In this document: positions 1 to 64,000 of the stretch, piece by piece
How the letters are laid out: every line of letters begins with the position of its first letter
How positions within the stretch are numbered: the stretch's first letter is position 1
Assembly: GCA_963667285.1 (NCBI GenBank)
Contig: OY763326.1
Coordinates: forward strand, 4,847,546 to 4,911,545
DNA length: 64,000 bases
Source of the DNA: Alphaproteobacteria bacterium
Lineage (GTDB): Bacteria; Pseudomonadota; Alphaproteobacteria; MPNO01
Direction: 5' to 3'
Translations under genes and position numbers: made by a program
The notes under the pieces: generated by a model
Told to the model about the DNA's origin: nothing
Seen by the model: the letters and a program-made list of their open reading frames with translations, nothing else
The model's database searches: none

Positions 1-63
1 AGCGTCCGTTCCAACCGGGCCCGGAACGGCTACGCGACCGAACTCCCTCGAAGGACCGCACCC

Positions 64-260
64 ATGCCCGGCACCTACGACTATCCCGCCGAGATCAAAC
101 GCGACGAGGACGGCCGCCATGTCGTCGCATTCCCGATTTCGGGTGGGACGCGACGGAGGGCGCGACGCGCGACGAGGCGCTGGAAGAAGCCACAGACCTG
201 TTGCGCGAGCTGATCGCCGCCACGAACCGCGGGGACAAAGTTCTACCGGAGTTGCCGTAA
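64..260 (+). pseudogene. HicB-family antitoxin-like ORF, apparently frameshifted (possible pseudogene)
   Basis: ATG at 64. The N-terminus MPGTYDYPAEIKRDEDGRHVVAF fits the HicB/UPF0150 pattern. After about nt 133 the conserved continuation PDFGWDATEGATRDEALEEATDLLRELIAATNRGDKVLPELP reads in the +2 frame and ends at TAA 258-260. This is consistent with a 1-nt deletion in a C run at 132-134. No hicA is visible because the window starts at nt 1. Confidence 0.45.
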
Positions 261-505
261 GGCTCAAAGGCGCCCGTTGGTCGTGCCCCGGTGCTGAGCG
301 CACGGCAGCCGGCCCGCTACTAACGCTAACGCTAGGGCGGACTCTCGTAACGCCGCCTCGGCCCTGAACACCACAACGTCCAAAGCAACACCCGCCGATG
401 GGGGGCACTCGGCCAAAGTTTCTTTTTCTTTCCAACTGGAAATCTCTTAGCATCTGCACCATACATCCCATATCTTTGATCAACCAGTCTGGGCAGGCAC
501 ACGAT

Positions 506-1234
506 ATGGACTTCGATCAAATTGACTTTTCCGATTTGCCAGCAAATCGGGAAATGGCCTTTATTAACTTGGAACGTCAACTCAAACAGGCTTATGAAGT
601 CAGTTGTGAGAATGACAGACAAAGCCATCGCGGACAAGATGGAATATACACTGGCGAATATGAACCAGAACGCAATTACGTATCAGCTATATTAGCCTTT
701 CTCGATGAACTACGTCTCGATATTGGAGCTCAGGATATTTCTGCCTACTCATGGGACGACGGCCAAGAATTCATGCAGTCGTTCTCGGCCTTCAGGCAGA
801 AGGTGTATTATGCGGTTACTCGGTTTAAGCTGCGAATGGTACGAACCGAAAGCGGCGCCGCTGGTACTCTTCTCGACATTCGATCTGAGTATAAGGTTGA
901 AATCAGCAAACTCTTAACAACAATCAGAAAGATAGTGAATCAGGAAATTAGCGATGAGAACAAGAAAGACAGAATACACCGGAAAATAGCCGCCTTACAA
1001 CTGGAAATCGACAGAGAACGGTCTACCATAGATACACTGTTTAGCGCGGCATTAGATTTCACTCGGACGATCGCGGAATGCGCAGAAAACCTTACACCAC
1101 TCCTAGATAAGGCAGAGCAGGTGAAAAAGCTTATCTGGGATAATACACGGCTACCGCCCTCTCTTCCTGCAAGACATGAGGTGGGATTGATTGAAGATCG
1201 CTCTGACGATTCTGATGATGAAATACCACATTGA
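506..1234 (+). CDS. hypothetical protein in a low-GC island (predicted alpha-helical, acidic C-terminal tail DRSDDSDDEIPH)
   Basis: 243-codon ORF from ATG 506 (MDFDQIDF...), clearly AT-richer than the surrounding ~67% GC DNA (visual estimate). No family recognised. It sits between TA debris and an IS remnant. Confidence 0.5.
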   Translation: MDFDQIDFSDLPANREMAFINLERQLKQAYEVSCENDRQSHRGQDGIYTGEYEPERNYVSAILAFLDELRLDIGAQDISAYSWDDGQEFMQSFSAFRQKVYYAVTRFKLRMVRTESGAAGTLLDIRSEYKVEISKLLTTIRKIVNQEISDENKKDRIHRKIAALQLEIDRERSTIDTLFSAALDFTRTIAECAENLTPLLDKAEQVKKLIWDNTRLPPSLPARHEVGLIEDRSDDSDDEIPH

Positions 1235-1957
1235 TTTCATTTGTTACTTGTTTGACCGATAGCGGTGAACGTTTATTTATTCTCTGCTAGGAATGATGGT
1301 TCCCAACAACTCTAATTGTACAGTCGGCCTGCTACAGTATGCGGCGTGTCGAGGCCGTATCTGACATCCACATTAGAGCATTAATCATGAGCTACGTCCT
1401 CTGCCACCCGGTGGGTCGCGCGTTAGTATCCGTCGGCGACGAGGCCTTGAGCGAGGCCGTCTCCTCGCTACACCGCTTTTGATGCTCGATCAGATGGTGC
1501 TCAGGCTTCTGGCGCCGCTAGGGGACCACGGCTACGTCCTGCCTGGGAATCTAATCGACATCCTCGACTCGACGGAGCGACGGGAGCGGATCGAAGAGGC
1601 GAAGGAGCGTCTGGGGCTGGCGTGATCGGCCCGCTCGGATCGCGCTCATGACGAAGGGGAGGGACGCGATGAAATGACATCGTCAAGACCATATCGCCCC
1701 GTCGCCGGACACCGGGTCCGGAACGGTCCCCATCGTGGCGCGGCCCTCTGGAAACTCGTCTGACAGGCGAGTACCGCGCGAGATTACGGCTCATTGGGAG
1801 GAGAAGATGAGACCTTTGAATTCTCATTCGCCTACTCCCGTAGCAGACGCCTACTCCCGTAGCAGACAGCGCAGAAAAGGCGCCGTGTAGTCCGTGCCGT
1901 GAATGTAAAGCTCGTCCGGGTTTATCGTGCCGGGCTTGAAGTAGATCACGACGCGAT

Positions 1958-2686
1958 TCAGAAACCGGCGCACCGCGCTAATGTCCGCCCGCCTAAAGCC
2001 GGATAGGCCGCCAGCCCGTCCGTTGAGGCACGGGCGATCGCCCCAACATGTAGCAGCGCGCCGTCGATGACCGGATAGCCCGGGTCGCGATCCTCGAAGG
2101 CGAGGAACAGGTCGGTGCCGGCGAGCAGCACCGCTTCCGCGCCCTGTCGTTCGACCAGATCGCGGCCTATGCGGAAAAGGATATTGCGCCCCGCTTCGGT
2201 GACGGCGCCGGCCCTGGCAAGCGCGATATAGGCGTCGTGGACGGCCTTTAGATCGTCGCCTTCCGGGATTGCCGTTTCGACCCCGGCCAGGCCGCCGTAA
2301 ATACCGCTGGTCATCGCCACTGCCGTGCCGATCAGGCCGATCTTCCCGATGCCGCGTTCGCTCAGGCCGGCGGCGATTGCCGGCACGACATTGAGCGCCG
2401 GCAAGGGCGAGATCGGCTCGAAGGCGCAGAAGCAGTAATGCCCGCCGATGGAGGAGATCGCCACCGCCCCGGCGCCGGCTGCCTTGAGACGTTCGGTGAG
2501 CCCGACAAAGACTGCCGCCTGCGCCTGGGCATCGCCCGCCTCTGCATTGGCCGCCAAGCCGTGCGCGTCGGCATGGACGATGGTAAGTTCCATGCGCCGG
2601 CCCGCCGCCTCGTGATGCTGCACAAGATGGCGGTAGTAATGCGCCGTCGCGGCAGGTCCGATGCCGCCGATCAGTCCGATATGCAT
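1958..2686 (-). CDS. aspartate/glutamate/hydantoin racemase family protein
   Basis: Translation MHIGLIGGIGPAATAHYYRHL... carries the typical Asp/Glu racemase N-terminal motif and overall family pattern. ATG at 2686 is preceded by a GAGGAGG RBS. The ORF track extends it to a GTG at 2752. Confidence 0.8.
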   Translation of the reverse strand: MHIGLIGGIGPAATAHYYRHLVQHHEAAGRRMELTIVHADAHGLAANAEAGDAQAQAAVFVGLTERLKAAGAGAVAISSIGGHYCFCAFEPISPLPALNVVPAIAAGLSERGIGKIGLIGTAVAMTSGIYGGLAGVETAIPEGDDLKAVHDAYIALARAGAVTEAGRNILFRIGRDLVERQGAEAVLLAGTDLFLAFEDRDPGYPVIDGALLHVGAIARASTDGLAAYPALGGRTLARCAGF

Positions 2687-3445
2687 GGGCACCTCCTCAA
2701 CAGGCGCCTTGGCGGCCCGGAGGACACCCCATCGCCCGGCGCTCTCCGCCACTTGCTTTCCGCACTAACAGCGAAAGCCCGACAATGAAAATGCCGATTG
2801 AGAGAAAATGCATGATGCGAACGTATCCGGCAGGCCCTCCGACACTTCCGGTCTGCATTGCGGGCTTCCCTGCGCCGATCGCTTCCAGCTGGACGATCTT
2901 CCTCCCAGCTTTGCTTCCCGCACCTTGGCTCTCGGCGAAAGTCTCCCGATGATCGGGAAACTACTCTGGCATATGCGACGCGGGCGGACGGGCGCTCGCG
3001 GTCCGGCGAGGCCCGCGGCGGGGCTCGGGCTACTCTGGAGAGGGCACGATCAATCGTGGATCGCGCCGAGAGGGACGGGCAACGTATTCGCATCGCACTC
3101 GGTAAGCTCGACACGATGATTGACCTCTTGGCCGGCGAGGCAGTCGAAGAAGAACTGTCAGATGTCATCATGCGGGCAGATGATGCCGGACGGGCGCTTG
3201 ATGAGCAGGAGTTTGAAGTTGCGGTTCTCTAAACCGGGATTCCCCATATGGAACACTTCCAGCCCGTTGAGTGTGGTTCGAAACCGCTCGATGTGCAACT
3301 TGCCTTCGAATGACGGCCATCTTCGCGCCGATCCGGATGATTGAGGACCAATTGGCGGCGTTGGTGGCGCGGAATGGCATTTTTGCCGGCGATCCGGGCG
3401 CACCGATCATGTCGGCGGCGACGGGAAGGAACGGGGTGCCGTCGC

Positions 3446-4042
3446 TCATGCCGGGGCTGGCGGCGGTCTGAGCCGGTCGATTCGGCGCAGGATGTCGGCG
3501 AACAGGTCACGAGGAATGACAACCTCGGCCATCTGGAACGTGACGTAGCGCCCGTGGCGCACGACCTTCGCTCCGATCTTGATGAGCTTCTCTCGCAGGC
3601 TGGTCAGTGACCACTGTTCCACGGCATCGGGCAGCGCGAGGGTGCGCATGAAGTTGCCGAGGTTGTAGGCGAGCGCGTGAAGCTGGAGGCGAACGGCATT
3701 GTGGTCGAACCTGCGGCACGACAGGCGTGTCCACCGGATCGCGTTCTTGCCCTCCTTGATCCATTGCTCCGCCGTGCCGCGCCGATTGTAGAACGCAACC
3801 ACCCGCTCGGCGGGGCGGCCCAGGTTGGTGACAATAAACCCGACCCGCGGGTACAACTCACCCGGATGCCACTCGACCTTGGCGACGACGCGGCGGGGCT
3901 TGTCCCAGGTTCCGGCCTGATAACTGAAGCTGGCATGATACCGGCGTATGTCCTTGGGCGGCCTGCCGACGGGGCGCTTCAGGAGATGAGCGATGCTCTC
4001 TTGCAGCACCTTGTTGGCGGGCAGCCGGATGGCGTAGAGCAT
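3446..4042 (-). mobile_element. IS1380-family (IS4-like DDE) transposase, C-terminal ~200 aa fragment only
   Basis: The fragment ...VVAKVEWHPGELYPRVGFIVTNLGRP...YNRRGTAEQWIKEGKNAIRWTRLSCRRFDHNAVRLQLHALAYNLGNFMRTLALP...LREKLIKIGAKVVRHGRYVTFQMAEV matches the conserved C-terminal region of IS1380-family transposases. The N-terminal ~250 aa are absent, so this is a truncated remnant. Confidence 0.6.
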
Positions 4043-4228
4043 GCCGTCGGCTTCGAGGTAGTCGTAGATCTCCGGTGAGGCGAAGGCCGCATCGCCGCGG
4101 AATGACCCGTTCGCCGCCGCGCTCCAACGCCCCCCCGCCCCCCAACGTCATGCCCGGGCGCCCTCTGGCGTCCGGCGCGGCGCTTTCGTAGAGTCGGGCC
4201 GTCCTCCGGGCAATCCGCAGGAGTGGAG

Positions 4229-5044
4229 ATGATCCGTTCGCCGAACCATACCGTCGAGGCCGCCGTGGCCGACGGTGTGTGCACCGTAACCCTGTCGCGG
4301 CCGCAGTCGCTGAACGCGATCGACGGCGACATGGCGACGGCGCTCCATGCGGTGACCGAGGCGGCGGCGGCGGACCGGGCGGTCCGCTGCGTGCTGATCC
4401 GCGGCGCGGGCGATCACTTCATGGCCGGCGGCGACATCGCGGCGTTCCGCGCCAGGCTCGCGGAGATTCCCGGTTCGGAAGACCGGCGCGCCCATTTCGA
4501 GGCCTTCGTGCACCGCGTCCATCCCACGATCCGGGCGCTGCGGGCGATGCCCAAGCCGGCGGTCGCGGCGGTGCACGGCGCGGTGGCCGGGTTCGGGATG
4601 AGCCTGATGTCCGCCTGCGACCTCGCGGTGGCGAGCGAGACCGCCTTCTTCACCCTCGCCTATTGCCATATCGGCGTCAGCCCGGACGGGTCGTCGACCT
4701 ACACCCTGCCGCGCATCGTCGGGCTCAAGCGCAGCTTCGAGATGGCCTATCTCGGCGAGCGCTTCGGCGCGGAGGAGGCGAGGGCCATGGGGCTGGTCAA
4801 CCGCGTCGTGCCCGAGTCCGGGTTCGACGAGGCGGTCGACGGGCTCGCGCGCTGCCTGGCGGCGGGCCCGACCCGCGCCTACGCCAACGCCAAGGCGCTG
4901 CTCAACGCCTCCGGCGGGCGTTCGCTCGACGAACAGCTCGACGCCGAAGCCGCCGCCTTCGCCGACTGCGCCGCGGGCGGGGACTTCGCCGAGGGCATCG
5001 CCGCCTTCCTCGACAAGCGCACCCCCTCCTTCACCGGACGCTGA
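4229..5044 (+). CDS. enoyl-CoA hydratase/isomerase (crotonase superfamily)
   Basis: Crotonase fold motifs (AVHGAVAGFGMSLMSACDLAVAS, DGDMATAL...). GCAGGAG RBS 6 nt upstream of ATG 4229. The ORF track lists an alternative GTG at 4223. Confidence 0.85.
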   Translation: MIRSPNHTVEAAVADGVCTVTLSRPQSLNAIDGDMATALHAVTEAAAADRAVRCVLIRGAGDHFMAGGDIAAFRARLAEIPGSEDRRAHFEAFVHRVHPTIRALRAMPKPAVAAVHGAVAGFGMSLMSACDLAVASETAFFTLAYCHIGVSPDGSSTYTLPRIVGLKRSFEMAYLGERFGAEEARAMGLVNRVVPESGFDEAVDGLARCLAAGPTRAYANAKALLNASGGRSLDEQLDAEAAAFADCAAGGDFAEGIAAFLDKRTPSFTGR

Positions 5045-5062
5045 CGCCCCGTCCCCGGCTCC

Positions 5063-6016
5063 TCAATGGCCCGCCGGCGGGTCGCGGCGCACCGGCCAGG
5101 GCTTGTCGGAGACCACGGCGGGGCGCACCCGCATCTCGTCGGCGATGTCGATCACCATCAGGTCGTAGCCGATCTCGATCCGGCCGTCATACCCCTCGCC
5201 GACCTGGGCGAGCGCCGGGCCGATCACGTCGTCGTTGTTGTACATGTGGTAGATCACCCCGAGCCGGGGCCGGACGGCGGCCAGCACCTCGCCCACCTCG
5301 CGCGGCGCGGTGTGGACCTGTTCGGCGATGATGCGGGCAAGCTCGATCGGCCTTCCCGCCTTGTCGGCATAGACCTCGACCGGGGGGAACGCCTCGTGGA
5401 TCAGCAGGTCGACGCCGCTCGCCTTCTCGATCAGCGCGTCGCATTTCTTGGTGTCGCCGGAGAACACCATCGACCTTCCGGCGTAGTCGATGCGGATGCC
5501 GAAGGTGTTGTGCGGCGGGGTGTGCACTACCTCGAAGGCGGCCACGCGGATGCCGTCCTCCTCCCACACCGTGCCCTCGCCGTAATCCGTCGCCTCGATC
5601 TCGGAGCCCTGGAGGGAGTCGAACACGCGGCGCCGGGTCTCGATGTCCCACGCATAGATCTCACGCAGATGCCCGACGATGTCCTCCGTCCCGGGCGGAC
5701 CCCAGACCCTGAGCGGGCGGCGCCGTCCATAGGTCCAGCCGCCGATCCAGAACTGGTCCAGCCCGCCGATGTGGTCGACGTGATGATGCGTGAGGAAGAC
5801 CTTGTCCACCTCGTCGAACGGGATCTCCAGCGAGGTGAAATTGGCCGGCGTCCCCGAACCGACATCGAGCAGCATCTTGTGCCGGCCCGCCTCGACGAAC
5901 ATGCCGGCCGCCGCCTGGCCGCGGCGCGGGAACGGCGTGCCGGTGCCGAGCAGGGTGACCCGCATCGCGCCCGGCTCCAGCGGTTCGCCGGGGTAGAAGA
6001 CGTGCCGGTTCTCCAT
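5063..6016 (-). CDS. MBL-fold metallo-hydrolase
   Basis: HHHVDHIGG metal-binding motif and beta-lactamase-fold pattern. Convergent with the crotonase gene. Confidence 0.8.
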   Translation of the reverse strand: MENRHVFYPGEPLEPGAMRVTLLGTGTPFPRRGQAAAGMFVEAGRHKMLLDVGSGTPANFTSLEIPFDEVDKVFLTHHHVDHIGGLDQFWIGGWTYGRRRPLRVWGPPGTEDIVGHLREIYAWDIETRRRVFDSLQGSEIEATDYGEGTVWEEDGIRVAAFEVVHTPPHNTFGIRIDYAGRSMVFSGDTKKCDALIEKASGVDLLIHEAFPPVEVYADKAGRPIELARIIAEQVHTAPREVGEVLAAVRPRLGVIYHMYNNDDVIGPALAQVGEGYDGRIEIGYDLMVIDIADEMRVRPAVVSDKPWPVRRDPPAGH

Positions 6017-6200
6017 CGCTTCTCTCTCCGTCGTTTGGCGGGCGGGACATCATAGACGGGCGGCCGCGGGCAGGGAAAAACCGCTCCGGGAGACGGGTTA
6101 CAGCCCGCTGGACGGCTGTTATCATGCGCGGCGGAATCGGGCCCCCGGTCGCGCGGGCGGGCCGGAAACCCGACGGACAACCACAGGGAGCAGCTATCCG

Positions 6201-7214
6201 ATGAAACCGACCTTTGGATCCCTTGCCGCGGCCGGGGTCGCGGCGCTGACGGCGGCGGCGATCGCCCTGCCCGCCCAGGCGGCGACCGAGCTCAAGGTGA
6301 CGACGGCGCTCGGAACCAAGCACGACCAGTCGCAGGCCTTCCTCGAGACCTTCGTCAAGAAGATGAAGGAGGACGAGAGCGAGGTTACGCTGAAATATCT
6401 CGGCGGACCGGAGGTAACACCGCCCCGCAAGCAGGGCGCGGCGTTGAAGCGGGGTCTCATCGACATCATCATGTCGCCGTCGACCTATTACTCCGCCGCG
6501 CAGCCCGAAGCGAAGCTGACCGGGATCTCCAACATTCCGCCGCAGGAATGGCGCAAGAACGGCGGCTACGACCTCTTCTCCAAGGCGTGGGCCGAGCGGT
6601 CGAACGCGATCATCCTCGGATGGGGCAATTTCTACACCACCGAGCAGTTCTCGATCTGGCTGATCGACAAGCCCAAGCTCAGCAAGGAGACCGGGCTTGA
6701 CATCAGGGGCCTGAAGATGCGCTCGACCGCCCTCTACACGGCCTTCTTCAAGGCGATGGGCGCTATCCCGAAGACGATCGACCCGGCCGAGGTTTATACC
6801 GCGCTCGAACGCGGCGCGGTCCAGGGCCTTGCCTGGCCCGAAGGCGGGGTCGCGTTCCGCGGCTGGCAACGCTTCATCAAGTACCGGATCTTCCCCGGCT
6901 TCTTCCGGTCGACGACCATGGCGACGATGAACAAGGACAAGTTCGAGAGCCTGTCGAAGAAGGCGCAGGCGCAGATTCTCGCCGCCGGGCTGCATTACGA
7001 GAACGCGTCGGGACAGATCCTCAAGGCGAAGGCGAAGATCGACAACGAGAAGATTCGCAAGGCGGGCGTGCAGGACTATCACCTCCCGCCCGAATACGCG
7101 AAGATCTACATCAAGACGATCCTGGGCGCGAAATGGGCCGAAGCCGAGGGACAGAAGTTCACGATCCCCTTGAGCGAAATGAGAGCCAAGCTGTACAAGG
7201 CGGCCGGAAGTTGA
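6201..7214 (+). CDS. dctP: TRAP transporter substrate-binding protein, DctP family
   Basis: N-terminal signal peptide (AALTAAAIALPAQAATELKV) and DctP-family pattern. Convergent with the dctQM/Rieske operon. Confidence 0.85.
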   Translation: MKPTFGSLAAAGVAALTAAAIALPAQAATELKVTTALGTKHDQSQAFLETFVKKMKEDESEVTLKYLGGPEVTPPRKQGAALKRGLIDIIMSPSTYYSAAQPEAKLTGISNIPPQEWRKNGGYDLFSKAWAERSNAIILGWGNFYTTEQFSIWLIDKPKLSKETGLDIRGLKMRSTALYTAFFKAMGAIPKTIDPAEVYTALERGAVQGLAWPEGGVAFRGWQRFIKYRIFPGFFRSTTMATMNKDKFESLSKKAQAQILAAGLHYENASGQILKAKAKIDNEKIRKAGVQDYHLPPEYAKIYIKTILGAKWAEAEGQKFTIPLSEMRAKLYKAAGS

Positions 7215-7242
7215 TCCGACCCGACCGATACACGAGACTCCA

Positions 7243-7272
7243 GACGCCGCCCTCCGGGGCGGCGTCTTTTTT
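7243..7272 (+). terminator. rho-independent terminator downstream of dctP
   Basis: GACGCCGCCCTCCGGGGCGGCGTC perfect GC-rich hairpin followed by TTTTTTT. Confidence 0.7.
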
Positions 7273-7360
7273 TCCGGGGTAGCGGCTTTCTCCCGACCCC
7301 CTCGCGTCACCCCTCCATCGTCATGACGACAGGGAGCGCCGCCCGCCCCCCTCGGCCCCG

Positions 7361-8533
7361 CTACGCCGGCGCGAGCACCTCGTTGCGCGACGGAATCTCG
7401 ACCACCTGCTCGGCGGGATCGCGGGCGGTGCCGGGCGGGTCCTCGCCGCGCTCCATGGCATCGATCGCCTCGCGCAGGCGGCGGCGGAACATCGCGACGC
7501 CGCGGTCCGAGCTCGCCAGGTGTTCCAGCGCGTGGCGCGCGATCGCCCGCTGGCTCACCTGCGCCTCCCAGTCGTCGGGCGCGCGCTGCCGCTCCTCGTA
7601 GCCGCGCACGACCGGCGCGTCGGGCGGCTGGAAGATCTTCTTGTCGGGATCGATGCGCTCGACGTGGAAGCCGATCGTGTTCCCGTTGTCGACCGGCACC
7701 CACCAGCCGACCATGCGCGCACGTTCGGTCTCCTCGGGGTCGGTACCGGTCACCTCGGGCGGCGGCACCGACCGCGCGGTCGGCACGAAGACGGTCGAGA
7801 TCCGCGTCAGCCGGTGGCCGTTGTCGAGATCGCTGGTGCGGATATAGGACACGTGGCGGTCCGAATTCACGTAGTCGTAGCGCGGCGGCACCGCCATCAC
7901 CTCCGAGAATTCGAAGAGCCCCGGATTCCAGCCATGCAGGATGTTGGTATGGACCGGGTCGACGGCGTTCTCCTGGAGCTGCAGCCAGTTGCACGCCGCG
8001 ACCTCGCCCCGGCTGTAGTTGCGGTAGGCGAGGTACACCGCCTCCTCGTCCTCCAGGACGTCGTAGCGCGGCAATAGCGGCTTTTTCTCCAGCGGCCCCA
8101 TATAGGCGAAGACCAGACCCATGTATTCCTCGGCCGGGTACCAGGGCTGGCGGATCTCCTCCCTGTAGCGGCTGTGCGCGGGCTCGCCCGGCTGGTCGAG
8201 GCAGCGCCCCTCGCGGTCGTAGAGCCAGCCGTGATAGCAGCAGCGGATGCCGTTCTCCTCGATCCGGCCGTATTCGAGCGAGGTGCCGCGATGCGAGCAA
8301 TGCGCGCCGAGCACGCCGACGCGGCCCGATCTGTCGCGATAGGCGACCAGCTCCTCGCCCAGGATTTTCAGGAATTTGGGAAGCTCGCCGAGCTCCGCCG
8401 ACAGGCAGACCGGTTGCCAGTAGCGCCGCATCAGCTCGCCCATCGGCGTGCCGAAGGCCACATGGGTGAGTCTCGAATCCTCGTCGGGGACGATCGCGTT
8501 TCGGCCGTAGCCGGACCCGTCTGAATCGCTCAT
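7361..8533 (-). CDS. Rieske [2Fe-2S] aromatic ring-hydroxylating oxygenase alpha subunit (phthalate-dioxygenase-like alpha-only type)
   Basis: Rieske motif CSHRGTSLEYGRIEENGIRCCYHGW (CxH...CxxH) and mononuclear-iron catalytic domain pattern. No beta subunit or reductase is adjacent. Confidence 0.85.
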   Translation of the reverse strand: MSDSDGSGYGRNAIVPDEDSRLTHVAFGTPMGELMRRYWQPVCLSAELGELPKFLKILGEELVAYRDRSGRVGVLGAHCSHRGTSLEYGRIEENGIRCCYHGWLYDREGRCLDQPGEPAHSRYREEIRQPWYPAEEYMGLVFAYMGPLEKKPLLPRYDVLEDEEAVYLAYRNYSRGEVAACNWLQLQENAVDPVHTNILHGWNPGLFEFSEVMAVPPRYDYVNSDRHVSYIRTSDLDNGHRLTRISTVFVPTARSVPPPEVTGTDPEETERARMVGWWVPVDNGNTIGFHVERIDPDKKIFQPPDAPVVRGYEERQRAPDDWEAQVSQRAIARHALEHLASSDRGVAMFRRRLREAIDAMERGEDPPGTARDPAEQVVEIPSRNEVLAPA

Positions 8534-8555
8534 CCGCCTCTCTCCTTCCCCCGTC

Positions 8556-9863
8556 TCACATCAGGCTGGGCAGCCAGAGCGCGACGCCCGGGAAGGCGAC
8601 CAGGATCAGGATCAGGATCGTGTCGCAGACCAGGAAGGGAAACGCGGCGCCGGCGACCTGGATGATGGTCGTGCCCTTGGGCGCGACCCCCAGCATCACG
8701 TAGAGCAGTAATCCGAATGGCGGGGTGGTCCCCGCCATCTCGATCGTGATCAGGACGAACAGCCCGTACCAGATCAGGTCGAATCCGAGCGCATGCGCCA
8801 GCGGGAAGAAGATCGGCACGGTGATCAGCATCATCGACGTGGCGTCCATGAACATGCCAAGCAGGATCAGGACGCAGAACATCATCAGCAGGATGATCAG
8901 CCGGTGGAGCTCGTAGCTCGTCACCCACTCGATCAGCCCCTTGCTGGCCCCGGAGAAGGCCAGCATCTGGCTGAACACGGTCGAGTTCATCAGGATCAGG
9001 AACACCATCGCGGCAACCCGGACGGTCGCCTCGACGGCGGTCTTCATCGATCCGTAGGAGAGCGTGCGGAACAGGGCGGCCAGGATCATCACGCCGAGCA
9101 CGCCGCAGGCCGCCGCCTCGGTCGGCGTGGCGATGCCCAGGATGATGAAGCCGACCACCATGAAGACGACCAGCCCCATCGGCAGGATGTTGGTCGATAC
9201 CATCCTGACCCGGGTGCCGGGGGTCATATAGGGCACGTCGTAGGCGGGCGCCGAGCCGGGGTTGCGGACGAGCTGGAGCGTGATCATCGCCGCGTAGAGC
9301 GCGGCGAGCAGGAAGCCGGGCAGGAAGCCCGCGACCAGCAGCCGGCCGACGTCGATCTCGGCGATGGCGGCGAGCAGCACGCCGAGCGCGGATGGCGGGA
9401 TGATCATGGCGAGCCCGCCGGTGCCCAGGATCGGCCCCATCGACATCTTCTTGCTGTAGCCGCGCCGGTCCATCTCCGGCACCATCAGCGAGCCCAGCAT
9501 CGCGGTGTTGGCCATCGACGAGCCGGTCAGCGTCGAGAAGATCGACCCGCCGGCCACGGTGAGATAGCAAAGCCGGCCAGGCAGGCGCCCGAAGATCGCA
9601 TCCAGCCCGTCGAACACCCGTATCGCGAGCCCGGTGTGGAAAAACAGCGAGCCCATCATGATGAACATCGGCACCGGGCCGAGAATGAACCGGGTGATCA
9701 GCTGGGTCGAGTTGTCGGCCACCTGGATCAGCCCGGCGGTGCCGGCGAAGATGGTGACGGCGATGAAGTTGGTGGCGATGAACGCGAACGCCACCGGAAC
9801 GCCCAGCGCCATGAAGGAAATCACCATGCCGAGCAGAAGGGCGAAGGCCCAGTACCATTCCAT
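8556..9863 (-). CDS. dctM: TRAP transporter large permease
   Basis: 435-aa polytopic membrane protein with DctM family pattern. 3-nt gap to upstream dctQ. Confidence 0.9.
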   Translation of the reverse strand: MEWYWAFALLLGMVISFMALGVPVAFAFIATNFIAVTIFAGTAGLIQVADNSTQLITRFILGPVPMFIMMGSLFFHTGLAIRVFDGLDAIFGRLPGRLCYLTVAGGSIFSTLTGSSMANTAMLGSLMVPEMDRRGYSKKMSMGPILGTGGLAMIIPPSALGVLLAAIAEIDVGRLLVAGFLPGFLLAALYAAMITLQLVRNPGSAPAYDVPYMTPGTRVRMVSTNILPMGLVVFMVVGFIILGIATPTEAAACGVLGVMILAALFRTLSYGSMKTAVEATVRVAAMVFLILMNSTVFSQMLAFSGASKGLIEWVTSYELHRLIILLMMFCVLILLGMFMDATSMMLITVPIFFPLAHALGFDLIWYGLFVLITIEMAGTTPPFGLLLYVMLGVAPKGTTIIQVAGAAFPFLVCDTILILILVAFPGVALWLPSLM

Positions 9864-9866
9864 GGC

Positions 9867-10394
9867 CTACACCCCTTCCCGCACGTCCAGCCGGCTGCCG
9901 TACATGTCGTCCAGCCCGATCAGGAAGCGGAAGAACTCGACCGCCATCAGGAAGAACCCGAACGGCATCGGCAGATAGAGCGTCCAGAGAGGGAAATAGG
10001 CGCCGCGATCGTCGAGCTCCTGGAAGAGGAACGCTTCGTACCACAGCTGCACGGAGAAATAGACGAAGGCGAGGCACCCGACGATCGCCACGAGATAGGC
10101 GAACCTGGCCACCGCCCGCTTGACCGGCGGAGGCAGAAGCTGGGTGAGGGCATCGACGAAGACATGGCCCTTGATGCGTACGAGCCACGGAGCGGCCAGC
10201 ATGGTGAACCACAGCAGCCCGTACTCGACCAGCCCGTGGGTGCGGTCCCAGGGAAGCACGGGAAGGCCCCACCCGGCGAGGATGGTCAGCCCGACATCGG
10301 CGACGATGACCACGAAGACCGCAAAGATGATCAGCCCCGAACCGGCCTTGAACAGGTTCAACAGCCACAGATGGGCCTTGGCGATGGTGTCCAC
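9867..10394 (-). CDS. dctQ: TRAP transporter small permease
   Basis: 175 aa with four predicted TM helices, directly upstream of dctM. Confidence 0.8.
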   Translation of the reverse strand: MDTIAKAHLWLLNLFKAGSGLIIFAVFVVIVADVGLTILAGWGLPVLPWDRTHGLVEYGLLWFTMLAAPWLVRIKGHVFVDALTQLLPPPVKRAVARFAYLVAIVGCLAFVYFSVQLWYEAFLFQELDDRGAYFPLWTLYLPMPFGFFLMAVEFFRFLIGLDDMYGSRLDVREGV

Positions 10395-10546
10395 GAATCC
10401 CCCTATCTCCCGCCGCCCCCGGAGACCGGTCTTGGCGGTTGCGCTCGGGGAACACTTTAGCGGCCGGAGCGAGGCGGTCCAACCGAGACCCGGGGGCGAC
10501 GCCGAGCGTGCTTGTCAGCATGGCGGAGCCGTGGCAGCTTCGCCCC

Positions 10547-10623
10547 GGGCCCGTAGTTCAGCTGGTTAGAACGCGCCGCTCATAACGGCGTTGTCGCAGG
10601 TTCAAGTCCTGCCGGGCCCACCA
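10547..10623 (+). tRNA. tRNA with CAU anticodon, likely tRNA-Ile2 (lysidine) rather than elongator Met
   Basis: 77-nt cloverleaf. Acceptor stem GGGCCCG/CGGGCCC plus ACCA, D-arm GTTCAGCTGGTTAGAAC, anticodon stem CGCCG/CGGCG with loop CTCATAA (anticodon CAT), T-arm GCAGGTTCAAGTCCTGC. G1:C72 is paired, so it is not an initiator. C4:G69 and C5:G68 match TilS identity elements of tRNA-Ile2. Confidence 0.85.
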
Positions 10624-10702
10624 TCCTCCGGCCCGGTCCATCGACGACAGGCTCCGGCGCTGCGGCGGCCTCGCCCGATTCGCGGACGACCGCCGCATCT
10701 GC

Positions 10703-11797
10703 CTAGTTGACCGGGTAGGCGACCGGGTATTCGTGGCCTGTCTCCTCGTTGTACTTGATGAAGGCGCGCATGATGGCCGGCATGTCGATGGACTTCTTGG
10801 CCTTGACCGCCTGGGCGCGCTCGTTGGGCCAGGCCTTGAGGCGCTCGGCCCAGGCCTTCTTGGCTTCCGGCGTGATCTGCTTGATCTGGACGCCGGCCTC
10901 CCTGAGCTTCTCGATGCCCCAGTCGTGGTCGTTGTGCGAGCTGGCCATCGAGTGGGTCTCGTACTCGCGCGCCACCTCGTCGATGATTCTCAGAACCGCT
11001 TGCGGCAGCTTCTTGCGCGCGTTCAGGTTCATGTTGAGCGAGATCTGCACCACCGCGCCGAAATCGGCCGTCGTGTAGTAGCCGCCGCCGGTCGCCTCGT
11101 GCAGCTTGAGCTTGACGATGGTGTCGGGGAACAGCGTGATGCCCTCGCCGACGCCGGTCTGGAGCTGCTGCGCGGCCTTGGGGATCGTGGTGCGCACCGG
11201 GATGCCGCCCTTTACCCAGGGCATGTTGGGGCCTGCGGCGAGGATCTTGTGGCCCTTGAGGTCCTCGAACCGGTCCCAGTCGAACCGGGTCAGGAGGCCG
11301 TAATTGTTGAAGCCCGACAGCGCGATGAGCGTCTGGTTGTAGCGCCCCTCGTAGTCCTGGTTGATCGCCGGGAAGTCCTCGACGACGCGGCGGAAGATCT
11401 TCACCGCCACGTTGGAGTTGGGATGCGAGAACGGCACGAAGTAGCCGAGATTCATCGCCATCGCCTTGTCGTCGTCGAAACAGACGCAGAAGCCGCCGAT
11501 GTCGAGTCGGCCGTCCTGGATGCCTTCCAGAGTGTCGAACACGTTGACGACGGTTGCCGAATAGTGCTCGCGGAAGCGGATCTTGTACTCGGTCTCCTTC
11601 TCGACCCGCGCCTTGACCCGGGGCGCGAAGTACTTGGACATCTCCTTGACATAGGTGATGAACGGCGGATGGCCGGAGCCCATCCGCAGCGTGATCCGGT
11701 CGCCCTTGATCGAGACCGCGTCGGCGGCCCCGCTCGCCATGACCAGCCCCAGGGCGCCTGCGCAAAGCGCCGTGGTCCGTCGAATCGTCCTGTTCAC
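10703..11797 (-). CDS. dctP: TRAP transporter substrate-binding protein, DctP family
   Basis: DctP-family sequence. Likely GTG start at 11797 with an AGGGAG RBS, giving signal peptide VNRTIRRTTALCAGALGLVMASGAADA. The ORF track extends it to 11836. Confidence 0.85.
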   Translation of the reverse strand: MNRTIRRTTALCAGALGLVMASGAADAVSIKGDRITLRMGSGHPPFITYVKEMSKYFAPRVKARVEKETEYKIRFREHYSATVVNVFDTLEGIQDGRLDIGGFCVCFDDDKAMAMNLGYFVPFSHPNSNVAVKIFRRVVEDFPAINQDYEGRYNQTLIALSGFNNYGLLTRFDWDRFEDLKGHKILAAGPNMPWVKGGIPVRTTIPKAAQQLQTGVGEGITLFPDTIVKLKLHEATGGGYYTTADFGAVVQISLNMNLNARKKLPQAVLRIIDEVAREYETHSMASSHNDHDWGIEKLREAGVQIKQITPEAKKAWAERLKAWPNERAQAVKAKKSIDMPAIMRAFIKYNEETGHEYPVAYPVN

Positions 11798-11900
11798 GAG
11801 AGCATCTCCCTGCCTGTTGGGTTGCCGCACCGACACGCGCCTGCCTGGGCGCGGATTCTACGGCCCGCGGCGGCGCTTGAACAGGCGGACGGGCAACCGC

Positions 11901-13235
11901 TCAGATCATCTGCGACGGCAGCCAGGTCGCGATCCCGGGGAAGATCCAGATCAGCAGCATCACCAGCAGCATCAGGATCCAGTAGGGGACCGATCCCCGA
12001 AAGATCTCGGACAGCCGCACCGTCCGGTCTTCGACGGAGCCCTTCACGGTATAGACCAGCAGCCCGAACGGCGGCGTCAGCAGACCCGCCTCGATCACCA
12101 GGATGCCGAAGATCCCGAACGCGATCGGATCGAAGAACGGCTCGGTCAGCGGCGCGAAGATCGGCACGGTGATCAGGATGATCGAGATCGAATCGAGGAT
12201 CATGCCGAGCAGGAGCCAGATGACGATGATCACGGCGACGATGCCGATGGGCCCGAGGCTGTAGGTCTCGAAGGAATCGCGGATCAGCTCCGACATGCCA
12301 GCCGCTTCCATGAACTTGGCGTACATGTTGGCGGTCAGCAGCAGAAACATGATCGGCGCGGCCGTGCGCCCGGAATCGACCACCGCACGCCCCAGATCGC
12401 CCGGCCGCATGCCCTTGAGAATGCCGAGCACCAAAGCGCCCGCGGCGCCGACGCCGCCGGCTTCGGTCGGCGTGAACAGCCCGCCCCAGATGCCGCCCAG
12501 GACCAGGAGAATCAGCGCGCCGATGCCCAATCCGCTGGCGACCTCGGACCACGACAAGGGTTCCTCGCGTTCGCGGTAGCTCGGCGCCATCTCCGGCCTG
12601 ACGCGCGCCGTCACGCCGATATACACCATGAACAGGCAGGCCAGGATCAGCCCGGGAATCGCGCCGGCGATGAACAGCTGGGCGATCGATTTCTCGGCGA
12701 TGATGCCCCAGACGATCAACAGCACGCTGGGCGGGATGATCATGCCGAGACAAGCCGAACCGGCGACCGAGCCGAGCGCGAAGCTGCGGTTGTAGCCGTG
12801 GCGGAGCATCTGGGGATAGGCGATGCGGCTGAACGCGGCCGCGGCGGCGATCGAGACGCCGGTCACGGCGGCAAATACCGCGTTGCCGGCGACGGTTGCC
12901 ACCGCGAGCCGGCCGGGGATCAGCCGGAGGCTGCGGTTGATCAGGTTGTAGAGATCCCGGGCGGCGCCCGACTTGTTGACGAAGTCGCCGAGCAGCATGA
13001 AGAGTGGGATCGCCGCGAACACTTCCGATCTCAGGTATTCGTAGGCGACGCTCCCCGCGCCCTTGAGCGCGATGTCCATGCCGATCGCCCAGTCGCCGTC
13101 GATCCCGCCGAACAGAATCACGTTGCCGAGGAAGGCGGTCATGCCGAAGGCGAAGCCGATGTGGATGCCGACCAGGATCCCGATCAGCATCACGCCGAAC
13201 ATCAGCAACAGGACGGTTTCCTGCTCAAGCTCCAT
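11901..13235 (-). CDS. dctM: TRAP transporter large permease
   Basis: 444-aa DctM-family membrane protein. Overlaps upstream dctQ by 11 nt. Confidence 0.9.
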   Translation of the reverse strand: MELEQETVLLLMFGVMLIGILVGIHIGFAFGMTAFLGNVILFGGIDGDWAIGMDIALKGAGSVAYEYLRSEVFAAIPLFMLLGDFVNKSGAARDLYNLINRSLRLIPGRLAVATVAGNAVFAAVTGVSIAAAAAFSRIAYPQMLRHGYNRSFALGSVAGSACLGMIIPPSVLLIVWGIIAEKSIAQLFIAGAIPGLILACLFMVYIGVTARVRPEMAPSYREREEPLSWSEVASGLGIGALILLVLGGIWGGLFTPTEAGGVGAAGALVLGILKGMRPGDLGRAVVDSGRTAAPIMFLLLTANMYAKFMEAAGMSELIRDSFETYSLGPIGIVAVIIVIWLLLGMILDSISIILITVPIFAPLTEPFFDPIAFGIFGILVIEAGLLTPPFGLLVYTVKGSVEDRTVRLSEIFRGSVPYWILMLLVMLLIWIFPGIATWLPSQMI

Positions 13236-13746
13236 CGGATGCCCCCCGGCCGACGAAGTCGCGCGGCCGGCCCAGCGCCTTGGCGGTCAGCAATGCGCAC
13301 ACCGCCACGCCCACGACGCTCACCAGCACCACCAGCGTGCGGACCGGATAGACCGGGATCCGGAGGATGCCCGATCCCTCCTGCTCGCCGATCGCCCAGG
13401 CCTCGATCATGTTGGGCCAGCTGCCGACGGCGATGACCAGGAACAGCCCGCCCGCCAGGATGTAGGACGCCGCCTCGATCAGCGCTTTGCCCCGCAGGCT
13501 CGCATGGTCGTAGAGGATCGTGGTCCGCAACGAGCTGCGCGTCAGGATCGCCAGCGGCAGCTGCAGGAGCAGGATCGCCAGCACCGAGTTGGAGACGATC
13601 TCGTTCGTGCCCGGAAACGGCGCGTGGAACGCCTCCCGTCCGATCACGTCATAGAGGATCAGCAGCGCAATCGAGCCCAGCCAGACGGCGGACAGGATGT
13701 TGAGCCCCCTGGCGAACGCGCCGACGACCCGTTCGGTCCATTCCAT
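13225..13746 (-). CDS. dctQ: TRAP transporter small permease
   Basis: 173-aa four-TM protein, first gene of the dctQMP operon on the minus strand. Confidence 0.8.
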   Translation of the reverse strand: MEWTERVVGAFARGLNILSAVWLGSIALLILYDVIGREAFHAPFPGTNEIVSNSVLAILLLQLPLAILTRSSLRTTILYDHASLRGKALIEAASYILAGGLFLVIAVGSWPNMIEAWAIGEQEGSGILRIPVYPVRTLVVLVSVVGVAVCALLTAKALGRPRDFVGRGASDGA

Positions 13747-14146
13747 GCGACGCCGTCCCCGTCCAGCTCAACCCCTGCAGCCGGCCGAGCGGCCGCATCC
13801 CTTGCGGCGCAAACCTTGCACGCGCAATAGCCCCGCGCAACGCCGTGGCCGAGCGCAGCAGGACCGCCGCCGGCTTGCCGCTGTCCGTGCGATAGACGTG
13901 GACCGGCAGGAACAGCGACAGCTGCTGGTGGCCGTGAACCCGGTCGCAGGTGTCGTCGATGTCGAGCGTGATCGCCGCCGGCGGGGCGGGGCGAATGGTC
14001 GATCCCCGGCAATGCGACAGGGGAACAAGCCCCGCCGCCGTGTTGACCGCCGGGCGCCGCAATCCCTATAAGACACGGGATCCTTGCCCGCCGCACCGCT
14101 GCGTTGGGCGCGCGCGCGGATCGCCATCGACATTCGGGGCAAGGCC

Positions 14147-16255
14147 ATGATCCGAGGTCCGGACAGCGGACGGGGCGGCATCCAGGTCGGCGTCGACATC
14201 GGGGGCACGTTTACCGATATCGTCTTGTGCCGCTCCGACGGCCGCCTTCACGTGAAGAAGGTTTCTTCGACGCCGAGCGATCCATCTCAAGCGGTGATCG
14301 CCGGGCTGGGCGAGGTGCTGGCGGAAAACGGTCTCGATCCCGCCGGGGTCGACACCGTCGTGCACGGTACCACTGTCGGCTCGAACTGCATCCTGGAACG
14401 GACCGGCGCCCGCACCGGCCTGCTGACCACAAAGGGATTCCGCGACGTTCTGGAAATCGGACGTATCCGCACGCCGGACATGTTCGACCTGGAGTGGGAC
14501 AAGCCCCGGCCACTGGTTCGGCGCCGCCTGCGGCTGGAGGCGGACGAGCGCATCGCTGCCGACGGCAGCGTCGTCCGGCCGCTCGACGAGGATTCGGTGC
14601 GGTCCGCGGCCGAGGTCTTCAAGGCCGAAGGCGTCGAGTCGGTGGCCGTGTGCTTTCTCAACAGCTATCGCAACCCGGCTCACGAACAGTCGGCAGCGTC
14701 GCTGCTGCGGCGGATCTGCGCGGACATGAACGTCACCGCCTCCTGCGCCGTGCTGCCGGAGATGAAGGAGTACGAGCGCACCAGCACGACGGTGGTCAAC
14801 GCTTTCATCCAACCGGTCATGCGCCGCTACATCCGCCGTCTCGAGGCGGGGCTCCGGGACATGGGCGTCACGGCTCCGTTGCTGGTCGTGGCCTCCAATG
14901 GCGGGATCCTCAGCGCCGGGGCCATGGCCGAACGGCCGGTATTCGCGGTTGGCTCGGGGCCGGCTGCCGGTGTTGCGGGAGCGGCGCGCCTGGGCAAGGC
15001 GCTGGGCGAGGAGGATCTGATCGTCTTCGACATGGGGGGCACGACGGCAAAGGCATCGCTGGTCGAAGCCGGGCACCTCACCCTTACCTCCGAGTACGAG
15101 TTCCGCGATGGCATCACCACGCCGAGCCGCTTCATCAAGGCCGGCGGCTACATGCTGAAAGTGCCGGCCATCGACATCGCCGAGGTCGGGGCGGGGGCCG
15201 GATCGATCGCCTGGCTCGACGCCGGAGGTCTGATCAACGTGGGACCCCGCTCCGCGGGGGCGGAGCCCGGCCCCGCCTGCTACGGGCTCGGGGGGGACAA
15301 GCCGACGGTCACTGACGCCAATGTGGCGCTCGGATACCTCAACCCGGAGTCGCTCGCCGGCGGCAGGCTGAAGATCGACGCTTCGCTGGCCGAGGCCGCC
15401 ATCTCCGGCACGCTGGGCGCCCTCGGCCTGGGCCTGACGCAGGCCGCATACGGAATCCGCCGGGTGGCCAACGCCAACATGGCGCGCGCCATCCGGGCGG
15501 TCAGCATCGAACGGGGCCGGGATCCCAGGCGGTTCACCATGATCGCGTTCGGCGGCAGCGGGCCTGTGCATGCCGTCGACCTGGCCCGCGCGCTGGAGGT
15601 CCGGCGGGTCCTGATCCCGATCCTGCCCGGCGTCTTCACCGCCGCGGGAATGCTGGCCAGCGACGTCGAGCATCACTTCGTGCAAAGCTTCTCCGGACGG
15701 ATGGACGAGCTGGACGTCACCGGTGCCAACGAGGTTCTCGCCAGCCTGGCCCGATCCGGCGTCAAGGCCCTGGAATCCGATGGCTACGGGCCGGAAGAAC
15801 GGGACATCTCCTATTTGGCCGACCTCCGATTTCTCGGTCAGGGTTCGGAGCTGACGACGCCGGTCGAAGCGGCGCAGATCGACGGGTCGGGGCTGTCCGT
15901 GTTGCGGCAGGCGTTTCTGGACGAGTATGCTCGCACCTACGGGCATCAGGCCGAGGATCCCATCGAGATGGTTAACCTGCGGGTTGTCGCGACGGGCCGG
16001 CGCCCCAACCGGCTGCGATTCGAGGCGGTGACCGGCGCGACCGGGGCGCAGGACATGGAACGGTCCCGGAGGCCGGTATTCGACGGCGAGGCACAGGCGT
16101 TCCGTGACACCGAAGTGCTGCCCCGTTCGGCCTTGCTGGAGAGCAGCCTGGACGGTCCCGTCATCATCGAGTCCTACGATTCGACTGTTGTCGTGCCGGC
16201 CGGCTGCCGGGTCGAGGGCGACGCCGCCGGCAACATGCTGATCGAGGTCGGGTAA
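14147..16255 (+). CDS. hyuA: hydantoinase/oxoprolinase family protein, A subunit (HyuA-like, ATP-dependent)
   Basis: IQVGVDIGGTFTDIVL N-terminal ATPase motif and hydantoinase_A domain pattern. The ORF track extends it to 14084. Confidence 0.85.
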   Translation: MIRGPDSGRGGIQVGVDIGGTFTDIVLCRSDGRLHVKKVSSTPSDPSQAVIAGLGEVLAENGLDPAGVDTVVHGTTVGSNCILERTGARTGLLTTKGFRDVLEIGRIRTPDMFDLEWDKPRPLVRRRLRLEADERIAADGSVVRPLDEDSVRSAAEVFKAEGVESVAVCFLNSYRNPAHEQSAASLLRRICADMNVTASCAVLPEMKEYERTSTTVVNAFIQPVMRRYIRRLEAGLRDMGVTAPLLVVASNGGILSAGAMAERPVFAVGSGPAAGVAGAARLGKALGEEDLIVFDMGGTTAKASLVEAGHLTLTSEYEFRDGITTPSRFIKAGGYMLKVPAIDIAEVGAGAGSIAWLDAGGLINVGPRSAGAEPGPACYGLGGDKPTVTDANVALGYLNPESLAGGRLKIDASLAEAAISGTLGALGLGLTQAAYGIRRVANANMARAIRAVSIERGRDPRRFTMIAFGGSGPVHAVDLARALEVRRVLIPILPGVFTAAGMLASDVEHHFVQSFSGRMDELDVTGANEVLASLARSGVKALESDGYGPEERDISYLADLRFLGQGSELTTPVEAAQIDGSGLSVLRQAFLDEYARTYGHQAEDPIEMVNLRVVATGRRPNRLRFEAVTGATGAQDMERSRRPVFDGEAQAFRDTEVLPRSALLESSLDGPVIIESYDSTVVVPAGCRVEGDAAGNMLIEVG

Positions 16256-16260
16256 GGCGA

Positions 16261-18024
16261 ATGGCGCAGGCCGCCGCCATTCAGGACGCCGTTCGCGGGG
16301 ACATCGACCCGATCACCTTCGCGGTGATCAAGAGCGCCCTGGATTCGATTGTCGACGAGATGGCCTACACGGTGGTTCGCACCGCGCGGTCGGAGATCGT
16401 CAAGGACGTGATGGATTTCTCCGCCGCCCTGTGCGCCGCCGACGGACAGATGGTGGCGCAGGCCAAGACCATCGCGCTGCATCTCGGCGCCGTCCCGGTC
16501 GCCATGGACCACGTGCTCGCGAAGTTCGGCGACGATCTCAACCCCGGCGACATGGTGATCATGAACGACCCCTATGTCGGCGGCATGCACCTGCCCGACA
16601 TCTTCATGTTCATGCCCATCTTCCACGGCGGCAGGCGCCAGGCGATCGCCGTGGTGATCGCCCACCACACCGACGTGGGGGGCCGCGTTCCCGGGTCCAA
16701 CGCCAGCGACTCGACCGAGATCTTCCAGGAAGGCCTGCGCCTGCCGCCCGTGAAGCTCTACGAGGCCGGCATCCCCAACCGGACCCTGTTCGACATCATC
16801 GCCCAGAACGTACGGGTGCCCGACCGGGTGATCGGCGATCTCGGCGCCCAGAGCGCCGCCTGCACGGTGGGTGAGCGGGAATTCCTCAAGCTGGTCGCCC
16901 GCTACGGCGCCGGTCCCGTCCAGGGGTACATGCAGGGGCTGATCGACTATGCCGAGCGCATGACCCGCGAAGAAATCCGCGCCTGGCCGGACGGCACCTA
17001 CGTCTTCACCGACCACATCGACGATGACGGCTTCAGCGACGATCCCATCCCGATCAAGGCGACCGTGACGGTCGACGGCGACCACGTCACCGTGGACTAT
17101 GACGGCAGCGCGCCGCAGGTCCGCGGCGCCATCAACTCGACCCTGTCCTACACCGCCTCCTGCACCTATCTGAGCGTCCGCTGCCTGCTGCGGGGAGACA
17201 TCCCCAACAACGCGGGCGTGTTCCGCTGCGTCACCGTCAGGGCGCCGGAACGGTCGGTCCTCAACCCCGCCCATCCGGGCGCCTGCGCCGCCCGGGCGCT
17301 GACCGGCTACCGGATCGTGGACACGATGTTCGGGGCGCTCGCCCGAGCCGTGCCCGACCGGGTGCCGGCCGGGGGCGAGGGCGGCAACACGGTGGTGTGC
17401 CTCGGCGGATACCGCGAGGACCGCTCGCCCTTCATCATCGTCGACATGCTGTGCGGCGCTTGGGGCGGCCGCCCGGGCAAGGACGGGATCGAGGCGGTCA
17501 CCAACCCGTCGCAGAACCTGTCGAACACGCCCGTCGAGGTGCTCGAGGCCCAGCATCCCGTGCGCATCGAGTCCTACGGCTTCGTCGCCGACAGCTGCGG
17601 CGCCGGCAAGCATCGCGGCGGCCTCGGCATCGCGCGGGAGTACCGCCTGCTCGCCGACGAGGCGACGCTGCAGCTGCGCTCGGACCGCATGAAGTTCCGC
17701 CCCTACGGCCTCGCCGGCGGCCTTCCGGCCCAAGCGACCCGCAACATTCTCAACCCGGGGGACGGCGAGAGGGAGATGCCCAGCAAGTTCGCCCGAACCC
17801 TGACGAAGGGAGAAGTCATCTATCACCGCCAGGCCGGCGGCGGCGGTTTCGGCAACCCCTTCGAGCGCGACCCCCCGCAGGTGCGGGAGGACGTGCTCGA
17901 CGGTAAGATCACGGTCGATTTCGCCCGGCGCGCGCATGGCGTCGCCATCGACCCGAAGACCCTGGCGGTCGACGCGGAGGCGACGCGGTGCCTGCGGGAC
18001 GCCGCCAACCGATCGTGCAAATAG
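16261..18024 (+). CDS. hyuB: hydantoinase B/oxoprolinase family protein (HyuB-like)
   Basis: Hydantoinase_B pattern (DPITFAVIKSALDSIVDEMAYTVVRTARSEIVKDVMDFSAAL...). 5-nt gap after hyuA. Confidence 0.85.
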   Translation: MAQAAAIQDAVRGDIDPITFAVIKSALDSIVDEMAYTVVRTARSEIVKDVMDFSAALCAADGQMVAQAKTIALHLGAVPVAMDHVLAKFGDDLNPGDMVIMNDPYVGGMHLPDIFMFMPIFHGGRRQAIAVVIAHHTDVGGRVPGSNASDSTEIFQEGLRLPPVKLYEAGIPNRTLFDIIAQNVRVPDRVIGDLGAQSAACTVGEREFLKLVARYGAGPVQGYMQGLIDYAERMTREEIRAWPDGTYVFTDHIDDDGFSDDPIPIKATVTVDGDHVTVDYDGSAPQVRGAINSTLSYTASCTYLSVRCLLRGDIPNNAGVFRCVTVRAPERSVLNPAHPGACAARALTGYRIVDTMFGALARAVPDRVPAGGEGGNTVVCLGGYREDRSPFIIVDMLCGAWGGRPGKDGIEAVTNPSQNLSNTPVEVLEAQHPVRIESYGFVADSCGAGKHRGGLGIAREYRLLADEATLQLRSDRMKFRPYGLAGGLPAQATRNILNPGDGEREMPSKFARTLTKGEVIYHRQAGGGGFGNPFERDPPQVREDVLDGKITVDFARRAHGVAIDPKTLAVDAEATRCLRDAANRSCK

Positions 18025-18045
18025 CAGACAAGGGAGGAAGCAAGA

Positions 18046-19053
18046 ATGAGTGCCACGACCAGACGTTTCGCTCTCGCCGCCGCCGGCGGCGCACTGCTTG
18101 GCGTTTTCGCCGCCTCCGCCGTCCAGGCGGCCGATCCCAAGCTTTCGGTCCGCGTCGACTGGACGCCCTGGGGAATGCATGCCGGCCTCCATCTGGCCAA
18201 GCAGAAGGGCTGGTTCAAGGAGGCCGGGGTCGACGTGGAGATCTCCGACGGCAAGGGCTCTTCGCTGCTCATGCAACAGGTGGCGGCCGGTGACGTCGAC
18301 GTGGGCTGGGCCCAGATCGGAACCATGATGGTTGCCGCCTGCAAGGGCCTGCCGGTCAAGGCGGTCGCCGTGCTGGCGCGCGCCGGCGATCTGGGCTTCA
18401 TGGCGGACAAGTCCAAGTACAAGTCGCTCGCCGACCTCAAGGGGCAGAAGCTGGCCTATGCCGCGACCAGCGGCGCCGGTCCCTTCCTGGACACCTTCCT
18501 GAAGGCGGCGGGAGTGTCGAAGCGGGACTTCAAGGTGGTCAACGTCGACGCGTCGTCGCTGGTCAGCGTCTATACCTCGGGCGAGGCCGAGGCGTCGTTC
18601 TCCACGGTCGGCTTCTTCCTGCCCATCGTGTCCAAGAAGCGCCCCGCCTACGGCATCACCATGGCCAGTGTCGGGATCCACATCCCGAGCTACGGGCTGG
18701 TCAGCACCCAGAAGGTAATCGACGCGAAAGCCGAGGCGCTGAAGCGCTTCGTTCCGGTAGTCGGCAAGGCCTGGACCTACATCTTCGAATCGGATGCAAA
18801 TCTCGACGAGGCGATCGACGCCATCGCCAGCCAGCGTCCCAACGAGAAGCTGGACACGGCGGTGATGAAGGGTCAGGCCGCAATCTACAAGGAGCTGGGC
18901 CTGTTCAGCACGAAGCGCACCATGGACAAGACGTTCGGCTGGACCCATCCCGACGACATGGCCGACGCGCACAAGGTGCTGGAGGCGGTCGAGCTGTGCA
19001 AGCCGGGCAAGGCGACCGCCGACTTCTACACCAACCGGTTCGTCGGCGGCTGA
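18046..19053 (+). CDS. ABC transporter substrate-binding protein, NMT1/THI5-like (NitT/TauT family)
   Basis: Signal peptide plus NMT1-like SBP pattern. Strong GGGAGGAAG RBS. Confidence 0.8.
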   Translation: MSATTRRFALAAAGGALLGVFAASAVQAADPKLSVRVDWTPWGMHAGLHLAKQKGWFKEAGVDVEISDGKGSSLLMQQVAAGDVDVGWAQIGTMMVAACKGLPVKAVAVLARAGDLGFMADKSKYKSLADLKGQKLAYAATSGAGPFLDTFLKAAGVSKRDFKVVNVDASSLVSVYTSGEAEASFSTVGFFLPIVSKKRPAYGITMASVGIHIPSYGLVSTQKVIDAKAEALKRFVPVVGKAWTYIFESDANLDEAIDAIASQRPNEKLDTAVMKGQAAIYKELGLFSTKRTMDKTFGWTHPDDMADAHKVLEAVELCKPGKATADFYTNRFVGG

Positions 19054-19123
19054 GCCGTCAGGGCGTCGACACCGGGGGCGGGCTCCGGTCCCGCCCCCCG
19101 GAGCGCCCGAAGAACGCCTGGCG

Positions 19124-19921
19124 ATGGGCAACGGCGCAATCCGCGACGCCTATGTCGAGGTCCGCGACCTGAAGAAGGTCTACGCCTCCACCAAGGGCGA
19201 CTTCACGGCGCTTCAGGGCGTCGATCTCGACATCCGGCAACGCGAGTTCTTGAGCGTGCTCGGACCGAGCGGCTGCGGCAAGAGCACGCTCCTGAAATGC
19301 GTTGCCGGGATCACCGGCATCAGCGGAGGCGCCATCCAGGTCCAGGGACAGCCGGTCGTCGAGCCGCCGGCGGGGATGGGCATCGTTTTCCAGCGGGACA
19401 TCCTGCTGGACTGGCGGAGCAACCTCGACAACGTCCTGCTGCCCATCGAGTTCCGCCGCCTGAACAAGGCCGAATATGTCGGCCACGCCATGGAGCTGTT
19501 CGCCCTGCTCGGGCTCCAGGGGTTCGAGCACCGGCATCCCTGGGAGCTTTCCGGCGGCATGCGGCAGCGGGTGGCGATCTGCCGTGCCCTGATCCAGGAT
19601 CCCGAGCTGCTGCTGATGGACGAGCCGTTCGGGGCGCTCGACGCCCTGACCCGGGACGAGCTCAACCTCGAGCTGCAGCGCATCTGGATGGCCGATGCCA
19701 AGACCGTGATGTTCATCACCCACAGCATCGTCGAATCCGTGTTCCTGTCCGACCGGGTGGCCGTGATGACCTTCACCCCCGGCCGCATCCTCGAAATGAT
19801 CGACATAGACCTGCCGCGCCCGCGCGATCTCGATGTCCGCGAGACCGCGGAATTCGGGCGCTACGTCACCCACATCCGCGACCTGTTCAAGCAGATGGGA
19901 CTCTTCAAGGCCTCCGAATGA
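19124..19921 (+). CDS. ABC transporter ATP-binding protein (NitT/TauT family)
   Basis: Walker A GPSGCGKST, signature LSGGMRQR and Walker B LLLMDEP. Confidence 0.9.
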   Translation: MGNGAIRDAYVEVRDLKKVYASTKGDFTALQGVDLDIRQREFLSVLGPSGCGKSTLLKCVAGITGISGGAIQVQGQPVVEPPAGMGIVFQRDILLDWRSNLDNVLLPIEFRRLNKAEYVGHAMELFALLGLQGFEHRHPWELSGGMRQRVAICRALIQDPELLLMDEPFGALDALTRDELNLELQRIWMADAKTVMFITHSIVESVFLSDRVAVMTFTPGRILEMIDIDLPRPRDLDVRETAEFGRYVTHIRDLFKQMGLFKASE

Positions 19922-20730
19922 ACGCCCTGACGGCATTGCTGCGCGTCATGTCCGGATCGGGACGGGCGGGTTCGGCGTTTCGCGTCGTTGCCGGGTTCTT
20001 CCTCCTGTGGGAGGCGGGGTGCCGCGTCTTCGAGGCGCCCGTGTTCATCCTGCCGCCGCCATCGCTGGTCTTCTTGCGCTTCGCCGACGACCCGGCGCTG
20101 TTCGCCGAGCACACGGCCAACACGCTGTTCTACTGCCTGTTCGGCTTCGGCCTCGCCTTCGCGGCCGGCCTCGCGATCGCCGTCGGCATCGTCTATTCGA
20201 AGTTCCTCGAGAACACCCTCTTCACGCTGCTGGTGAGCCTCAACAGCATTCCCAAGATCACCCTGGCGCCGCTTTTCATCATCTGGATGGGGACCGGCTC
20301 GGCACCCAAGGTGGCGGTGTCGATGACGATCGCCCTGTGGGCCGTGGTGATCGACACGGTGCTCGGCCTGCGCTCGGTGGAACCGGACGTGCTGGACATG
20401 GCCCGTTCGATGCGTGCGTCGAAGCTTCAGGTGCTGTGGAAGATCCGCTTCCCGGCCGCCTTGCCTGCCATGTTCGCCGGAACCAAGGTGGCGATATCCA
20501 TGGCCCTGGTCGGCGTCATCGTCGGCGAGTTCGTGACCACCGACGTGGGCCTCGGCTTCGCCATCATGTCGGGACAGGGGAATTTCGACATCCCCATGGT
20601 CTATGTCTCGATCATCATCCTCGGCGTGCTGGGGACCTTGCTGTTCTACCTCGTCGACATGGTGGAACGCCTGGTCATCCCGTGGCACGTTTCCCAGCGG
20701 GCCGAGCCGGCCGGCCCGGGGAGCGCCTGA
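19918..20730 (+). CDS. ABC transporter permease (NitT/TauT family)
   Basis: Its ATG overlaps the ATPase stop (ATGA). Multi-TM BPD_transp_1-type permease. Confidence 0.85.
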   Translation: MNALTALLRVMSGSGRAGSAFRVVAGFFLLWEAGCRVFEAPVFILPPPSLVFLRFADDPALFAEHTANTLFYCLFGFGLAFAAGLAIAVGIVYSKFLENTLFTLLVSLNSIPKITLAPLFIIWMGTGSAPKVAVSMTIALWAVVIDTVLGLRSVEPDVLDMARSMRASKLQVLWKIRFPAALPAMFAGTKVAISMALVGVIVGEFVTTDVGLGFAIMSGQGNFDIPMVYVSIIILGVLGTLLFYLVDMVERLVIPWHVSQRAEPAGPGSA

Positions 20731-20748
20731 CATGCCGGGCGCTGCGCC

Positions 20749-21558
20749 GTGAGACTGCTGGTCGCCCTTGCCGGCGCCCTGGCGGGCCCGGGACGCACCC
20801 GCACGGTGATCCTGGTCCTGATCGGGAGTCTGGCGCTGTGGGAGGCCGCGACGCTGGCGTTCCGCCCCGAACCCTTCGTGTTGCCCGCGCCCTCCGCGGT
20901 CTTCGCCGAAATCGGCAGCGACATTCCGTGGTACGCCAACCACGCGATGTTCACCCTGGGTGCCACGCTGATGGGCTTCGGCCTTGCCGTGCTGGCGGGG
21001 ACGCTGGCGGCGATCGGGATCGTCTATTCCCGAGTCCTGGAGCACACCCTGTACACCCTGCTGGTCTCCCTCAACAGCATTCCCAAGATCGCGCTCGCAC
21101 CCCTGTTCGTCATCTGGATGTCGACGGGCGCGGCCTCGAAGGTCGCCATCGCCATGACCATCGCCCTGTGGCCGGTGGTCATCGACACGGTGCTTGGCCT
21201 CCGATCGGTCGAGCCGGAAGCGCTGGAGATGGCCCGCTCGATGCGGGCGACCAAATGGCAGGTCTTCTTCAAGATTCGCCTGCCCAACGCCTTGCCCTAC
21301 ATGTTCTCCGGCATGAAGGTCGCCATTTCGATGGCCCTGGTGGGCGCCATAGGCGGCGAGTTCGTGGCGTCGGAGGTGGGTTTGGGCTACGCTATCCTGG
21401 TGGCCCAGGGCCAGTTCAAGACCGACGTCGTGTTTGCCGCCATCATCCTCCTCGGCATTATGGGGACGCTGCTGTTCTTCCTGGTCGTGCTGGTCGAGCG
21501 CTTTTTCGTGACCTGGCACGTCACGCACCGCGCCGACGCGCATATCCACACCGCCTGA
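20749..21558 (+). CDS. ABC transporter permease, second paralogous copy
   Basis: GTG start. Translation is strongly similar to the preceding permease (…LLVSLNSIPKI[T/A]LAPLF[I/V]IWM…TIALW[A/P]VVIDTVLGLRSVEP…). Confidence 0.85.
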   Translation: MRLLVALAGALAGPGRTRTVILVLIGSLALWEAATLAFRPEPFVLPAPSAVFAEIGSDIPWYANHAMFTLGATLMGFGLAVLAGTLAAIGIVYSRVLEHTLYTLLVSLNSIPKIALAPLFVIWMSTGAASKVAIAMTIALWPVVIDTVLGLRSVEPEALEMARSMRATKWQVFFKIRLPNALPYMFSGMKVAISMALVGAIGGEFVASEVGLGYAILVAQGQFKTDVVFAAIILLGIMGTLLFFLVVLVERFFVTWHVTHRADAHIHTA

Positions 21559-21582
21559 GCCACGGGACCGGCAGGAGGCCGC

Positions 21583-22337
21583 ATGACCGAACGCATCTGG
21601 GACAGGTTCCTGACCGAGCGGGACAGGGAGAGGTGTTCGAACGTTCCGGCTACGGCACCCGCGGCGGCCTCGGGAGGCGGCCGGCCGTGCTGGTGATCGA
21701 CATGACCTACGACTTCGTCGGGGACCGGCCCGAACCGGTGCTGGAATCCATCAGGCGCTGGCCCAATTCCTCGGGCGAGGAAGGCTGGGCCGCCATCGCG
21801 GTCATCGAATCGGTGATCACCCGCGCCCGGCGGAAGAACCTGCCCCTCTTCTACACCAAGCCCGGCATCCGGCCGGATGGCTGGGACTGGGGCGGCTGGC
21901 ACTGGAAGAGCTCGCGCATCGAGGAGTGGCTCCAGGAGCCCACCGCCGACTTCGACGGCAACCGCATCGTCGCCCGGCTGGCGCCGGCGGCGCGGGACAT
22001 CGTGATCCCGAAGCACAAGCCGAGCGCTTTCTTCGGCACGCCCCTGATGCCGATGCTCACCCAGCTGGGGGCGGATTCGCTCATCGTCACCGGTTGCACC
22101 ACCAGCGGATGCGTTCGCGCGAGCGTCGTCGATGCGTTCAGCTACAACCTGCGGGTTGCGGTGGTCGAGGAGGGATGTTTCGACCGGGCCCAGGCGTCCC
22201 ATGCCATGACCCTGTGCGACCTCGACGCCAAATACGCCGACGTGCTGCCCGCCACGGAGATCCTGGACTACATGGACGGGTTGTCGGGCGACCTCTTCGT
22301 ACTGCCCGGCGGCGCACCCCCGCCACCGCCGGCGTGA
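21583..22337 (+). CDS. isochorismatase/cysteine-hydrolase family protein with apparent frameshift near 21628-21634 (N-carbamoylsarcosine-amidase-like)
   Basis: ATG 21583 with AGGAGG RBS encodes MTERIWDRFLTERDRE, then the family continuation (E)VFERSGYGTRGGLGRRPAVLVIDMTYDF...LIVTGCTTSGCVRASVVDAF runs in the +2 frame to TGA 22337. The family assignment is good. The integrity of the 5' end is uncertain. Confidence 0.65.
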
Positions 22338-22341
22338 GCCC

Positions 22342-23322
22342 GTGCCTGACGCCCTTCCCGTTTCGGTCTGCTTCTGGAACTACGACCGGACGGCGGCCCT
22401 CGCCGACGGCCGGGCGCCGATGCGGGGCTGCGCGCCCGCCTTCACCATCCTGCCGCCCGAGGAAGCCTTCGCGCGCGCCTTTTCGACCGCCGAGTTCGAC
22501 ATTACCGAACTCTCCTTCAGCAACCACCTGACGGCGTTGAGCCAAGGCCGCGCCGCGTACACGGCAATTCCGGTCTTTCCGTCGCGAGCGTTCCGCCATG
22601 GCAGCCTGTTCGTCCGCACCGACCGGGACATCCGCGAACCGGCCCATCTGAAGGGCAGGCGCATCGGGCTGCAGGAGTACCAGATGACGGCGGCGCTGGT
22701 GGTGCGTGGCATTCTCCGGGACGACTACGGCATCGAACCCGGCGACCTCGCCTGGGTGGTCGGCGGCGTCGAAGAGCCCGGACCGCCGCGCGACCGTACC
22801 GAGATCCCCGGTGTCGCCATCGAGGCCGCGCCACCCGGCGAAAGTCTGGACGCGCTGTTCGCCGACGGCCGGCTGGACGCCCTGCTCGCCCTCCGGCCGC
22901 CGCCCTGCATTGCCGCCGGCGCCTACCCGGTGGGTCGCCTGTTCCCGGACTGGCGGGCGGCGGAGCAGGACTACTATCGGCGCACCGGCCATTTCCCGAT
23001 CATGCACGTCATGGGGGTCCGTCGATCCCTGCTGGACGAGCACCCCTGGCTGGCGCGGTCCGTTTACGATGCCTTCTGCCGGGCCAAGGACATTGCGGTC
23101 GGCGAGCTCGCCGTCATTCAGGCGCCGAAGGTAACCCTTCCGTGGGGCGCGGCGGAGCTGGAGGCGACACGGGCCTTGATGGGTGAAGACATCTGGCCCT
23201 ACGGCGTCGGCGCCAACCGCGAGACCCTGGATCGCCAGATCGGATGGTCCTGCCGGGAGGGCCTGTCGGCGCGGCGTATCCCGGTCGAGGCGTTGTTCGC
23301 CGCCGGCACCCTGGACACCTGA
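22342..23322 (+). CDS. 4,5-dihydroxyphthalate decarboxylase (PhtD)-like / NMT1-fold protein
   Basis: N-terminal VSVCFWNYDRTAALADGRAPMRGCAPAFTILPPEEAFARAFSTAEFDITELSFSNHL fits the PhtD family pattern. Confidence 0.7.
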   Translation: MPDALPVSVCFWNYDRTAALADGRAPMRGCAPAFTILPPEEAFARAFSTAEFDITELSFSNHLTALSQGRAAYTAIPVFPSRAFRHGSLFVRTDRDIREPAHLKGRRIGLQEYQMTAALVVRGILRDDYGIEPGDLAWVVGGVEEPGPPRDRTEIPGVAIEAAPPGESLDALFADGRLDALLALRPPPCIAAGAYPVGRLFPDWRAAEQDYYRRTGHFPIMHVMGVRRSLLDEHPWLARSVYDAFCRAKDIAVGELAVIQAPKVTLPWGAAELEATRALMGEDIWPYGVGANRETLDRQIGWSCREGLSARRIPVEALFAAGTLDT

Positions 23323-23360
23323 GGGAGGCGGGCCCCGATGAGGACGTTGGGACGCAATCG

Positions 23361-23693
23361 ATGAATGACGGTCCCCATGCTTCCGGTCACCACGACTACG
23401 GTGGAAAGCCCGCCGGTCGGATCGACACGACGCTCCACGGCGCCACGGTGTGGGAACAGCGGGTCGATGCGATTCTGGAACTGCTGGGCGATCCGCGCCG
23501 CAGGCTGATGCGAGTCGACGAGTTCCGCCGGATGAACGAGACCATGGCGCCCGAGGACTACGAACGGCTGACCTATTACGAGCGCTGGGTCCACTCCATC
23601 ACGCGGCTGATGATTCGCAAGGGCGTCGTCACGGAAGAGGAGCTCTCCGCAAAGATGTCCGAGATTCGCGCCCGCGGGGACGCGCCCCTGTGA
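23361..23693 (+). CDS. nitrile hydratase superfamily, beta-subunit N-terminal-half protein (ScnB / thiocyanate hydrolase beta-like)
   Basis: MNDGPHASGHHDYGG...WEQRVDAILELLG...YYERWVHSITRLMIRKGVVTEEEL matches the N-terminal domain of NHase beta (MNGxHDxGG...WEKR...YYERW...). It stops after 110 aa. Confidence 0.75.
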   Translation: MNDGPHASGHHDYGGKPAGRIDTTLHGATVWEQRVDAILELLGDPRRRLMRVDEFRRMNETMAPEDYERLTYYERWVHSITRLMIRKGVVTEEELSAKMSEIRARGDAPL

Positions 23694-23706
23694 CGGTTCG
23701 ACGGCC

Positions 23707-24003
23707 GTGACTCCCCGCTACGCCGTCGGCGACGCCATTCGGGTTGGCGATCGCCGGGAACCCGGACATGTGCGAACGCCGGGCTACCTGATGGGCCGGG
23801 AAGGTCGCATCCTGCGGGTCTGCGGCGCCTTTCCCGATCCCGGCCGGCTGGCCGAAGGCGGGCTCGGCCTGCCTTACCGGATGCTCTACCGGGTGGCGTT
23901 CCGGCAACGGGATCTTTGGCCGGACTATGGCGGACCGGATGCCGACGACCTGGTGACCGATCTTTACGAACACTGGCTGGAACCGCGGGACCGGACACCA
24001 TGA
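23707..24003 (+). CDS. nitrile hydratase superfamily, beta-subunit C-terminal-half protein (ScnA-like)
   Basis: YAVGDAIRVGDRREPGHVRTPGYLMGREGRILRVCGAFPDP...YRVAFRQRDLWPD matches the C-terminal SH3-like domain of NHase beta. 13-nt gap after the previous ORF. Confidence 0.75.
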   Translation: MTPRYAVGDAIRVGDRREPGHVRTPGYLMGREGRILRVCGAFPDPGRLAEGGLGLPYRMLYRVAFRQRDLWPDYGGPDADDLVTDLYEHWLEPRDRTP

Positions 24004-24608
24004 ACCATCCTCATCCTCATCCCCACGCCGCGCCGGCGGAGCGGGAGCCCGATCCGCAGATCGCCCTCAAGGAGATGGCCCTGCGGGAACTGCTGATCGA
24101 GAAGGGCGTCTTCACCGCCGCGGACATCCGGCGCGCCATGGAGGCGATGGAGGCCCGAAGCCCGGCGGTGGGCGGGCGAATCGTCGCCCGGGCGTGGCGC
24201 GACCCCGCCTTCAAGCGCCGTTTGCTGACCCATGCCAACGGGGCGGTCGCCGAATTCGGGGTCGCCATGGGCCTCGCCGAGTTGACGGTGGTCGAGAACA
24301 CGCCGGAGCTGCACAATGTCATCGTCTGCACCCTGTGTTCCTGCTACCCCCGGGCGCTGCTCGGAATTCCGCCGAGCTGGTACAAGTCCAAGGCGTATCG
24401 GTCGCGCGTCGTTCGAGAGCCGAGAGCGGTGCTTGCCGAGTTCGGCACCGATTTGCCTGGCGATGTCGTCGTCCGCGTTCACGACAGCACCGCCGATCTC
24501 CGCTACATGGTTCTGCCGCAGCGCCCGGCCGGTACCGATGACTGGGACGACGAGAGAATGGCGGCCCTGGTCACGCGCGATTGCCTGGTGGGGGTAACGG
24601 CGGCTTAG
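24000..24608 (+). CDS. nitrile hydratase alpha-subunit-like catalytic protein, cobalt type (ScnC/gamma-like)
   Basis: Metal-site motif VCTLCSCYPRALLGIPPSWYKSKAYRSRVV (Co-type VCTLCSC, not Fe-type VCSLCSCT) and C-terminal RYMVLPQRPAGTDDW. Its ATG overlaps the previous stop (ATGA). Unusual His-rich N-terminus MNHPHPHPH. Confidence 0.85.
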   Translation: MNHPHPHPHAAPAEREPDPQIALKEMALRELLIEKGVFTAADIRRAMEAMEARSPAVGGRIVARAWRDPAFKRRLLTHANGAVAEFGVAMGLAELTVVENTPELHNVIVCTLCSCYPRALLGIPPSWYKSKAYRSRVVREPRAVLAEFGTDLPGDVVVRVHDSTADLRYMVLPQRPAGTDDWDDERMAALVTRDCLVGVTAA

Positions 24609-25662
24609 AGCACTATCCTATCGAGTTGAATCGATTGTGATTTCCCAAGGTTTTGCGATTCGTGATCCACACTGTCTGCCGGGGAGGAGGCCGGCGGACA
24701 TGTCCCGAGCACTTTCCCTTGATCTTCGCGTACGTGTCGTGGCGGCGGTTGCCGCGGGGTTGAGCCACCGCGCGGCCGCGGCCCGTTTCGGTGTGAGCGC
24801 GGCGAGTATCAGCCGGTGGCGCCGGCGGGCGCGGCTGGAAGGCGATCCCGGCCCGAGGGCGGCGGGCGGCGACCGTCGTTCGGGCCGCATCGAGGCGCAT
24901 CGTGGGCTGGTGCTTGGGCTGGTCGCCGAGACCCCGGACATCACCATCGAGGAGTTGCGCCGCCGGCTTGCCGGGCGCGGGCTGAGCTTCGGCTACGGCA
25001 CCGTCCAGCGTTTCCTGGTGCGCCACAACATGACGCGCAAGAAGAAGACCGGCCATGCCAGCGAGCAGGATCGCCCCGACGTGCTGGCCCGGCGCCAGTC
25101 CTGGCGCGACGGCCAGGCCGGGCTCGATGCGGCGCAGCTGGTCTTCATCGACGAGACCTGGGCCAAGACCAACATGGCGCGTGCTTACGGCCGCGCGCCG
25201 CGCGGCGAGCGCCTGCGCATGAGCCGGCCGCACGGCCACTGGAAGACCTCAACCTTCGTCGCCGGGCTCACCGTGCGCGGCATGATCGCCCCCTTCGTGC
25301 TCGGCCGCCCGATCAACCGTGTCGCCTTCGAGATCTATGTCGAGAAGGTGCTGGTCCCCGAACTGCGTCCCGGCAACATCGTCGTCATGGACAACCTGTC
25401 CAGCCACAAAGGGGAGAGGGTGCGCCAAAGGATCGAGGCCGCCGGCGCCGAGCTCCTCTTCTTGCCGCCCTACTCACCCGACCTCAACCCCATCGAAATG
25501 GCCTTCGCCAAGCTCAAGGCGTTGCTCCGCAAGGCCGCAGAGCGCACCGTCGACGGCCTCTGGGACGCCATCGGAAACATCCTCAAGAGCTTCCAACCCC
25601 AGGAATGCAGAAACTACTTCGCCGCCGCTGGTTATGATCCAACCTGATCGGATACTGCTCTA
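24606..25662 (+). mobile_element. IS630-family insertion sequence (about 1.05 kb) with TA target duplication
   Basis: Imperfect terminal inverted repeats GAGCACTATCCTATCGAGTTGAAT (24608-) and the reverse complement of ...CCTGATCGGATACTGCTC (-25660), about 21 of 26 matches. TA at 24606-07 and 25661-62. Single DDE transposase ORF inside. Confidence 0.8.
24700..25647 (+). CDS. IS630-family (Tc1/mariner-like) DDE transposase
   Basis: N-terminal HTH (LSLDLRVRVVAAVAAGLSHRAAAARFGVSAASISRW) and DDE region (FIDETWAKTNM...VVMDNLSSHK...YSPDLNPIE). Confidence 0.85.
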   Translation: MSRALSLDLRVRVVAAVAAGLSHRAAAARFGVSAASISRWRRRARLEGDPGPRAAGGDRRSGRIEAHRGLVLGLVAETPDITIEELRRRLAGRGLSFGYGTVQRFLVRHNMTRKKKTGHASEQDRPDVLARRQSWRDGQAGLDAAQLVFIDETWAKTNMARAYGRAPRGERLRMSRPHGHWKTSTFVAGLTVRGMIAPFVLGRPINRVAFEIYVEKVLVPELRPGNIVVMDNLSSHKGERVRQRIEAAGAELLFLPPYSPDLNPIEMAFAKLKALLRKAAERTVDGLWDAIGNILKSFQPQECRNYFAAAGYDPT

Positions 25663-25900
25663 GTCTGTCGGGCCTGTGCCGGATGCACGAGATCGCCGAC
25701 GGCCTCACGGCCCGGCGCGTCGTCGGCGAATGGGTCGGCTTCGTACAACACCCGGGGGCCGCACGCGGCGCCGGGCGGGAGACCCGCGGCCGCGACCGGA
25801 ATATCGGTTCAGGGGAATGCCGGCGGCCTGAGCTTCAACCGGAATGCGCCCTGGCCCGGCCGCCAGGCTGTCCGAAAGGGTCGAGCCAGCTCAGCTCAGC

Positions 25901-26980
25901 TCAGCGCGCGCGGCCGAGGCGCCGCCCGTCCTCGCCGAACAGGAACAGGTGCTCCGGGGTGAAGCGCACGCCGAGCTCGGTGCCCGCGCGGTAGGACGAA
26001 ACCCCGTCGACGATGGCGATCAGATCCTGCTCGCCGCCATAGTCGAAATAGAGCAGCGTGTCCTTGCCGAGCGGCTCGACCAGGTGGATCTTCTCGACCA
26101 GCTCGCCCTCGGTGCCGACGGCGAGATGCTCGGGCCGGATGCCGAGCGTGCCGGGCCCCGGCTCCGCCGCGGCGAAGGCGGGCGGCAGAGCGATCGTCGT
26201 GCGGTCGCTGGCGAAGACGACCGACCCGTTCGACCGTTCGATCCTGCCGGGGATCAGGTTCATCGACGGGCTGCCGAAGAAGTCGGCGACGAACAGCGAG
26301 ACCGGGTCGCTGTAGATGTCGAGCGGCGTGCCGACCTGCTCGATCTCGCCGGCGCGCATCACCACGATGCGGTCGGCCAGCGTCATCGCCTCTTCCTGGT
26401 CGTGGGTGACGTAGATGAAGGTCTTGCGCAGCTCCTGGTGGAGGCGGTCGACCTCGGCCCGCATCTCGCGCCTGAGCTTGGCGTCGAGGCTCGACAGCGG
26501 CTCGTCGAGCAGGAAGGTGTCGGGGTCGGTGATCAGGGTCCGGGCGAGCGCCACGCGCTGCGACTCGCCGCCCGAGCACTGGCCGGGCATCTTGTCCAGC
26601 AGGTGGGTGATGCGGACCATCGCGGCCACCTCGCGCACCCGGCGGCGGCGGGTCGCGGGATCGACCTTCTGCATCCTCGGGCCGAACTCGATGTTCTGCG
26701 CGACCGTCTTGTGGGGAAACAGCGCGTGGCTCTGGAACACCATGCCGAGATTGCGGTCGCCGGGCTCGAGATCGTTGACCGGGTTGCCGTCCATCAGGAT
26801 CTCGCCGGCGCTCGGGTCCTCGAAGCCGGCGATCATGCGCAGCGTCGTCGTCTTGCCGCAGCCCGACGGCCCCACCATGACGAGGAACTCGCCGTCCTCG
26901 ATGGTCAGGCTGAGATCCCTGACCGCGACCACCGACCGGCCGAACTCCTTGCGCAGGTCCTGCAGCTCGATGCGTGCCAC
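25901..26980 (-). CDS. ABC transporter ATP-binding protein (carbohydrate/MalK-UgpC-like with C-terminal TOBE domain)
   Basis: Walker A GPSGCGKTT, signature CSGGESQRVALAR, Walker B FLLDEP and a C-terminal regulatory domain. Confidence 0.9.
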   Translation of the reverse strand: MARIELQDLRKEFGRSVVAVRDLSLTIEDGEFLVMVGPSGCGKTTTLRMIAGFEDPSAGEILMDGNPVNDLEPGDRNLGMVFQSHALFPHKTVAQNIEFGPRMQKVDPATRRRRVREVAAMVRITHLLDKMPGQCSGGESQRVALARTLITDPDTFLLDEPLSSLDAKLRREMRAEVDRLHQELRKTFIYVTHDQEEAMTLADRIVVMRAGEIEQVGTPLDIYSDPVSLFVADFFGSPSMNLIPGRIERSNGSVVFASDRTTIALPPAFAAAEPGPGTLGIRPEHLAVGTEGELVEKIHLVEPLGKDTLLYFDYGGEQDLIAIVDGVSSYRAGTELGVRFTPEHLFLFGEDGRRLGRAR

Positions 26981-26984
26981 GTCG

Positions 26985-27866
26985 CTACCTTCTCACCATG
27001 CCGAAGCTGAAGCCGCGCGCGAGGTGCTTGCGGATGAACACGCCGATGATGACCAGCGGGATGGTGACGCCGACGGCGAGCGCCGCCTGGCGTCCGTAGA
27101 CCCTTCCCTCCGTCGAGCCCTCGTACTTGCTGAGCTCGACCGGGAGCGTCACGACCTCGGTCTTGGACAGGATCAGCGCCAGCAAATACTCGCTCCAGGT
27201 CAGGATCAGGATGAACAGGAAGGTCGCTACCAGCCCCGAGCGGACCAGCGGCAGCACCACCTCCCAGATGGTTCGCCACCGGCTCGCGCCGAGGATCATC
27301 GCCGCCTGCTCGACCTCGCGCGGGACCTCGTCGATGAAGCTCTTGGTCATCCACACCGCGTAGGGGAGCGTGGTCAGGAAGTAGACGATCACCAGCCCGA
27401 GCACGGTATCGAGCAGGCCGAGCGTCGAGTAGTAGAGCGAGAGCGGCGCCACCACCACGATCGGCGGCACCATGCGCAGCATCAGGAGCTGGAACATGCG
27501 CGCTTCCGACAGGATGCGGTAGCGCGAGACCCCGTAGGCCAGGATCGCGCCGAACCCGACGGCGAGGAATGTCGAGGTGAGCGAGATGATCAGGCTGTTG
27601 CGGAGCGCGATCCAGGGCTTTTGCAGCGACTTGATGTACTGCGTGTCCTCGTACTCCGAATGGTCGGTCCAGACGTTGAGGTAGTTGTTGAGGGTCGGTT
27701 CCTGCGACCAGTACACCGGAGGCCAGGCGAACCACTCGTGGTCGGGCTTGAAGGAGGTCGAGATCACCCAGAACATGGGAAAGGCGACGATCAGCAGCCA
27801 GAGCACGAGGATCGCGTAGCGCCCGGCCTCGAACGCGGTCTTCCTGCGTGCCCGGCTCATCGCCAT
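26985..27866 (-). CDS. ABC transporter permease (carbohydrate type, UgpE-like)
   Basis: Six-TM MalG/UgpE-like permease with an EAA-type loop. Confidence 0.85.
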   Translation of the reverse strand: MAMSRARRKTAFEAGRYAILVLWLLIVAFPMFWVISTSFKPDHEWFAWPPVYWSQEPTLNNYLNVWTDHSEYEDTQYIKSLQKPWIALRNSLIISLTSTFLAVGFGAILAYGVSRYRILSEARMFQLLMLRMVPPIVVVAPLSLYYSTLGLLDTVLGLVIVYFLTTLPYAVWMTKSFIDEVPREVEQAAMILGASRWRTIWEVVLPLVRSGLVATFLFILILTWSEYLLALILSKTEVVTLPVELSKYEGSTEGRVYGRQAALAVGVTIPLVIIGVFIRKHLARGFSFGMVRR

Positions 27867-27869
27867 CGC

Positions 27870-28799
27870 TCAGCCCGCCCGGTCCTCGGCGGGAACGCCG
27901 TACATCTCGTCGAGCGCCCGCTTTTCGCGGCGCAGGAAATAGATCGCGACCAGCACGATCGCGATCATGATCATCATCACGACATAGGACATCGCGGCCC
28001 CCTTGGAGACCTCGAAATACTGCCAGGTGGTGATGTAGAGGTAGATCGGGATGGTCTCGGTGGCCGAGCCCGGCCCGCCCTGGAACAGCGACCAGGTCTT
28101 GGGGAATTCCGCCATCGCCTCGAGGAACCTGAGCACGATGGCGAGGATGATCACCGGCCGCAGGAGCGGCAGCTGGATCTCCAGGAATATCCGCCATTTG
28201 GACGCGCCCAGGACCTGGGCGGCTTCCTGCGGCTCCTTCGGCAGCGAGGCGAGACCGGCGATCATGATGATGAAGGAGAACGGCACCCAGTTCCAGATTT
28301 CCAGCAGCATCACCGTGGTCAGCGCCATCTTCGCATTGGCGAGCCAGATGACGTTGACGTCGTGACCCGAGAGCCAGCTCAGCACGTCGTTGAGCGGCCC
28401 CTTCTGGTAGAGCAGCATCTCGCCGGTATAGGCGATCACGATCGGCACGGTGAGCATCGGCAGGATAAAGACGATGTAGAACAGCGCCTGGCCGCGGAAC
28501 GGCCGGTACATCAGGAGCGCCAGGCCGAAGCCGATCACGAAGCAGCCAATCGTCGAGCCCGCCGCGAACAGGAGCGAGCGGACGATGGCGATCCCGAGCC
28601 GGGGATCGGTCACCACCTCCTGGAAGATCTCGAGCCCCGCGTACTCGGCGTCCCACCAGCTGCCGAGATAGATCGAGAAATCGTGGAACGAGAAATAGAG
28701 CTGGAGGAACAGCACCGGGCCGAGCACGCCGACCATCAGGGCGATGAACACGCCGAGGACCGACCACTTGAAGCGGCGGACGGCGCGCGCCTGGGTCAT
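27870..28799 (-). CDS. ABC transporter permease (carbohydrate type, UgpA-like)
   Basis: MalF/UgpA-like pattern. Start chosen at MTQARAVRRFKW. The ORF track extends it to 28856. Confidence 0.8.
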   Translation of the reverse strand: MTQARAVRRFKWSVLGVFIALMVGVLGPVLFLQLYFSFHDFSIYLGSWWDAEYAGLEIFQEVVTDPRLGIAIVRSLLFAAGSTIGCFVIGFGLALLMYRPFRGQALFYIVFILPMLTVPIVIAYTGEMLLYQKGPLNDVLSWLSGHDVNVIWLANAKMALTTVMLLEIWNWVPFSFIIMIAGLASLPKEPQEAAQVLGASKWRIFLEIQLPLLRPVIILAIVLRFLEAMAEFPKTWSLFQGGPGSATETIPIYLYITTWQYFEVSKGAAMSYVVMMIMIAIVLVAIYFLRREKRALDEMYGVPAEDRAG

Positions 28800-28926
28800 C
28801 TCGCGCCGGCCGACCCTTCCCTCCCGCGAAACCGCGGCGGCTGCGTTCGTCGCCATCGACCCCTATCCCGAAGCGAATGGAGGCGCGCGACCGCGCGCCT
28901 CCAGCGGTACCGCGACCGGGCGCGGA

Positions 28927-30366
28927 TCAGGTCGGGACGTCGACCTTCGGGAACACCGCCCGGTAGCTCCCGAGCTCCTTCTTGAGGCGGCGCTTGCCGA
29001 TGCGCTTGACGATCTTGGTCCACGCCTCCTCGGTATCCTTGAGCACCCGGTCCGGCTTCTTCTGCCCGACATAGGCCTCGGACAGGTTCTTGGCGAGCTG
29101 GTCCTGGAACTCGAGATAGCCGGTCAGGTAGATCGGCGGCGAGGCCACCTTGAGGCAGGTCTCGATCGCCGAGATGCCGCCCGGCGTGTAGGCCGTCTTG
29201 ACCAGGTCGGACTTCATGTGGCCGACATGCCACGGGTCGTGGAAGGTGTTGACCCGGTCGGCGACGATCTCCTCGGAGTTCTTCAGCGAGCCCCACCACA
29301 TCGCCATATAGGCCGCCTTCTCCTTGTTCTTGGAGTACTTGTTCACCAGGATCGCGCCGAGCGGGGAGGAGATCGCGCGGTGGATCAGCTTGCCGGAGAA
29401 CTTGGAGCCCGGCGACAGGCTGTAATGCCACTTGCCGGCGGTCTTCGACTTCTTGGGGTTCTCGTTGAGCGCGATGATGCCGTCCCAGTACTGGCAGGCG
29501 AAGGCCTTGCCGCCGGTGATCCTCGGGATCATCTGCGGCGTGCCCCAGCCCGGCGCCTCGGGGTGGGAGACCTTCTTGATGTTGAGATAGGTCTCGACCG
29601 CGTAGCGCCCGGCCGGCGTGTCCAGCGTCGGGTTCATGTCGTCGTCGAACGGGAAGCCGCCCGCCGAGTAGAAATACATGTACCACCAGGTCACGCCGTT
29701 GGCGCGGTTGCGCAGATTGGCCGAGCCGTACAAATCCTGGTCGGGCCGGTGGAAGAACTCCATCAACTGCTGGTCGTCCTCCCAGGTCACCGGATAGTCG
29801 AGCTTCTTGCCGTGCTTGTCCTCGAAGGCCTTCTGCTCGTCCGGGTTCTCCATCAAATCCTTGCGGGTGAACTGGACGTGAACGTTGCCGTCGGTCGGGA
29901 CGCCGTAGGTGTTGCCCTTGTAGCGCATGAAATTGCCGTAGGTCCCGACCGCGTCGATCGAGAAATCGGCCTTCTTCATGTAAGCGTCCAGCGGCTCGAG
30001 CAGGCCGGCCGAGGCGAGCGAAGGGATCATGTTCGAATCGACGTGGAAGAAATCGAACTCGGGCGAGCGCGACAGGGCCTCGGCCATCGCGCGCTGCGGG
30101 ATGATGAAGATCGAAATGTCCTGGATACTGCCGACGCCGATCCCGGTGGACTGCCTGAACCGCTCCATCGACGCCGTCATGGCGACGTAGTAGTTCGACC
30201 AGATCATGCCCTTCAGGTCGGCCCCGCCGGCGCCCTTCGCCGCGGCTATGATCTTCTCGTTCTCGGTGGCGCCCCAGGCGAGCCCCGGAATGCCGACCGG
30301 CAGCGCGGAAAGCGAGGCGACGGTCAGACCGCCCTTGACGACATCACGCCTTGAGAACTTGCTCAT
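28927..30366 (-). CDS. ABC transporter substrate-binding protein (extracellular solute-binding family 1) with Tat-type signal
   Basis: MSKFSRRDVVKGGLTVASLSALPVGIPGLAWG twin-arginine signal and a large SBP_bac_1-like body. Confidence 0.85.
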   Translation of the reverse strand: MSKFSRRDVVKGGLTVASLSALPVGIPGLAWGATENEKIIAAAKGAGGADLKGMIWSNYYVAMTASMERFRQSTGIGVGSIQDISIFIIPQRAMAEALSRSPEFDFFHVDSNMIPSLASAGLLEPLDAYMKKADFSIDAVGTYGNFMRYKGNTYGVPTDGNVHVQFTRKDLMENPDEQKAFEDKHGKKLDYPVTWEDDQQLMEFFHRPDQDLYGSANLRNRANGVTWWYMYFYSAGGFPFDDDMNPTLDTPAGRYAVETYLNIKKVSHPEAPGWGTPQMIPRITGGKAFACQYWDGIIALNENPKKSKTAGKWHYSLSPGSKFSGKLIHRAISSPLGAILVNKYSKNKEKAAYMAMWWGSLKNSEEIVADRVNTFHDPWHVGHMKSDLVKTAYTPGGISAIETCLKVASPPIYLTGYLEFQDQLAKNLSEAYVGQKKPDRVLKDTEEAWTKIVKRIGKRRLKKELGSYRAVFPKVDVPT

Positions 30367-30521
30367 TCGGTGGACCTCCCCTGATCCGTGTTGCAACCCA
30401 GCGGGTACATCGTTCGGTCCGGCAAGCTAAACAAAACCCCGGGGACGAACAAGAGAATTGCACTTTTGGAAAATTTCGTGATTTTGGAAAAAACGAACGC
30501 CTGACAGCGGGAGGACCGACC

Positions 30522-31388
30522 ATGAAACCGGCGCCGTTCGCCTATCACGACCCGTCGACCGTCGACGAGCTGATGGGCCTGTTGGCCGAGAGGGAGAACG
30601 CCAGGCTGCTGGCAGGCGGCCAGTCGCTGATGCCGATGCTCAACATGCGCTACGCGATGCCCGACCACCTGATCGACCTCAACGGCATCGGCGACCTCGC
30701 CGGCGTCGCGGAGACCGGCGAGGCCGTCGAAATCGGCGCGATGACGCGCCAGCGCGACCTGCCGGGCTCGCGGCCGGCCGCCGGGCGCTTTCCGATTCTC
30801 GCCGAGGCGCTGGCGCAGGTCGGCCACTTCCAGACCCGCAACCGCGGCACGGTGGGGGGCAGCCTGTGCCATCTCGATCCGTCCGCCGAGCTTCCCTGCG
30901 TCGCCGCCGCCGCCGATGCGGTGCTGGTGGTGCGCGGCCAGGACGGGGAACGCGAGGTCGCCATGGCCGACTGGCCCACCGCCTACATGACGCCCGACCT
31001 CGCCGCGGACGAGGCGCTGGTGCGCATCCGCCTGCCCGAGAGCGCGGCGCTCGACGGCCAGGCGTTCGCCGAGTTCGCGAGACGGCACGGCGATTTCGCC
31101 ATCGTGGGGGTGGCGGCGATGCTCTCGCTCGACGGCGACACGATCCGGCGCGCGTCCCTCGCGGTGGCCGGCGTCGGCCCGCACCCGGTGCGCCTCGCCG
31201 AAATCGAGGCGGCGCTCGCGGGCGAGCCGGCGAACGAGGCGACCTTCAAGGCAGCTTCCGGCGAGGCGCGCGGAATCGAAGCGATGAGCGATGCCTATGT
31301 CAGCGGCAAGTACCGCCGGCGCCTGACCGGCGTGCTGGTGGAGCGCGCGCTGGCGAAGGCCGCCGAACGGGCCCGGGAGGCCGCGTGA
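30522..31388 (+). CDS. molybdenum hydroxylase FAD-binding medium subunit (CoxM/CutM-like, xanthine dehydrogenase family)
   Basis: FAD_binding_5 pattern (LLAGGQSLMPMLNMRYAMPDHLIDL...) and CO dehydrogenase flavoprotein C-terminal domain. Confidence 0.85.
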   Translation: MKPAPFAYHDPSTVDELMGLLAERENARLLAGGQSLMPMLNMRYAMPDHLIDLNGIGDLAGVAETGEAVEIGAMTRQRDLPGSRPAAGRFPILAEALAQVGHFQTRNRGTVGGSLCHLDPSAELPCVAAAADAVLVVRGQDGEREVAMADWPTAYMTPDLAADEALVRIRLPESAALDGQAFAEFARRHGDFAIVGVAAMLSLDGDTIRRASLAVAGVGPHPVRLAEIEAALAGEPANEATFKAASGEARGIEAMSDAYVSGKYRRRLTGVLVERALAKAAERAREAA

Positions 31389-31389
31389 C

Positions 31390-31890
<501 letters not shown>

Positions 31891-31893
31891 GCG

Positions 31894-34224
31894 ATGGGAG
31901 TTCGCTATTTCGGCGCCGAGGTGCGCAGGGTCGAGGACGCGCGTCTGGTCACCGGCAACGGGCGCTATGTCGACGACATAGAGCTGCCCGGCATGCTGGA
32001 GGCGGCGATCGTCCGCTCGACCGAGGCGCATGCGCGGATCCGTTCGATCGACGCGGCCGCCGCGCGGGCGCTGCCCGGCGTGCACGCGGTGTTCACCCTG
32101 CAGGACTTCCCGCCCGAATACCGCGACCGGCCGATGGTCCAGCCCTACCCGGCGCCGGTCCTGCTCCAGCCCACCACGCAGTACCCGCTGGCCAAGGACG
32201 AGGTGTGCTATGTCGGCCAGGGGATCGCGATCGCGGTCGCCGAGACGCGCCACATCGCCGAGGATGCGGCGGGGCTGGTGGCGGTCGATTACGAGACACT
32301 GCCCGCCGTGGTCGACTGCCGCGAGGCGGTGAAGAGCGGCGCGCCGCTCGCGCATGCCGATTCGCCGGACAATATCGTGGCACGGCTCCGCGTCGCCTTC
32401 GGCGAGGTGGACGCCGCCTTCGCCGATGCCGCGCATGTCTTCGAGGAGCGTTTTCTCCAGCATCGCGGCGGCTGCCATGCGATGGAGTGCCGCGGCGTGA
32501 TCGCCGAGGACCGGCCGCATCACGACGGGCTCACGATCGTCTCGGCCACCCAATGCCCCTACCTCGTGCGGCGCAACGTCGCCGCCTATCTCGGCCGCGA
32601 CGAGGGAAGGGTGCGGGTGGTGGCGCCCGACGTGGGCGGCGGTTTCGGGCCCAAGGCCGGCGTCTACGCCGAGGAGATCGTGGTTCCGCTGGCCGCTTCC
32701 GCCCTGGGACGGCCGGTCAAGTGGATCGAGGACCGGCGCGAGCATTTCGTGACCACCAACACCCAGCGCGACCAGGAATGGACGCTGGAGGCCGCGGTCG
32801 ACGCGGACGGCAGGCTGCTCGGCGTCCGGGGGCGCGTGATCCACGACAACGGGGCGTTCGTGCCCTACGGGCTGCTGCTTCCGATGACCACGCTGACGCC
32901 GCTTCCCGGCCCCTACGCGGTGCCCGCGCTCGACGTCGCCATGGAGGTCGCGTTCACCAACACCGCGCCGAACTCGCCGATCCGCGGCGCCGGCAGGCCG
33001 AACGCCGCCTTCGCGATGGAACGCCTGGTCGCCCGCATCGCCCGCGAGCTCGGCCTCGACCAGGCCGAGGTGCGGCGCCGCAACTACGTGCCGGCGGACG
33101 GGTTTCCCTACGATACCGGGCAGAAGTTCCGCGACGGCTCGCCGATCAGGTACGACAGCGGCGATTTCGAGGGCTGCCTCGACAAGGTCGCGGAGCTCGC
33201 CGACTACGCGGGCTTCGCCGGGCGCCAGAAAGCGGCGCGGGAAGAGGGCCGCTATCTCGGGATCGGCGTTTCGAGCTGCATCGAGGATACCGGCGTCGGG
33301 CCGTATGAGGGGGCGACGGTGCGCGTCCAGCCCGACGGCAAGGTGCTGATCCGGACCGGCGCGGCGAGCCAGGGCCAGGGGCACGAGACCATGCTGGCGC
33401 AAGTCTGCGCCGACCGGCTCGACGTGGCGATCGGGGACGTCTACGTGATGGCGGCGGATACCGGCGCCTTCCCGCACGGCGTCGGCACCATCGGCAGCCG
33501 GGTCGCGGTCAACGCCTCGACGGCGGTGTTCGACGCCGCGGAGAGCGTTCGCGACAAGGCGCTGAGTCTTGCCGCCGAGCGGCTCGAGGCCTCGGTCGAG
33601 GACCTGGAGGTCGAGGACGGCGTGATCGGTGTGGCGGGCGTTCCGGAGATGACGGTCACCTACGGCGACCTCGCCAGGCAGCTCGCTCCGATGGCGGGGG
33701 GGCCGCTGCCCAGGGGCTTCGCGCCGGGGCTGGAGGCGACCTCCTACCGGACGTCCGACGGCATGCCGACCGCGTCCGGTTCCAACATCGCCGAGGTCGA
33801 GGTCGATATCGGCACCGGCGAGGTGCGCGTGCTGCGCTACTCGGTGGCGCATGATTGCGGGAACATGATCAACCCGATGATGGTCGACGGGCAGATCGTC
33901 GGCGGCGTGGTCCACGGCATCGGCAACGCGCTGTTCGAACGGCTGGTCTACGACGAGTCGGGGCAGCCGCTGAACAACAATTACGGCGAGTACCTGCTGC
34001 CGATCGCGACCGAGATGCCGCCCATCGCGATCACCCACCAGGAGACGCCGTCCCCGCTCAACCCGCTCGGCATCAAGGGCGCCGGCGAAGGCGGCACGAT
34101 CCCGGCGGCATCGGCGATCGTGGCCGCGATCGAGAACGCGCTCGAGCCGTTCGGCGTCGTCATCCGGTCCTACCCGGTGAGCCCGGAAGAGATCTGCGAC
34201 CTGATCGACGCGAGCGGGGGTTAG
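31894..34224 (+). CDS. molybdopterin-binding large subunit, xanthine dehydrogenase/aldehyde oxidase family (form-II CoxL-like)
   Basis: 776-aa aldehyde-oxidase/XDH molybdopterin-binding pattern. Active-site loop is AY(I)RGAGR-like rather than the form-I CODH VAYRCSFR, so probably not a true CO dehydrogenase. Confidence 0.9.
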   Translation: MGVRYFGAEVRRVEDARLVTGNGRYVDDIELPGMLEAAIVRSTEAHARIRSIDAAAARALPGVHAVFTLQDFPPEYRDRPMVQPYPAPVLLQPTTQYPLAKDEVCYVGQGIAIAVAETRHIAEDAAGLVAVDYETLPAVVDCREAVKSGAPLAHADSPDNIVARLRVAFGEVDAAFADAAHVFEERFLQHRGGCHAMECRGVIAEDRPHHDGLTIVSATQCPYLVRRNVAAYLGRDEGRVRVVAPDVGGGFGPKAGVYAEEIVVPLAASALGRPVKWIEDRREHFVTTNTQRDQEWTLEAAVDADGRLLGVRGRVIHDNGAFVPYGLLLPMTTLTPLPGPYAVPALDVAMEVAFTNTAPNSPIRGAGRPNAAFAMERLVARIARELGLDQAEVRRRNYVPADGFPYDTGQKFRDGSPIRYDSGDFEGCLDKVAELADYAGFAGRQKAAREEGRYLGIGVSSCIEDTGVGPYEGATVRVQPDGKVLIRTGAASQGQGHETMLAQVCADRLDVAIGDVYVMAADTGAFPHGVGTIGSRVAVNASTAVFDAAESVRDKALSLAAERLEASVEDLEVEDGVIGVAGVPEMTVTYGDLARQLAPMAGGPLPRGFAPGLEATSYRTSDGMPTASGSNIAEVEVDIGTGEVRVLRYSVAHDCGNMINPMMVDGQIVGGVVHGIGNALFERLVYDESGQPLNNNYGEYLLPIATEMPPIAITHQETPSPLNPLGIKGAGEGGTIPAASAIVAAIENALEPFGVVIRSYPVSPEEICDLIDASGG

Positions 34225-34232
34225 GGCCGGCC

Positions 34233-34889
34233 TCACGCTCTCCGGCTGAGCAGCGATTCCACCATGCGGGTGCTGTCGCTGCTGCTTTGCGCGGCGGGGC
34301 TGAGCCAGACCATCAGGATCTCGGCGTCCTCCTCGCCTACGGTGGTGTAGGTGTGGGCCATCTGGCTGTCCATGTAGAGGCTGTCGCCCTCGTCCAGCGT
34401 GACCGGCTCGTAGTGCTCGGTGTGGACCGCGACGGTGCCCTTCAGGACATAGACGAACTCCTCCCCGGAATGGCTCAGCATCCCGTCCGCGGTGTCGGGA
34501 TCGCGGCTGCGGACGCGTTCGACCATCGGCAGCATGCGCTTGTGCTGGATATTGGTGCAGAGCGCCCAGATGTCGTAGCTCTGGGTGGTCCGGAACCTGG
34601 CGTCGCTGGCGCGGGTCACGGTCAGCCGGGCGGAGCCGGACCGGTCCTCGCTGTCGAGCGCGACCAGGCGGCTCAGCGGGATGTCGAGGCCTTCGGCGAG
34701 GCGCATCAGGTTCGCGAAGGTGGGGGAAACCTGGTCGTTCTCGATCTTGGAGATCGCCGAGATCGAGATCCCGGTGGCCTCGGAGACCTCGGCCAGCGTC
34801 ATCCCGAGCTCCTTGCGGATACGCCGGACGCGCGGGCCCAGTGTCCCGTTCGCGCGCCCCGCCCGGGGCCGTGCGCCGTCCTCCTCCAT
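34233..34889 (-). CDS. XRE-family HTH transcriptional regulator with C-terminal cupin domain
   Basis: HTH_3 motif IRKELGMTLAEVSEATGISISAISKIENDQVSPTFANLMRLAEGL followed by a cupin_2 pattern (HSGEEFVYVLKGTVAV). Convergent with coxL. Confidence 0.75.
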   Translation of the reverse strand: MEEDGARPRAGRANGTLGPRVRRIRKELGMTLAEVSEATGISISAISKIENDQVSPTFANLMRLAEGLDIPLSRLVALDSEDRSGSARLTVTRASDARFRTTQSYDIWALCTNIQHKRMLPMVERVRSRDPDTADGMLSHSGEEFVYVLKGTVAVHTEHYEPVTLDEGDSLYMDSQMAHTYTTVGEEDAEILMVWLSPAAQSSSDSTRMVESLLSRRA

Positions 34890-34932
34890 CGCTCCTGATT
34901 AGGCGCTGCGGCCCGGATTGTCCACGATTCCG

Positions 34933-36678
34933 TCAGCCCGGAATGATCGGCAGCAGGAGGTGGGACGGCCGGTCCGGGCCCATATGGATCGTCACGTCGC
35001 CGCCATAGACCTGCGCCGGCCGGTCGCCCGCGTCGTCATGCTTGAACGGGCCCACCCCGGTGAAGACGGCCCCCAGCGTGCCCAGCCCGGCCGCCGTCCC
35101 GCCCGGCCATTCGTAGTCCCGCCCGCGCACCGACAGGCCGACGCGGTAGCCCCTGGGCACGACGATGCAGCTCGGCCAGATCTCGATGTCGAGCGCGTAG
35201 ACCTCGCTTGGGGTCAGCTTCTGGACCTCGTCATGGGTGTGGTAGGGCCGGTAGGGCAGGGAGAGGCTCTCGTCGAGCTTGCGGTGCGAGGCGCGCAGCC
35301 AGCCCTGCGCGACCGGCGTGTTGGGATCGAGCGCGCCCTGGAAGGTCACCTCCCTGAAGTCGGGCGCGAACACGCGCACCACGAGGAACAGGTCCGCGTC
35401 CTCCGTGCTCGACGACACGAAGAGCCTGGCCGCCATCGGCCCGGTGATCTCGGTGTCTTCCGCCATCGGCGCGGTCAGGAAGGTCGCGCCCTCGCCCAGC
35501 CCGGCATAGGTCACCGTGCCGTCCGCCGCCGGGGGCTCCTGGTTCAGCGAATGATCTCCGGCGTGGAGATGGAACCTGGTCCATCTCGTGCGCGGGATCG
35601 GCCACGCGTCCTCGTGGCGCTCGACGAATTTCTCGCCCGGATGGCGGACCTGGAGCTGGACCTTCGGCTGGTCCTTCCAGCCGGTGTCCTCGCCCTTCAG
35701 GAAATGCCCGAAAAACTTCTTCTGAAGCGCCACCCCGTAATCGGTGTAGAACTCGGTCCAGTGTTCGATCCCGTGTATTTCGAGCCACTTCTGGTCCGAG
35801 GCCGAGCGCACGAAACCCTCGAAATTGCCGCGCGGGTGGAGGCCCTGCCCGCCCCAGTTGCCGGAGGAGAAGAGCGGGACCTCGACCTTCGACCAGTCCG
35901 GCATGCGGGATTGCCAGTACGCCGCGCTGTCGAGCGGGTTGTCCTGGCAGTCCCGCCAGAAATCCGCCCGGCTGGAGCCGAGCTCCTCCTGGCTCAGCGT
36001 CGGCGGGCCCGCGACCCAGTCGCCGTTCATGCGGCTGCGGAACCCGTTCTTGCCGACGCCGTGCTGGACGGTCTTGACCTGGGAGGGGTACCAGGCCCGG
36101 CCGAAGGCGCACAATATGCCCCCGTGATAGGCGAGGTCGCGGTAGAAATCGGCCGCGCCCTCCCAGATGCAGATCGCAGCCAGATGCGGCGGTTTGAGCG
36201 CGGCGACCTGCCATTGGTTCATCGCGTAGTACGAGATGCCGTTCGCGCCGACCTTGCCGTTCGACCACGGCCTTGTGCCGGCCCATTCGATGCAGTCGTG
36301 GAAATCGCGCGCCTCGCGCGCCGACCAGATGTCGAGAAAGCCGGGCGAGCGGCCGGCGCCGCGCGAATCGACACGGACCACGGCGTAGCCGTCGGGAACC
36401 CATTTCTCCGGGTCGACCACCTCCCAGTTCTGGTAGAGATTGGAGGACCCGGCGACGACGTCCGGATGGTTCCGGGCCATCCGGCGCCACTGATCGGTAT
36501 ACAGGTCCTCGAAATGCAGGAGCTTCCCGTAGGGGCCGTAGGAGATGATGACGGGGTAGTTCCCGTCCTCGACCGGGCGGTAGACGTCGCAGCGGAGCAC
36601 GATCCCGTCATCCATCTCGATCGGCGCATCCCATTCGACGGTCATCCCGTCCCTGATCTCGGTCCTGTGGTCGCTCAT
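34933..36678 (-). CDS. CocE/NonD-family alpha/beta hydrolase (X-Pro dipeptidyl-peptidase S15 fold)
   Basis: MSDHRTEIRDGMTVEWDAPIEMDDGIVLRCDVYRPVEDGNYPVIISYGPYGK plus C-terminal beta-sandwich domain pattern. ATG at 36678. The ORF track extends it to 36768. Confidence 0.8.
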   Translation of the reverse strand: MSDHRTEIRDGMTVEWDAPIEMDDGIVLRCDVYRPVEDGNYPVIISYGPYGKLLHFEDLYTDQWRRMARNHPDVVAGSSNLYQNWEVVDPEKWVPDGYAVVRVDSRGAGRSPGFLDIWSAREARDFHDCIEWAGTRPWSNGKVGANGISYYAMNQWQVAALKPPHLAAICIWEGAADFYRDLAYHGGILCAFGRAWYPSQVKTVQHGVGKNGFRSRMNGDWVAGPPTLSQEELGSSRADFWRDCQDNPLDSAAYWQSRMPDWSKVEVPLFSSGNWGGQGLHPRGNFEGFVRSASDQKWLEIHGIEHWTEFYTDYGVALQKKFFGHFLKGEDTGWKDQPKVQLQVRHPGEKFVERHEDAWPIPRTRWTRFHLHAGDHSLNQEPPAADGTVTYAGLGEGATFLTAPMAEDTEITGPMAARLFVSSSTEDADLFLVVRVFAPDFREVTFQGALDPNTPVAQGWLRASHRKLDESLSLPYRPYHTHDEVQKLTPSEVYALDIEIWPSCIVVPRGYRVGLSVRGRDYEWPGGTAAGLGTLGAVFTGVGPFKHDDAGDRPAQVYGGDVTIHMGPDRPSHLLLPIIPG

Positions 36679-36782
36679 GAAGGTCTCCGGCAAATGACAC
36701 CGCCGCGGATTTGATCGCCGGCGGTTTTCTGATACGACAAATATACGCGAATACGATAATCGGACCACAAGGGGGGAGCGCC

Positions 36783-37517
36783 ATGACGGAACGCAGGGTG
36801 GAGATTCTCGACCGCTCCGAGATGGTCGAGAAGATGACCGGGCTGCTTCACCTGAAGCCCGGCGAGACGGCGATCGTTACCGTCGACATGCATCGCGGCC
36901 ATCTCGACCCGGAGGTCGCGACCATGCCGGCGAAGGCGGAAGACAGCGCCCGGGTGATCGCCAACGCGAAGCAGGTCCTCGACCTCGCGCGCGGGCACGG
37001 CGTCCCGGTGATCCACGTCATCCTGGTCTATCGCAGGATTCCGGGTGTGGGCAGCGAGGGCATGACGGCGCCGTTCTGGGCCGCGATGTCGGAGATCACC
37101 GACGAGGAGAACCGCCTCACGCTCGGCCGCAAGTCGACCGTGAACGACCACAACATCGAGGGCAGCCCCGGCACCCAGATCATCCCGGCGCTCTACGCCG
37201 CGACCGACTACGTGATCGACAACAAGAAGCGCCTCGACTGCTTCATGGGCACCGACCTCGACATGCTGCTGGAGAACCTCGGGGCGCGGAATGTCTGCCT
37301 GATGGGCATCAACACCAACACCTGCGTGCTGAACACGGCGTTTACCGCGCACAACAGGAACTACGCCACGGTCGTGCTCTCGGACTGCGTCGCCAGCATG
37401 TATGGCGACGACCTCCACGAGTTCGGTCTCCAGAACGTCATGCGATGCCTGGGCTGGGTGCTCGACAACGAGCAGTTCGCGGCCAAGCTCGAAGCAGGCC
37501 GCCGGCTCAACGCTTAG
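36783..37517 (+). CDS. isochorismatase/cysteine-hydrolase family protein
   Basis: Family pattern with GETAIVTVDMHRGHLDP and catalytic-Cys region LMGINTNTCVLNTAF. ATG 36783. Its stop TAG 37514-16 lies inside the IS4 target duplication. Confidence 0.85.
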   Translation: MTERRVEILDRSEMVEKMTGLLHLKPGETAIVTVDMHRGHLDPEVATMPAKAEDSARVIANAKQVLDLARGHGVPVIHVILVYRRIPGVGSEGMTAPFWAAMSEITDEENRLTLGRKSTVNDHNIEGSPGTQIIPALYAATDYVIDNKKRLDCFMGTDLDMLLENLGARNVCLMGINTNTCVLNTAFTAHNRNYATVVLSDCVASMYGDDLHEFGLQNVMRCLGWVLDNEQFAAKLEAGRRLNA

Positions 37518-37518
37518 C

Positions 37519-38983
37519 CGCAATACTGTTCACTTTATGACTTTGATGCTGTTGACTGGATTGACGGCAGGGAGTGGAGGGGTGTCTGGCCGGCGCAGTG
37601 GGAACTTGCTCATTTTGCGTTTGACGGCGCGCGGGTTTTGCCGGTTTCGGCTGGAGACGACACGTTCCTGAAGGATTTCGTCGAGGACGGCGTCATGGAA
37701 GGCCTTGCTCTTCCGAGGGGGGAATGGCTACGGCGGCGGGCAGCTTTCGACGCACCACCCGCACAGCGTGAAGGAAGGAGAGGCGGTCCGGGTCTTCGTC
37801 GGCTTTCAGCGCGGCCTCATGGATCAGGCTTCGGATGGCGAAGTGCGCCATCATGAGGCCATAGAACTCCTGGCGGACGAGGTCCGGCGTCTTGCTGCGC
37901 AGGACGATCCTGGCGCCCCGCAGATGGGTCTTGAGTTCGTCGAGCGCGGTCTCGATTTCCCAGCGCTCATGATAGAGGGCCGCCAGCTCATGCGCCGGCG
38001 CCACGTCGTGGTCGAGGATCGTGGTGAGGAGACGATAGAACGGTACGGCGCCGCCGACACCCTCCAGCCGGTAGTCGATCGCCCGCACCGTGAGCCCGCC
38101 GGTCCGGTGGCGGCGATCCCGTTGCGAGGGATAGATGGTGCTCAGGTAAGAGCCGTCAGGCAATCGCCGCTCGGGAACCAGGCGCATGTTCTTCTTGACG
38201 CGCCAGAGCAGGTCGGCCCCGCTGCCGCGCGCCAGGGACCACAGCGCGAAGCCGAAGAACTGGCGGTCCGCCAAGCACAGCATGCCGGCCTCCAGCCGGC
38301 CAAGCACAGCTTTGGCGAGCGTGATCTCGCTCGTCCCATAGCCCGCCATCTCGCTGGCAAACAGCACATGCGTGCCGTTCTCCACCAGCGAGACAAAGCG
38401 CAGCTGCGGGAAGGCGCTGCGGCCCCGGCTGGCGCCGGGCCGGCCGAACGCCGCGGCGTTCGACGCCTCGTCGGCAACGTCCAGCGTGCTGCCGTCCAGG
38501 CTCACCAGACGCCATCGCCCATACCACGCCCCCCTGGTCAGCCGATCCGCAATCGGCTTCACCACCGCGCCATGCAGGCGGTGCAGCGGCTCCCAGCCAA
38601 GACGCGTGCGCGCCTGCGAGATCCCCGACTTGCCGGCCACCTCAAGCGCCTGCGACGGACCGGCCAGCCACTGAACCCCCTCCAGCAGGCAGCGCAGAAC
38701 CTCGCGGTAGGACGACTGCATGTAGAGCCCAAGCGCGATTACGTAATACACCACCACAGGCGCCGGAAGCGCACGCCGGCGCCGGCTCGACCGCCCGGTA
38801 TCCCGTAGGACAGACTGCACCGTATCCAGCGGAAACGTCTTCGCGATCACACCCAGACTGATGTAGTCGGTGACGCGAGAACCCGCCGGGAGCGTCCCAA
38901 CAGCGCGTGACATCGGCCTGACCCCTGCTGCGTCACAGGCCTACGACTGTAGCACCGATCAATCACTAAGTGAACAGTATTGC
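37519..38983 (-). mobile_element. intact IS4-family insertion sequence (1465 bp) with perfect 16-bp terminal inverted repeats and 8-bp target duplication
   Basis: IR GCAATACTGTTCACTT at 37519-37534 and its exact reverse complement at 38968-38983. Direct repeat GCTTAGCC at 37511-18 and 38984-91. Single transposase ORF inside. Confidence 0.8.
37693..38913 (-). CDS. IS4-family DDE transposase
   Basis: 406 aa with DDE blocks (RLVSLDGSTLDV..., CLADRQFF..., YHERWEIETALDELK), a pattern seen in IS4-family transposases. Confidence 0.85.
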   Translation of the reverse strand: MSRAVGTLPAGSRVTDYISLGVIAKTFPLDTVQSVLRDTGRSSRRRRALPAPVVVYYVIALGLYMQSSYREVLRCLLEGVQWLAGPSQALEVAGKSGISQARTRLGWEPLHRLHGAVVKPIADRLTRGAWYGRWRLVSLDGSTLDVADEASNAAAFGRPGASRGRSAFPQLRFVSLVENGTHVLFASEMAGYGTSEITLAKAVLGRLEAGMLCLADRQFFGFALWSLARGSGADLLWRVKKNMRLVPERRLPDGSYLSTIYPSQRDRRHRTGGLTVRAIDYRLEGVGGAVPFYRLLTTILDHDVAPAHELAALYHERWEIETALDELKTHLRGARIVLRSKTPDLVRQEFYGLMMAHFAIRSLIHEAALKADEDPDRLSFLHAVRVVRRKLPAAVAIPPSEEQGLP

Positions 38984-38989
38984 GCTTAG

Positions 38990-39277
38990 CCCGCATTTCC
39001 CGCCAGGGTCATGGTCTGCGCGGCGCTGTCCGGCCGACAGGGCAGGAGAGGCGCGCGGCGCGATGCGGGGACATCGGGCAAGCGCCTCGACGCACCCTGT
39101 CGGCCGGACAGCGCCGCCCCTTCGACACGCTCAGGGCAGGCTCGAAGGGTCGCGCGCAGGCGCCCGCCCGCTGCGTCGCGGGCCTCGACCGTAGTGCCTG
39201 CTACGCTCTTCGGCCCGCTCCTGGCGGATCGAACGCCTGCGCGCGACGCAGACCGTGACCCTGGTGAGAAATGCGGG
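38990..39277 (+). repeat. MITE-like palindromic repeat element, copy A (288 bp)
   Basis: Terminal inverted repeats CCCGCATTTC(C/T)C(G/A)CCAGGGTCA(T/C)GGTCTGCG ... CGCAGACCGTGACCCTGGTGAGAAATGCGGG. Flanked by TTAG (left) and CTAG (right). Two more copies lie at 44019-44281 and 53542-53805. Copy A carries a ~22-bp indel relative to copies B and C. Confidence 0.7.
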
Positions 39278-39925
39278 CTAGGCGTCGGCGGGGAAGTCGG
39301 GCTGTTTCGCCGGATGGGCATCGGCGAACGCATCGAGCGCCATGCAGGTCTCGAAGATCCGCATCGCCGTCGGGTAGGGCTCCATCGGACAGCCGAACAT
39401 GCGCGAGCCCACGATCTGCGGCACCAGGCAGAGATCGGCGAGGCCGGGCCGGTCGCCGTGGCAGAACCGCCCGGTGCCGGGGCCGGCCGCCAGATGCGCC
39501 TCCATCGCCTCCAGACCGGCCCCCATCCAGCGGCGGATCCAGGCCCCGAGCTGCTCGTCCGACAGGTCGAGATCCTCGGTCAGGTATTTCCGGATGCGCG
39601 GGACGATCAGCGGATGGGTGTCCGAGCTCGCGATCTGGGCGATGCCGCGCACCCGGGCGCGGCCCCCGGGGTCGGCCGGGAGCAGCGGCGGTTCGGGGCG
39701 GGTCTCGTCGAGATATTCGACGATCGCGAGCGACTGGAAGAGGGTCGTGCCGCCGTCGACCAGGGCGGGGACCACGGGTTGCGGGTTGACCGCGCGATAG
39801 GCGCCCTCGAACTGGTCGCCTTCGAGCAGGTCGACCGTCTCGATGTCGCAGTCCATGCCCTTGAGGTTGAGCGCGATGCGCACGCGAAACGACGCGAGCG
39901 AACGCCAGTAGCTGAACAGTTTCAT
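39278..39925 (-). CDS. maiA: maleylacetoacetate/maleylpyruvate isomerase (glutathione S-transferase zeta class)
   Basis: GST zeta pattern (MKLFSYWRSLASFRVRIALNLKG...NPQPVVPALVDGG...SLAIVEYLDE). Its stop codon is the CTAG flank of MITE copy A. Confidence 0.8.
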   Translation of the reverse strand: MKLFSYWRSLASFRVRIALNLKGMDCDIETVDLLEGDQFEGAYRAVNPQPVVPALVDGGTTLFQSLAIVEYLDETRPEPPLLPADPGGRARVRGIAQIASSDTHPLIVPRIRKYLTEDLDLSDEQLGAWIRRWMGAGLEAMEAHLAAGPGTGRFCHGDRPGLADLCLVPQIVGSRMFGCPMEPYPTAMRIFETCMALDAFADAHPAKQPDFPADA

Positions 39926-39957
39926 CCTTCCCCTCCAATACGCCCCGGAGGCGCGCC

Positions 39958-41091
39958 GTGAGCGATACAGGAACCAGCCGCTTCGCCAAACTCTTTTCGC
40001 CCGGGCGGATCGGCGGCGTGGCGCTCGGCAACCGGACGGCGGTCGCGCCGATGACCCGGATCAGCGCCGGCCCGGGCGGGCTCGCGACCGACGGGATGGC
40101 GGCCTATTACGCCGACTATGCGAAAGGCGGGTTCGGGCTGGTGATCACCGAAGGCACCTATATCGACGAGGCCCACAGCCAGGGCTATGTCGACCAGCCC
40201 GGCATCGCCAACGACGCCCAGCGCGATTCCTGGAAGAAGGTGGTCGACGCGGTCCACGCGCAAGGCGTGCCGATTTTCATGCAGCTCCTGCACGCCGGCG
40301 CGCTGATCCAGCACAACGACCATGTCGGCGAGGCGGTCGCCCCGTCGGCCGTCGAGCCGGTCGGCGAGATGGCGCCGCACTACAAGGGCGCGGGCCGGTT
40401 CCCGGTGCCGCGCGAAATCTCGCGCCGGGAGATGACCGACGTCGCCGCCGCGTTCGGCGCCGCCGCGCGGCGCGCGGTCGAGGCGGGGTTCGACGGGGTC
40501 GAGATCCACGGCGCGAACGGCTACCTGGCCGACCAGTTCCTCACCGACTACACCAACCGGCGCGACGACGAATATGGCGGGCCGACCGCGCGACGGGTGC
40601 GCTACCACACCGAGATCGTGGCCGTGGTGAAGCGGGCGCTCGACGGCCGCGCGCCGTTCGGGATCCGCATCTCCGAGACCAAGGTCAACGACCTCGCCCA
40701 TAGCTGGGCGGGCGGCGCGGACGATGCGCGGACGATTTTCGGCGCGATCGGCGAGGCCGGGCCGAGCTATATCCACGTCAACGCCCATCGCGGCTTCGAG
40801 CCGGTCTTCGGAACCGGCAAGTCGCTCGCGCGCCTGGCCCGCGAAGCCGCGCCGCGCGACGTCCGGATCGTCGCCTGCGGCAAGCTCAACGACCCGCTGC
40901 TCGCCGAAGCCTTGATCGAGGACGGCACCGCCGATGCCGCCGCGATCGCCAAGGGCGCGCTCGCCGACCCAGGCTGGCCGGCGAAGATCGCGCGCGGCGA
41001 AGCGCCGGTCGCCTTCGATCCGGCAATGCTCCGCCCCTACGCGACCCTGGAAAACGTGAGCGAGTGGAGAGCGGGCAAGGGTCCCGGCTGA
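39958..41091 (+). CDS. NADH:flavin oxidoreductase / Old Yellow Enzyme family (alkene reductase)
   Basis: OYE pattern (RTAVAPMTRISA...GFGLVITEGTYID...HGANGYLADQFL). Confidence 0.85.
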   Translation: MSDTGTSRFAKLFSPGRIGGVALGNRTAVAPMTRISAGPGGLATDGMAAYYADYAKGGFGLVITEGTYIDEAHSQGYVDQPGIANDAQRDSWKKVVDAVHAQGVPIFMQLLHAGALIQHNDHVGEAVAPSAVEPVGEMAPHYKGAGRFPVPREISRREMTDVAAAFGAAARRAVEAGFDGVEIHGANGYLADQFLTDYTNRRDDEYGGPTARRVRYHTEIVAVVKRALDGRAPFGIRISETKVNDLAHSWAGGADDARTIFGAIGEAGPSYIHVNAHRGFEPVFGTGKSLARLAREAAPRDVRIVACGKLNDPLLAEALIEDGTADAAAIAKGALADPGWPAKIARGEAPVAFDPAMLRPYATLENVSEWRAGKGPG

Positions 41092-41172
41092 CGCTGGAGC
41101 GGGCCCCATGGGCCGGACAGGTGGATTGAAATGATTCGACCGGTGCGCCGGGCATTCGAAGGATCGACGCCC

Positions 41173-41352
41173 ATGGCCAGGCACCGAATCCACCGAACCC
41201 GCAGCATCGCCTTCAAGCGCCGGTTCGTTCTGGAGTATCTCGCCGGCGAGACGCTCCACGGTCCGGCCGGTCGGCACGACCTGTCCCGCACCCCGATCCG
41301 GATCCGGGTCGAAAAGTACGAGACCGGCGCCTTCGACGAGGACGCCGGGGCG
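41173..41352 (+). mobile_element. IS3-family transposase OrfA (HTH) N-terminal fragment, remnant
   Basis: RIHRTRSIAFKRRFVLEYLAGETLHGPAGRHDLSRTPIRIRVEKYETGAFDEDAG follows the IS3-family OrfA HTH pattern (R.H.PEFK..V......G..L...A..HD......I..W...). It decays afterwards. No OrfB is present. Confidence 0.4.
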
Positions 41353-41396
41353 GCCGCGACTGCCTTTTTCCTTCGCAATTCGCCGTACGGCAGGGT

Positions 41397-41828
41397 TCAA
41401 GCCTCCGCGTCGAAAGTCCGGCTGGTTCGCTTCTCGCTGATTCTCCAGCCGCCGGATTCGCGCACCAGGCGGTTGTGCGAGACGCCCACCATATGAACCC
41501 CGGAGACCGGCGCCGGGCCTTCTTGCGGCGCCGGGCCGCGGTGGCGGTACACCGTCAGATAGGTGATGCCGGTCGCGTTGTCTTCGTCGATCACCTCGAC
41601 AAGGACGTTCGAGATGACATGCCGGATAATCAGGTCGCGGGGCCGGTCTCTCATGGCTTCGAGCAATCCCGCCGGCCCGATCGCGTCGCCGCCCGGCCGC
41701 GACCAGACGCCGTTCTCGGCCATCAATCCGGCCATGGTCTCGTAATCCCCGGCATCGAGCGCGTTTATGAAGCGGGTCAGCGTCCTGGTGCAGTCCCATT
41801 CGATCGCGCGGCGCCGGGCTTCATCCAT
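41397..41828 (-). CDS. SnoaL-like / NTF2-fold protein (ring-hydroxylating dioxygenase beta-subunit-like)
   Basis: 143 aa with NTF2-like pattern. Family assignment is moderate. Confidence 0.55.
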   Translation of the reverse strand: MDEARRRAIEWDCTRTLTRFINALDAGDYETMAGLMAENGVWSRPGGDAIGPAGLLEAMRDRPRDLIIRHVISNVLVEVIDEDNATGITYLTVYRHRGPAPQEGPAPVSGVHMVGVSHNRLVRESGGWRISEKRTSRTFDAEA

Positions 41829-42193
41829 CGTCCTCGCCTCCCGTCCTCACGCAGACGCAGTCGTCCGTGGCGATCGCCGCGAACGCCCGATTGCCCGGAT
41901 CGAAGCCGGCCTGGGGTCCCGCGCGAACCCGGAGCGGCCTGCCCCTGCGGGTGACGTCGTAACAGGTGGAACCGCCGAAGAAGGTGCTTCCTTCAACGGT
42001 TACTTCCCGGACCGCCCCGCGGGCGTCGCCGGCCGGGGGGAGGCGGTGAGATGAATGAGTTCCGGTCTCGGCGACACCGGCACGACCTCTTCGCGACCCG
42101 GCGCCTCGGTGGACGAGACGCTGACCGGTCCGCATTCCGTCCCGATGCGAAAACGGTCTCGAACCCCTTGTCCAGGCCGGCGACTTCCAGCAC
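41824..42193 (-). pseudogene. ABC transporter ATP-binding protein remnant, internally deleted (N-terminal ~15 aa + C-terminal TOBE-like ~55 aa)
   Basis: The minus strand from 42193 reads MLEVAGLDKGFETVF, a typical ABC ATPase start, then loses frame. A different frame ends with ...VTVEGSTFFGGSTCYDVTRRGRPLRVRAGPQAGFDPGNRAFAAIATDDCVCVR, a TOBE-domain-like C-terminus. Only ~370 bp remain where ~1.1 kb would be expected. Confidence 0.4.
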
Positions 42194-42194
42194 T

Positions 42195-43940
42195 TCAATT
42201 GCCCCGCGTATCGAACAGCCCCTGCGCCCGGAAAAACCGCTGGACGATCAGCAGCACCGCACCCGATACGGTGAACATCGCCACGCCGAGCGCGGACGCC
42301 GCACCGTACTGGCCGGTCTCCCACAGCGTCCATATGCGGACCGACAGAACGATGTTGCTCGGGCTCGCCAGCATCAGCGGAATGGTCACCTCGCGGAGCA
42401 CCAGGAGCGCGATCCACAGCGCCGCATAGGCCAGCGAAGACTTGATCAGGGGCACCGCGATGCGCAGCAGGATCTGGATCGTGTTGGCGCCGCACATGCG
42501 CGCCGCCTCCTCGATCTCGGCGTGGATCTGCAGCAGCGCGGCGTTGGTCACCCTGGTGCAGTAGGGGATGCGGTAGACCACCAGCGCGGCGACGATCATC
42601 GCCATCGTGCCGGATAGCTGGAGTCCGGTGAAACGGCTCAGCGCGATCCCGAAGACGATCAGCGCGAAGGCGAACGCGATCCCCGGAATGACATGCGGCA
42701 ACATCGCCGCGGTATCGATCAGCTGCCGGCCGGGGAGACGGGACCGCACGGTGACATAGGACATCACCAGCGAGAAGCCGACCACCAAAGCGGGCGTCGC
42801 GGTGATCATCACGATGGTGTTGACCAGGGGCTCCCAGCCGCCGAGCTGGCCCCAGAGGCCGCCATAGGTGGCGAAGGAGATCGCGTCGAGCGCGTTCAGC
42901 GAGAACTGCGTGAGCGCGGGCAACAACGACATCCAGACCAGCATCGCCAGCGGCAGCAGCTCCGACAGCGCGACGTAGAAGGCAACGAAGCCGACGGCCG
43001 CCCAGCGCCAGCGCCCGAGATCCACCAATCCGGGGCGGTAGCCCTTGCCCGTGACCACCGCGAAGCGGTGGGCCTTGCGGATCGCCCGGCCATAGAACCA
43101 GAGCGCAAAGATAGCGAAGGCCATCATGATCACGCCGTACACCGCGGCATAGCCGAGTTCTATCGAGCCGCCGGCCGATCGGACATAGAGGAAGAGCTCG
43201 GTGGAGAGGACCGCCGTATCCTCGTCCAGCAACAACGCGGCGATCTCGTAGAGCGTGACCGCGGTCATGAAATTGTAGATCAGGCCGGCGATGACGGCAG
43301 GGCGGATCAGCGGGAAGCTGACCCGCGCGATGGTGAGCCAGCGGCTGGCGCCCGACATCTGGGCCGCCTCCTCCAGCGCTGGATCGAGCGCGATCATGCT
43401 GCCCGAGATCAGGAAGAACATGGCGGGGGTCAGCATCAGACCCTGGATGAACACCACCCCGCCGATGCCATAGATGGTGAACGGCGCTTCCGCCGCACCC
43501 GTGATCTCCGCATACAGGCTGTTGATCAGCCCGATATCGGGGCTGAGCATCAGGATCCAGCCCATCGCCTTCAGAAATCCCGGAATCAGGATGCTGATCG
43601 CCACCAGGGTGACGACCAGGGACTTGCCGGGCATGTCGGTACGGTGGACCAGCCAGGCGAGCGGAACGGCAAAGAGCATGTTGACGGCGACCGTTCCGAT
43701 GCCGATCAGGAAGCTGTTGATCAGCGCATCGAAGATCACCCCGTCGTCGAACACGTCGGTGTAGTTCTCGACGGTGAAGCCGGGATCGCCGGGCAGACCC
43801 GGCAGCGTGCTCATCCAGACGACGATCGCCATCAGGAGCAGGATGAACAGCGCGACGACCCCGGCGACGATGCCAAGCGACCATTCCCCGGCATCGACGA
43901 CACCGGTGACCCGGGCTCGCGCCAGGAACGGCCGCCGCAT
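42195..43940 (-). CDS. Fe3+/thiamine-type ABC transporter permease, fused two-domain (FbpB/AfuB-like)
   Basis: 581-aa protein with two BPD_transp_1 repeats. The ORF track N-terminal extension (to 44294) reads through MITE copy B and is rejected. Confidence 0.85.
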   Translation of the reverse strand: MRRPFLARARVTGVVDAGEWSLGIVAGVVALFILLLMAIVVWMSTLPGLPGDPGFTVENYTDVFDDGVIFDALINSFLIGIGTVAVNMLFAVPLAWLVHRTDMPGKSLVVTLVAISILIPGFLKAMGWILMLSPDIGLINSLYAEITGAAEAPFTIYGIGGVVFIQGLMLTPAMFFLISGSMIALDPALEEAAQMSGASRWLTIARVSFPLIRPAVIAGLIYNFMTAVTLYEIAALLLDEDTAVLSTELFLYVRSAGGSIELGYAAVYGVIMMAFAIFALWFYGRAIRKAHRFAVVTGKGYRPGLVDLGRWRWAAVGFVAFYVALSELLPLAMLVWMSLLPALTQFSLNALDAISFATYGGLWGQLGGWEPLVNTIVMITATPALVVGFSLVMSYVTVRSRLPGRQLIDTAAMLPHVIPGIAFAFALIVFGIALSRFTGLQLSGTMAMIVAALVVYRIPYCTRVTNAALLQIHAEIEEAARMCGANTIQILLRIAVPLIKSSLAYAALWIALLVLREVTIPLMLASPSNIVLSVRIWTLWETGQYGAASALGVAMFTVSGAVLLIVQRFFRAQGLFDTRGN

Positions 43941-44018
43941 CCTGGCACCGCCCCCTGTCTCGACGATCGACCGTCCCATGAGCGAATTTGGGGAGCGGCG
44001 TGCGGACCCCCGGGCCAG

Positions 44019-44281
44019 CCCGCATTTCTCACCAGGGTCACGGTCTGCGTCGCGCGCAGGCGTTCGATCTGCCAGGAGCGGGCCGAAAAGCGTAGCAGGC
44101 ACTACGGTTAAGGCCCGCGACGCAGCGGGCGGGCGCCTGCGCGCGACCCTTCGGGCGGCGCTGTCAGGCCGACAGGGTGCGTCGAGGCGCTTGCCCGATG
44201 TCCCGCATCGCGCCGCGCGCCTCTCCTGCCCTGTCGGCCGCACAGCGCCGCGCAGACCATGACCCTGGCGAGAAATGCGGG
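44019..44281 (-). repeat. MITE-like palindromic repeat element, copy B (263 bp)
   Basis: Same TIRs as copy A, in reverse-complement orientation. Flanked by CCAG on both sides. Confidence 0.7.
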
Positions 44282-44312
44282 CCAGGGGGCGCACGCCGCT
44301 ATGCGAGCCGCC

Positions 44313-45407
44313 CTACTTCTTCTTGGTGCCCTTGATGCCGCGGACGATCTGGCCGGTGAACTTCTTCCCGGCCTTGGTCGCCAGCCACTGGAGCTTGCCG
44401 TAGTTCTCCGCGGAATCGAAGAACGATGCCGGGACCACGCCGACCTTCTCCGATTCACGCCGCGCGATCTCTATCGCCTCGTTGCCGCCGTAATCGGCAT
44501 TGCCGAGATTGTTGCCTTCGCTCATCGCCCCGATGGCGTCACGCCCGGTGGTCCACATGACGAACAGCTTGGCCGCGTTGGGACTTTCGGCCCCCTTGCG
44601 GACGGCATGCAGCAGGACACCGTGGGGCACGAAGTCCTTGAACATGGCGATCGACAGCTTGGCGCCCTTCTGCGTGGCATCGAGGAACTGTTCGGTCGAC
44701 TGGAAGCCGCCCAGGGCGAACTCCCCGAGCGCCACCCGCTGGGCCATCGCCGTCGGGTGCAGCCGCTTGACCTTGGCCGCGCCCCACGCCTTGGCGTAAC
44801 CCACCAGCGTTGCGGCGTCGTATTTCAGGATCGCGGCCGTGATGTTGCTGGCGAACAGCGTGATCGCGGCCTTTCCGGCGCCGCCCAGATCCTTCATCGC
44901 GAGCGGCAGCCTGGCGCTGTCGAACTTGCCGGGGTTGTAGGAGAACCCCCAGTAAAGGTCGCAGCACTTGAAACCGATGCCGGCGATCGGCCCCGGGCTT
45001 GCCTTGGCCGGGTTCGTACCCTCGGGCAGCATGTCCTGCCAGCCCTCGATCCTGACCAGCGCGTCGGCCGCGGCGAGCGTCATGAAGGCGCTCTCGTTCA
45101 GCACCATCACGTCATAGGACGGCTTGCCGCCGGTCTTGTACTCGATCGCGCCCTTGGCGGCCTTGCCGGAATAGCGCCCGGTCAGGTCGGGCTTCACGTC
45201 GATCGACAGGCCGTAGGCCTTGTTGAACGCAGCCGCGACCTTCTTCGCGGTGTCGGGCGCGATCGTCGGGTGCAGCGTCACGCGGAGCGACGACTCCTTC
45301 TTCGCGCCCGCGACCAGCTCCGAAAGCATGTCGGCGCCGGCCGGCATGGCGATGAGCGCAGCGGCTCCCGCGATGAGCAGCGCGGTTGTGGCGTGGCGAA
45401 ATGTCAT
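44313..45407 (-). CDS. Fe3+/thiamine-type ABC transporter substrate-binding protein (FbpA/AfuA-like)
   Basis: Signal peptide MTFRHATTALLIAGAAALIAMPAGA, GGGAGG RBS, SBP_bac_1/6-like body. Confidence 0.8.
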   Translation of the reverse strand: MTFRHATTALLIAGAAALIAMPAGADMLSELVAGAKKESSLRVTLHPTIAPDTAKKVAAAFNKAYGLSIDVKPDLTGRYSGKAAKGAIEYKTGGKPSYDVMVLNESAFMTLAAADALVRIEGWQDMLPEGTNPAKASPGPIAGIGFKCCDLYWGFSYNPGKFDSARLPLAMKDLGGAGKAAITLFASNITAAILKYDAATLVGYAKAWGAAKVKRLHPTAMAQRVALGEFALGGFQSTEQFLDATQKGAKLSIAMFKDFVPHGVLLHAVRKGAESPNAAKLFVMWTTGRDAIGAMSEGNNLGNADYGGNEAIEIARRESEKVGVVPASFFDSAENYGKLQWLATKAGKKFTGQIVRGIKGTKKK

Positions 45408-45459
45408 TGTTTCCTCCCTGGATCGGTTGCCGGGCCGGGCCGGGCCGGCCAACCCGTTC

Positions 45460-46305
45460 TCAAATGTCCTCCCCAAGCTCGCTCAGAAACCCATGGATGG
45501 TCGAGTTCACCAAGTCCGGATGCTCCCAGAACACGCCGTGGCGGGCATTCGGCACCATGAAGAACTTCGAGCCCTTTATCTTGCCGTGAAGGTGGCGGGT
45601 CTGCTTGACGAAGTCGCCCGTGCCCTCGGCGAAACGGTCCTCGTCGCCGACGACGATCAGGGTCGGCGCGACGATCCGGTCGAGCTTGTCGGTCACGTTG
45701 TGGTTCTGGCGCGCGATGATATGGCGCAGATAGGGCTTCAGGGGCGGCGGCTCCATCATCGCGAGATCGAGGATCTTCTCCATGATCTCGGGGTTGTTCC
45801 TGCGGAATTCCGGCGTGTACCAGAATTCGCCGAGATGGGAGTCCTTGAGCCGTTCGGCGACCGAACCGTCGACCCTGGAGAAGGTGAGGCAGGTCTGGAG
45901 CGGGATGCCGCGCGGGAAGTCGTAGCCCGGGAACGGGCCGGACCCGGTCTCGGACAGCACCAGCCCGCGGGTCTTGTCGGGGTAGTCGATGGCAAATTGC
46001 TGCGCCACCTGCCCGCCCATCGAATGGCCCAGGATATGGGCCCGGGCGATGCCGAGCGCGTCCAGCAGGTCGCACAGATCCTCGGCGAACATCGGGATCG
46101 AGTACTCGATGTCGGGCTTGTCCGACTTTCCGGTGCCCCGGTGATCGAAGACGATGGTCTGGTAGTGCCGGCTGAAATACGGCACCTGGTAGAGGTGCCA
46201 TTTGTGCAGGTGAGAGCCGGTGCCGGCGATCAGGACCAGTGGCTCCCCCTCGCCGTGGATCTCGTAATACATGTTGAGCCCGCTGCGCAGCTCGACCATC
46301 GGCAT
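45460..46305 (-). CDS. alpha/beta hydrolase (meta-cleavage-product hydrolase-like)
   Basis: Nucleophile elbow GHSMGG and alpha/beta hydrolase fold pattern. Confidence 0.85.
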   Translation of the reverse strand: MPMVELRSGLNMYYEIHGEGEPLVLIAGTGSHLHKWHLYQVPYFSRHYQTIVFDHRGTGKSDKPDIEYSIPMFAEDLCDLLDALGIARAHILGHSMGGQVAQQFAIDYPDKTRGLVLSETGSGPFPGYDFPRGIPLQTCLTFSRVDGSVAERLKDSHLGEFWYTPEFRRNNPEIMEKILDLAMMEPPPLKPYLRHIIARQNHNVTDKLDRIVAPTLIVVGDEDRFAEGTGDFVKQTRHLHGKIKGSKFFMVPNARHGVFWEHPDLVNSTIHGFLSELGEDI

Positions 46306-46319
46306 CGCGATCCGCCTCC

Positions 46320-46712
46320 CTATGATTGCTCGGGCAGTACCGCGACCGCCTCCATCTCGACCAGCATGTCGGGGTTCTTCAGCCCGACATAGGCCGACGA
46401 GCGGGCCGGCAGCGGCTCCGGCATCAGCTTGCGGTATTCGTCGTTGAAGGCCGGCGCATCCCCGGCATCCCGGAGATAGACGGTCACCTTGACCACGTCG
46501 GCGAGCGAGGCGCCGGCCTCGGCGAGGATCGCCTCGACATTGCCGATGCAGCGCCGGGCCTGATCGCGGATGTCGCCCATCTTTCCGGTTTCTCGGTTGC
46601 GCCCGGCCTGGCCCGAGGTGAACACCAGGTTGCCGATGCGGATGGCCTGGTTGAACGGCCCGGTCGGCGTCGGCGCGGCATCGGTGTGGATCGGTTGCTT
46701 GCCGGGCGGCAT
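46320..46712 (-). CDS. RidA/YjgF family protein (possible aminomuconate-type deaminase)
   Basis: PTPTGPFNQAIRIGNLVFTSGQAG...VKVTVYLRD pattern. Start at MPPGK. The ORF track extends it to 46838. Confidence 0.8.
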   Translation of the reverse strand: MPPGKQPIHTDAAPTPTGPFNQAIRIGNLVFTSGQAGRNRETGKMGDIRDQARRCIGNVEAILAEAGASLADVVKVTVYLRDAGDAPAFNDEYRKLMPEPLPARSSAYVGLKNPDMLVEMEAVAVLPEQS

Positions 46713-46728
46713 GCGACTCTCCCGGAGT

Positions 46729-47565
46729 TCAGGCGGCGCCCTTCCAGAGCGCGACCGGGCAGGTGCCGACGCCGCGCACCGGCTTGTGGCGGATGAAGTC
46801 GGGCTTGCGGTCGGCGACCACGCCGAGGACCGTAACATAGTTGAGGAACTCCGCGGTCGAGTTGCCCTCGCGGATCAGCCGGGGCACGGAGAGGGAGTCG
46901 AGGATCGTGTCCTTCGCGCCGTCGCTCATCTGCCGGATCACCCAGCGATTGAAGTCCTGGTTGTAGTTGCCCATCTTCGGGCCGCCCACCTCGACGGTGA
47001 GATTGAACGAGCCGATCATCGCGATGCGCTCGTCGGCCGGACGGGCGTGGATCACCTCTCCGATCAGCTCTCCCAGCGCATACCAGCGCCGCGTGCTGGG
47101 GATCGGGTAGCCGAAGGCGTTGGAGATGATCGGGACGATGGGGATGTCCTGTTCCGGCCGCACATAGGAGAGCGGCAGGGTGAAGGCGTGGTCGATCTTG
47201 AACTCGTGCACCTGGGAGAACGGGATGCCGTTCTCCGCGCCCCGCCGCAGGACGTCCTGGGCGAGATCCTGATGCACCGCGCAGCGATAGGACGGCAGGT
47301 GCATGATCTCGGATTCGTACCAGAACGGCCCCTCGGCGACCGGACCCGTGCCCACCGCGAAGGACGGCAGGTTGTCGAAGAAGAAATTGTCGAGATGGTC
47401 GTTGGCGACCACGACGATCGCATCGGGCGCGGCCTCGGCGAGCCCCGCGCGAAGCACGCCGAAGGCCTCTTCCAGCTCGGCGAGGTCCTGCGCGTCGGCG
47501 TTGTCGCGGTTCCAGAAGATCCGCGGATTGTGGGTCGACGCGATGACGCAGACGGTTTTCGCCAT
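46729..47565 (-). CDS. class III extradiol ring-cleavage dioxygenase, LigB-family catalytic subunit
   Basis: MAKTVCVIASTHNP... and LigB-family pattern. GGGGAGGG RBS. The ORF track N-terminal extension (to 47811) is rejected. Confidence 0.8.
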   Translation of the reverse strand: MAKTVCVIASTHNPRIFWNRDNADAQDLAELEEAFGVLRAGLAEAAPDAIVVVANDHLDNFFFDNLPSFAVGTGPVAEGPFWYESEIMHLPSYRCAVHQDLAQDVLRRGAENGIPFSQVHEFKIDHAFTLPLSYVRPEQDIPIVPIISNAFGYPIPSTRRWYALGELIGEVIHARPADERIAMIGSFNLTVEVGGPKMGNYNQDFNRWVIRQMSDGAKDTILDSLSVPRLIREGNSTAEFLNYVTVLGVVADRKPDFIRHKPVRGVGTCPVALWKGAA

Positions 47566-47575
47566 CAACCCTCCC

Positions 47576-47881
47576 CTATCCCGCGTCCCGGGGCGGGCTG
47601 TAGTAGTCGTACCAGCTATTGGGGATGTCCCGGATCTTCGGAACCACCTCCTTGACGTACCATTCGCGCGGGTTGAGGACCGCGGAGAGGTGGAACAGCA
47701 GGACGGGGTGCACGTCCATCGCCCAGAGCCGCGGGAAATCGCGTGCGACCAGGGCCGCGCGCTCGCGCTCGTCGAGCCCGAAGCGGTCGAGGACCGCATG
47801 GTCGCCGTCACGGAAGGCCATCGTCCGGTCGCGATCGATATAGATGTGGTGGATCGCCTTGTTGAGTTCGTAGGACGACAT
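47576..47881 (-). CDS. LigA-like small subunit of extradiol dioxygenase
   Basis: 101-aa protein immediately upstream of the LigB-like gene with a 10-nt gap. LigA-like size and position. Sequence match is moderate. Confidence 0.55.
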   Translation of the reverse strand: MSSYELNKAIHHIYIDRDRTMAFRDGDHAVLDRFGLDERERAALVARDFPRLWAMDVHPVLLFHLSAVLNPREWYVKEVVPKIRDIPNSWYDYYSPPRDAG

Positions 47882-47894
47882 CGGGCTCCCTCGT

Positions 47895-48365
47895 TCAGAC
47901 CGGCGGCAGGGCGCCGACGGCCTCGACCGTCAACCGGGCGACCTTGCCGTCATTCGCGGGCGAGCCGCCGCCGATGCCGATCGCGCCGATACATTCTTCG
48001 CCGTCGAAGATGGGGTGTCCACCGGCATTCAGCGTCACCCCGCCGGGGATGACCTCGGTCAGGCTGAGCGGGAACATCGGCCGGTCCTTCCACTGCTCCA
48101 TCAGGGCGTCGGACGGCTTGCGGAAGGCCGCCGACAGCCGCGCCTTGCCGGTCGCCATGTAGGGGCCGTGCCAGGCGGTTTCCCGGCCGCGCGCGACCAC
48201 GACCGGATGGCCGGCGGAATCCACCACCGCGACGCTCACCTCCAGGCCGTGGTCCCTGCCGACCTGCTTGGCCTTCAGCATGATCTCGAGCGCGCGTTCG
48301 TAGTTCACGATGCCTCGCCGTCCCGCTTCACCCGAATCAGAGCATCCTGAGAAAACGGTCTGCAT
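47895..48365 (-). CDS. GlcG/HbpS-like heme-binding protein (DUF336)
   Basis: ALEIMLKAKQVGRDHGLEVSVAVVDSAGHPVVVARGRETAWHGPYMATGKARLSAAF pattern. Start codon is uncertain (possible overlap with the upstream gene). Confidence 0.65.
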   Translation of the reverse strand: MQTVFSGCSDSGEAGRRGIVNYERALEIMLKAKQVGRDHGLEVSVAVVDSAGHPVVVARGRETAWHGPYMATGKARLSAAFRKPSDALMEQWKDRPMFPLSLTEVIPGGVTLNAGGHPIFDGEECIGAIGIGGGSPANDGKVARLTVEAVGALPPV

Positions 48366-49521
48366 TGCCGGCGAGCAGCTTTTGCATGGCCCCGGGCCCG
48401 ATCGTGTTGGACCAGGCGAGCACGTTGTCGACGGAGCGCGGCCAGTCGCATTCCGGGTGCGGAAAGTCCGATGCGTACATCAGGCAGCCGTCGCCCAGCA
48501 CGTCGATCACCGCCCTGGTCATCTCGGGACCCTCATGGGTCTCGATCGCGCAAAAGACGCGTCCCGCGCGGACATAGTCGGAGGGCTTCATCGCGAGCGC
48601 CGGCACGGCGCCGGTGACGTACTCCACCTGGCTGTCCAGGCGGAGAACCCAGTAGGGCAGCCAGCCATGGCCGGTCTCGGAAAACCCCATTTTGATGTCG
48701 GGATAGCGGTCGAGGATCCCGCCGCAGATCACATAGGCCAGGAGGCGCTGCGCGCCCCACGGGTGGGCGGCCACGCGCGCCACCGCCGCATTGCCCCAGA
48801 TGTCGCGGTAACCGGGGAAGTAGGGCGGCTCGTAGAAGAAGCTGTGATGCATGATCGGCAGGTGGAAGTCGTTCATCGCCTGCCAGATCGGCTCGTGGTC
48901 GGGATCGTCGACGGGGACTCCCTCGGGGAGAACGGGCCACACGCAGGACACCCACTTCTGGTTTCCGCGCCGCCTGATCTCCGCCGCCGCCCATTCGACA
49001 TCGGCGGCCGGAGCCAGCAGGAGACCCTTGAGGCGATCGGGATCGGCGGCGCAGAACGCCGCCATGTACTCGTGATAGGCGCCATAGAGCCCGACGGCGA
49101 GAGACGGGTCGAGCGCGGTCACGGCCGATGCCCAGGTGCCGGGAATCAGGCAGTTGACGTCGACCCCCTCCCGGTCCATGTCGGCCAGCCGGCCGGTGCT
49201 GTTGTCGTGCTGTATCCGCGGGCTGCAGGTCTCCCTGGCGATGTTCTGCACGCGACCGGCGAGCGCCCCGGCGCCGCCCTTCTCCGCTTCTCCCGCGTCG
49301 CCTTTGCGGCCGGCCACGCGGTCATAGGGTATCGGGTTGATCTTGAGCGTCGTCCAGGGCTCCTCCGGGTGGCCGCGCCCGGGCGGCGAAGTCATGGTCC
49401 GCACATAGGGGGCGAACTCGTCCCAGCGCGCCTTGAGCCCCTCATCGGCGTGGCGATGCAGCACCTCGAGAGAGGGCGTCACGTGGCTGTCGACGTCGAT
49501 TACCCGGTATCCGGCCCGCAT
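48337..49521 (-). CDS. amidohydrolase-2 family metal-dependent hydrolase (LigJ/ACMSD-like)
   Basis: MRAGYRVIDVDSHV... with amidohydrolase_2 pattern, including the DFPHPE C-terminal metal-ligand region. Confidence 0.8.
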   Translation of the reverse strand: MRAGYRVIDVDSHVTPSLEVLHRHADEGLKARWDEFAPYVRTMTSPPGRGHPEEPWTTLKINPIPYDRVAGRKGDAGEAEKGGAGALAGRVQNIARETCSPRIQHDNSTGRLADMDREGVDVNCLIPGTWASAVTALDPSLAVGLYGAYHEYMAAFCAADPDRLKGLLLAPAADVEWAAAEIRRRGNQKWVSCVWPVLPEGVPVDDPDHEPIWQAMNDFHLPIMHHSFFYEPPYFPGYRDIWGNAAVARVAAHPWGAQRLLAYVICGGILDRYPDIKMGFSETGHGWLPYWVLRLDSQVEYVTGAVPALAMKPSDYVRAGRVFCAIETHEGPEMTRAVIDVLGDGCLMYASDFPHPECDWPRSVDNVLAWSNTIGPGAMQKLLAGNADRFLRML

Positions 49522-49610
49522 TGTCCTTCCCCAGCGCCGCCGCGAATGGCGATCCGGCGGGAATGATACAGGTCTTTCGCGATTTCTGAACCGGTGCGGC
49601 GGCGGTGGGA

Positions 49611-50678
49611 TCAATCGTCCTCGGGCCACTCGCGGGGCGCGATGTCGATCCCCCTCGCCCGACGCTCTTCCACGAGACGGCGGAACTGGGCCCTGGTTTC
49701 CTCGATGCTCTCTATCGGCCTGTCGGCGAAACCGTCATTCGGCCAGCCGACGGACGCCTCGTACTCCCTGGCATACATCTCGGCCCGGATGGTCACCGGA
49801 TGGAACGGCTTGGCGCGCGCGCGGCGCAGGGCGTTCAGATCGACCGGGGCCTTGATGGTGGCCTCGCCGGCGCCCCGGATCCTGTTGATGCACCCGCCGT
49901 CGAAGGAATAGATGCCGGAATCCCCATGGCTTCCGAACAGCCCCCGCGTCGCGCCCTCGTACATGCCGATATTGGCGGCCGCGAGATAGCACTTGTTCTC
50001 GTAGGCCCGCGTCATGCGATAGGCCTCCCAGTTGTACACGTCCCCGTGGCTCATGTTGTGGGGCTCGGAGGTGAGATGGGCCAGGATCTCGGCGCCGTTC
50101 ATCATCGTGCAGCGCGCGTTCTCCGGAAAGCCGAGCTCGCCGCAGGTGATCAGGCCGATATTGCCGATCTCGGTGCGGGCGACGGGAAACAGGTTCTCCC
50201 GTCCGAACCTGGCGCAGAACTCGGTGTAGATGTCGGACGGCGTCGTGTAGGGGAACACCCAGGCGTTGTTGTTGTTCTTCCAGTGCTTGAGGATCACCGC
50301 GCCCGAGGGGTCGATCAGGAAAGAGCAGTTGAAGAACCGGCGGGGAAAATCGGGATGCACCTCGAACAGGTTCGCCGCGATGAAGATGTTTCGCTGCTTC
50401 GCCTTCTCGCCCAGCAGCTCGGTATAGGGCCCGGGAATGGTGGTGCAGAGCCTGAACCAGTCCTCCAGCTCCAGCCTCTGCCAGCGCGCGTTGATCGAAT
50501 ACTCGGGAAGAACCACCAGGCGCACTTCGGAGTTTCCGAACGCGGTCACGTAGTCGATCATCTCGCCGATCCGCGCGATGTTCTCGCGGATGTCGCGGTC
50601 GCGCTCCTCTTCGCCGAGCGAGACCGCCCGGGAGCGCGTTTGCAGGCACGCGATTTCGTAATTCAGGACCTGTGCCAA
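49611..50678 (-). CDS. carbon-nitrogen hydrolase family protein (nitrilase/amidase superfamily)
   Basis: CN_hydrolase pattern (VRLVVLPEYSINA..., ...GLITCGELGFPE catalytic Cys region). Confidence 0.8.
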   Translation of the reverse strand: MAQVLNYEIACLQTRSRAVSLGEEERDRDIRENIARIGEMIDYVTAFGNSEVRLVVLPEYSINARWQRLELEDWFRLCTTIPGPYTELLGEKAKQRNIFIAANLFEVHPDFPRRFFNCSFLIDPSGAVILKHWKNNNNAWVFPYTTPSDIYTEFCARFGRENLFPVARTEIGNIGLITCGELGFPENARCTMMNGAEILAHLTSEPHNMSHGDVYNWEAYRMTRAYENKCYLAAANIGMYEGATRGLFGSHGDSGIYSFDGGCINRIRGAGEATIKAPVDLNALRRARAKPFHPVTIRAEMYAREYEASVGWPNDGFADRPIESIEETRAQFRRLVEERRARGIDIAPREWPEDD

Positions 50679-50785
50679 GGTGGTCTCCGTTCGGTGTACC
50701 GGCCAAGCCGATCTTGGCGGGATCTTCCCCCGCGCAGGCCAGAGCGTCTACTCTGCTCAAGCCGGGCCGCCGGCGGGAGAGTCTC

Positions 50786-51907
50786 GTGAAGTTCTCATAC
50801 ACCCATCACATGCCCTACACCCATGTCGAGGAGGCGGGGCAGGACTGGCCGGTCCCCAACAAGCAGTTCGACCCGGAGAAGGGCGTCGCGCTCTATCGCG
50901 AGTACATCGACAACAAGGTCTTCGCCGAGGAGGTCGGGTTCGACTGGATCGGCTGCAACGAGCATCACATGAGCCCCTACGGCTTGATGCCCAACCCCAA
51001 TCTCACCGCCGCGGCCATCATCGAGCGCACGAGGACGGCCGGCATCCTGCAATCGGGCAATATCGTGCCGCTGACCAACCCGATCCGCATCGCCGAGGAA
51101 TACGCCATGCTCGACGTGCAGTCGGGCGGGCGGCTGATCGCCGGGTTCATGCGCGGGATCCCGCACGAATACGTCGCCTACAACGTCTCGCCGGACGACT
51201 CCTACCCCCGCATGCGCGAGGCCTGCGAGCTGATCGTCAAGTGCTGGACCGAGCCCGAGCCTTTCGGCTGGGAGGGCGAGCATTACCGCTACCGCGCGGT
51301 CTCGATCTGGCCGCGCCCGGTGCAGCAGCCGCATCCCAGACTCCTGATGTCCGGTTCCAGCCCGGACTCGGTGCGTCTCGCCGTCGCCTTCCGCGCGACC
51401 ATCGGGCTGCTTCGAATCACCGACTTCGAGAGCGCGCGCGAGATGCGGGACCTGTACACCGGCCTGGCCCGGGAAGACGGATGGGAACCGCAGCCCGAAC
51501 ACTTCATGGTCGGCATGCCGTGCTCCATCGCCGACACCGCGGAAGAGGCGATGGAAACCCTCAGGAACGGCACCAGGTATTTCCTCGGGGTGCTCGGCGG
51601 CGGAATCCGGACGGCGCAGCGTCTCGTCTTGCAGAAGACACGCTATTACCGCGAGGCGGCGCATCGCGAGCGGTTCCCCGGCCTCGCCACGCGTCGCGAG
51701 ACGCCGCTCGAAGAGTTGATGGAGAAGGGGCTGGTGCTGTGCGGGACCCCGGACATGGCGGTCGCCCAGATCAAGCGGGCCAAGGCGGAGCTCGGCCACG
51801 GGCTGATGAACCTCAACATCAAGATCGGCAACACCCCGCAATCGGCGGTGCTGCGAACCATGCGGGCGCTGCGCGACCATGTCTTCCCGGCGGTACGGGA
51901 TGTCTGA
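50786..51907 (+). CDS. LLM-class flavin-dependent oxidoreductase (luciferase-like monooxygenase), paralog 1
   Basis: GTG start with GGGAGAG RBS. Bacterial-luciferase-fold pattern. About 90% identical to paralog 3 over the N-terminal half. Confidence 0.85.
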   Translation: MKFSYTHHMPYTHVEEAGQDWPVPNKQFDPEKGVALYREYIDNKVFAEEVGFDWIGCNEHHMSPYGLMPNPNLTAAAIIERTRTAGILQSGNIVPLTNPIRIAEEYAMLDVQSGGRLIAGFMRGIPHEYVAYNVSPDDSYPRMREACELIVKCWTEPEPFGWEGEHYRYRAVSIWPRPVQQPHPRLLMSGSSPDSVRLAVAFRATIGLLRITDFESAREMRDLYTGLAREDGWEPQPEHFMVGMPCSIADTAEEAMETLRNGTRYFLGVLGGGIRTAQRLVLQKTRYYREAAHRERFPGLATRRETPLEELMEKGLVLCGTPDMAVAQIKRAKAELGHGLMNLNIKIGNTPQSAVLRTMRALRDHVFPAVRDV

Positions 51908-52700
51908 AGCGGACGAGGCCGCGCCCTTCGAAAGGATGACCGCCCGGCTCTCGGCGGGCGAGATACCCTACCGGGTCGCGGGCGCCGGGCCGCCGGTGCT
52001 TTACCTCCACGCAGCGGGCGGCGCGCGGACCACGCCGGGGCTGGCGCTGCTTGCCCGCAACCGGCGCATCCACATGCCGATCATCCCGGGATTCGACGAT
52101 ACGCCCATCCTCCCATCCGTCTCCACGATGCGGGATATCGCGAGTCTCGGCGCGGAGTTCATCGAGACCGTCATCGGCGAGCCTGCGGATGTCATCGGGC
52201 AATCCTTCGGAGGCTGGGCCGCGCCATGGCTCGCGCTGGAGCATGCCGGTGCGGTCGGGTTGCTGGTACTCGAATGCCCGGCGGGTTTCCGGCCCAGGGG
52301 GCACCCGCCGCCGTCGCGGGACCCGGAGCTGAGATTGCGGCAGATGTTCGCCCATCCGGAGCGACGGCCGCCGGAGACCAGGTCGAACGAGACCCTGGCG
52401 CGGAACCGCGAGATGCTGCACCGCTATCACGGGGCGGAAACTCGCGACGACGCCTTGATCGACCGGCTCGGCGAGATCGAAGCGCTGACGCTGGTCCTGC
52501 TCGGCACCAAAGACGGGCGCATGCCGCGGGAATGCGTCCAATTGCTGAAAGACCGCCTGCCGCGCGCGTTCCTGATCTATGTCTACGATGCGGCGCACAG
52601 CATCGAAACCGATCAGCCCGAGCGGTTCGCCAACCTGGTCGGGGACTTCCTGCACCGGGGCGAGACGTTTCTCGTCAACCAGACGGCCCCCTGGCCGTAA
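51900..52700 (+). CDS. alpha/beta hydrolase, paralog a
   Basis: Its ATG overlaps the LLM stop. GQSFGGW nucleophile elbow. Paralogous to the convergent gene 52717-53502. Confidence 0.8.
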   Translation: MSEADEAAPFERMTARLSAGEIPYRVAGAGPPVLYLHAAGGARTTPGLALLARNRRIHMPIIPGFDDTPILPSVSTMRDIASLGAEFIETVIGEPADVIGQSFGGWAAPWLALEHAGAVGLLVLECPAGFRPRGHPPPSRDPELRLRQMFAHPERRPPETRSNETLARNREMLHRYHGAETRDDALIDRLGEIEALTLVLLGTKDGRMPRECVQLLKDRLPRAFLIYVYDAAHSIETDQPERFANLVGDFLHRGETFLVNQTAPWP

Positions 52701-52716
52701 CCGGCGGGGTTGAGTT

Positions 52717-53502
52717 TCAGGCCGCCCGGTCGTCGGTCCCCGGATTGACGAGGAACGCCTCGCCGCGGGTCAGGAAATCGCTGACCAGACCCGTGAAGTA
52801 TTCCGGCTGGTCCACTTCGATGGCGTGCGCCGCATCGTAGACATAGATCAGGAACGCACGAGGGATCAGGCGTTTCAGCAGCCGAGGACTCGAGATCGGA
52901 ATCGCGCCGTCCTTCGTGCCGTGCAGGATCAGCGTCAGCACCTCGATCTCGTTCAGCCGGTCGACCAGCGCATCGTCCTTCGCCTTGCCGCCGTGGTAAT
53001 GGGCGAGCATTTCCCGATTCCGGGTCACCATGGATTCGGGCTTGGTCTCGGGCGGCACCTTCTCGGGATGGGCGTAGAGCCGGCGCTGCAATTCCTCGGG
53101 GTCGGGGGACAGCCCGCCCACCCCCTCTTCCCGGAACCCGGCCGGGCATTCCAGTACCAGCTGGCCCACCTTTTGCGGGTGCAGGACCGTATACCAGGTC
53201 GCTCGCCAGCCGCCGAACGAATGGCCGATGACATCCGCGGTTTCGCCGATGACGGTATCGGCGAACTCCGCTTCGAGGCGGGCCAGCGCCTCCATCGACG
53301 CCACGCCGTCATGGGTCGCGGTGCCGTCGAAGCCCGGCGTCACCGGCGCATAGATCCGGAACGATTGCGCCAGGGCCTCGAGCGCCGCCGTCGCGCGAAA
53401 CCCGGATGCGGCATGCATGTGGATCACGGGCGGCCCGTCGCCGGCGACGTGATAGGCCAAGGGGCCGCTGGAAAGCGCTACGGTGTTTTCCTGAAACGAC
53501 AT
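52717..53502 (-). CDS. alpha/beta hydrolase, paralog b
   Basis: MSFQENTVALSSGPLAYHVAGDGPPVIHMHAASG... with GHSFGGW elbow. Shares long blocks with paralog a (LVLECPAGFR..., RAFLIYVYDAAH[S/A]IE[T/V]DQPE[R/Y]F). The ORF track N-terminal extension (to 53784) reads through MITE copy C and is rejected. Confidence 0.8.
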   Translation of the reverse strand: MSFQENTVALSSGPLAYHVAGDGPPVIHMHAASGFRATAALEALAQSFRIYAPVTPGFDGTATHDGVASMEALARLEAEFADTVIGETADVIGHSFGGWRATWYTVLHPQKVGQLVLECPAGFREEGVGGLSPDPEELQRRLYAHPEKVPPETKPESMVTRNREMLAHYHGGKAKDDALVDRLNEIEVLTLILHGTKDGAIPISSPRLLKRLIPRAFLIYVYDAAHAIEVDQPEYFTGLVSDFLTRGEAFLVNPGTDDRAA

Positions 53503-53541
53503 GATCTGTCCCTTGCTTCCGCGCGACCGGCCGGATCCTAG

Positions 53542-53805
53542 CCCGCATTTCTCACCACTGTCACGGCCTGCGTCGCGCCCAGGCGTTCGATCCGCCAGGA
53601 GCGGGCCGAAAAGCGTAGCGGGGACTACGGTTAAGGCCCGCGACGCAGCGGGCGGACGCCTGGGCGCGACCCTTCGGGCGGCGCTGTCCGGCCGACAGGG
53701 TGCGTCGAGGCGCTTGCCCGATGTCCCCGCATCGCGCCGCGCGCCTCTCCTGCCCTGTCGGCCGGACAGCGCCGCGCAGGCCATGACAGTGGTGAGAAAT
53801 GCGGG
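53542..53805 (-). repeat. MITE-like palindromic repeat element, copy C (264 bp)
   Basis: Same TIRs, flanked by CTAG on both sides. The right CTAG contains the TAG stop (minus strand) of LLM paralog 2. It lies in the promoter region of hydrolase paralog b. Confidence 0.7.
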
Positions 53806-54930
53806 CTAGAGGTCGCGCACGGCCGGCGCGACATGCTCGCCCCACAGCGTCATGCTGCGGCGCACCGCGGCGTCGGAGATGTTGCCGATCTTCATGTTGA
53901 TGTTCATGACGCCGTGGCCGAGCTCGGCGTGCAGATGCCTGACCTGCTCGATCACCCGGTCGGGCGTGCCGCACAGCACCAGGCCCTTGTCGATGCGCTC
54001 CTCGATCGTGGTCTGGCGCAATGCCGCGAGCCTGGCGCCGAGGGTCTTGCGGTTGGCCTCGTCCTCGTAGAACCGCGTCTTCTGTATCACCAGCCGCTGC
54101 GCCGTCCGCGGGCCGCCGAACAGCACGTGGTAGAAGTAGTCGAGACCGCCGCCGAGATGGCGCCGTGCCGCCTCGTCGTCCTCCGCGACGCAGGTATGCG
54201 CGCCGACGAGAATGTCGTCGACCGCGGGTTCCCAGCCGTGCTCGCGGGCGGTTTCCCTGTAGATCCGGATGCAGTTCTTCGCAGCCTCGAGATCGGTCAG
54301 CATCACCATCCCCATCTTCGCGCGGTGGCGCGCGGCGAAGCGGGCCGATTCGGGGCTGCTCGCCGACATGAGGATCGGCGGATGGGGTTGCTGGATCGGA
54401 CGGGGCCAGATCGACACCGCGCGGTACTTGTAGTGCTTTCCCTCCCAGCCGAACGGCTCGGGCTCGGTCCAGGCCTTGAGGATCAGCTCGGACGCTTCCT
54501 CCAGCCGCTCCCAGGACTCGCTGGGCGCGATGTTGTAGGCGACGTATTCATGCGGGATCCCGCGCATGAAGCCCGCAATCAGCCGGCCGCCCGACATGAC
54601 ATCCAGCATGGCGTACTCCTCGGCGACCCGGATCGGATTGAGAAGCGGCACCAGATTGCCGAACATGGCGATGCGCGCGCGCCTGGTGCGCTGGATCAGC
54701 ACCGTCCCGATGAGGTTGCAATTGGACATCAAGCCGTATGGGCTGAAATGGTGCTCGTTGCAGCCGATCCAGTCGAAACCGCACTCCTCGGCGTACACCA
54801 TGGTGTCGATGTAGGTCTCGTAGAGCGCCGTCGCGCGGTCGGGCACGAACCTCTTGTTGGCGACCGGCCAGTCCTGGTCGGTCTCCTCGATGTCGGTCCA
54901 CGGCATCAGGTGGAAGTAGTTGAATTTCAT
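53806..54930 (-). CDS. LLM-class flavin-dependent oxidoreductase, paralog 2
   Basis: MKFNYFHLMPWTDIEETDQDWPVANKRF... luciferase-like pattern. More divergent than paralogs 1 and 3. Confidence 0.85.
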   Translation of the reverse strand: MKFNYFHLMPWTDIEETDQDWPVANKRFVPDRATALYETYIDTMVYAEECGFDWIGCNEHHFSPYGLMSNCNLIGTVLIQRTRRARIAMFGNLVPLLNPIRVAEEYAMLDVMSGGRLIAGFMRGIPHEYVAYNIAPSESWERLEEASELILKAWTEPEPFGWEGKHYKYRAVSIWPRPIQQPHPPILMSASSPESARFAARHRAKMGMVMLTDLEAAKNCIRIYRETAREHGWEPAVDDILVGAHTCVAEDDEAARRHLGGGLDYFYHVLFGGPRTAQRLVIQKTRFYEDEANRKTLGARLAALRQTTIEERIDKGLVLCGTPDRVIEQVRHLHAELGHGVMNINMKIGNISDAAVRRSMTLWGEHVAPAVRDL

Positions 54931-54972
54931 GCAGAAGCACCCTGGAGATCGCGGTCGGCGCGGAGCATTCGC

Positions 54973-56097
54973 CTACAGATTCCGGACCGCGGGAAAGACG
55001 GTTTCCTTGAGGTGGCGCATGGTCGTCGTCACCGCGGCGTCGGGCGTGTTGCCGATCTTGATATTGAGGTTCATGCGCCCATGGCCAAGCTCGGCCTTCA
55101 CGCGCCGCAGCTGGTCGATCACCATGTCGGGAGTGCCGCAGAGCAGCAACCCCTTCTCGATCCGCTCCTCGATGGGCACCTGTTTGACCTTGCTCGGTAG
55201 TCCGGGGAAATTCTGCCGCGACTCCTCGTGCTCGAAATAGCGGGTCTTCTGGATCACCAGTCGCTGGGCCGTCCGGATGCCGCCGCCGAGCACCTCGAAG
55301 AAATACTTCTGGCCGGCCTTCATGGTCTCGACCGCCTCGTCCTTCGTGCCGGCGATGCAGCATCCCATGCCGACCATGAAATGGTCGGGTCCGGGCTCCC
55401 AGCCATCGGACCTCGCGACTTCGCGGTAGACGTCCATCATCGCCCGCGCCTCGTCGAAGCTGGTCAGGCGCAGGACACCCATGGTCGCGCCCAGCTCGGC
55501 CGCGAGCGTGGCCGATTCCCGGCTCGTGCCCGACATCACCAGGGGTGGGTGGGGCTGCTGCACCGGGCGCGGCCAGATGGACACCGCGCGGAACCGATAA
55601 TGCTCGCCCTCCCAGCCGAAGGGTTCCGGCTCGGTCCAGCATTTGAGGATCAGCTCGCACGCCTCGCGCATGCGCGAATACGATTCGTCGGGAGCCACGT
55701 TGTAGGCGACGTATTCGTGCGGGATCCCGCGCATGAACCCGGCGACCAGCCGTCCGCCCGACTGGACGTCGAGCATGGCGTATTCCTCGGCGATGCGGAT
55801 GGGATTGGCCAGCGGCACGATGTTGCCCGACTGGAGGATGCCGGCCGTCCTCGTGCGCTCGATGACGGCGGCCGCGATCAGGTTGGGGTTGGGCATGAGC
55901 CCGTAGGGGCTCATGTGGTGCTCGTTGCATCCGATCCAGTCGAACCCGACCTCCTCCGCATACACCTTGTTGTCGATGTACTTGCGGTAGAGCTCGGCCC
56001 CGCGCTTCGGGTCGAACTGCTTGTTGGCGACCGGCCAGTCCTGCCCTGCCTCCTCCACATGGGTGTAGGGCATGTGGTGGGTGTAGGAGAACTTCAC
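54973..56097 (-). CDS. LLM-class flavin-dependent oxidoreductase, paralog 3
   Basis: MKFSYTHHMPYTHVEEAGQDWPVANKQFDP... nearly identical to paralog 1 through about residue 190, then diverges. Confidence 0.85.
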   Translation of the reverse strand: MKFSYTHHMPYTHVEEAGQDWPVANKQFDPKRGAELYRKYIDNKVYAEEVGFDWIGCNEHHMSPYGLMPNPNLIAAAVIERTRTAGILQSGNIVPLANPIRIAEEYAMLDVQSGGRLVAGFMRGIPHEYVAYNVAPDESYSRMREACELILKCWTEPEPFGWEGEHYRFRAVSIWPRPVQQPHPPLVMSGTSRESATLAAELGATMGVLRLTSFDEARAMMDVYREVARSDGWEPGPDHFMVGMGCCIAGTKDEAVETMKAGQKYFFEVLGGGIRTAQRLVIQKTRYFEHEESRQNFPGLPSKVKQVPIEERIEKGLLLCGTPDMVIDQLRRVKAELGHGRMNLNIKIGNTPDAAVTTTMRHLKETVFPAVRNL

Positions 56098-56158
56098 GAG
56101 TCCTCGCCGGTCGGTGGCGACGGGCGGTGCGGCGCGGGCGCGCCGCCCGCTGGCCTCG

Positions 56159-57202
56159 CTATCTCAAGCCCATGATCTTGCCGTATTTCTTTCTCAGCCG
56201 GAGACCGTTCTCCTGGACATATTCCCGGGTCAGCCAGCCAATCTTCTTGCCGGCGGCAAGCTTGTTCAGGTCGTTCCCCTCGGTGGTGACGAAACCGGTG
56301 CCGTCGATTTCGTTGAGCGCCTGCTGGCCATCCGGGGTGGTAATCCAATAGGCCCAAAGCTTGGCGAGGTTGGGGCTCTTCGTGTCCGACATCAGATAGT
56401 ATGACCAGTTCGAAAGCGCGATGGGATCGATCGGCGCCATCTTGACCGGCGCGCCCTGGCGGATCTGCTTGAACGCGTCCGTCCCGATCGACAGCGCGAA
56501 CTCGCCGGTCAGGACCTTGCCGCGGACATCGGGGAACCGCGCCATCATCTTGGCCTGGCCCTTCGCCATGATCTCGGTCAGGAGCGCGGTGGCCTTCTCT
56601 TCACCGATCGCCGCGGCCAGATAGATCCACGGGCTCGGCGAGCGCGGCATCGCGATCCGGCCCTTCCACTTGGGATCGAGCAGGTCGTCCCAGCTCCGCG
56701 GCGCCTCGGAATCCTTCACCAGGTTGGTGTTGTAGGTAACGAAGCACAGGCTGACGTCGTGCGACTTGACCCCGTATTCGCTGGCCCGCAGCGAGGCCGG
56801 GATGCCGAGTTCCTTGACCCAGTCGACCTTCTGGACCGCCCCGGAACGTTCAAGGCGCACGCTGGTGCTGTAGGACGTCCAGAACACGTCGAAACCGGTG
56901 GGCACCCCCTTCTTGATGGCCAGCGCGACCTCGGCGGCCTTCTTGGTGTGGAAGCCTCCACCCATGTTGAGCTCGATCGGGAACCCGTAGAACGCGTTGA
57001 GCCGCTTGGAGAAGGCGCGGACCGCGCTGGGCTTCAGCGTGCGGCCGTACACCGTGATCTCGCCTTCCTTCTTGGCGCCTTCAACCAGGGCCTGCACGCC
57101 GGGCGGCAGATCGCGCGCCGTGGCCGGTACCGAGGTCAGGGTTGTCAGCGCCGCGGCGGCCAGGGCCAGCGCGCCCGCGTGTCGAATGCTCCTCCGCAAC
57201 AT
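56159..57202 (-). CDS. Fe3+/thiamine-type ABC transporter substrate-binding protein
   Basis: Signal peptide MLRRSIRHAGALALAAAALTTLTSVPATA and SBP_bac_6/8-like pattern. Confidence 0.85.
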   Translation of the reverse strand: MLRRSIRHAGALALAAAALTTLTSVPATARDLPPGVQALVEGAKKEGEITVYGRTLKPSAVRAFSKRLNAFYGFPIELNMGGGFHTKKAAEVALAIKKGVPTGFDVFWTSYSTSVRLERSGAVQKVDWVKELGIPASLRASEYGVKSHDVSLCFVTYNTNLVKDSEAPRSWDDLLDPKWKGRIAMPRSPSPWIYLAAAIGEEKATALLTEIMAKGQAKMMARFPDVRGKVLTGEFALSIGTDAFKQIRQGAPVKMAPIDPIALSNWSYYLMSDTKSPNLAKLWAYWITTPDGQQALNEIDGTGFVTTEGNDLNKLAAGKKIGWLTREYVQENGLRLRKKYGKIMGLR

Positions 57203-57295
57203 GGCACGCCCCCTCTCGTTGTTTTCGGTTTGTCGGGTTCAATCCTAGGCAGCTTCCTTCGCGCCTGCCAAGCGTGCGCCGACGTCGTCGCCGAT

Positions 57296-59056
57296 TCACT
57301 CGGCGGGGCTGGGAATGGCGGTCCGGGCGCGCATCCGGCGGCCGCGCCTTCTGCGTCGTCTCGAGTAATCCACGCCGAACTCGCTCATCCCCGTCATCCT
57401 GTGCGCGAACACCGCGAGCACGGCGAGCAGGACGATCATGTAGATCGCGATCGCCCCGGCGGCGTTCTGGTCCCCGTTGGTCTGAAGGTCGAAGATCAGG
57501 GTCGAGATGGTGTGCGTCTTGCCCGCGCTCATGATCAGCGGCAGGGTCAGGTCGCGCGCCGCCAGCATGCCGGACATCAGGGCTGCGTAGAACAGCGCCG
57601 GCGCCATGATGGGCAGGAAGACCCGGCGGAAGGCGACCAGCTGGGAAACGCCGGAAGCGCGGGCGGCCTCGTCGAGCTCGAACCGAATCTGCAGCGAAGA
57701 GGCGTTCATGGTGCGGGTGCAGTAGGCAAGCATCCGCGTGCCCATGGCGATGGCGATCAGCCAGATCGTCCCGTAGAGCGGAATCCAGTGATAGATCGAG
57801 ATGCCGAGGAACTGGAACGCGACACCCGCGACCATGGTGGGAACGGCGGGAGCCAGGAACACCAGCGCGTCGGACCACCGGGCGGCGGGGCTGCGGCTTC
57901 GGGTGACGACCCAGGAAATGCTGGTCGCCAGCACTATCGAAACCACGATGGCGCCGGCCATGATGATCAGCGTGTTGCGCAGCGGGCCCATCATGTAGTC
58001 GATGGCGTCGACAAAGCTGACGAGCGTCATCGTCGACATGGCGGCGATCGAGAACGCCTGGAGATAGGGCACCAGCGCCACCCACACCAGGGTGATCACC
58101 GGGACGACCACGGCGAGCAGCACCCAGAACCCGACATAGGCGCCGGCGACCCAGCGCCATTTTCCGAGCGGCTGCGGCGAGAACCTGCGTCCCTTGCCGC
58201 CCACCACGGCGTATCTGTCGGCCTGTCGCAGCATGCGGACATAGAACGCGATGGCGATGCCGCAGAGCAGAAACAGCATCATGCCGATCGCCCCGGCGAG
58301 CCCGAAATTGGGTAGCCCGATCATCGGATGCATGGCGTCGTAGATCCAGATGACCAGCACGTCCACGCCGCCGGGCAAGCCGATCAGCCCGACGATGTCG
58401 AAGATCTCGATCGAGATGACGAAGAAGAACAGCGCCGCCGCCACAACGCCGGGTGCGAGCAGCGGCAGGACGATGCGGCGGATCGTCCGTGCACGGGAGA
58501 CGCCGGAGACCCAGGCCGCCTCCTCCAGCGACGCATCCATGTTGCGGAACGCCGGCAACATCATGAAGACGCAGGCGGGCGTGAGCACCACGCCCTGGAG
58601 AAAACACACCCATGAGAGCTGGTAGATATCGAACGCCGCCGCCCCGTCGACACCGGTGGCGCCCAGCATCTTGTTCACCAGACCGGAGGTCGGATTGAAC
58701 AGCCAGACATAGGACATCGCCGTTATGAAGCCGGGAATGGCGAGCTTGGCGGTCAGCAGGGTGAACAGGGCGCCCTTCCACGGGAAGTCGGTCCGCGTGA
58801 TCAGCCAGGCGAACGGGAAGGAGAACGCCATCATGAAGACAATGCTGCCCAATCCGAGGACGATGGTGCGGACGAGCACGGGCAGGAGCTCGTCGTCGGC
58901 CAGCATGTCGGCATAGTTCGCCAGCGTGAACGTCCCGATATCGCCTTCGATGGAGAAGCTGCCGACGACGTTGCCGAGCAGGGAAACCACGATGAAGGCG
59001 AGGCCGAGAAAGGCCAGCCCGAACACCCAGGCGATGCCGGTCGGTCTAACCCGCAT
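57296..59056 (-). CDS. Fe3+-type ABC transporter permease, fused two-domain
   Basis: 586 aa with two permease repeats, homologous to the gene at 42195-43940. Confidence 0.85.
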   Translation of the reverse strand: MRVRPTGIAWVFGLAFLGLAFIVVSLLGNVVGSFSIEGDIGTFTLANYADMLADDELLPVLVRTIVLGLGSIVFMMAFSFPFAWLITRTDFPWKGALFTLLTAKLAIPGFITAMSYVWLFNPTSGLVNKMLGATGVDGAAAFDIYQLSWVCFLQGVVLTPACVFMMLPAFRNMDASLEEAAWVSGVSRARTIRRIVLPLLAPGVVAAALFFFVISIEIFDIVGLIGLPGGVDVLVIWIYDAMHPMIGLPNFGLAGAIGMMLFLLCGIAIAFYVRMLRQADRYAVVGGKGRRFSPQPLGKWRWVAGAYVGFWVLLAVVVPVITLVWVALVPYLQAFSIAAMSTMTLVSFVDAIDYMMGPLRNTLIIMAGAIVVSIVLATSISWVVTRSRSPAARWSDALVFLAPAVPTMVAGVAFQFLGISIYHWIPLYGTIWLIAIAMGTRMLAYCTRTMNASSLQIRFELDEAARASGVSQLVAFRRVFLPIMAPALFYAALMSGMLAARDLTLPLIMSAGKTHTISTLIFDLQTNGDQNAAGAIAIYMIVLLAVLAVFAHRMTGMSEFGVDYSRRRRRRGRRMRARTAIPSPAE

Positions 59057-60203
59057 TCCCGGCCCCGGTCAGGGATTCCCCGGCGTCGTATGCCTCGCCG
59101 CCGCCGGCCGCCGGCGCCACGACCGAGCAATGTTCGGGCGGCATGTGGAGGAAGATCTTCCGGCCTTCGCCGAGTTCGACGCTGTGGTGCAGCTTGACGC
59201 GGAGCTTCACGGAACCCATCGACACCGTGTAGACCATCGCCTCTCCGACGAACTGACGCGTGGTCACCTCGCATTCGATGGTGTTGCCGGCGGCCGCATC
59301 CCGATCCGCCAGCCGCATGTCCTCCGGCCGTATGCCGAAAAAGCAGCGTGCGCCCGCCGACAGTCGCTTCTCCCGCGGGGCCAGCGCGCGGACACGCCCG
59401 ATCGCGCTGTCCAACGTGGCGAATCCGTCCGTGACATCGACCAGGTCCGCGGGCACCAGGCTCATCTCCCCGATGAACCGTGCGACGAACTCGTCGGCGG
59501 GGTGACGATAGATTTCCCGCGGGGTGCCGATCTGGACCATGCGGCCGCGATCCATCACCGCGATCCGGTCGCCCGTTTCCATCGCCTCGGCCTGGTTGTG
59601 CGTGACGTAGACCGTGGTCAGGCCGAGTCGGTGCATGAGTTCCTTGAGCTGCGCCCGAAGCCGGAGCTGGAGCTTGAAGTCGAGGTTCGACAGCGGTTCG
59701 TCCATCAGCAGCACATCGGGCTGCAGCGCAAGCGCCCGGGCCAGCGCGACTCGCTGCTGCTGGCCGCCCGACAACGTGGTCACCGGCCGGTCGGAGAGGC
59801 TGGAAAGCGCGAGCAGGTCGAGAACGTCAAGGACTCTGGCGCGCTGTTCTTCCTTCGGCAGCCGCCGCACCCCTTCGCGCAGGGGAAAGGCCACGTTCTC
59901 GTACACATCCATATGCGGCCATACGGCATAGGACTGGAAGACCATGGCGATGGGCCGGCGCTCGGGCGGGACGTGGCGCCGTTCGGAGGCGGAGACCACG
60001 GTCTCGCCGTCGATCTCGATGGTTCCGCGGTCCGGCCTTTCGAGGCCCGCGATCGAGCGCAGCATGGTGGTCTTGCCGCAGCCGCTGGGACCGAGCAGCA
60101 CAAAGAATTCGCCCCTGGCGACCTCGAAATCCACACCGTCCAGGGCGCGCACCTCGGAGTCGCTCAGCCGGAACGTCTTCTTGAGGCCCCGGACAGTCAG
60201 CAT
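59046..60203 (-). CDS. ABC transporter ATP-binding protein with C-terminal TOBE domain (FbpC/PotA-like)
   Basis: Walker A GPSGCGKTT, signature LSGGQQQRVALARAL, Walker B LLMDEP, C-terminal TOBE pattern. Confidence 0.9.
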   Translation of the reverse strand: MLTVRGLKKTFRLSDSEVRALDGVDFEVARGEFFVLLGPSGCGKTTMLRSIAGLERPDRGTIEIDGETVVSASERRHVPPERRPIAMVFQSYAVWPHMDVYENVAFPLREGVRRLPKEEQRARVLDVLDLLALSSLSDRPVTTLSGGQQQRVALARALALQPDVLLMDEPLSNLDFKLQLRLRAQLKELMHRLGLTTVYVTHNQAEAMETGDRIAVMDRGRMVQIGTPREIYRHPADEFVARFIGEMSLVPADLVDVTDGFATLDSAIGRVRALAPREKRLSAGARCFFGIRPEDMRLADRDAAAGNTIECEVTTRQFVGEAMVYTVSMGSVKLRVKLHHSVELGEGRKIFLHMPPEHCSVVAPAAGGGEAYDAGESLTGAGNAG

Positions 60204-61017
60204 GCCGCAACGATCTTACCGGGCGATATCGACGGGGAGCAATTGCGGCTTGGCGGCCGCCTCTGAGCTGGCCTCGTCTTTTCGGACAACTTGGCGGCGG
60301 CTTTAGGGTGCATTCCGAATGAGGTTCAGGCCGCTAGAAACCTCCCGAATCGAACTCCCTGACGGCGCGCGCGAACGCCAGATCCGGCTCGAAGGCGTGA
60401 CCGATACCGCCGCCGCGCGATCTCCTGGCGGGCGGAGCGCGAGGGGGTGCTGCTCACCCGCGGGTCGCCGTGGCCGATTGCATGGGAGTCCTCCAGGTCA
60501 GTTCTTCTGACGCGAGCGGCTCCCGGACCATCCGCCAAGGGGATCGGAGGTGGGTTGCGTCCGCAGATCACGATCTTCGGCACGGGCGATTTTCTTGTCA
60601 GCTCATCCCGGGGCAGGGGCCCGGCGCGGTCCTCTGGAGGGGCTGAATCGGGCAGGTCAACGAGATAGGTCTCCAATGAAATCAAGCCCCCCATTTGGGG
60701 CGGTTGGGTCACATAGTCCATTGAAATTAACGGAACATTCAGCTCATGCCGGGCCCACCACCTCGCTTGGAACATCGTTTCCGACCCCACCTTCGCCGGC
60801 AAGAGCCGGTTCGCGGCTGCGACGCAGCGTGAAGCCTCCCGAGCGGTGCCGGGCCCGGATCCCTGCCCTCCCGGTCGACCGGCGCGCCGGGCCTGCGCGC
60901 TGCCTGGCGAAGGGCACGGTCTCCAGGTGCTTTTGCACGGCATGGGCGACGCTGTCGGCGAGCGGCAGATGCGCCCTTTCGGCGTTCCAGTGCTGGCGGA
61001 AGAGCTCGACGGTCTCG

Positions 61018-62445
61018 CTAAGCGGGCGCGCCGAGGCGTTCGAGCACCCGCTTGAGGCGGTGGAGGGGGCTGCGGTCGCGCATCATCTGGAGCGGCACCG
61101 AGAAGTGGCCGCGCCGCCAGATGAAGCGGTTCTCCGCCGGGACCCGCCAGTCGTCGATCAGCGCCTTGCCGGTGGCGAACGGGGTGACGGTGTCCCGGCT
61201 GCCGAGCACGGTGACGATGTTCCGCGGGTCCATCGCCGGGGGGCCGCCCTGGGGGTCGAGCAAGGGGAGCCAGCGCAGCGCCTCCTCCTGGCTCCAGCCA
61301 TGCGCGGCCAAGGCCTCGGCCACGCCCCAGAGCCTGGCCATGCTGCCGCGCAGCGCCGCGTCCTCGTGATGCCCGCAATGGGTGACCAGGAACAGCGCGT
61401 CGGGCCGGACCGCTTCCGGCCAGGCGCTCGCCTTGACCGCCAGAAGCTGGGAGAGCAGCGCGCCGAGGCTGCTGCCGCCGACGGCGACCGGGCCGCGGCT
61501 GGTCCGCCGGCTCCAGTCGATCAGCACCGGCCATTCCAGGAGCTGGGCGGAGAACGTGTCCAGCGCGCCGCGCGGCGCGCGGGCGATGAACATCTCCCCG
61601 CCATAGCGCCCGTCGGGCACCCGCCTTCCGTGCCACGGCGCTTCGGGCCGGACCACGCGGATCCCCATCTGGCACATCAGGAAGACCTCGTCGACCAGCC
61701 CGTGCCAGTGGTCGAACTCGACGCAGATTCCGTGGCCGAACACCAGCGTGGGAGGATCGGTGACGCCGACCGGCTCGTAGACCCGGGCGAACACGTCGTC
61801 GTTCATCACCGGGCTGGGGGAGCGGAACCTGAGCCAGTACTCCTCTCCCACCGGCCCGGGCACGCGCTGCGATTGGGCGATCTCGGGAAACGGCAGGGAG
61901 GGCGCGAAGGCGGCGGCCGGGTCGGCCAGCCAGGCGCCGTAATCGGCCTCGACCTCGTCCACGCTCGGCACGTCCCAGCGAACCGGCCGGATCGACCGCC
62001 GGCGCCCGAGATAGGAAAAATGCCGCCGCGTGGCGTTGTAGGCGTTGCGCCGGTCGCGCCTCGCCGCCTCGATCGCCACCAGCCGGTAGAGCTCGGTCTC
62101 CCGCTCGTCGAAGAACACCTGGCGCCAGCGCGCCTCGGTCGCGTTCACCGCCTCGCGCGCGGTCTCGAACCGGTCGAGCGTCTTGCGCAGCCTGGCCCCG
62201 ATCCCCGGGATCGGGTCCATCGGCACTTCCTCGTAGAACTTGAGGAGCGACCCGTTGGCGGCCCGCGCCGCCGCCCACAGCCGCGACAGGGGGAAGAACC
62301 AGCGCCCCAGCAGCCACAGCGCCACGGGATCGAACCACGGCCGCGCCAGCCCCGCGCCGACCGGCGAGCGCATCCATCTCTCGCTGAAATCCTCGGCGGT
62401 GAGACGCGGTTCCCAACCCTCGGGAAAAACCGGCCCAGGGGTCAA
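61018..62445 (-). CDS. alpha/beta-hydrolase-fold protein with N-terminal extension (putative esterase/lipase/depolymerase)
   Basis: GxSxG elbow (VGGSSLGALLS) and catalytic His candidate (HCGHHED). 475 aa. Overlaps the downstream acyltransferase by 4 nt. Confidence 0.55.
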   Translation of the reverse strand: MTPGPVFPEGWEPRLTAEDFSERWMRSPVGAGLARPWFDPVALWLLGRWFFPLSRLWAAARAANGSLLKFYEEVPMDPIPGIGARLRKTLDRFETAREAVNATEARWRQVFFDERETELYRLVAIEAARRDRRNAYNATRRHFSYLGRRRSIRPVRWDVPSVDEVEADYGAWLADPAAAFAPSLPFPEIAQSQRVPGPVGEEYWLRFRSPSPVMNDDVFARVYEPVGVTDPPTLVFGHGICVEFDHWHGLVDEVFLMCQMGIRVVRPEAPWHGRRVPDGRYGGEMFIARAPRGALDTFSAQLLEWPVLIDWSRRTSRGPVAVGGSSLGALLSQLLAVKASAWPEAVRPDALFLVTHCGHHEDAALRGSMARLWGVAEALAAHGWSQEEALRWLPLLDPQGGPPAMDPRNIVTVLGSRDTVTPFATGKALIDDWRVPAENRFIWRRGHFSVPLQMMRDRSPLHRLKRVLERLGAPA

Positions 62446-63875
62446 GGCGCGGCGTCCCGCTCTGGCAGCAGGTGGATCACGGGCGTGACGTAGAAATCGA
62501 GCAATTTGCTTTCTTCGGGATTTACCTTGTACCTGCCGGGCGGATCTTCAAGCAGGATTCGGCGCTTCAGCAGGAGCTGCAAGCCGTCATTGACGGCGAG
62601 GCTCTCTTCGCCGAAGGGAACATACACATGCGCGCCGCCGCTTTCGAACGCGCCGATGAGCCGGTGCACGCGCGCCTTCAGCTCGAGCTCGCTCAGCGCC
62701 CGGCCGGGACTCTCCGCCAGGGCGGTCGCGATCAGCGAGACCGGCAGCACGGGGGTCAGCCTGCCCACCTCCTCCATCAACCCGGTGACCAGCTTCATGG
62801 AGACGCCGTAGCGGGTCTCGCGGTCGAGCCCCGCGAGCTCGACCCCGTTTTCGGCGAGCCACGCCTTGAGGGAGACGGGCGCTCCGAAATTCGCGCATGC
62901 CCGGCCGAATCGCTGGCGCCGCCCATGGATCAGCTCGACGGAGGTGCGGAGGAAAAACGCCAATGTCGAGCGCAGCACGAAGGCCGTGCCCCGCTTGCTG
63001 AGCATCGCCTCTTCGCCGTGGCGCAGCAGGGTGCGGTCCTCGACCACGCGCTCGTAATTGATCGCGACGGGGATGAACAGGACATCGGGCGAGGCCTCGA
63101 CGTCGAAGCCGCGCATGATGTAGTCGATCAGCCCGGCCCTGGGCGGCCGCAGCCCGCCGTCATGCGACAGCCCGGCCTCGGGAAACAGCGCCTGCGGCAC
63201 CCGGCCCTCCACCGCGAGCTGGACATAGCGCTCGACCACGCGCCGGTAGAGAGGATTCCGCGAATTGCGCCGGACGAAATAGGCGCCCATCGCGCGCAGC
63301 AGATTCGCCACCGGCCAGAACAGCGTCCACTCGCCCGCCGCGTAGGAGAGCGCGGCGCGGCGCGAGGCGAGATAGGTGACGAGCAGGTAGTCGAAATTGC
63401 TGCGGTGGTTCATCACCAGCACCAGGCTGGCGCCGCTGTCGACCTTGTCGAGGGTTTCCTGGTCGGCGTAGCCGATCCGCACCCGGTAGAAGAAGCGGAT
63501 GAACCGGCGGGCCAGGCGGTAGCCGAGGCGGAAATAGAAATAGGCGTTGAACCCGGGCACGATCTCCTCGGCGTAGCCCCGGATCTCCTCGACGACGATC
63601 TGCTGCGGGACGTCCCGCTCGGCAGCGGCCTCGGCCGCCGCGTCGAGCAGCTTTTCGTCGTAGATCAGGCGGTCGATCAACCGGTCGCGCTTGGTCAGCA
63701 TGAACGGCGGCAGGTCGATCCGCAGCCTCGAATTGACGTCCTCGATGACCCGGTAGACGCGGCGCCGCAGCACCCAGCGCGTCCCCGGCATCAGGAAGTG
63801 GCCGAAGAGGGAAAGCAGCGCGAGCGCCGAGACCAGCACGACCAGCCAGACGGGCAAGGCAACGAGTTCGCCCAC
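62442..63875 (-). CDS. lysophospholipid/glycerol-3-phosphate acyltransferase family protein
   Basis: HXXXXD acyltransferase motif NHRSNFDYLLV and PlsB-like pattern. N-terminal TM helix. Confidence 0.75.
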   Translation of the reverse strand: MGELVALPVWLVVLVSALALLSLFGHFLMPGTRWVLRRRVYRVIEDVNSRLRIDLPPFMLTKRDRLIDRLIYDEKLLDAAAEAAAERDVPQQIVVEEIRGYAEEIVPGFNAYFYFRLGYRLARRFIRFFYRVRIGYADQETLDKVDSGASLVLVMNHRSNFDYLLVTYLASRRAALSYAAGEWTLFWPVANLLRAMGAYFVRRNSRNPLYRRVVERYVQLAVEGRVPQALFPEAGLSHDGGLRPPRAGLIDYIMRGFDVEASPDVLFIPVAINYERVVEDRTLLRHGEEAMLSKRGTAFVLRSTLAFFLRTSVELIHGRRQRFGRACANFGAPVSLKAWLAENGVELAGLDRETRYGVSMKLVTGLMEEVGRLTPVLPVSLIATALAESPGRALSELELKARVHRLIGAFESGGAHVYVPFGEESLAVNDGLQLLLKRRILLEDPPGRYKVNPEESKLLDFYVTPVIHLLPERDAAP

Positions 63876-64000
63876 GAGACCTCCCCGGCGGACCGCAGCC
63901 CCGCGCAGGGGCCGCCTCGAGGCACGCTGGCGAAACCCGCTGTGCAGGGCGGCGATGTTTTTTGCCCAGACTGCGCCTATATTAGCATGGGCGTCGTGTC

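Follow-up and report, generated by a model that had tools for sequence, protein, structure and literature searches.

More than 12 replication, repair and recombination enzymes as well as phage recombinases use the C-terminal tip of the bacterial ssDNA-binding protein SSB as their central docking peptide, and this tip has been pursued both as a target for antibiotics and as a factor that determines the portability of recombineering. In Escherichia coli SSB, the linker is rich in Gly, Gln and Pro. The acidic tails of the phage proteins T7 gp2.5 and T4 gp32 mediate protein-protein contacts as well, and gp2.5 ends in an aromatic residue. On the partner side, chi, ExoI and RecQ bind the terminal Pro-Phe and the carboxylate of the SSB tip as the anchor (PMC3045619). 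In Alphaproteobacteria, the last eight residues of SSB (C8) read DLDDEIPF, and the same C7 and C8 tips are found in SSB of 5,795 and 4,352 alphaproteobacterial assemblies, respectively (PMC13490951). Deinococcus radiodurans DdrB binds ssDNA and possesses a disordered C-terminus that has been termed an SSB-like motif, which is dispensable for radioresistance (PMC3834827). The T7 SSB system appears in PMC12339929.

Here, we analysed a gene whose family displays an SSB-like tip on a body that lacks the SSB fold. It is located in a 64-kb stretch of alphaproteobacterial DNA, which is referred to as the window throughout (Table 1). An earlier note on this DNA had described the region as markedly AT-richer than the remainder, which was borne out, as GC amounts to 0.457 at 398-1420 and to 0.449 within ORF 506-1234 compared to 0.668 across the window. 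In 1-kb GC windows (sd 0.033), the minimum of all 64 kb begins at 401, and no second dip of like depth occurs anywhere in the window. GC3 of the ORF is 0.43 compared to 0.89 ± 0.04 in 42 long host ORFs (z = -11), and its CAI, calculated with a host reference set, is 0.24 compared to 0.72 ± 0.07 (z = -6.8). As both values are far from those of the host, the host-like GC and codon usage by which the foreign origin was to be judged wrong was therefore not found.

Table 1 Coordinates of the AT-rich islet, its gene and flanking features within the window
Feature	Position	Strand	Basis or remark
hicB-like antitoxin remnant, frameshifted near 135, truncated	64..260	+	two-frame translation, PDB matches
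AT-rich left margin of patch	398..466	.	GC drops from 0.63 to 0.51
Conserved 39-bp leader, directly 5' of start codon	467..505	+	CCCATATCTTTGATCAACCAGTCTGGGCAGGCACACGAT
CDS, 242-aa protein: acidic all-alpha body, Lys/Pro-rich linker, SSB-tip-like C-terminus	506..1234	+	
Linker, residues 214-236, outside helical body	1145..1213	+	AF2 pLDDT, family composition
C-terminal tip D-D-E-I-P-H, residues 237-242	1214..1231	+	family consensus D-D-E-I-P-F = SSB-Ct tip
3' part of common unit: AT-rich untranslated stretch, then GC-richer	1235..1471	+	L055/L056 block
Small ORF, 47 aa	1339..1482	+	truncated compared to 92-aa ORF in close relative
IS-type DDE transposase remnant, C-terminal half only	3446..4042	-	PF13701 DDE_Tnp_1_4

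The limits of the foreign unit were given by a close relative (loci L055/L056), to which homology starts at 467 and continues at 95.9% identity until it stops at 1471. The flanks of this 1-kb block, the unit common to both (467-1471), are unrelated between window and relative, and the patch is compositionally foreign. The left margin of the patch is absent from the relative, which carries a different AT-rich sequence at the matching position. The 39-bp leader is identical in L055/L056, and partial similarity to it is seen ahead of the L021 and L057 homologs; the leader may represent a putative promoter or RBS. It is not family-wide, and neither is the window's 19-bp leader. An AT-rich untranslated stretch 3' of the ORF had already been noticed and is indeed located within the last part of the unit; neither there nor in the remaining patch did we find an Rfam family, an RNA gene, a tRNA as integration site or a terminator-like site.

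The clean ORF reported within the patch proved to be a real gene, the product of which has 242 aa, and not 243, once the stop codon is discounted. Alignment of the family places the start at the ATG at 506 and lends no support to a longer version starting at 398. The protein has 52 close homologs, and the family comprises at least 1,124 representative clusters at 50% identity, nearly all of 220-250 aa in length, so that the gene is not the orphan it had been taken for. A metagenome scan with the close alignment mostly returned short contigs. dN/dS values of 0.17 and 0.11 were obtained for the ORF, which is under purifying selection. A decaying pseudogene was also considered for the window copy; this was rejected, as its reading frame is intact, selection acts on it (dN/dS 0.17) and the codon of its unusual last residue is kept in the relative. 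In agreement with the earlier note, no recognisable family emerged: searches with the window protein gave no sequence match in Pfam, NCBIfam, PADLOC or PDB and only noise in PHROGs, and 51 close and 10 distant members yielded nothing but coiled-coil noise (in Pfam, e.g., ADIP and DUF2046) in Pfam, NCBIfam, PHROGs and PADLOC. None of the PADLOC-DB v2 defence models matched the gene product at E ≤ 10, and motifs of nucleases, recombinases or transposases are lacking in the family protein, as is an invariant set of catalytic His/Asp residues.

The AF2 model of the 242-aa protein (pLDDT 92.2, pTM 0.71) shows seven helices (residues 15-40, 53-68, 86-116, 127-147, 151-169, 175-192 and 197-212). Foldseek comparison of the model to PDB and BFVD revealed no structural neighbour, and residues 1-213 are accordingly predicted to form a conserved, acidic, all-alpha body with a fold that has no solved relative. 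The body has a net charge of about -9 and a pI of about 5.0, with a pI of 4.65 for the N-domain; judged from this charge, it is unlikely to bind DNA. The linker ranges in pLDDT from below 50 to 64 in AF2 model 1 and from 66 to 83 in model 2. Across the family it is rich in Lys (17.5%) and Pro (12.8%) and displays the motif LPxPxxxK[LI]. The tail likewise reaches a pLDDT of 66-83 in the second model; the models would allow that it may dock on its own body instead of on partners.

The helical body and the acidic C-terminus that had been deduced from the letters are both reproduced by the AF2 models. The tail is, however, not merely acidic, as it copies the SSB C-terminal tip position by position. 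The family pattern is D-[LMIF]-D-D-[ED]-I-P-F, with D/E at position -8, L/M/I/F at -7, D at -6 and -5, E/D at -4, I at -3, P at -2 and F at -1. Tails ending in [IVLM]PF occur in 129 of the 176 full-length representatives (73%), among which the exact endings LDDEIPF and DLDDEIPF were found 29 and 12 times, respectively. The tail of a distant member matches the C-terminal end of the NCBIfam SSB model PRK05733, and the tip is retained in members whose bodies are merely 22-30% identical. A six-frame translation of the loci (about 0.6 Mb) contained the tip motif in this gene only, and with E. coli SSB as tblastn query no SSB gene was detected in the window or at the homolog loci. That the family tail mimics the SSB C-terminal tip is therefore well supported at the level of sequence. 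Coiled-coil noise in Pfam and the lack of a known fold would also fit an ordinary coiled-coil hypothetical protein with a C-terminus that resembles SSB by coincidence. This explanation is already disfavoured and we regard it as very improbable: the match extends over eight positions, including a free C-terminal Pro-Phe in 73% of the representatives despite the divergence of the bodies, and it is to the variant of the host clade (DDEIPF in Alphaproteobacteria) and not to a generic acidic tail.

The likeness to bacterial SSB extends to the layout. The family consensus shows a flexible, Pro-containing linker of about 25-30 residues, followed by a free acidic tip of the SSB type (D-[FL]-D-D-[DE]-I-P-F) with the last eight residues of the alphaproteobacterial SSB. 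In contrast to SSB, the family lacks an OB fold and an SSB Pfam domain, its core is acidic and all-alpha, its linker is rich in Lys and Pro, and the gene is a rare accessory islet and not essential. The three-part order of core, Pro-rich linker and acidic tip may suggest an alternative, non-OB ssDNA-binding protein comparable to DdrB or to plasmid and phage SSBs, in which the body binds ssDNA while the tip recruits SSB partners. Some copies are located on an ICE, a plasmid or a phage-like contig, and a PDB profile search returned a weak match to the winged-helix region of CtsR (E 0.012). We dismissed this match as marginal, since AF2 shows a continuous helix at the CtsR wing. As the body is strongly acidic and has neither an OB fold nor a match to an SSB Pfam domain or a DNA-binding fold, and as the gene lies outside replication modules, an ssDNA-binding role appears improbable. 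DdrB shares with the family the absence of a canonical SSB fold and an SSB-like C-terminal motif (PMC3834827); the acidic body sets the family apart, and no DdrB likeness appeared among the PDB sequence or Foldseek matches of the family protein. The phage SSBs also carry an acidic tail, but gp2.5 and gp32 bind ssDNA with an OB fold and are encoded within the replication modules of phages, and the family had zero matches in 50,697 phage genomes.

The IPF tip is missing in about 27% of the representatives, and these members keep generic acidic tails, as in the phage SSBs. Conservation of the body is equal in both groups (0.586 vs 0.588), and no signal was obtained for body positions that differ in conservation between tip-bearing and tip-less members. 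As tip-less members conserve the body equally well, the body has a function that is independent of the SSB tip. The window copy itself departs from the consensus at its last residue, where only the window lineage has His in place of Phe: DDEIPH was found in two of the 176 representatives, P0001 and P0053, and the His codon, CAT, is kept in L055. In addition, the linker motif is degenerate (R225E, K227G), so that the window copy departs from the SSB type in its final residue and in two conserved basic residues of the linker. Selection still acts on the body, while the tip of this copy has probably lost strength or changed its target. Either a tip with His still functions, or this copy does not need the tip. 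The message from the window is more modest than that from the family: a real, foreign islet with a gene under selection, but with an atypical tip.

Since the family tails copy the SSB recruitment peptide, the protein probably plugs into, or decoys, the SSB network. The explanation towards which we tentatively lean is that of a horizontally acquired islet of one gene and about 1 kb (about 467-1471) that encodes a soluble three-part protein and acts, by mimicry of the SSB tip, as decoy or adaptor, likely in a conflict that involves phages or mobile elements. In this proposal, the tip would enter the basic-rimmed hydrophobic pocket by which SSB-interacting proteins dock on SSB; candidate owners of such a pocket are chi, RecQ, ExoI, PriA, RecO and phage RecT-type annealing proteins. 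The protein could then be a competitive decoy for host or phage partners of SSB, or it could be an adaptor that brings an SSB partner to whatever the body binds. If correct, this would constitute a natural, widespread inhibitor or adaptor of the SSB hub on a non-DNA-binding scaffold and provide an experimental handle on how cells and mobile elements manipulate the recruitment of SSB partners.

The evidence points to such a conflict rather than to housekeeping because the gene is a solitary AT-rich islet without synteny that frequently has TA, RM, retron or mobile-element neighbours. Across hosts, the gene lies 10-25 GC points below the genome that carries it, and the AT-rich patch usually corresponds to the ORF ± 150 bp. 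The earlier note had considered the placement typical of defence, abortive-infection or phage-derived genes and had suggested a neighbourhood analysis of the homologs, in which defence, TA or mobile neighbourhoods were indeed often found. The TA neighbours include HicAB, MNT-HepT, BrnA, Phd, ParDE and RelE and also Panacea clusters; an MmeI-type RM neighbour, with overlapping stop and start, is located inside a serine-recombinase island; and mobile contexts comprise a P4-like island, a phage-like contig, an ICE, a relaxase region and a plasmid. By raw counts, defence or TA neighbours occur in about 10 of about 26 distinct lineages and core-gene junctions in the rest; PADLOC matches to RT_UG29 and RTasDnaG-like models among bulk neighbours, with the locus unassigned, were left out of the defence counts. 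These matches may stem from a housekeeping DnaG beside rpoD.

Core-gene junctions account for about half of the contexts. Among its sites, the gene is located between rplW and rplB or after nrdJ, an nrdB-like gene, pyrG, dnaJ, rplP or repA, and further neighbours are rpoD, pnp, uvrB and nadA. An all-against-all comparison of the neighbours at 21 loci revealed no shared partner gene, and the alphaproteobacterial SOS box GTTC-N7-GTTC is absent upstream or, in a few loci, present with one mismatch. A defence or abortive-infection role is plausible, but we infer it only, because PADLOC and phage searches gave no match, a partner is lacking and core-gene junctions make up about half of the contexts. 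The gene resembles single-gene cargo of defence or TA islands in being small, AT-rich and fast-moving and in its TA, RM and retron hotspots; the lack of a PADLOC match and the many core-gene junctions separate it from such cargo.

The TA neighbours could also suggest a toxin or abortive-infection effector that is controlled by an adjacent small regulator or antitoxin, with the tail being secondary. Small co-oriented ORFs are located directly upstream at many loci and encode XRE-HTH (L007), S24 peptidase (L005), HicB/RHH (L016) or HTH_37 (L052) proteins; MarR and a ParD fragment are found upstream at L001, a divergent HTH_3 regulator on a plasmid and a hicB remnant upstream in the window, and TA-rich neighbourhoods are common. 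However, the upstream ORFs are mutually unrelated, and some are housekeeping, such as L23, or an EcoRV fragment. With such heterogeneous small ORFs and no conserved cognate operon partner at the 21 loci, the gene does not have the appearance of a type II TA module, and the hicB remnant of the window consists of GC-rich host DNA that the shared unit does not include. We therefore think it quite improbable that the gene is the effector of such a pair.

Each lineage at ≤72% identity occupies a different site, which would fit an ORF that is primarily selfish and mobile, enters conserved loci as it spreads by recombination, uses the SSB tip to aid its own gene conversion or retention and benefits the host only incidentally. 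The small size of the patch, its wedging at core loci (rplW|rplB, after nrdJ, pyrG) and the nearly identical 1-kb block within unrelated flanks would also be in line with this. Across the flanks of 22 loci there are, however, no conserved non-coding ends, and the patch is flanked only by short repeats at chance level, with no terminal repeats, attC-like sites or target duplications. Together with the lack of a nuclease, recombinase or transposase motif or domain and of an invariant catalytic set, these results reveal none of the features by which an IS/MITE, an integron cassette or a homing-endonuclease gene would be recognised, and a primarily selfish ORF seems rather unlikely.

Alternatively, the protein may serve counter-defence or takeover to the benefit of a mobile element and not of the host. 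Host SSB partners, e.g. nucleases or helicases acting on SSB-coated incoming ssDNA, would be blocked by the tip, and the acidic body might serve as a nucleic-acid mimic. The evidence for mimicry applies here as it does to a decoy or adaptor, and copies adjoin a gpA terminase and a D5-type primase, are located on an ICE-like region or near a relaxase, follow repA or are carried by a plasmid. The leaderless, tight association with varied hosts would be consistent as well. Like the Ocr, ArdA and Gam type of DNA mimics, the protein is small, strongly acidic, helical and linked to conflict settings, a likeness in charge only; in contrast to such mimics, it has no fold likeness to them by Foldseek (PDB and BFVD). 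Besides its absence from phage genomes, the family had only 1 match among 72,556 plasmids, 2.9 million IMG/VR contigs gave 4 matches, and most copies are chromosomal and solitary without a surrounding element. We regard a counter-defence factor as an unlikely alternative to the islet acting as decoy or adaptor.

Beyond that decoy or adaptor action, the family could define a new protein class, namely a non-SSB scaffold that shows the SSB tip of its host to hijack or decoy the SSB interactome and spreads as an islet, which we consider possible if somewhat doubtful. Such an islet would spread among mainly marine Alphaproteobacteria, remain persistently AT-rich and lodge even inside ribosomal-protein and nucleotide-synthesis operons; it might represent a single-gene immunity or counter-immunity principle based on mimicry of a replication hub peptide, and the family might thereby define a new mimicry-based conflict mechanism. 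How an AT-rich single gene enters the most conserved operons without recognisable mobility machinery poses an evolutionary puzzle. In some lineages, the protein may act together with retrons of the Eco2 type, which produce ssDNA. A complete retron of this type (a1/a2 repeat and RT-Toprim) is located directly downstream in two lineages, L001 and L052/L053, in which the gene copies are 31% identical; by tblastn, it is absent from all other loci, and no retron was found in the window. For Retron-Eco2 (type I-C), a survey gives no accessory ORF (PMC7736814). Correspondingly, the adjacency to msr-msd ncRNA and RT-Toprim that a type I-C component would conserve was seen at L001 and L052/L053 only.

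Finally, the features that flank the islet in the window were compared with the earlier description, which had placed it between a broken hicB and an IS remnant. The two-frame translation of the upstream remnant reads MPGTYDYPAEIKRDEDGRHVVAFP and DFGWDATEGATRDEALEEATDLLRELIAATNRGDKVLPELP, the latter ending at a stop. The top three PDB matches of the repaired ORF at 64-260 are all HicB, but they reach E values of 0.12-0.73 only; with a GC of 0.67, the remnant is host-type DNA outside the islet. At the other end, the right breakpoint of the common block falls within the small ORF, whose translation aligns with that of the relative up to ...GDEALSEA and diverges thereafter; this ORF was not seen beside other homologs. 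An IS remnant is present in the region as well, although it is not adjacent and sits about 2.2 kb away. It matches DDE_Tnp_1_4 with an E value of 6.3e-59 over profile positions 241-434 of 435 and marks a past rearrangement near the islet.

The patch at window positions 398-1420, which the earlier note had called low-GC foreign DNA, was confirmed as such: its GC content is 0.457, and 0.449 within its ORF, compared with 0.668 over the 64 kb. The 1-kb window of minimum GC begins at 401 (standard deviation of 1-kb windows 0.033), and within the 64 kb no second 1-kb window dips as deep. The compositional deviation of the ORF is seated at synonymous sites. A host-like codon usage was not found: GC3 is 0.43, whereas 42 long host ORFs have 0.89 ± 0.04 (z = -11), and the codon adaptation index, trained on the same 42 ORFs, is 0.24 compared with 0.72 ± 0.07 (z = -6.8). 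The islet in the window is foreign. Neither tRNAs nor Rfam families nor terminator-like sites were found inside the patch. The clean ORF proposed on the plus strand stands, but its product has 242 rather than 243 residues. An ATG at 398 was rejected as start, being without backing in the family alignment.

Searches of Pfam, NCBIfam, PADLOC and PDB sequences gave no match for the window protein, 51 close and 10 distant members, which upholds the statement that the ORF belongs to no recognisable family; beyond coiled-coil noise, the searches yielded a marginal match to CtsR and nothing else. The gene is, however, not an orphan as had been proposed. A word-indexed search returned 52 homologs of about 242 aa with 40-70% identity, all unnamed and, where taxonomy was available, all from Alphaproteobacteria, mostly marine. 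An exhaustive profile search over 1.84 billion representatives gave 1,124 clusters at E ≤ 1e-3 and 425 at E ≤ 1e-10; among the 150 matches listed of the 1,124, nearly all were 220-250 aa long with a single matched stretch. One gammaproteobacterial member, from Marinobacterium, was seen. The family is large, and its fold is of no known kind. The dN/dS ratio was 0.17 (dS 0.07) between the window gene and a 96%-identical copy and 0.11 (dS saturated) against the DNA of a 70%-identical protein, which indicates that the gene is under purifying selection.

The family protein comprises an acidic helical body (net charge about -9, pI about 5.0; N-domain pI 4.65), a flexible Lys- and Pro-rich linker (17.5% and 12.8%, respectively) that often bears the motif LPxPxxxK[LI], and, at the C-terminus, a peptide that matches the SSB tip of the clade exactly. 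The tail had been described as acidic, which is correct but incomplete: its sequence reproduces the C-terminal tip of SSB. An [IVLM]-P-F ending is present in 129 of 176 full-length representatives (73%), with DDEIPF occurring 69 and DDDIPF 19 times, and the tail profile reads D/E (-8), L/M/I/F (-7), D (-6), D (-5), E/D (-4), I (-3), P (-2), F (-1). The exact endings LDDEIPF (n = 29) and DLDDEIPF (n = 12) equal the C7 and C8 peptides of SSB in 5,795 and 4,352, respectively, of 18,841 alphaproteobacterial assemblies, while E. coli SSB ends in FDDDIPF (PMC13490951). The tail of one distant member matched the C-terminal end of an NCBIfam SSB model. A merely coincidental likeness to SSB appears extremely improbable: the tip is kept even where the body has diverged to 22-30% identity with the window protein. 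In about 0.6 Mb of six-frame translated sequence from the window and homolog loci, the motif was confined to the family gene. The IPF is missing in about 27% of representatives, whose ends are mostly still acidic. Their bodies are as conserved as those of tip-bearing members (0.586 vs 0.588), which implies a function for the body itself.

The SSB tip is anchored through its terminal Pro-Phe and free carboxylate in a hydrophobic, basic-rimmed pocket of chi, ExoI and RecQ, and chi binding is lost when a single Gly is appended to the Phe (PMC3045619). The family tip would occupy this pocket of SSB-interacting proteins, and the protein could act as a competitive decoy for SSB partners or, alternatively, as an adaptor coupling an SSB partner to whatever the body recognises. 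It would work like the C-terminal third of SSB. That it is an alternative SSB, with a body binding ssDNA, is very unlikely because the body is acidic; the protein lacks the OB fold and is therefore not an SSB. In a deeper-alignment AlphaFold model (mc8308708c93d) linker and tail (residues 211-242) reach a pLDDT of 66-83 (below 50 with a shallow one), and the tail may pack against its own body, which could mean auto-inhibition. In the literature, we found no paper on a non-SSB family bearing the SSB tip; the nearest precedent is DdrB with its purported SSB-like motif (PMC3834827).

The window protein itself ends in D-D-E-I-P-H, the last position being held by Phe in 50 of 50 other close members, and has lost conserved basic linker residues at two sites (R225E and K227G). 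An error at the terminal His was rejected, as the CAT codon is kept in the 96%-identical metagenomic relative, which differs at 7 residues and the stop codon. Given this conservation at a dN/dS of 0.17, the body of the window copy is maintained, while its tip is probably weakened or retargeted. SSB-tip mimicry and family-wide islet behaviour exceed in interest what the earlier note had seen, an interest tempered by the atypical tip of this copy.

Of the flanks described for the islet, a broken hicB and an IS remnant, the first is upheld by weak matches only (three best PDB matches all HicB, E 0.12-0.7), and the second lies about 2.2 kb off, not adjacent (see table). A block of 1,006 bp is common to the relative (L055/L056) and window 467-1471, with unrelated flanks on both sides; the islet unit therefore measures about 1 kb, in which the CDS is preceded by a 39-bp leader and followed by 237 bp of 3' sequence. 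Its context differs between closely related lineages. The 70 bp at the left edge of the patch (398-466) are absent from the block. The right breakpoint falls within the small 3' ORF, whose window copy is truncated exactly where homology to L055/L056 stops; this ORF was not seen beside other family homologs. Just to the right, a 48-aa ORF (…LPGNLIDILDSTERRERIEEAKERLGLA; 1479-1625, +) without family match may be what is left of a disrupted gene, and an Asp/Glu/hydantoin racemase gene (PF01177) lies at 1958-2752 (-). The GC of window 1500-4100 (0.59-0.65), slightly lower than elsewhere in the window, suggests a rearranged zone.

Features of the window and of loci carrying homologs (L numbers)
Feature	Position	Strand	Remarks
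CDS of window protein	506-1234	+	242 aa; ATG at 506 backed by family alignment
HicB-like antitoxin remnant	64-260		Upstream of islet; frameshifted and truncated; best PDB matches HicB
DDE_Tnp_1_4 (PF13701) transposase remnant	3446-4042	-	C-terminal half only; ~2.2 kb from islet
Small ORF 3' of gene	1339-1482		47 aa; 92 aa in L055:928-1206
MmeI-family type IIG RM gene with homolog	L002:7347-10732; L039:1240-4754		RM stop overlaps homolog start
uvrB neighbour, two unrelated lineages	L007:10747-12786; L054:438-2609
Complete Retron-Eco2/Ec67-type (I-C) retrons	L001:10721-12902; L052:10706-12712		Directly 3' of homologs; also L053
Homolog insert between rplW (L23) and rplB (L2), S10 operon	L045:3227-4361		Metagenome contig Ga0222645_101230
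Split homolog 3' of dnaJ	L028:10001-10728		96-aa and 142-aa ORFs
Unannotated 96-aa ORF between nrdJ (class II ribonucleotide reductase) and homolog	L022:9675-9965; L043:2509-2799		Near-identical loci; no Pfam match

The gene lies 9-25 GC points under its surroundings in 18 of 20 loci, the AT-rich patch usually being the ORF ± 150 bp. Contexts recur only among near-identical copies (at least 92% identity), and lineages at ≤ 72% identity each occupy a different site. A selfish mobile ORF would move in this way, but seems quite unlikely: the flanks share no common non-coding ends or repeats, and the gene does not qualify as a recognisable mobile element. The family occurs in 1 of 72,556 plasmids, in 4 IMG/VR contigs and in none of 50,697 phage genomes.

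The neighbourhoods foreseen by the earlier note were recovered in part, as TA, RM, retron and mobile settings, alongside junctions of core genes, and an all-against-all comparison of neighbours at 21 loci gave no conserved partner gene. The overlap of RM stop and homolog start codon suggests that the MmeI-type gene and the homolog may be translationally coupled; the pair sits in a serine-recombinase island with Mrr, RNase T, helicase and T5orf172. A DUF6119 gene follows the homolog in L039, and a 218-aa ORF, a helicase and a T5orf172 protein follow it in L002. TA-rich hotspots contain HicAB, BrnA, MNT-HepT, Phd, ParDE, RelE and SocA/Panacea; two adjoin uvrB, which may mark an integration hotspot in Alphaproteobacteria, and in L054 MNT-HepT, BrnA and HicAB genes crowd the uvrB-homolog interval. 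A TA/Abi toxin would fit such company but is very improbable, as the protein does not qualify as a TA toxin with a cognate partner. Homologs were further seen on one plasmid and a repA replicon, in a P4-like island, in an ICE-like and a relaxase region, and on a phage-like contig that encodes a D5 primase and a gpA terminase.

In the retrons, a conserved a1/a2 inverted repeat (GCTTGCGGGCA...TGCCCGCAAGC) lies in the gap, followed by an RT-Toprim gene (PDB 9i2f, E 3e-114; split into 363 + 169 aa in L052). The RTs of the two lineages are 51% identical, their family gene copies just 31%. No accessory ORF is given for type I-C in a published retron survey, which does not describe this adjacency either (PMC7736814); the family protein does not qualify as a conserved retron component. 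About 5 kb from the L052 homolog, an Rfam 5_ureB_sRNA match (5004-5289, -; 109 bits) lies antisense in a urease operon, unrelated to the islet.

Conflict-type neighbourhoods and islet behaviour together suggest that the protein takes part in conflicts with phages or mobile elements, on the side of the host (defence) or of the element (counter-defence). The previous interpretation is partly supported, by foreign islet and neighbourhoods, but had missed the SSB-tip mimicry. That the protein is a counter-defence factor of mobile elements is unlikely; the mobile settings would agree with it, and core-gene junctions form the second context group. The protein belongs to no PADLOC system and, as it falls in none of the SSB, PADLOC, retron, TA or mobile-element classes, the family lies outside known kinds, with a putative function read from a short linear motif and context.

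At the core-gene junctions, homologs follow nrdJ, an nrdB-like gene, pyrG, dnaJ and rplP, and adjoin rpoD, pnp, uvrB, nadA-nadB and a photolyase gene. The S10 operon insert measures about 1.1 kb in all, with the homolog, a terminator-like hairpin and a spacer of about 250 bp. The split copy behind dnaJ is likely a pseudogene, and the family gene can therefore decay in place.

What the first reader, a model, noticed from the sequence alone, without database searches (positions are those of the whole stretch)
14147..24608. 11-gene co-directional cluster: hydantoinase A/B, amidase-like hydrolase and NHase-like enzyme with a dedicated two-permease ABC transporter (candidate undescribed N-compound catabolic operon)
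Genes from 14147 to 24608 are all on the plus strand with gaps of -4 to 70 nt, and several start/stop overlaps (ATGA). They are hyuA, hyuB, an NMT1-like SBP, an ATPase, two paralogous permeases, an isochorismatase-family hydrolase, a PhtD-like protein and the three NHase-like subunits. HyuAB plus an isochorismatase-family amidase is reminiscent of the N-methylhydantoin to N-carbamoylsarcosine to sarcosine route (N-carbamoylsarcosine amidase belongs to this fold). Adding a nitrile-hydratase-type enzyme and a PhtD-like protein is not a described combination. The upstream 400-bp region (13747-14146) is a divergent promoter shared with a TRAP operon and has no local regulator.
Basis: inference. 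Interest (0 to 1): 0.75.

Follow-up and report, generated by a model that had tools for sequence, protein, structure and literature searches.

The report
Conserved mobile nitrile-breakdown gene cluster
Eleven adjacent genes form a gene set that recurs in soil and freshwater bacteria and probably imports a small nitrogen-rich ring compound carrying a cyano group, strips that group off in three steps and opens the ring with ATP; the parts are familiar enzyme types, but I found no description of this combination and the substrate is unknown.

Summary
Eleven intact plus-strand genes run from 14147 to 24608, with gaps of -4 to +74 nt. They are hyuA, hyuB, an NMT1-type binding protein, an ABC ATPase, two 60%-identical permeases, an isochorismatase-family cysteine amidase, a homologue of 4,5-dihydroxyphthalate decarboxylase (PhtD), and a cobalt-type nitrile hydratase (NHase) whose beta subunit is split into two genes.

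The gene set is not a chance juxtaposition. It recurs in metagenomes in at least five different arrangements at 50-95% protein identity. Smaller units also occur alone: hyuAB-tetR, with or without the ABC transporter, is widespread; the amidase-PhtD-like pair occurs with a TRAP transporter; the three-gene NHase occurs by itself.

My best reading is a modular funnel: nitrile to amide (NHase), amide to acid (amidase), decarboxylation (PhtD-like), plus ATP-dependent opening of a cyclic amide (HyuAB). The substrate is unknown.

The amidase travels with the PhtD-like and NHase genes, not with hyuAB. The "divergent promoter" is mostly a transposase remnant; only the proximal 116 nt are conserved. 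An IS630 element abuts the 3' end.

Verdict: new variant of a known kind, moderately interesting.

The parts
13770..14010 (-). Remnant of an IS1380-family (DDE_Tnp_1_4) transposase that bounds the cluster on the left
   Evidence: The translation ...ITLDIDDTCDRVHGHQQLSLF... matches PF13701 positions 135-198 with E 5.4e-8. Homology with L058 starts only at 14031.
14031..14146 (+). Conserved 5' leader and promoter region, with a sigma-70-like TTGACC-N18-TATAAG at about 14043-14073
   Evidence: It is 87-90% identical to the region upstream of hyuA in L058, and the -35 hexamer is invariant. The consensus scanner did not call it because the -10 hexamer ends in G. The promoter assignment is an inference.
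14147..16255 (+). hyuA: ATP-binding subunit of a hydantoinase/oxoprolinase-family ATP-dependent lactamase
   Evidence: Pfam Hydant_A_N, Hydantoinase_A and Hydant_A_C. The best PDB match is 7hk5 'N-methylhydantoinase' (471 bits), then caprolactamase 6yra (429 bits). The motifs DIGGTFTD, DMGGT and GAEPGP are present (compared with PMC8453981).
16261..18024 (+). hyuB: metal-dependent hydrolytic subunit
   Evidence: Pfam Hydantoinase_B, 612 bits. The residues aligned with CapB metal ligands D41, H99, the next Asp and H124 are conserved (VMDFS, MHLPD, AHHTD).
18046..19053 (+). NMT1/THI5-type periplasmic substrate-binding protein
   Evidence: Pfam NMT1, E 1e-35. The best solved relative is ThiY, the formylaminopyrimidine-binding protein 3ix1, at E 1e-13. 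It carries an N-terminal TRRF...AVQA signal.
19124..19921 (+). ABC transporter ATPase
   Evidence: Pfam ABC_tran. The closest NCBIfam models are the SaoA, TauB and NtrCD types, all below their cut-offs.
19918..20730 (+). ABC permease 1
   Evidence: Pfam BPD_transp_1. ATGA overlap with the ATPase gene.
20749..21558 (+). ABC permease 2, a paralogue of permease 1
   Evidence: Pfam BPD_transp_1. It is 60% identical to permease 1. The more distant relatives L060, L062 and L075 have only one permease.
21633..22337 (+). Isochorismatase-family cysteine amidohydrolase, probably the amide-to-acid step
   Evidence: Pfam Isochorismatase. The best solved relatives are N-carbamoylsarcosine amidohydrolase (26st, 1nba) and isochorismatase-family hydrolases 4l07/4l08 and 3ot4/3uao, which I recall as maleamate amidohydrolases. 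The motifs VIDM (Asp), KHKPSAF (Lys) and TSGCVR (Cys) are present.
22342..23322 (+). Cytoplasmic PhtD-like protein with a binding-protein-type fold, a putative non-oxidative decarboxylase
   Evidence: PDB 9jp7, 4,5-dihydroxyphthalate decarboxylase, E 5e-87. It is 45-50% identical to annotated PhtD genes on plasmids. It has no signal peptide. It always lies directly upstream of the NHase genes.
23361..23693 (+). NHase beta subunit, N-terminal half, as a separate gene
   Evidence: Pfam NHase_beta_N. The residues aligned with beta-Arg52 and beta-Glu56 of the P. putida enzyme are conserved.
23707..24003 (+). NHase beta subunit, C-terminal half, as a separate gene
   Evidence: Pfam NHase_beta_C. 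The residues aligned with beta-His147 and beta-Arg149 are conserved (GHVRTP).
24000..24608 (+). NHase alpha subunit, cobalt type
   Evidence: Pfam NHase_alpha, 267 bits. TIGR01323 scores 251.2 bits against a cut-off of 249.85; the thiocyanate hydrolase gamma model scores 217 against 291. The motif VCTLCSCYP is present. The best PDB matches are cobalt-type NHases 4ob1 and 3qxe.
24637..25647 (+). IS630-family transposase that bounds the cluster on the right
   Evidence: NF033545 at 209 bits (cut-off 100) and Pfam DDE_3. Homology with L058, L004 and L001 stops at 24598-24606.

Best explanation
The eleven genes are one functional catabolic unit assembled from smaller modules.

Proposed steps:
1. 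An NMT1-type ABC importer takes up a small polar compound that carries a cyano group and a cyclic amide. The compound is probably an N-heterocycle or a hydroxy-aromatic with a neighbouring carboxylate.
2. The cobalt-type three-subunit nitrile hydratase hydrates the C-N triple bond to a primary carboxamide.
3. The isochorismatase-family cysteine amidase hydrolyses the amide to the carboxylate and releases ammonia.
4. The PhtD-like enzyme removes that carboxyl as CO2.
5. HyuAB uses ATP to open the cyclic amide ring of the parent compound.

Shown: the gene identities, intact catalytic motifs, and recurrent linkage of the modules. Inferred: the order of the steps, the decarboxylase activity, and the nature of the substrate.

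The cluster sits between insertion-sequence remnants and has moved between genomes.
For: Linkage of the full gene set. The closest NHase relatives in 5.8 billion proteins (alpha 70-92% identical) carry the same gene set in at least five arrangements:
- identical 11-gene order in L003/L004 and L150-L154
- ABC, isochorismatase, PhtD-like, NHase, with convergent tetR-hyuB-hyuA, in L060/L061
- ABC, isochorismatase, PhtD-like, NHase, GST, hyuAB, tetR in L062
- the same without GST in L075
- PhtD-like and NHase beside tetR-hyuBA in L059

Derived copies:
- L058 (hyuAB-NHase) keeps remnants of the binding-protein and PhtD-like genes, so it is a deletion derivative.
- The NHase genes in L001 still carry the last 40 nt of the PhtD-like gene.

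Sub-modules that exist alone:
- hyuAB-tetR, with or without an NMT1-type ABC transporter, accounts for most of 80 metagenome loci.
- Isochorismatase (53% identical) plus PhtD-like (57% identical) occurs with a TRAP transporter on 23 contigs.
- hyuAB plus PhtD-like occurs without a visible NHase in L086 and L100, though both contigs are short.
- Three-gene NHases occur alone in L063 and many genome loci.

NHase-linked HyuB sequences fall in three separate places of a neighbour-joining tree. This fits recruitment of one HyuAB function by a moving isochorismatase-PhtD-like-NHase block.

Catalytic residues are intact in all the enzymes.

Family precedents, from established knowledge:
- NHase converts a nitrile to an amide.
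- Isochorismatase-like hydrolases hydrolyse primary amides and ureides (maleamate, N-carbamoylsarcosine, nicotinamide, biuret).
- PhtD decarboxylates a hydroxylated vicinal dicarboxylate.
- HyuAB-type enzymes hydrolyse 5-oxoproline, N-methylhydantoin and caprolactam with ATP (PMC8453981).
Against: - No substrate is identified and nothing was measured.
- The HyuB subfamily occurs without an NHase in 79 of 80 sampled loci, so HyuAB clearly has a life independent of nitriles. It could act on a different compound from the other module.
- Decarboxylase activity of the PhtD-like protein is inferred from about 45% identity to one solved enzyme. It could instead act on a different group or serve as a binding partner.
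- The L150 relative has an in-frame 222-nt deletion in the isochorismatase gene, and L058 lacks the isochorismatase, PhtD-like and ABC genes. Not all steps are kept everywhere.
- The neighbour-joining tree has no support values.
- The co-occurrence counts come from a modest number of independent contigs.
Confidence: 0.5

Rival explanations
1. Two independent catabolic modules sit side by side only because mobile elements gather catabolic genes into islands. One module is a lactam uptake and ring-opening unit (hyuAB plus the ABC transporter). The other is a nitrile or amide removal unit (isochorismatase, PhtD-like, NHase). They act on unrelated substrates.
For: Each module occurs alone far more often than together. 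The window cluster is bracketed by IS remnants. Copies 99.7-99.9% identical sit in three different flanks next to resolvases, integrases and transposases. The window region is a mosaic catabolic island with further IS elements.
Against: The modules are joined again and again in different orders and orientations at 50-95% identity, which argues for selection on the combination. The ABC transporter genes lie between hyuB and the isochorismatase in the window-type cluster, but upstream of the isochorismatase and away from hyuAB in L060, L062 and L075, so the transporter serves the combined unit. Gaps of -4 to 74 nt with no terminator-like sites suggest one transcript. More distant NHase and hyuAB pairs (alpha 60-70%, HyuAB 38-40% identical) are also neighbours in L013, L019 and L053.
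Confidence: 0.25
2. It is a creatinine or N-methylhydantoin-type route in which HyuAB opens a hydantoin ring and the isochorismatase-family enzyme acts as an N-carbamoyl amidase on the product. The NHase and PhtD-like enzymes act as accessory steps, for example hydration of an N-cyano group to an N-carbamoyl group.
For: The best solved relatives are deposited as 'N-methylhydantoinase' for both HyuA and HyuB (7hk5; 471 and 325 bits). For the isochorismatase the best is 'N-carbamoylsarcosine amidohydrolase' (26st, 1nba; E 3.5e-25). NHases are reported to hydrate N-cyanoimines to N-carbamoylimines (PMC11573777).
Against: The matches are remote, and the PDB holds very few HyuAB or isochorismatase relatives to choose from. 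Only 4 of 80 loci with a HyuB of this subfamily have any isochorismatase within 10 kb, three of them at 29% identity, yet this route would need the amidase whenever hyuAB is present. The isochorismatase is always next to the PhtD-like gene, and the pair exists without hyuAB. The isochorismatase is nearly as close to 4l07/4l08 and 3ot4/3uao, which I recall as primary-amide (maleamate) hydrolases. The model gives the PhtD-like protein no role.
Confidence: 0.12
3. The three NHase-like genes encode a thiocyanate hydrolase (also three subunits), and the cluster handles thiocyanate or a related sulfur-cyano compound.
For: The three-subunit layout, with the beta subunit split, is the same as in thiocyanate hydrolase. 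The alpha subunit matches the thiocyanate hydrolase gamma model at E 1.6e-64.
Against: The alpha subunit passes the NHase alpha equivalog cut-off (251.2 against 249.85) and fails the thiocyanate hydrolase gamma cut-off (217 against 291). Both beta halves are closer to cobalt-type NHase beta (3qxe) than to the thiocyanate hydrolase beta and alpha chains. No sulfur-oxidation or carbonyl-sulfide genes lie nearby. Split-beta true NHases are known.
Confidence: 0.03

Closest known systems
Three-subunit cobalt nitrile hydratases: toyocamycin nitrile hydratase ToyJKL of Streptomyces rimosus, the Streptomyces canus CGMCC 13662 enzyme, and the plasmid enzyme of Microvirga flocculans
   Same: One alpha subunit plus two small proteins corresponding to the N- and C-terminal halves of a normal beta subunit. 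The sizes match: toyocamycin NHase has subunits of 21.2, 10 and 11.4 kDa (PMC8574189), and here the genes encode 202, 98 and 110 aa. The metal motif is the cobalt type. No activator gene follows, as reported for S. canus (PMC11573777). A Streptomyces plasmid carries the same beta-N, beta-C, alpha gene order.
   Different: The alpha subunit is only about 55% identical to the Streptomyces and Microvirga plasmid copies. No NiCoT cobalt transporter is adjacent here. The context differs: those enzymes lie in a nucleoside-antibiotic biosynthesis cluster or stand alone, not with hyuAB, an isochorismatase and a PhtD-like gene. I could not obtain the ToyJKL sequences, so direct relatedness is untested.
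Classical nitrile hydratase/amidase nitrile-catabolic operons (Rhodococcus, Pseudomonas)
   Same: The logic of nitrile to amide to acid plus ammonia, carried out by adjacent genes.
   Different: The amidase here is an isochorismatase-family cysteine hydrolase, not a signature amidase. No aldoxime dehydratase or activator is present. A decarboxylase homologue, an ATP-dependent lactamase and a dedicated ABC importer are added.
ATP-dependent lactam hydrolases of the hydantoinase/oxoprolinase family: N-methylhydantoinase, caprolactamase CapAB, 5-oxoprolinase
   Same: Two-subunit A/B architecture. The ATP motifs in A and the metal ligands in B are conserved. The protein is closer to these hydrolases than to acetone or acetophenone carboxylases. 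No carboxylase gamma subunit is present.
   Different: It falls below the equivalog cut-offs for caprolactamase (568 and 349 bits against 1000). It belongs to a large uncharacterised subfamily usually followed by a TetR gene and an NMT1-type ABC transporter.
4,5-dihydroxyphthalate decarboxylase PhtD/Pht5 (PDB 9jp7)
   Same: Full-length homology (E 5e-87, roughly 45-50% identity) and a cytoplasmic binding-protein-type fold.
   Different: It is not in a phthalate operon: no phthalate dioxygenase or dihydrodiol dehydrogenase is nearby. Its orthologues travel with an isochorismatase-family amidase.
Isochorismatase-like hydrolase followed by a decarboxylase, as in triuret/biuret catabolism (TrtA, TrtB, BiuH), and the isochorismatase-fold enzymes N-carbamoylsarcosine amidase and maleamate amidohydrolase
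   Same: A cysteine hydrolase of this fold releases ammonia from a terminal amide and a decarboxylation follows (PMC12625717). The Asp-Lys-Cys residues are conserved.
   Different: The biuret hydrolase model scores only 46.6 bits against a cut-off of 370. The partner decarboxylase belongs to a different family.

Membership tests
Nitrile hydratase, cobalt type | Alpha subunit with the metal-binding motif C-(T/S)-L-C-S-C, with Thr and Tyr (VCTLCSCY) marking the cobalt type | tested here: met
   VCTLCSCYP is present in the alpha subunit. The best PDB matches are cobalt-type enzymes. That the motif marks the cobalt type is established knowledge.
Nitrile hydratase, cobalt type | The alpha subunit reaches the curated equivalog score (TIGR01323) | tested here: met
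   251.2 bits against a cut-off of 249.85, a narrow pass.
Nitrile hydratase, cobalt type | Beta-subunit arginines that hydrogen-bond the oxidised cysteines, and second-shell Glu and His | tested here: met
   The residues aligned with P. putida beta-Arg52, Glu56, His147 and Arg149 are conserved.
Nitrile hydratase, cobalt type | Hydration of a nitrile to an amide; cobalt content; oxidised cysteines | not testable with these tools
   This needs a purified enzyme.
Three-subunit NHase (ToyJKL / S. canus type) | Beta subunit encoded as two separate genes, with no activator gene | tested here: met
   The two beta halves lie in different reading frames with stop codons between them. The same holds in all close relatives. 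No accessory-protein gene follows alpha; an IS630 element is there instead.
Thiocyanate hydrolase | The gamma subunit reaches the curated equivalog score (TIGR03887) | tested here: not met
   217.4 bits against a cut-off of 291.45. The beta halves score higher against NHase beta than against the thiocyanate hydrolase chains.
Hydantoinase/oxoprolinase-family ATP-dependent hydrolase (HyuAB) | A subunit with ASKHA-type ATP motifs (DxGGTxTD, DxGGT, GxxPGP); B subunit with Asp/His metal ligands | tested here: met
   DIGGTFTD, DMGGT and GAEPGP are present in HyuA. D, H..D and H are conserved in HyuB against CapB (motifs from PMC8453981).
Caprolactamase CapAB | Equivalog scores NF050156 and NF050157 | tested here: not met
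   568 and 349 bits against cut-offs of 1000.
N-methylhydantoin / N-carbamoylsarcosine route | HyuAB and the N-carbamoylsarcosine amidase are functionally coupled, so they should co-occur | tested here: not met
   Only 4 of 80 loci with a HyuB of this subfamily hold an isochorismatase gene within 10 kb. The isochorismatase instead pairs with the PhtD-like gene.
N-methylhydantoin / N-carbamoylsarcosine route | Substrate specificity for N-methylhydantoin and N-carbamoylsarcosine | not testable with these tools
   There is only remote similarity to the solved enzymes.
Isochorismatase-like cysteine hydrolase | Asp-Lys-Cys catalytic triad | tested here: met
   VIDM, KHKPSAF and TSGCVR align with the corresponding stretches of 26st and 4l07. 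That these stretches hold the catalytic triad is from my own knowledge of the family. Shorter automatic gene calls in relatives would remove the Asp.
4,5-dihydroxyphthalate decarboxylase (PhtD) | Full-length homology to the solved enzyme | tested here: met
   9jp7, E 5e-87, residues 5-326 aligned to 24-346.
4,5-dihydroxyphthalate decarboxylase (PhtD) | Location in a phthalate catabolic operon, and activity on 4,5-dihydroxyphthalate | tested here: not met
   I saw no phthalate dioxygenase or dehydrogenase genes next to it, in the window or in the related loci I examined. The activity itself cannot be tested here.
Classical NHase/amidase operon | A signature amidase (PF01425) adjacent to the NHase, often with an aldoxime dehydratase and an activator | tested here: not met
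   None of the eleven proteins matches these families.
Binding-protein-dependent ABC importer, NMT1 type | An exported binding protein, an ATPase and two membrane domains | tested here: met
   the signal sequence is visible.

The most novel reading that the evidence does not exclude
The cluster is a dedicated, horizontally spreading pathway that removes the cyano group, carbon included, from a natural or man-made cyano-substituted cyclic amide and then opens the ring. The chemistry would be nitrile to carboxamide to carboxylate to the parent lactam, followed by ring opening. It would mineralise a compound class for which no bacterial genes are known.

Candidate substrate families that exist in all four oxidation states:
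- 7-cyano-7-deazapurines (preQ0, 7-amido-, 7-carboxy- and 7-deazaguanine), which are the known substrates of the other three-subunit NHase
- cyanopyridones such as ricinine or nudiflorine, together with the nicotinamide-derived pyridone carboxamides

Nitrile pesticide metabolites are a third option, given the insertion-sequence-driven spread in farmland and lake samples.
Probability: 0.3. Interest if true: 0.75.

Novelty: new variant of a known kind. Interest (0 to 1): 0.55.

Why it matters
If the funnel model is right, this cluster defines a four-enzyme route for complete removal of a cyano substituent and ring opening. It would use an isochorismatase-type amidase and a PhtD-type decarboxylase in roles not previously linked to nitrile hydratases. 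It would also give a first physiological context to a very widespread, uncharacterised subfamily of ATP-dependent HyuAB lactamases.

The binding protein and the three small enzyme modules are easy to express, so the substrate question can be tested directly.

The nearly identical copies in different mobile-element contexts suggest recent spread. That matters for the fate of nitrile-bearing natural products or agrochemicals in soil and fresh water.

Tried and rejected
- Literature searches for any paper combining nitrile hydratase with hydantoinase, isochorismatase or dihydroxyphthalate decarboxylase found none. The one paper with NHase and isochorismatase together concerns unrelated genes in nitrifiers.
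- The plasmid collection has no close relative of the cluster. The best hit is 74% DNA identity over hyuB alone, in Paracoccus pTAV3, which lacks an NHase. The flanks give no plasmid match.
- The GTDB species representatives hold no NHase alpha more than 65% identical. I therefore found no genome-based representative of the cluster, and the host genus of the window stays unknown.
- The thiocyanate hydrolase reading was rejected on curated scores.
- The neighbouring divergent TRAP operon was tested as a possible partner, because L058 has a TRAP operon after the NHase. The proteins are only 35% identical, so I rejected it.
- No riboswitch or other Rfam family lies in the leader.
- The consensus promoter scan found nothing. 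The conserved TTGACC-N18-TATAAG was seen by eye and by alignment.
- I looked for an integrase at the putative island end near 60.7 kb and found none.
- I could not obtain ToyJKL sequences, so closeness to the toyocamycin enzyme is untested.
- I did not run structure prediction, because sequence matches to solved structures were already strong.

Full report

Yes. The window is GC-rich (about 0.67), so mechanical ORF lists are crowded.
- hyuA, 14147-16255
- hyuB, 16261-18024
- NMT1-type binding protein with a twin-arginine-like signal, 18046-19053
- ABC ATPase, 19124-19921
- two permeases, 19918-20730 and 20749-21558, 60% identical to each other
- isochorismatase-family hydrolase, 21633-22337
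- protein with no strong Pfam match, 22342-23322, which hits the solved 4,5-dihydroxyphthalate decarboxylase 9jp7 at E 5e-87
- NHase beta N-terminal half 23361-23693, beta C-terminal half 23707-24003, and alpha 24000-24608

The gaps between genes run from -4 to 74 nt, with two ATGA overlaps. GC3 is 0.73-0.92 in every gene. No terminator-like site above shuffle expectation separates the genes.

The isochorismatase start must be GTG 21633, which has a GGGAGAG ribosome-binding site. The later ATG used by automatic callers in related contigs would remove the catalytic Asp.

**2. Are the enzymes intact?**

- HyuA has the three ATP motifs described for caprolactamase CapA. HyuB keeps the residues aligned with the CapB metal ligands.
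- HyuAB is closer to ATP-dependent lactam hydrolases than to acetophenone or acetone carboxylases. The PDB scores are 471/325 bits for 7hk5 'N-methylhydantoinase' and 429/267 bits for caprolactamase 6yra, against 290/179 and 218/63 bits for the carboxylases. It is below the caprolactamase equivalog cut-offs.
- The isochorismatase keeps Asp, Lys and Cys. Its nearest solved relatives are N-carbamoylsarcosine amidohydrolases and 4l07/4l08 and 3ot4/3uao, which are deposited only as isochorismatase-family hydrolases and which I recall as maleamate amidohydrolases.
- The NHase alpha subunit has the cobalt-type VCTLCSCY motif. It just passes the NHase alpha equivalog cut-off and fails the thiocyanate hydrolase one.
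- The two beta halves keep the residues aligned with beta-Arg52, Glu56, His147 and Arg149 of the P. putida enzyme. They are closer to NHase beta than to the thiocyanate hydrolase chains.

**3. The three-gene NHase is a known type.**

Toyocamycin nitrile hydratase is an (alpha-beta-gamma)2 enzyme with subunits of 21.2, 10 and 11.4 kDa (PMC8574189). Streptomyces canus and Microvirga flocculans have one alpha and two beta pieces and no activator (PMC11573777). A Streptomyces plasmid shows the same beta-N, beta-C, alpha gene order, and a Microvirga plasmid shows beta, alpha, beta. Both have a NiCoT cobalt transporter nearby, which is absent here.

Among the relatives recovered from genome representatives, the split beta is the rule in the proteobacterial loci closest to the query. 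Most actinobacterial loci have a fused beta.

**4. Is the cluster a unit?**

Same order:
- The closest alpha subunits in the 5.8-billion-protein collection are 70-92% identical.
- Where contigs are long enough, they carry the same partners. L003 and L004 have the identical eleven-gene order.
- L150-L154, from five sequencing runs, have the same order at 91-93% DNA identity.

Rearranged:
- L060/L061 have ABC, isochorismatase, PhtD-like, NHase, with tetR-hyuB-hyuA convergent.
- L062 has ABC, isochorismatase, PhtD-like, NHase, GST, hyuAB, tetR.
- L075 has the same without GST.
- L059 has PhtD-like and NHase next to tetR-hyuBA.
- One contig has the NHase next to a convergent isochorismatase gene.

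Apparent exceptions that turn out to be derived:
- L058 (hyuAB, NHase, then a TRAP operon) keeps short remnants of the binding-protein and PhtD-like genes between hyuB and beta-N.
- The NHase in L001 still carries the last 40 nt of the PhtD-like gene.
- More distant NHases (alpha 60-70% identical) also sit near much more divergent hyuAB genes in L013, L019 and L053.

**5. The cluster is modular.**

A metagenome scan with HyuB returned 80 loci at 65-73% identity, the same range as the HyuB of L059, L060 and L062. Only one of them (L075) has the NHase block. Thirty-four have a TetR gene directly after hyuB. About twenty have an NMT1-type ABC transporter whose binding protein is only 36-42% identical to the one here. 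Paracoccus versutus pTAV3 is an annotated example.

In a neighbour-joining tree the NHase-linked HyuB sequences fall in three separate places among NHase-free ones (no support values).

Conversely, an orthologous isochorismatase (53% identical) plus PhtD-like (57% identical) pair occurs on 23 contigs with a divergent TRAP transporter and no NHase or hyuAB. L086 and L100 show hyuAB next to a PhtD-like gene with no NHase in view, though both contigs are short. Three-gene NHases also occur alone.

The nesting is: amidase plus decarboxylase homologue; then the NHase; then hyuAB and a transporter. That is the pattern expected of a funnel in which peripheral steps convert substituted compounds to a common core substrate.

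**6. Most likely mechanism.**

The steps are import by the ABC system, nitrile to carboxamide (NHase), carboxamide to carboxylate plus ammonia (isochorismatase-family amidase), loss of CO2 (PhtD-like), and ATP-dependent opening of a cyclic amide (HyuAB).

The amidase's nearest solved relatives act on amides that have a carboxylate close by, and PhtD acts on a vicinal dicarboxylate. The intermediate may therefore be an ortho-carbamoyl carboxylate that becomes a vicinal dicarboxylate. This last point rests on my own knowledge of those enzymes and is an inference.

I put about 0.5 on this general scheme and about 0.85 on the weaker claim that the eleven genes are a selected functional unit. The substrate is unknown.

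Candidates that exist as nitrile, amide, acid and parent lactam:
- the 7-deazaguanine series (preQ0 and its relatives)
- cyanopyridones and pyridone carboxamides
- nitrile pesticide metabolites, which are possible given the mobile-element context

None of these could be tested here.

**7. Rivals.**

- Two unrelated modules brought together by mobile elements: 0.25.
It is favoured only by the names of the best solved relatives and disfavoured by the co-occurrence data.
- Thiocyanate hydrolase: 0.03.

**8. Boundaries and mobility.**

- Colinear homology with L004 covers exactly 14173-24598 at 78% identity.
- Homology with L058 begins at 14031, 116 nt upstream of the hyuA ATG. This stretch contains a conserved TTGACC-N18-TATAAG.
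- Further upstream, about 13770-14010 encodes an IS1380-family transposase fragment on the minus strand.
- An IS630 transposase gene starts 28 nt after the alpha stop codon.
- L002, L003 and L004 carry copies 99.7-99.9% identical in three different flanks, beside a resolvase, transposases, an integrase fragment and a group II intron reverse transcriptase.
- The upstream region is therefore not a promoter shared with the TRAP operon, and the cluster has moved recently.

**9. Novelty.**

Every component family is known, and NHase-amidase operons are classical. What I found no description of is this combination:
- an isochorismatase-type amidase and a PhtD-type decarboxylase homologue tied to a three-subunit NHase
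- the link to an uncharacterised but very common HyuAB subfamily
- a dedicated importer

I rate it a new variant of a known kind, with interest 0.55.

Noticed in passing
window 10547-10623 and 60738-60760: A tRNA-Met gene lies between two TRAP operons. Its last 23 nt recur at 20 of 23 positions (the last 14 exactly) about 50 kb downstream. These could be the ends of a genomic island that contains the cluster. No integrase was found near either end.
   Followed up: partly
window 30351-38913: A second catabolic block lies here. It comprises a three-subunit molybdenum hydroxylase (FAD, 2Fe-2S and Mo subunits, 30351-34224), an XRE-cupin regulator (34233-34889, -), an S15-family hydrolase (34933-36768, -), a second isochorismatase only 22% identical to the first (36711-37517) and an IS4 transposase (37693-38913, -). 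Such hydroxylases typically act on N-heteroaromatic rings. This block is not conserved next to the cluster elsewhere.
   Followed up: partly
window 39020-39290, 44017-44299, 53540-53823: Three copies of a repeat (83-95% identical; about 280 nt in the two longer copies) contain an internal inverted repeat (GCGGCGCTGTCCGGCCGACAGGG and its complement). This may be a miniature mobile element or an intergenic repeat family.
   Followed up: no
window 49443-56097 and L004 15939-20618: This part of the window is 81-89% identical in DNA to genes lying about 5 kb downstream of the cluster in metagenome contig L004. The genes are luciferase-like monooxygenases, an alpha/beta hydrolase, a CN_hydrolase and an Amidohydro_2. 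That identity is higher than for the cluster itself (78%). The two genomes are therefore related, and the cluster has a different position in each. The window also has a tandem duplication of the luciferase-like gene (53863-54579 and 55030-55746).
   Followed up: partly
L150 about 5221-5225 (window 21808-22029): A close relative of the cluster (91-93% DNA identity), seen in five sequencing runs, has an in-frame 222-nt deletion inside the isochorismatase gene.
   Followed up: partly
L058 9100-9400: The short spacer between hyuB and the NHase genes is a patchwork of remnants of the binding-protein start and two pieces of the PhtD-like gene. It records a deletion of about 5 kb from a window-type cluster.
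   Followed up: yes
L001 10620-18023: Next to a relocated copy of the NHase genes (92% identical) lies a convergent operon. It holds a Bmp-type (nucleoside-type) ABC transporter, a distant isochorismatase (28% identical), an 89-aa protein and a distant Hydantoinase_B (30% identical) with no visible A subunit. An integrase lies beyond it.
   Followed up: no
window 5063-13746: Upstream of the cluster there are two TRAP permease gene sets and two DctP-type binding-protein genes (8556-10394, 10703-13746 and 6201-7214). A Rieske oxygenase (7361-8533, -) and a metallo-beta-lactamase-fold protein (5063-6016, -) lie among them.
   Followed up: no
window 1-2000: GC content drops to 0.54 here, against about 0.67 elsewhere in the window.
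   Followed up: no
L062 10648-11418; L060 1803-2651; L058 18943-19689: A glutathione S-transferase gene recurs near the cluster. In L062 it overlaps the NHase alpha stop codon. L059 and L060 also carry an aldo-keto reductase and an S9-family hydrolase. These may be accessory steps; all are absent from the window.
   Followed up: no

Follow-up and report, generated by a model that had tools for sequence, protein, structure and literature searches.

The locus lies within a 64-kb window (64,000 nucleotides, the whole stretch of DNA that was analysed) and harbors three consecutive genes on the forward strand. ORF1 (positions 23361 to 23693) begins with ATG and encodes a protein of 110 amino acids (aa; 12.7 kDa), ORF2 (23707 to 24003) begins with GTG and encodes 98 aa (11.2 kDa), and ORF3 (24000 to 24608), whose ATG start is at 24000 and not 24001, encodes 202 aa (22.3 kDa). 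The 110-aa start of ORF1 fits all 27 homologues compared (27/27; 102 to 112 aa), and the GC content at the third codon position (0.73 to 0.84 across the three ORFs) fits coding in these frames. An earlier note on this DNA had placed ORFs of 110, 98, and 202 aa at 23361 to 24608, which was borne out by the coordinates, the third-position GC, and the profile matches detailed below. The translational coupling which it assigned to all three genes applies to ORF2 and ORF3, which share four nucleotides (ATGA), but not to ORF1 and ORF2, which do not overlap and are separated by 13 nucleotides (ORF1 stop codon at 23691 to 23693, next start at 23707). Its description of a three-subunit enzyme of the nitrile hydratase (NHase) superfamily, with a split beta subunit and a Co-type cysteine cluster, held in every test run, and the locus is thus confirmed, from its sequence, as that of a Co-type NHase specified by three genes, two small ones of which together encode the beta subunit. 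A megablast search with positions 21600 to 24700 against a plasmid collection returned no match.

The assignment of ORF1 and ORF2 to the N- and C-terminal halves of the NHase beta subunit, as had been suggested, was corroborated by profile searches, in which ORF1 matched PF21006 (NHase_beta_N; E = 2.4e-19) and ORF2 matched PF02211 (NHase_beta_C, SH3-like; E = 1.6e-20), both above cutoff. Across the 226-position beta model TIGR03888, ORF1 (beta-N) covers positions 3 to 105 and ORF2 (beta-C) covers positions 136 to 225, the split falling cleanly between positions 105 and 136 with a linker of approximately 30 residues being absent. The scores of the two halves (61.2 and 68.9 bits, respectively) are both below the single-chain cutoff of this model (152.2), as is expected because the beta subunit is split. 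ORF1 aligns with residues 9 to 93 of the beta chain of the Pseudomonas putida Co-type NHase (3qxe_B), with Arg56 of beta-N (located in DEFRR) opposite the Arg of DEFRH; ORF2 aligns with residues 129 to 218 of the same chain, with Arg23 of beta-C opposite the Arg of GHTR, as well as with residues 36 to 124 of the thiocyanate hydrolase (SCNase) alpha subunit (2dd4_A). Arg56 is at least 95% conserved among 82 distinct family members, as are, at the same minimum level within the family, both His21 and Arg23 of beta-C, which are found in the segment GHVRTPGY. Beta-N also contains the segment YYERW and matches the NHase accessory protein family TIGR03889 weakly (E = 0.0034).

ORF3, previously proposed to be an alpha-type subunit bearing VCTLCSCY, matches PF02979 (NHase_alpha) over its full length (E = 1e-79; 266.7 bits against a cutoff of 27.2) and carries IVCTLCSCY at residues 108 to 116. 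It passes the NHase alpha model TIGR01323 narrowly, by 1.4 bits (251.2 bits against a cutoff of 249.85), and fails the SCNase gamma model TIGR03887 (217.4 bits against 291.45); the profile searches for NHase and SCNase subunits which the earlier note had put forward as a check therefore upheld the NHase assignments. Its best matches of known structure are the Co-type NHases 4ob1 and 3qxe (E = 1e-60 to 1e-66), with SCNase gamma behind them (E = 1.7e-52). The metal-binding motif, as read from the sequence (24327 to 24344, + strand), is Cys110-Thr-Leu-Cys113-Ser-Cys115, followed by Tyr-Pro-Arg, a motif of the Co type as defined in PMC7329996. All of the 84 alpha sequences that were compared contain CTLCSC, and 83 contain CSCYPR, where the canonical Co-type enzymes aligned carry CSCYPW. 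Across 78 to 84 distinct family members, both CTLCSC and the arginine pair of the beta halves are conserved. The alpha subunit further possesses a His-rich N-terminal tail, HPHPHPH (24006 to 24026, + strand), which is possibly a built-in metal-capture segment; between 3 and 14 His residues occur within the first 30 residues of all split-beta alpha subunits examined but one, that of locus L067, where the chosen start may sit too far downstream. A search of a large database with the alpha sequence yielded more than 8,000 relatives, the best 120 of which included none from Streptomyces, and the relatives recovered were solely environmental entries named "nitrile hydratase subunit alpha".

The 3′ end of ORF3 abuts an IS630-family insertion sequence of 1,053 bp (24608 to 25660, + strand), whose transposase (24637 to 25647) matches NF033545 (transpos_IS630) with 208.7 bits. 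This element, whose terminal inverted repeats are imperfect, inserted into the stop codon of the alpha gene, at its TA, which is duplicated at 24606 to 24607 and 25661 to 25662. Related locus L001 represents the IS630-free allele, and its comparison with the present locus showed that nothing was deleted by the insertion and that the alpha stop codon was preserved. The element is not part of the enzyme system, and, since it removed nothing, the loss of an activator gene through its insertion was ruled out. No activator or accessory gene adjoins the trio in the window, in L001, or in the relatives, nor do the genes annotated in the 64-kb window include an activator gene, in agreement with the earlier remark that no recognizable activator gene follows. 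The region is IS-rich, with further elements at 3446 to 4042 and 37693 to 38913. In related loci, the alpha gene is followed by a gene encoding a GST, a TetR regulator, or a Mo-hydroxylase. The TetR regulators of these clusters have no match in the window and the GSTs have only a weak one (27% identity; 39389 to 39925). The Mo-hydroxylase encoded at 30351 to 34224 was considered as an ortholog of those embedded in the clusters of L006 and L090 and was rejected (34 to 39% identity), those two being equally distant from each other.

Upstream of the trio, and on the same strand, lies a set of genes whose presence had been noted previously as a hydantoinase, a NitT/TauT transporter, and amidase-like genes. 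The first of these encode hydantoinase A (14084 to 16255) and hydantoinase B (16261 to 18024), identified by the Pfam families Hydantoinase_A and Hydantoinase_B, which are predicted to form an ATP-dependent cyclic-amide hydrolase (HydAB) of the N-methylhydantoinase/caprolactamase type. The nearest NCBIfam families of HydAB are CapA/CapB, although below cutoff, and HydB matches the solved N-methylhydantoinase 7hk5 (E = 7e-96) and 6yra_B (E = 4e-78). A NitT/TauT (NMT1-type) ABC importer follows (18046 to 21558; Pfam NMT1, ABC_tran, and two BPD_transp_1), comprising a binding protein (18046 to 19053), an ATPase (19124 to 19921), and two permeases (19918 to 20730 and 20749 to 21558). The nearest solved structures of the binding protein, although remote, are pyrimidine-binding ThiY (3ix1; E = 1e-13) and THI5. 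The next gene (21633 to 22337), the start of which may be positioned approximately 48 nucleotides further upstream, as it is in the L001 gene call, encodes an isochorismatase-family cysteine amidohydrolase (PF00857; E = 2.2e-26). The best PDB match of its product is an N-carbamoylsarcosine amidohydrolase (CSHase; 26st_A; E = 3.5e-25; 35% identity), with which it shares an identical TSGCVR segment in the alignment, presumably that which holds the catalytic Cys of CSHase. Like HydAB, this amidohydrolase falls far short of every NCBIfam equivalog cutoff. Finally, p326 (22342 to 23322), a cytoplasmic protein of 326 aa with the fold of a substrate-binding protein, is a homologue of 4,5-dihydroxyphthalate decarboxylase (PDB 9jp7_A; E = 5e-87; 47% identity over 321 aa).

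This neighborhood is conserved among the close relatives of the enzyme, which are found in alphaproteobacterial metagenome-assembled genomes. In six independent lineages, in which beta-N identity is 68 to 76%, the trio occurs together with the isochorismatase-family gene, p326, HydAB, and the importer. The p326 gene lies beside the NHase genes in all six of these close-clade lineages, directly upstream in four and at another position of the cluster in L006/L007 and L011; in L090, it overlaps the beta-N gene by 4 nucleotides. HydAB clusters with the NHase genes in L002, L006, L011, L090, and L092, and the ABC importer is likewise conserved in related loci. An IS21 element has displaced both HydAB and the binding protein in L001. 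A literature search for this gene combination retrieved no description of it, and an operon comprising the amidohydrolase, decarboxylase, HydAB, and ABC importer is not described in PMC7329996 or PMC13243292.

The closest characterized precedent, which was missed in the earlier note, is ScNHase of Streptomyces canus CGMCC 13662 (Guo et al. 2019, 2020; PMC7329996), here likened by description. Its genes, in the order anhD, anhE, and anhA, likewise specify the beta N-half, the beta C-half, and the alpha subunit of a Co-type enzyme which lacks an activator gene, and its subunits (10.4, 11.4, and 21.3 kDa) compare with those of 12.7, 11.2, and 22.3 kDa here (PMC7329996). AnhE-His21, reported to be functionally important in ScNHase (PMC13243292), is also present and conserved in beta-C. 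Because ScNHase shares the gene order, the absence of an activator, and near-identical masses, the architecture described here is not novel; it has already been characterized in Streptomyces and is common among environmental bacteria, and the enzyme itself is ordinary. The two systems differ in host, ScNHase being actinobacterial while the close relatives of the present enzyme are alphaproteobacterial. The canonical Co-type NHases of Pseudonocardia thermophila (1ire/4ob1) and P. putida (3qxe) are the best matches for ORF1, ORF2, and ORF3, and have in common with them the motif V-C-T-L-C-S-C-Y, both beta arginines, and the YYE-W segment; the P. putida alpha N terminus is also His-rich. In contrast, their beta subunit is a single chain of approximately 220 to 230 aa which retains the approximately 30-residue linker, and such enzymes generally require a separate activator (P14K, NhlE, or NhhG) (PMC7329996). 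An NHase of Monosiga brevicollis, set beside the present enzyme by description, similarly combines the absence of an activator with a histidine-rich segment (PMC13243292), although its subunits are fused in one chain, the opposite of the arrangement seen here. A similarity of ScNHase to eukaryotic NHase has also been reported (PMC7329996).

The split-beta form is far more widely spread than the few studied examples suggest, and represents a large, widespread family and no rarity. The order beta-N, beta-C, alpha, with the beta subunit split, was found in each of the 83 related loci carrying the three genes (83/83), which belong to several phyla. The split form is present in Alphaproteobacteria, SAR202/Dehalococcoidia, Binatia, and Planctomycetia, among others. 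A beta-N search recovered 1,038 cluster representatives (most of the best 150 being 80 to 160 aa in length), and more than 100 cluster representatives consist of a stand-alone beta-N. The uniformity of the 83 loci, together with the 1,038 beta-N representatives, argues that the split is maintained under selection and is not the product of a frameshift. CSCYPR and His-rich alpha N termini constitute the signatures of this family, which, coupled with its wide spread, mean that self-maturing NHases for biocatalysis can be drawn from it. At the level of the enzyme, the gain in knowledge is small, activator-free three-subunit Co-type NHases being already known and such proteins being already named by annotation pipelines. 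The gene contexts of more distant split-beta NHases are quite different; in the SAR202 clade, the split-beta NHase genes are interleaved with those of PLP enzymes.

We consider it probable that ORF1 to ORF3 encode a functional Co-type NHase of the AnhD-AnhE-AnhA kind which participates in the pathway of the clade operon, the pathway being the less secure part of this proposal. The subunits probably assemble as (betaN-betaC-alpha)2. Established NHase chemistry is the source of the mechanistic steps proposed here, including the role of the beta arginines. Accordingly modeled, a low-spin Co(III) would be bound by Cys110, Cys113, and Cys115 of alpha and by the backbone amides of Ser114 and Cys115, with Cys113 being oxidized to the sulfinate and Cys115 to the sulfenate; Arg56 of beta-N and Arg23 of beta-C would hold these oxidized ligands by hydrogen bonds, and a metal-bound nitrile would be attacked to yield the carboxamide. 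Maturation is presumed to proceed without a separate activator, with free beta-N predicted to act as a self-subunit-swapping and metal chaperone by analogy with ScNHase, and the His-rich alpha N terminus may assist cobalt capture. AnhDEA is active in the absence of an activator, AnhD functioning as both metallochaperone and swapping chaperone (PMC7329996). The weak match of beta-N to TIGR03889 was counted in support of such a chaperone role.

The context conserved within the clade suggests that an imported ring compound has its nitrile converted, via an amide and an acid, to CO2. The NMT1-type ABC transporter would import a cyano-bearing ring compound, the nitrile of which would be hydrated to an amide by the NHase; the isochorismatase-family cysteine hydrolase would then convert the amide to an acid with release of NH3, p326 would remove CO2, and the N-methylhydantoinase-like HydAB would open a lactam or ureide ring at the expense of ATP. 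The order of these steps is drawn from gene adjacency and family names and is proposed with lower confidence. As a best guess, the substrate would be an N-heterocyclic or aromatic nitrile bearing hydroxyl or oxo groups. In its fullest form, this proposal holds that the NHase catalyzes the entry step of an undescribed, conserved "decyanation" operon, in which an isochorismatase-type amidase and a cofactor-independent decarboxylase of binding-protein fold act next, ahead of N-methylhydantoinase-like, ATP-dependent ring opening, and that split-beta clades, such as that of SAR202, are dedicated to different natural nitriles; we advance it tentatively, as a possibility that may well prove incorrect. 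If true, an imported N-heterocyclic or hydroxy-aromatic nitrile would lose its cyano carbon in three steps. The conserved neighbor set is the only fresh lead to emerge from the locus and hints at an unstudied nitrile degradation pathway, the pairing of amidase, decarboxylase homologue, and ATP-dependent lactamase offering a testable hypothesis for the environmental mineralization of a natural ring-bound nitrile. Alternatively, HydAB and the CSHase-like enzyme could act jointly, apart from the NHase, on a ring of the hydantoin type.

The alternative which survives best retains the enzyme type and differs in substrate and pathway. Under this alternative, the NHase would act on an N-cyano (cyanamide-type) compound, converting N-C≡N to an N-carbamoyl (ureido) group, from which the CSHase-like hydrolase would release CO2 and NH3, with HydAB feeding into or following these steps by way of a hydantoin-like ring. 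The best solved relatives of the partner hydrolase and of HydB are an N-carbamoylsarcosine amidohydrolase and an N-methylhydantoinase, respectively, enzymes which act consecutively in creatinine catabolism. Acetamiprid and thiacloprid carry N-cyano-imine groups. Both of these neonicotinoids have been studied as substrates of the split-beta ScNHase, which hydrates them (PMC7329996). However, the hydrolase shares only 35% identity with CSHase, no role is left for p326, the strongly conserved decarboxylase homologue, and the operon is found conserved in metagenomes of lakes and soils even though N-cyano compounds are rare in nature; we therefore regard this substrate class as improbable, if worth bearing in mind.

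Less probable again, and by some distance, is a ToyJKL-like function in which the NHase would act on preQ0 or toyocamycin in the salvage or catabolism of 7-deazapurines, as opposed to antibiotic biosynthesis. ToyJKL of Streptomyces rimosus is also a split-beta, three-subunit NHase, with an alpha subunit (PF02979) and separate beta-N (PF21006) and beta-C (PF02211) subunits. Its alpha subunit, ToyJ, is reported as catalytically competent alone (PMC7329996). The remote relationship of the importer binding protein to pyrimidine-binding ThiY and THI5 is compatible with such a substrate, and a preQ0 series would run via the known 7-amido- and 7-carboxy-7-deazaguanine. ToyJKL, however, is encoded in a 7-deazapurine biosynthetic cluster, where it converts toyocamycin to sangivamycin, and the annotated genes of the window include none for 7-deazapurine biosynthesis or salvage, nor were any found in the related loci. 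Scanned with Rfam, the window and four of the related loci yielded a tRNA only, and no preQ1 or other riboswitch.

An SCNase, converting SCN- to COS and NH3, is very unlikely. The corresponding enzyme of Thiobacillus thioparus (ScnA/B/C; PDB 2dd4 and 2dd5) belongs to the NHase superfamily and likewise combines three subunits with a split beta, and by alignment beta-N corresponds to its beta subunit, beta-C to its alpha subunit, and ORF3 to gamma, which carries the Cys cluster; this shared layout is not diagnostic, as AnhDEA and ToyJKL possess it likewise. Each of the three subunits is nearer to canonical Co-type NHases, and the alpha subunit passes the NHase alpha cutoff and falls under that of SCNase gamma. 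The extensions of the SCNase chains, as found in the PDB, are absent: beta-C has 98 aa where SCNase alpha has 126, beta-N has 110 where SCNase beta has 157, and alpha has 202 where SCNase gamma has 243, in line with the smaller subunit sizes noted earlier. The gene context also differs, being one of organic-compound catabolism with no sulfur oxidation genes among the annotated window genes, and gene annotation of the window supports the earlier view that it resembles neither thiocyanate nor toyocamycin loci. Of the substrates listed in the earlier note (a nitrile, an isonitrile, thiocyanate, or a cyanide-derived compound), thiocyanate is thus disfavored, the alpha subunit scoring 217 bits against the SCNase gamma cutoff of 291.

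The reading of the locus as a decayed, non-functional two-subunit NHase, its beta gene broken by a frameshift or nonsense mutation, might draw on the IS-rich surroundings and the IS630 element abutting the alpha gene, but it is effectively refuted by the same clean split, lacking the approximately 30-residue linker, in 83 of 83 loci across several phyla and by the more than 100 stand-alone beta-N cluster representatives, and it is further opposed by the conserved catalytic residues, the coding-like third-position GC, and the retention of the alpha stop codon despite the insertion.

The nitrile hydratase (NHase) trio is encoded on the plus strand by ORF1 (23361 to 23693; 110 aa), ORF2 (23707 to 24003; 98 aa, GTG start), and ORF3 (24000 to 24608; 202 aa), which are present at the sizes formerly reported and whose reading frames are supported by a third-position GC content of 0.73 to 0.84. 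The prior assignment of their products as the N-terminal half of NHase beta (beta-N), its C-terminal half (beta-C), and an alpha-type subunit was borne out by Pfam matches to NHase_beta_N (2.4e-19), NHase_beta_C (1.6e-20), and NHase_alpha (1e-79), respectively. Because ORF1 and ORF2 span positions 3 to 105 and 136 to 225 of the 226-position NCBI beta model, the cut is placed at the inter-domain linker, of which approximately 30 residues are missing. Translational coupling, which the earlier note had claimed for all three genes, holds for ORF2 and ORF3, which are joined by an ATGA overlap, but not for ORF1 and ORF2, which are adjacent without overlap (13-nt gap). The expected Co-type motif is present as I-V-C-T-L-C-S-C-Y at alpha residues 108 to 116 (Cys110 at nucleotide 24327 to Cys115 at nucleotide 24344), while beta-N Arg56 (in DEFRR) and beta-C Arg23 (in GHVR) align with the equivalent arginines of the Pseudomonas putida Co-NHase beta subunit (3qxe_B). 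In canonical NHases, these arginines hold the oxidized cysteine ligands of a Co(III)/Cys-sulfinate/Cys-sulfenate center.

A frameshift or pseudogene is excluded as the origin of the split, and gene decay is disfavored, as the same division, in the order betaN-betaC-alpha, was present in 83 of 83 fetched loci in which the three genes were found, none being fused. The architecture, the gene order, and the absence of an activator all have a characterized precedent and are not new. ToyJKL, with an alpha and separate beta-N and beta-C polypeptides, and thiocyanate hydrolase (SCNase), a third known split-beta case, had been rightly named as precedents, but the best-matching one, ScNHase of Streptomyces canus, had been missed. 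ScNHase is a Co-type enzyme, proposed to be AnhD2E2A2 in its native form. Its structural genes are ordered anhD-anhE-anhA, beta being divided into an N-terminal part (AnhD) and a C-terminal part (AnhE), and the S. canus genome yielded no activator gene (PMC7329996). The ScNHase subunits measure 10.41, 11.35, and 21.33 kDa (PMC7329996), compared with 12.73, 11.20, and 22.25 kDa for those of the window. A 2026 review gives the same account and singles out AnhE-His21 as important for function; His21 also occurs in the beta-C protein of the window, with conservation of at least 95% across the family.

For all three ORFs, the best solved-structure matches were canonical Co-type NHases of Pseudonocardia thermophila and P. 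putida (E values of 1e-60 to 1e-66 for alpha), with SCNase chains ranking below these (gamma at 1.7e-52). A ToyJKL-type role is disfavored, since 7-deazapurine genes were not found in the window, as is activity as a thiocyanate hydrolase, against which stand a failed equivalog cutoff for the gamma subunit (217.4 versus 291.45 bits) and the lack of sulfur-oxidation genes in the window; the previously noted dissimilarity to thiocyanate and toyocamycin loci is upheld. Alpha narrowly passes the NCBI NHase-alpha equivalog cutoff (251.2 versus 249.85 bits), and the trio very probably represents a functional AnhDEA-type Co-NHase, which is predicted to hydrate an organic nitrile.

In agreement with the earlier note, no activator gene follows the trio, either in the window or in L001, a metagenomic contig; nor was an accessory gene found after alpha in relatives, in which a GST, TetR regulator, or Mo-hydroxylase gene is located instead. 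Cobalt-uptake genes and riboswitches were likewise not found in the window. Directly after alpha lies an IS630-family element (24608 to 25660; 1,053 bp) with imperfect terminal inverted repeats of approximately 26 bp and a TA duplication within 24606 to 25662, whereas L001, 98 to 99% identical over this region, carries an empty site. Insertion took place at the TA within the stop codon of alpha; the first base of the element, a G, restores TAG, leaving alpha untouched. The insertion deleted nothing relative to IS-free L001, and loss of an activator through this element is, therefore, ruled out.

Maturation without a dedicated activator would have free beta-N acting as a chaperone, with the His-rich alpha tail possibly capturing the metal. 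Swapping chaperones are reported to be weakly similar to beta subunits, and AnhD acts as a chaperone (PMC7329996); the weak match of beta-N to the NHase accessory-protein family (E value of 0.0034) is in line with both. The alpha N terminus of the window reads HPHPHPH (24006 to 24026), and His-rich N termini are nearly universal in the family (loci L001 to L089; e.g., HDHDHDHDHDH, with up to 14 His in the first 30 residues of some relatives); the canonical P. putida alpha possesses one too. Such tails may serve cobalt capture where an activator is absent.

The split form is a large, abundant family. All 27 word-index homologs of beta-N are 102 to 112 aa in length, and scanning GTDB at one genome per species returned 88 relatives, of which 80 were kept, from Alphaproteobacteria, Dehalococcoidia/SAR202, Binatia, Planctomycetia, Actinomycetes, Gammaproteobacteria, Gemmatimonadota, and others. 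These 80 records (L010 to L089) are all MAGs, with no cultured isolate among them, and the use of search patterns built on the window's own clade may bias this outcome. When 1.84 billion cluster representatives were searched exhaustively with HMMER, 1,038 beta-N relatives emerged with E values no greater than 1e-3, the majority of the top 150 measuring 80 to 160 aa. Alpha has more than 8,000 relatives, which are routinely termed "nitrile hydratase subunit alpha" by their sources. The longer beta-N relatives P0044 (201 aa), P0057, P0076, and P0089 (approximately 330 aa) hold two beta-N-like stretches or extra domains and may have arisen in the family by tandem duplication or fusion. CTLCSC was present in 84 of 84 alpha sequences compared and CSCYPR in 83 of 84 split-beta alphas (in the window, ending in Tyr116-Pro117-Arg118, nucleotides 24345 to 24353), as opposed to CSCYPW in solved two-subunit Co-type NHases; CSCYPR may serve to tell the split-beta family apart.

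Two genes for PLP enzymes with Ala_racemase_N and D-ser_dehydrat domains separate beta-C from alpha in SAR202/Dehalococcoidia (L035, 10755 to 13113; L041, 13662 to 16065; and about 40 other loci), and a polysaccharide-deacetylase-family gene precedes beta-N. Some of these loci harbor an extra 1.1 to 5.9 kb between beta-N and beta-C, which includes a PIN gene in L041. This different yet conserved context suggests a different, perhaps amino-nitrile, substrate.

The trio completes a tight plus-strand gene array (14084 to 24608) encoding hydantoinase A (HydA; 14084 to 16255), hydantoinase B (HydB; 16261 to 18024), an NMT1-type binding protein (18046 to 19053), an ABC ATPase (19124 to 19921), two permeases (19918 to 20730 and 20749 to 21558), an isochorismatase-family hydrolase (21633 to 22337), and a 326-aa protein, p326 (22342 to 23322). 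This gene set recurs, in differing order, in six independent lineages with beta-N 68 to 76% identical to that of the window: the window and L001; L002 to L005 and L010 (JGI metagenome 3300020200, the same contig as a GenBank Alphaproteobacteria MAG); L011 (a MAG labeled Baikal-deep); L006 to L009; L090 and L091; and L092 (farmland). The fullest operon is co-linear and comprises binding protein, ATPase, permease, optional Mo-hydroxylase, isochorismatase, p326, betaN, betaC, alpha, GST, HydA, HydB, and TetR. This context is missing beside less closely related split-beta NHases (beta-N identity of no more than 55%) and is thus the mark of a single clade, presumably with a single substrate. In L001 (1 to 5740, versus 14084 to 19096 of the window), a large serine recombinase and an IS21-type element (rve and IstB) stand upstream in place of the hydantoinase A/B and binding-protein genes; the region that holds the cluster is plastic and IS-rich.

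The neighboring proteins score far below curated equivalog cutoffs and are assigned at the family level only. p326, without a Pfam domain above threshold, matches PDB 9jp7, "4,5-dihydroxyphthalate decarboxylase," end to end (E value of 5e-87; 47% identity). The isochorismatase-family protein has its nearest relative in N-carbamoylsarcosine amidohydrolase (CSHase; 26st and 1nba; 35% identity), with an identical TSGCVR segment, which we take to contain the catalytic Cys of CSHase, followed by 4l07/4l08 and 3ot4/3uao, presumably maleamate amidohydrolases. For HydB, the top matches are N-methylhydantoinase (7hk5, 7e-96) and a chain deposited as "Hydantoinase" (6yra chain B). The binding protein is remote kin of the pyrimidine binders ThiY and THI5.

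Based on gene adjacency and family identity, we tentatively propose one possible route from a ring-bound nitrile via amide and acid to CO2 loss and ring opening. The ABC system would import a cyano-bearing ring compound, the NHase would turn its nitrile into an amide, the cysteine amidohydrolase of the isochorismatase family would yield the acid and NH3, p326 would remove CO2, and HydAB would open a lactam or ureide ring with ATP. A serious variant invokes an N-cyano substrate, whose hydration product, an N-carbamoyl compound, would be cleaved by the CSHase-like enzyme; this, however, gives p326 no explanation. For the ring-bound nitrile route, we lean towards an N-heterocycle as substrate, to which the Mo-hydroxylases embedded in some clusters and the pyrimidine-type binding protein point. 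What keeps the locus of interest is the conserved operon, from which a nitrile catabolic route not yet studied can be hypothesized and tested, along with the family-level signatures.

The array is flanked by a catabolic region with many insertion sequences (three IS elements in the window), which also contains a Rieske oxygenase, TRAP transporters, several luciferase-like monooxygenases, and a LigB dioxygenase. A three-subunit molybdenum hydroxylase (FAD, 2Fe-2S, and MoCo; 30351 to 34224) is encoded 6 kb downstream of the NHase, its MoCo subunit sharing only 34 to 38% identity with the Mo-hydroxylases found inside the NHase clusters of L006 and L090, and is followed by a second isochorismatase-family gene (36711 to 37517). 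A tRNA-Met (CAT) gene (10547 to 10623, plus strand) lies between two TRAP transporter gene sets. Another C-N hydrolyzing enzyme, a CN_hydrolase of the nitrilase superfamily (49611 to 50678, minus strand), is encoded among LigB dioxygenase, Amidohydro_2, and luciferase-like monooxygenase genes.
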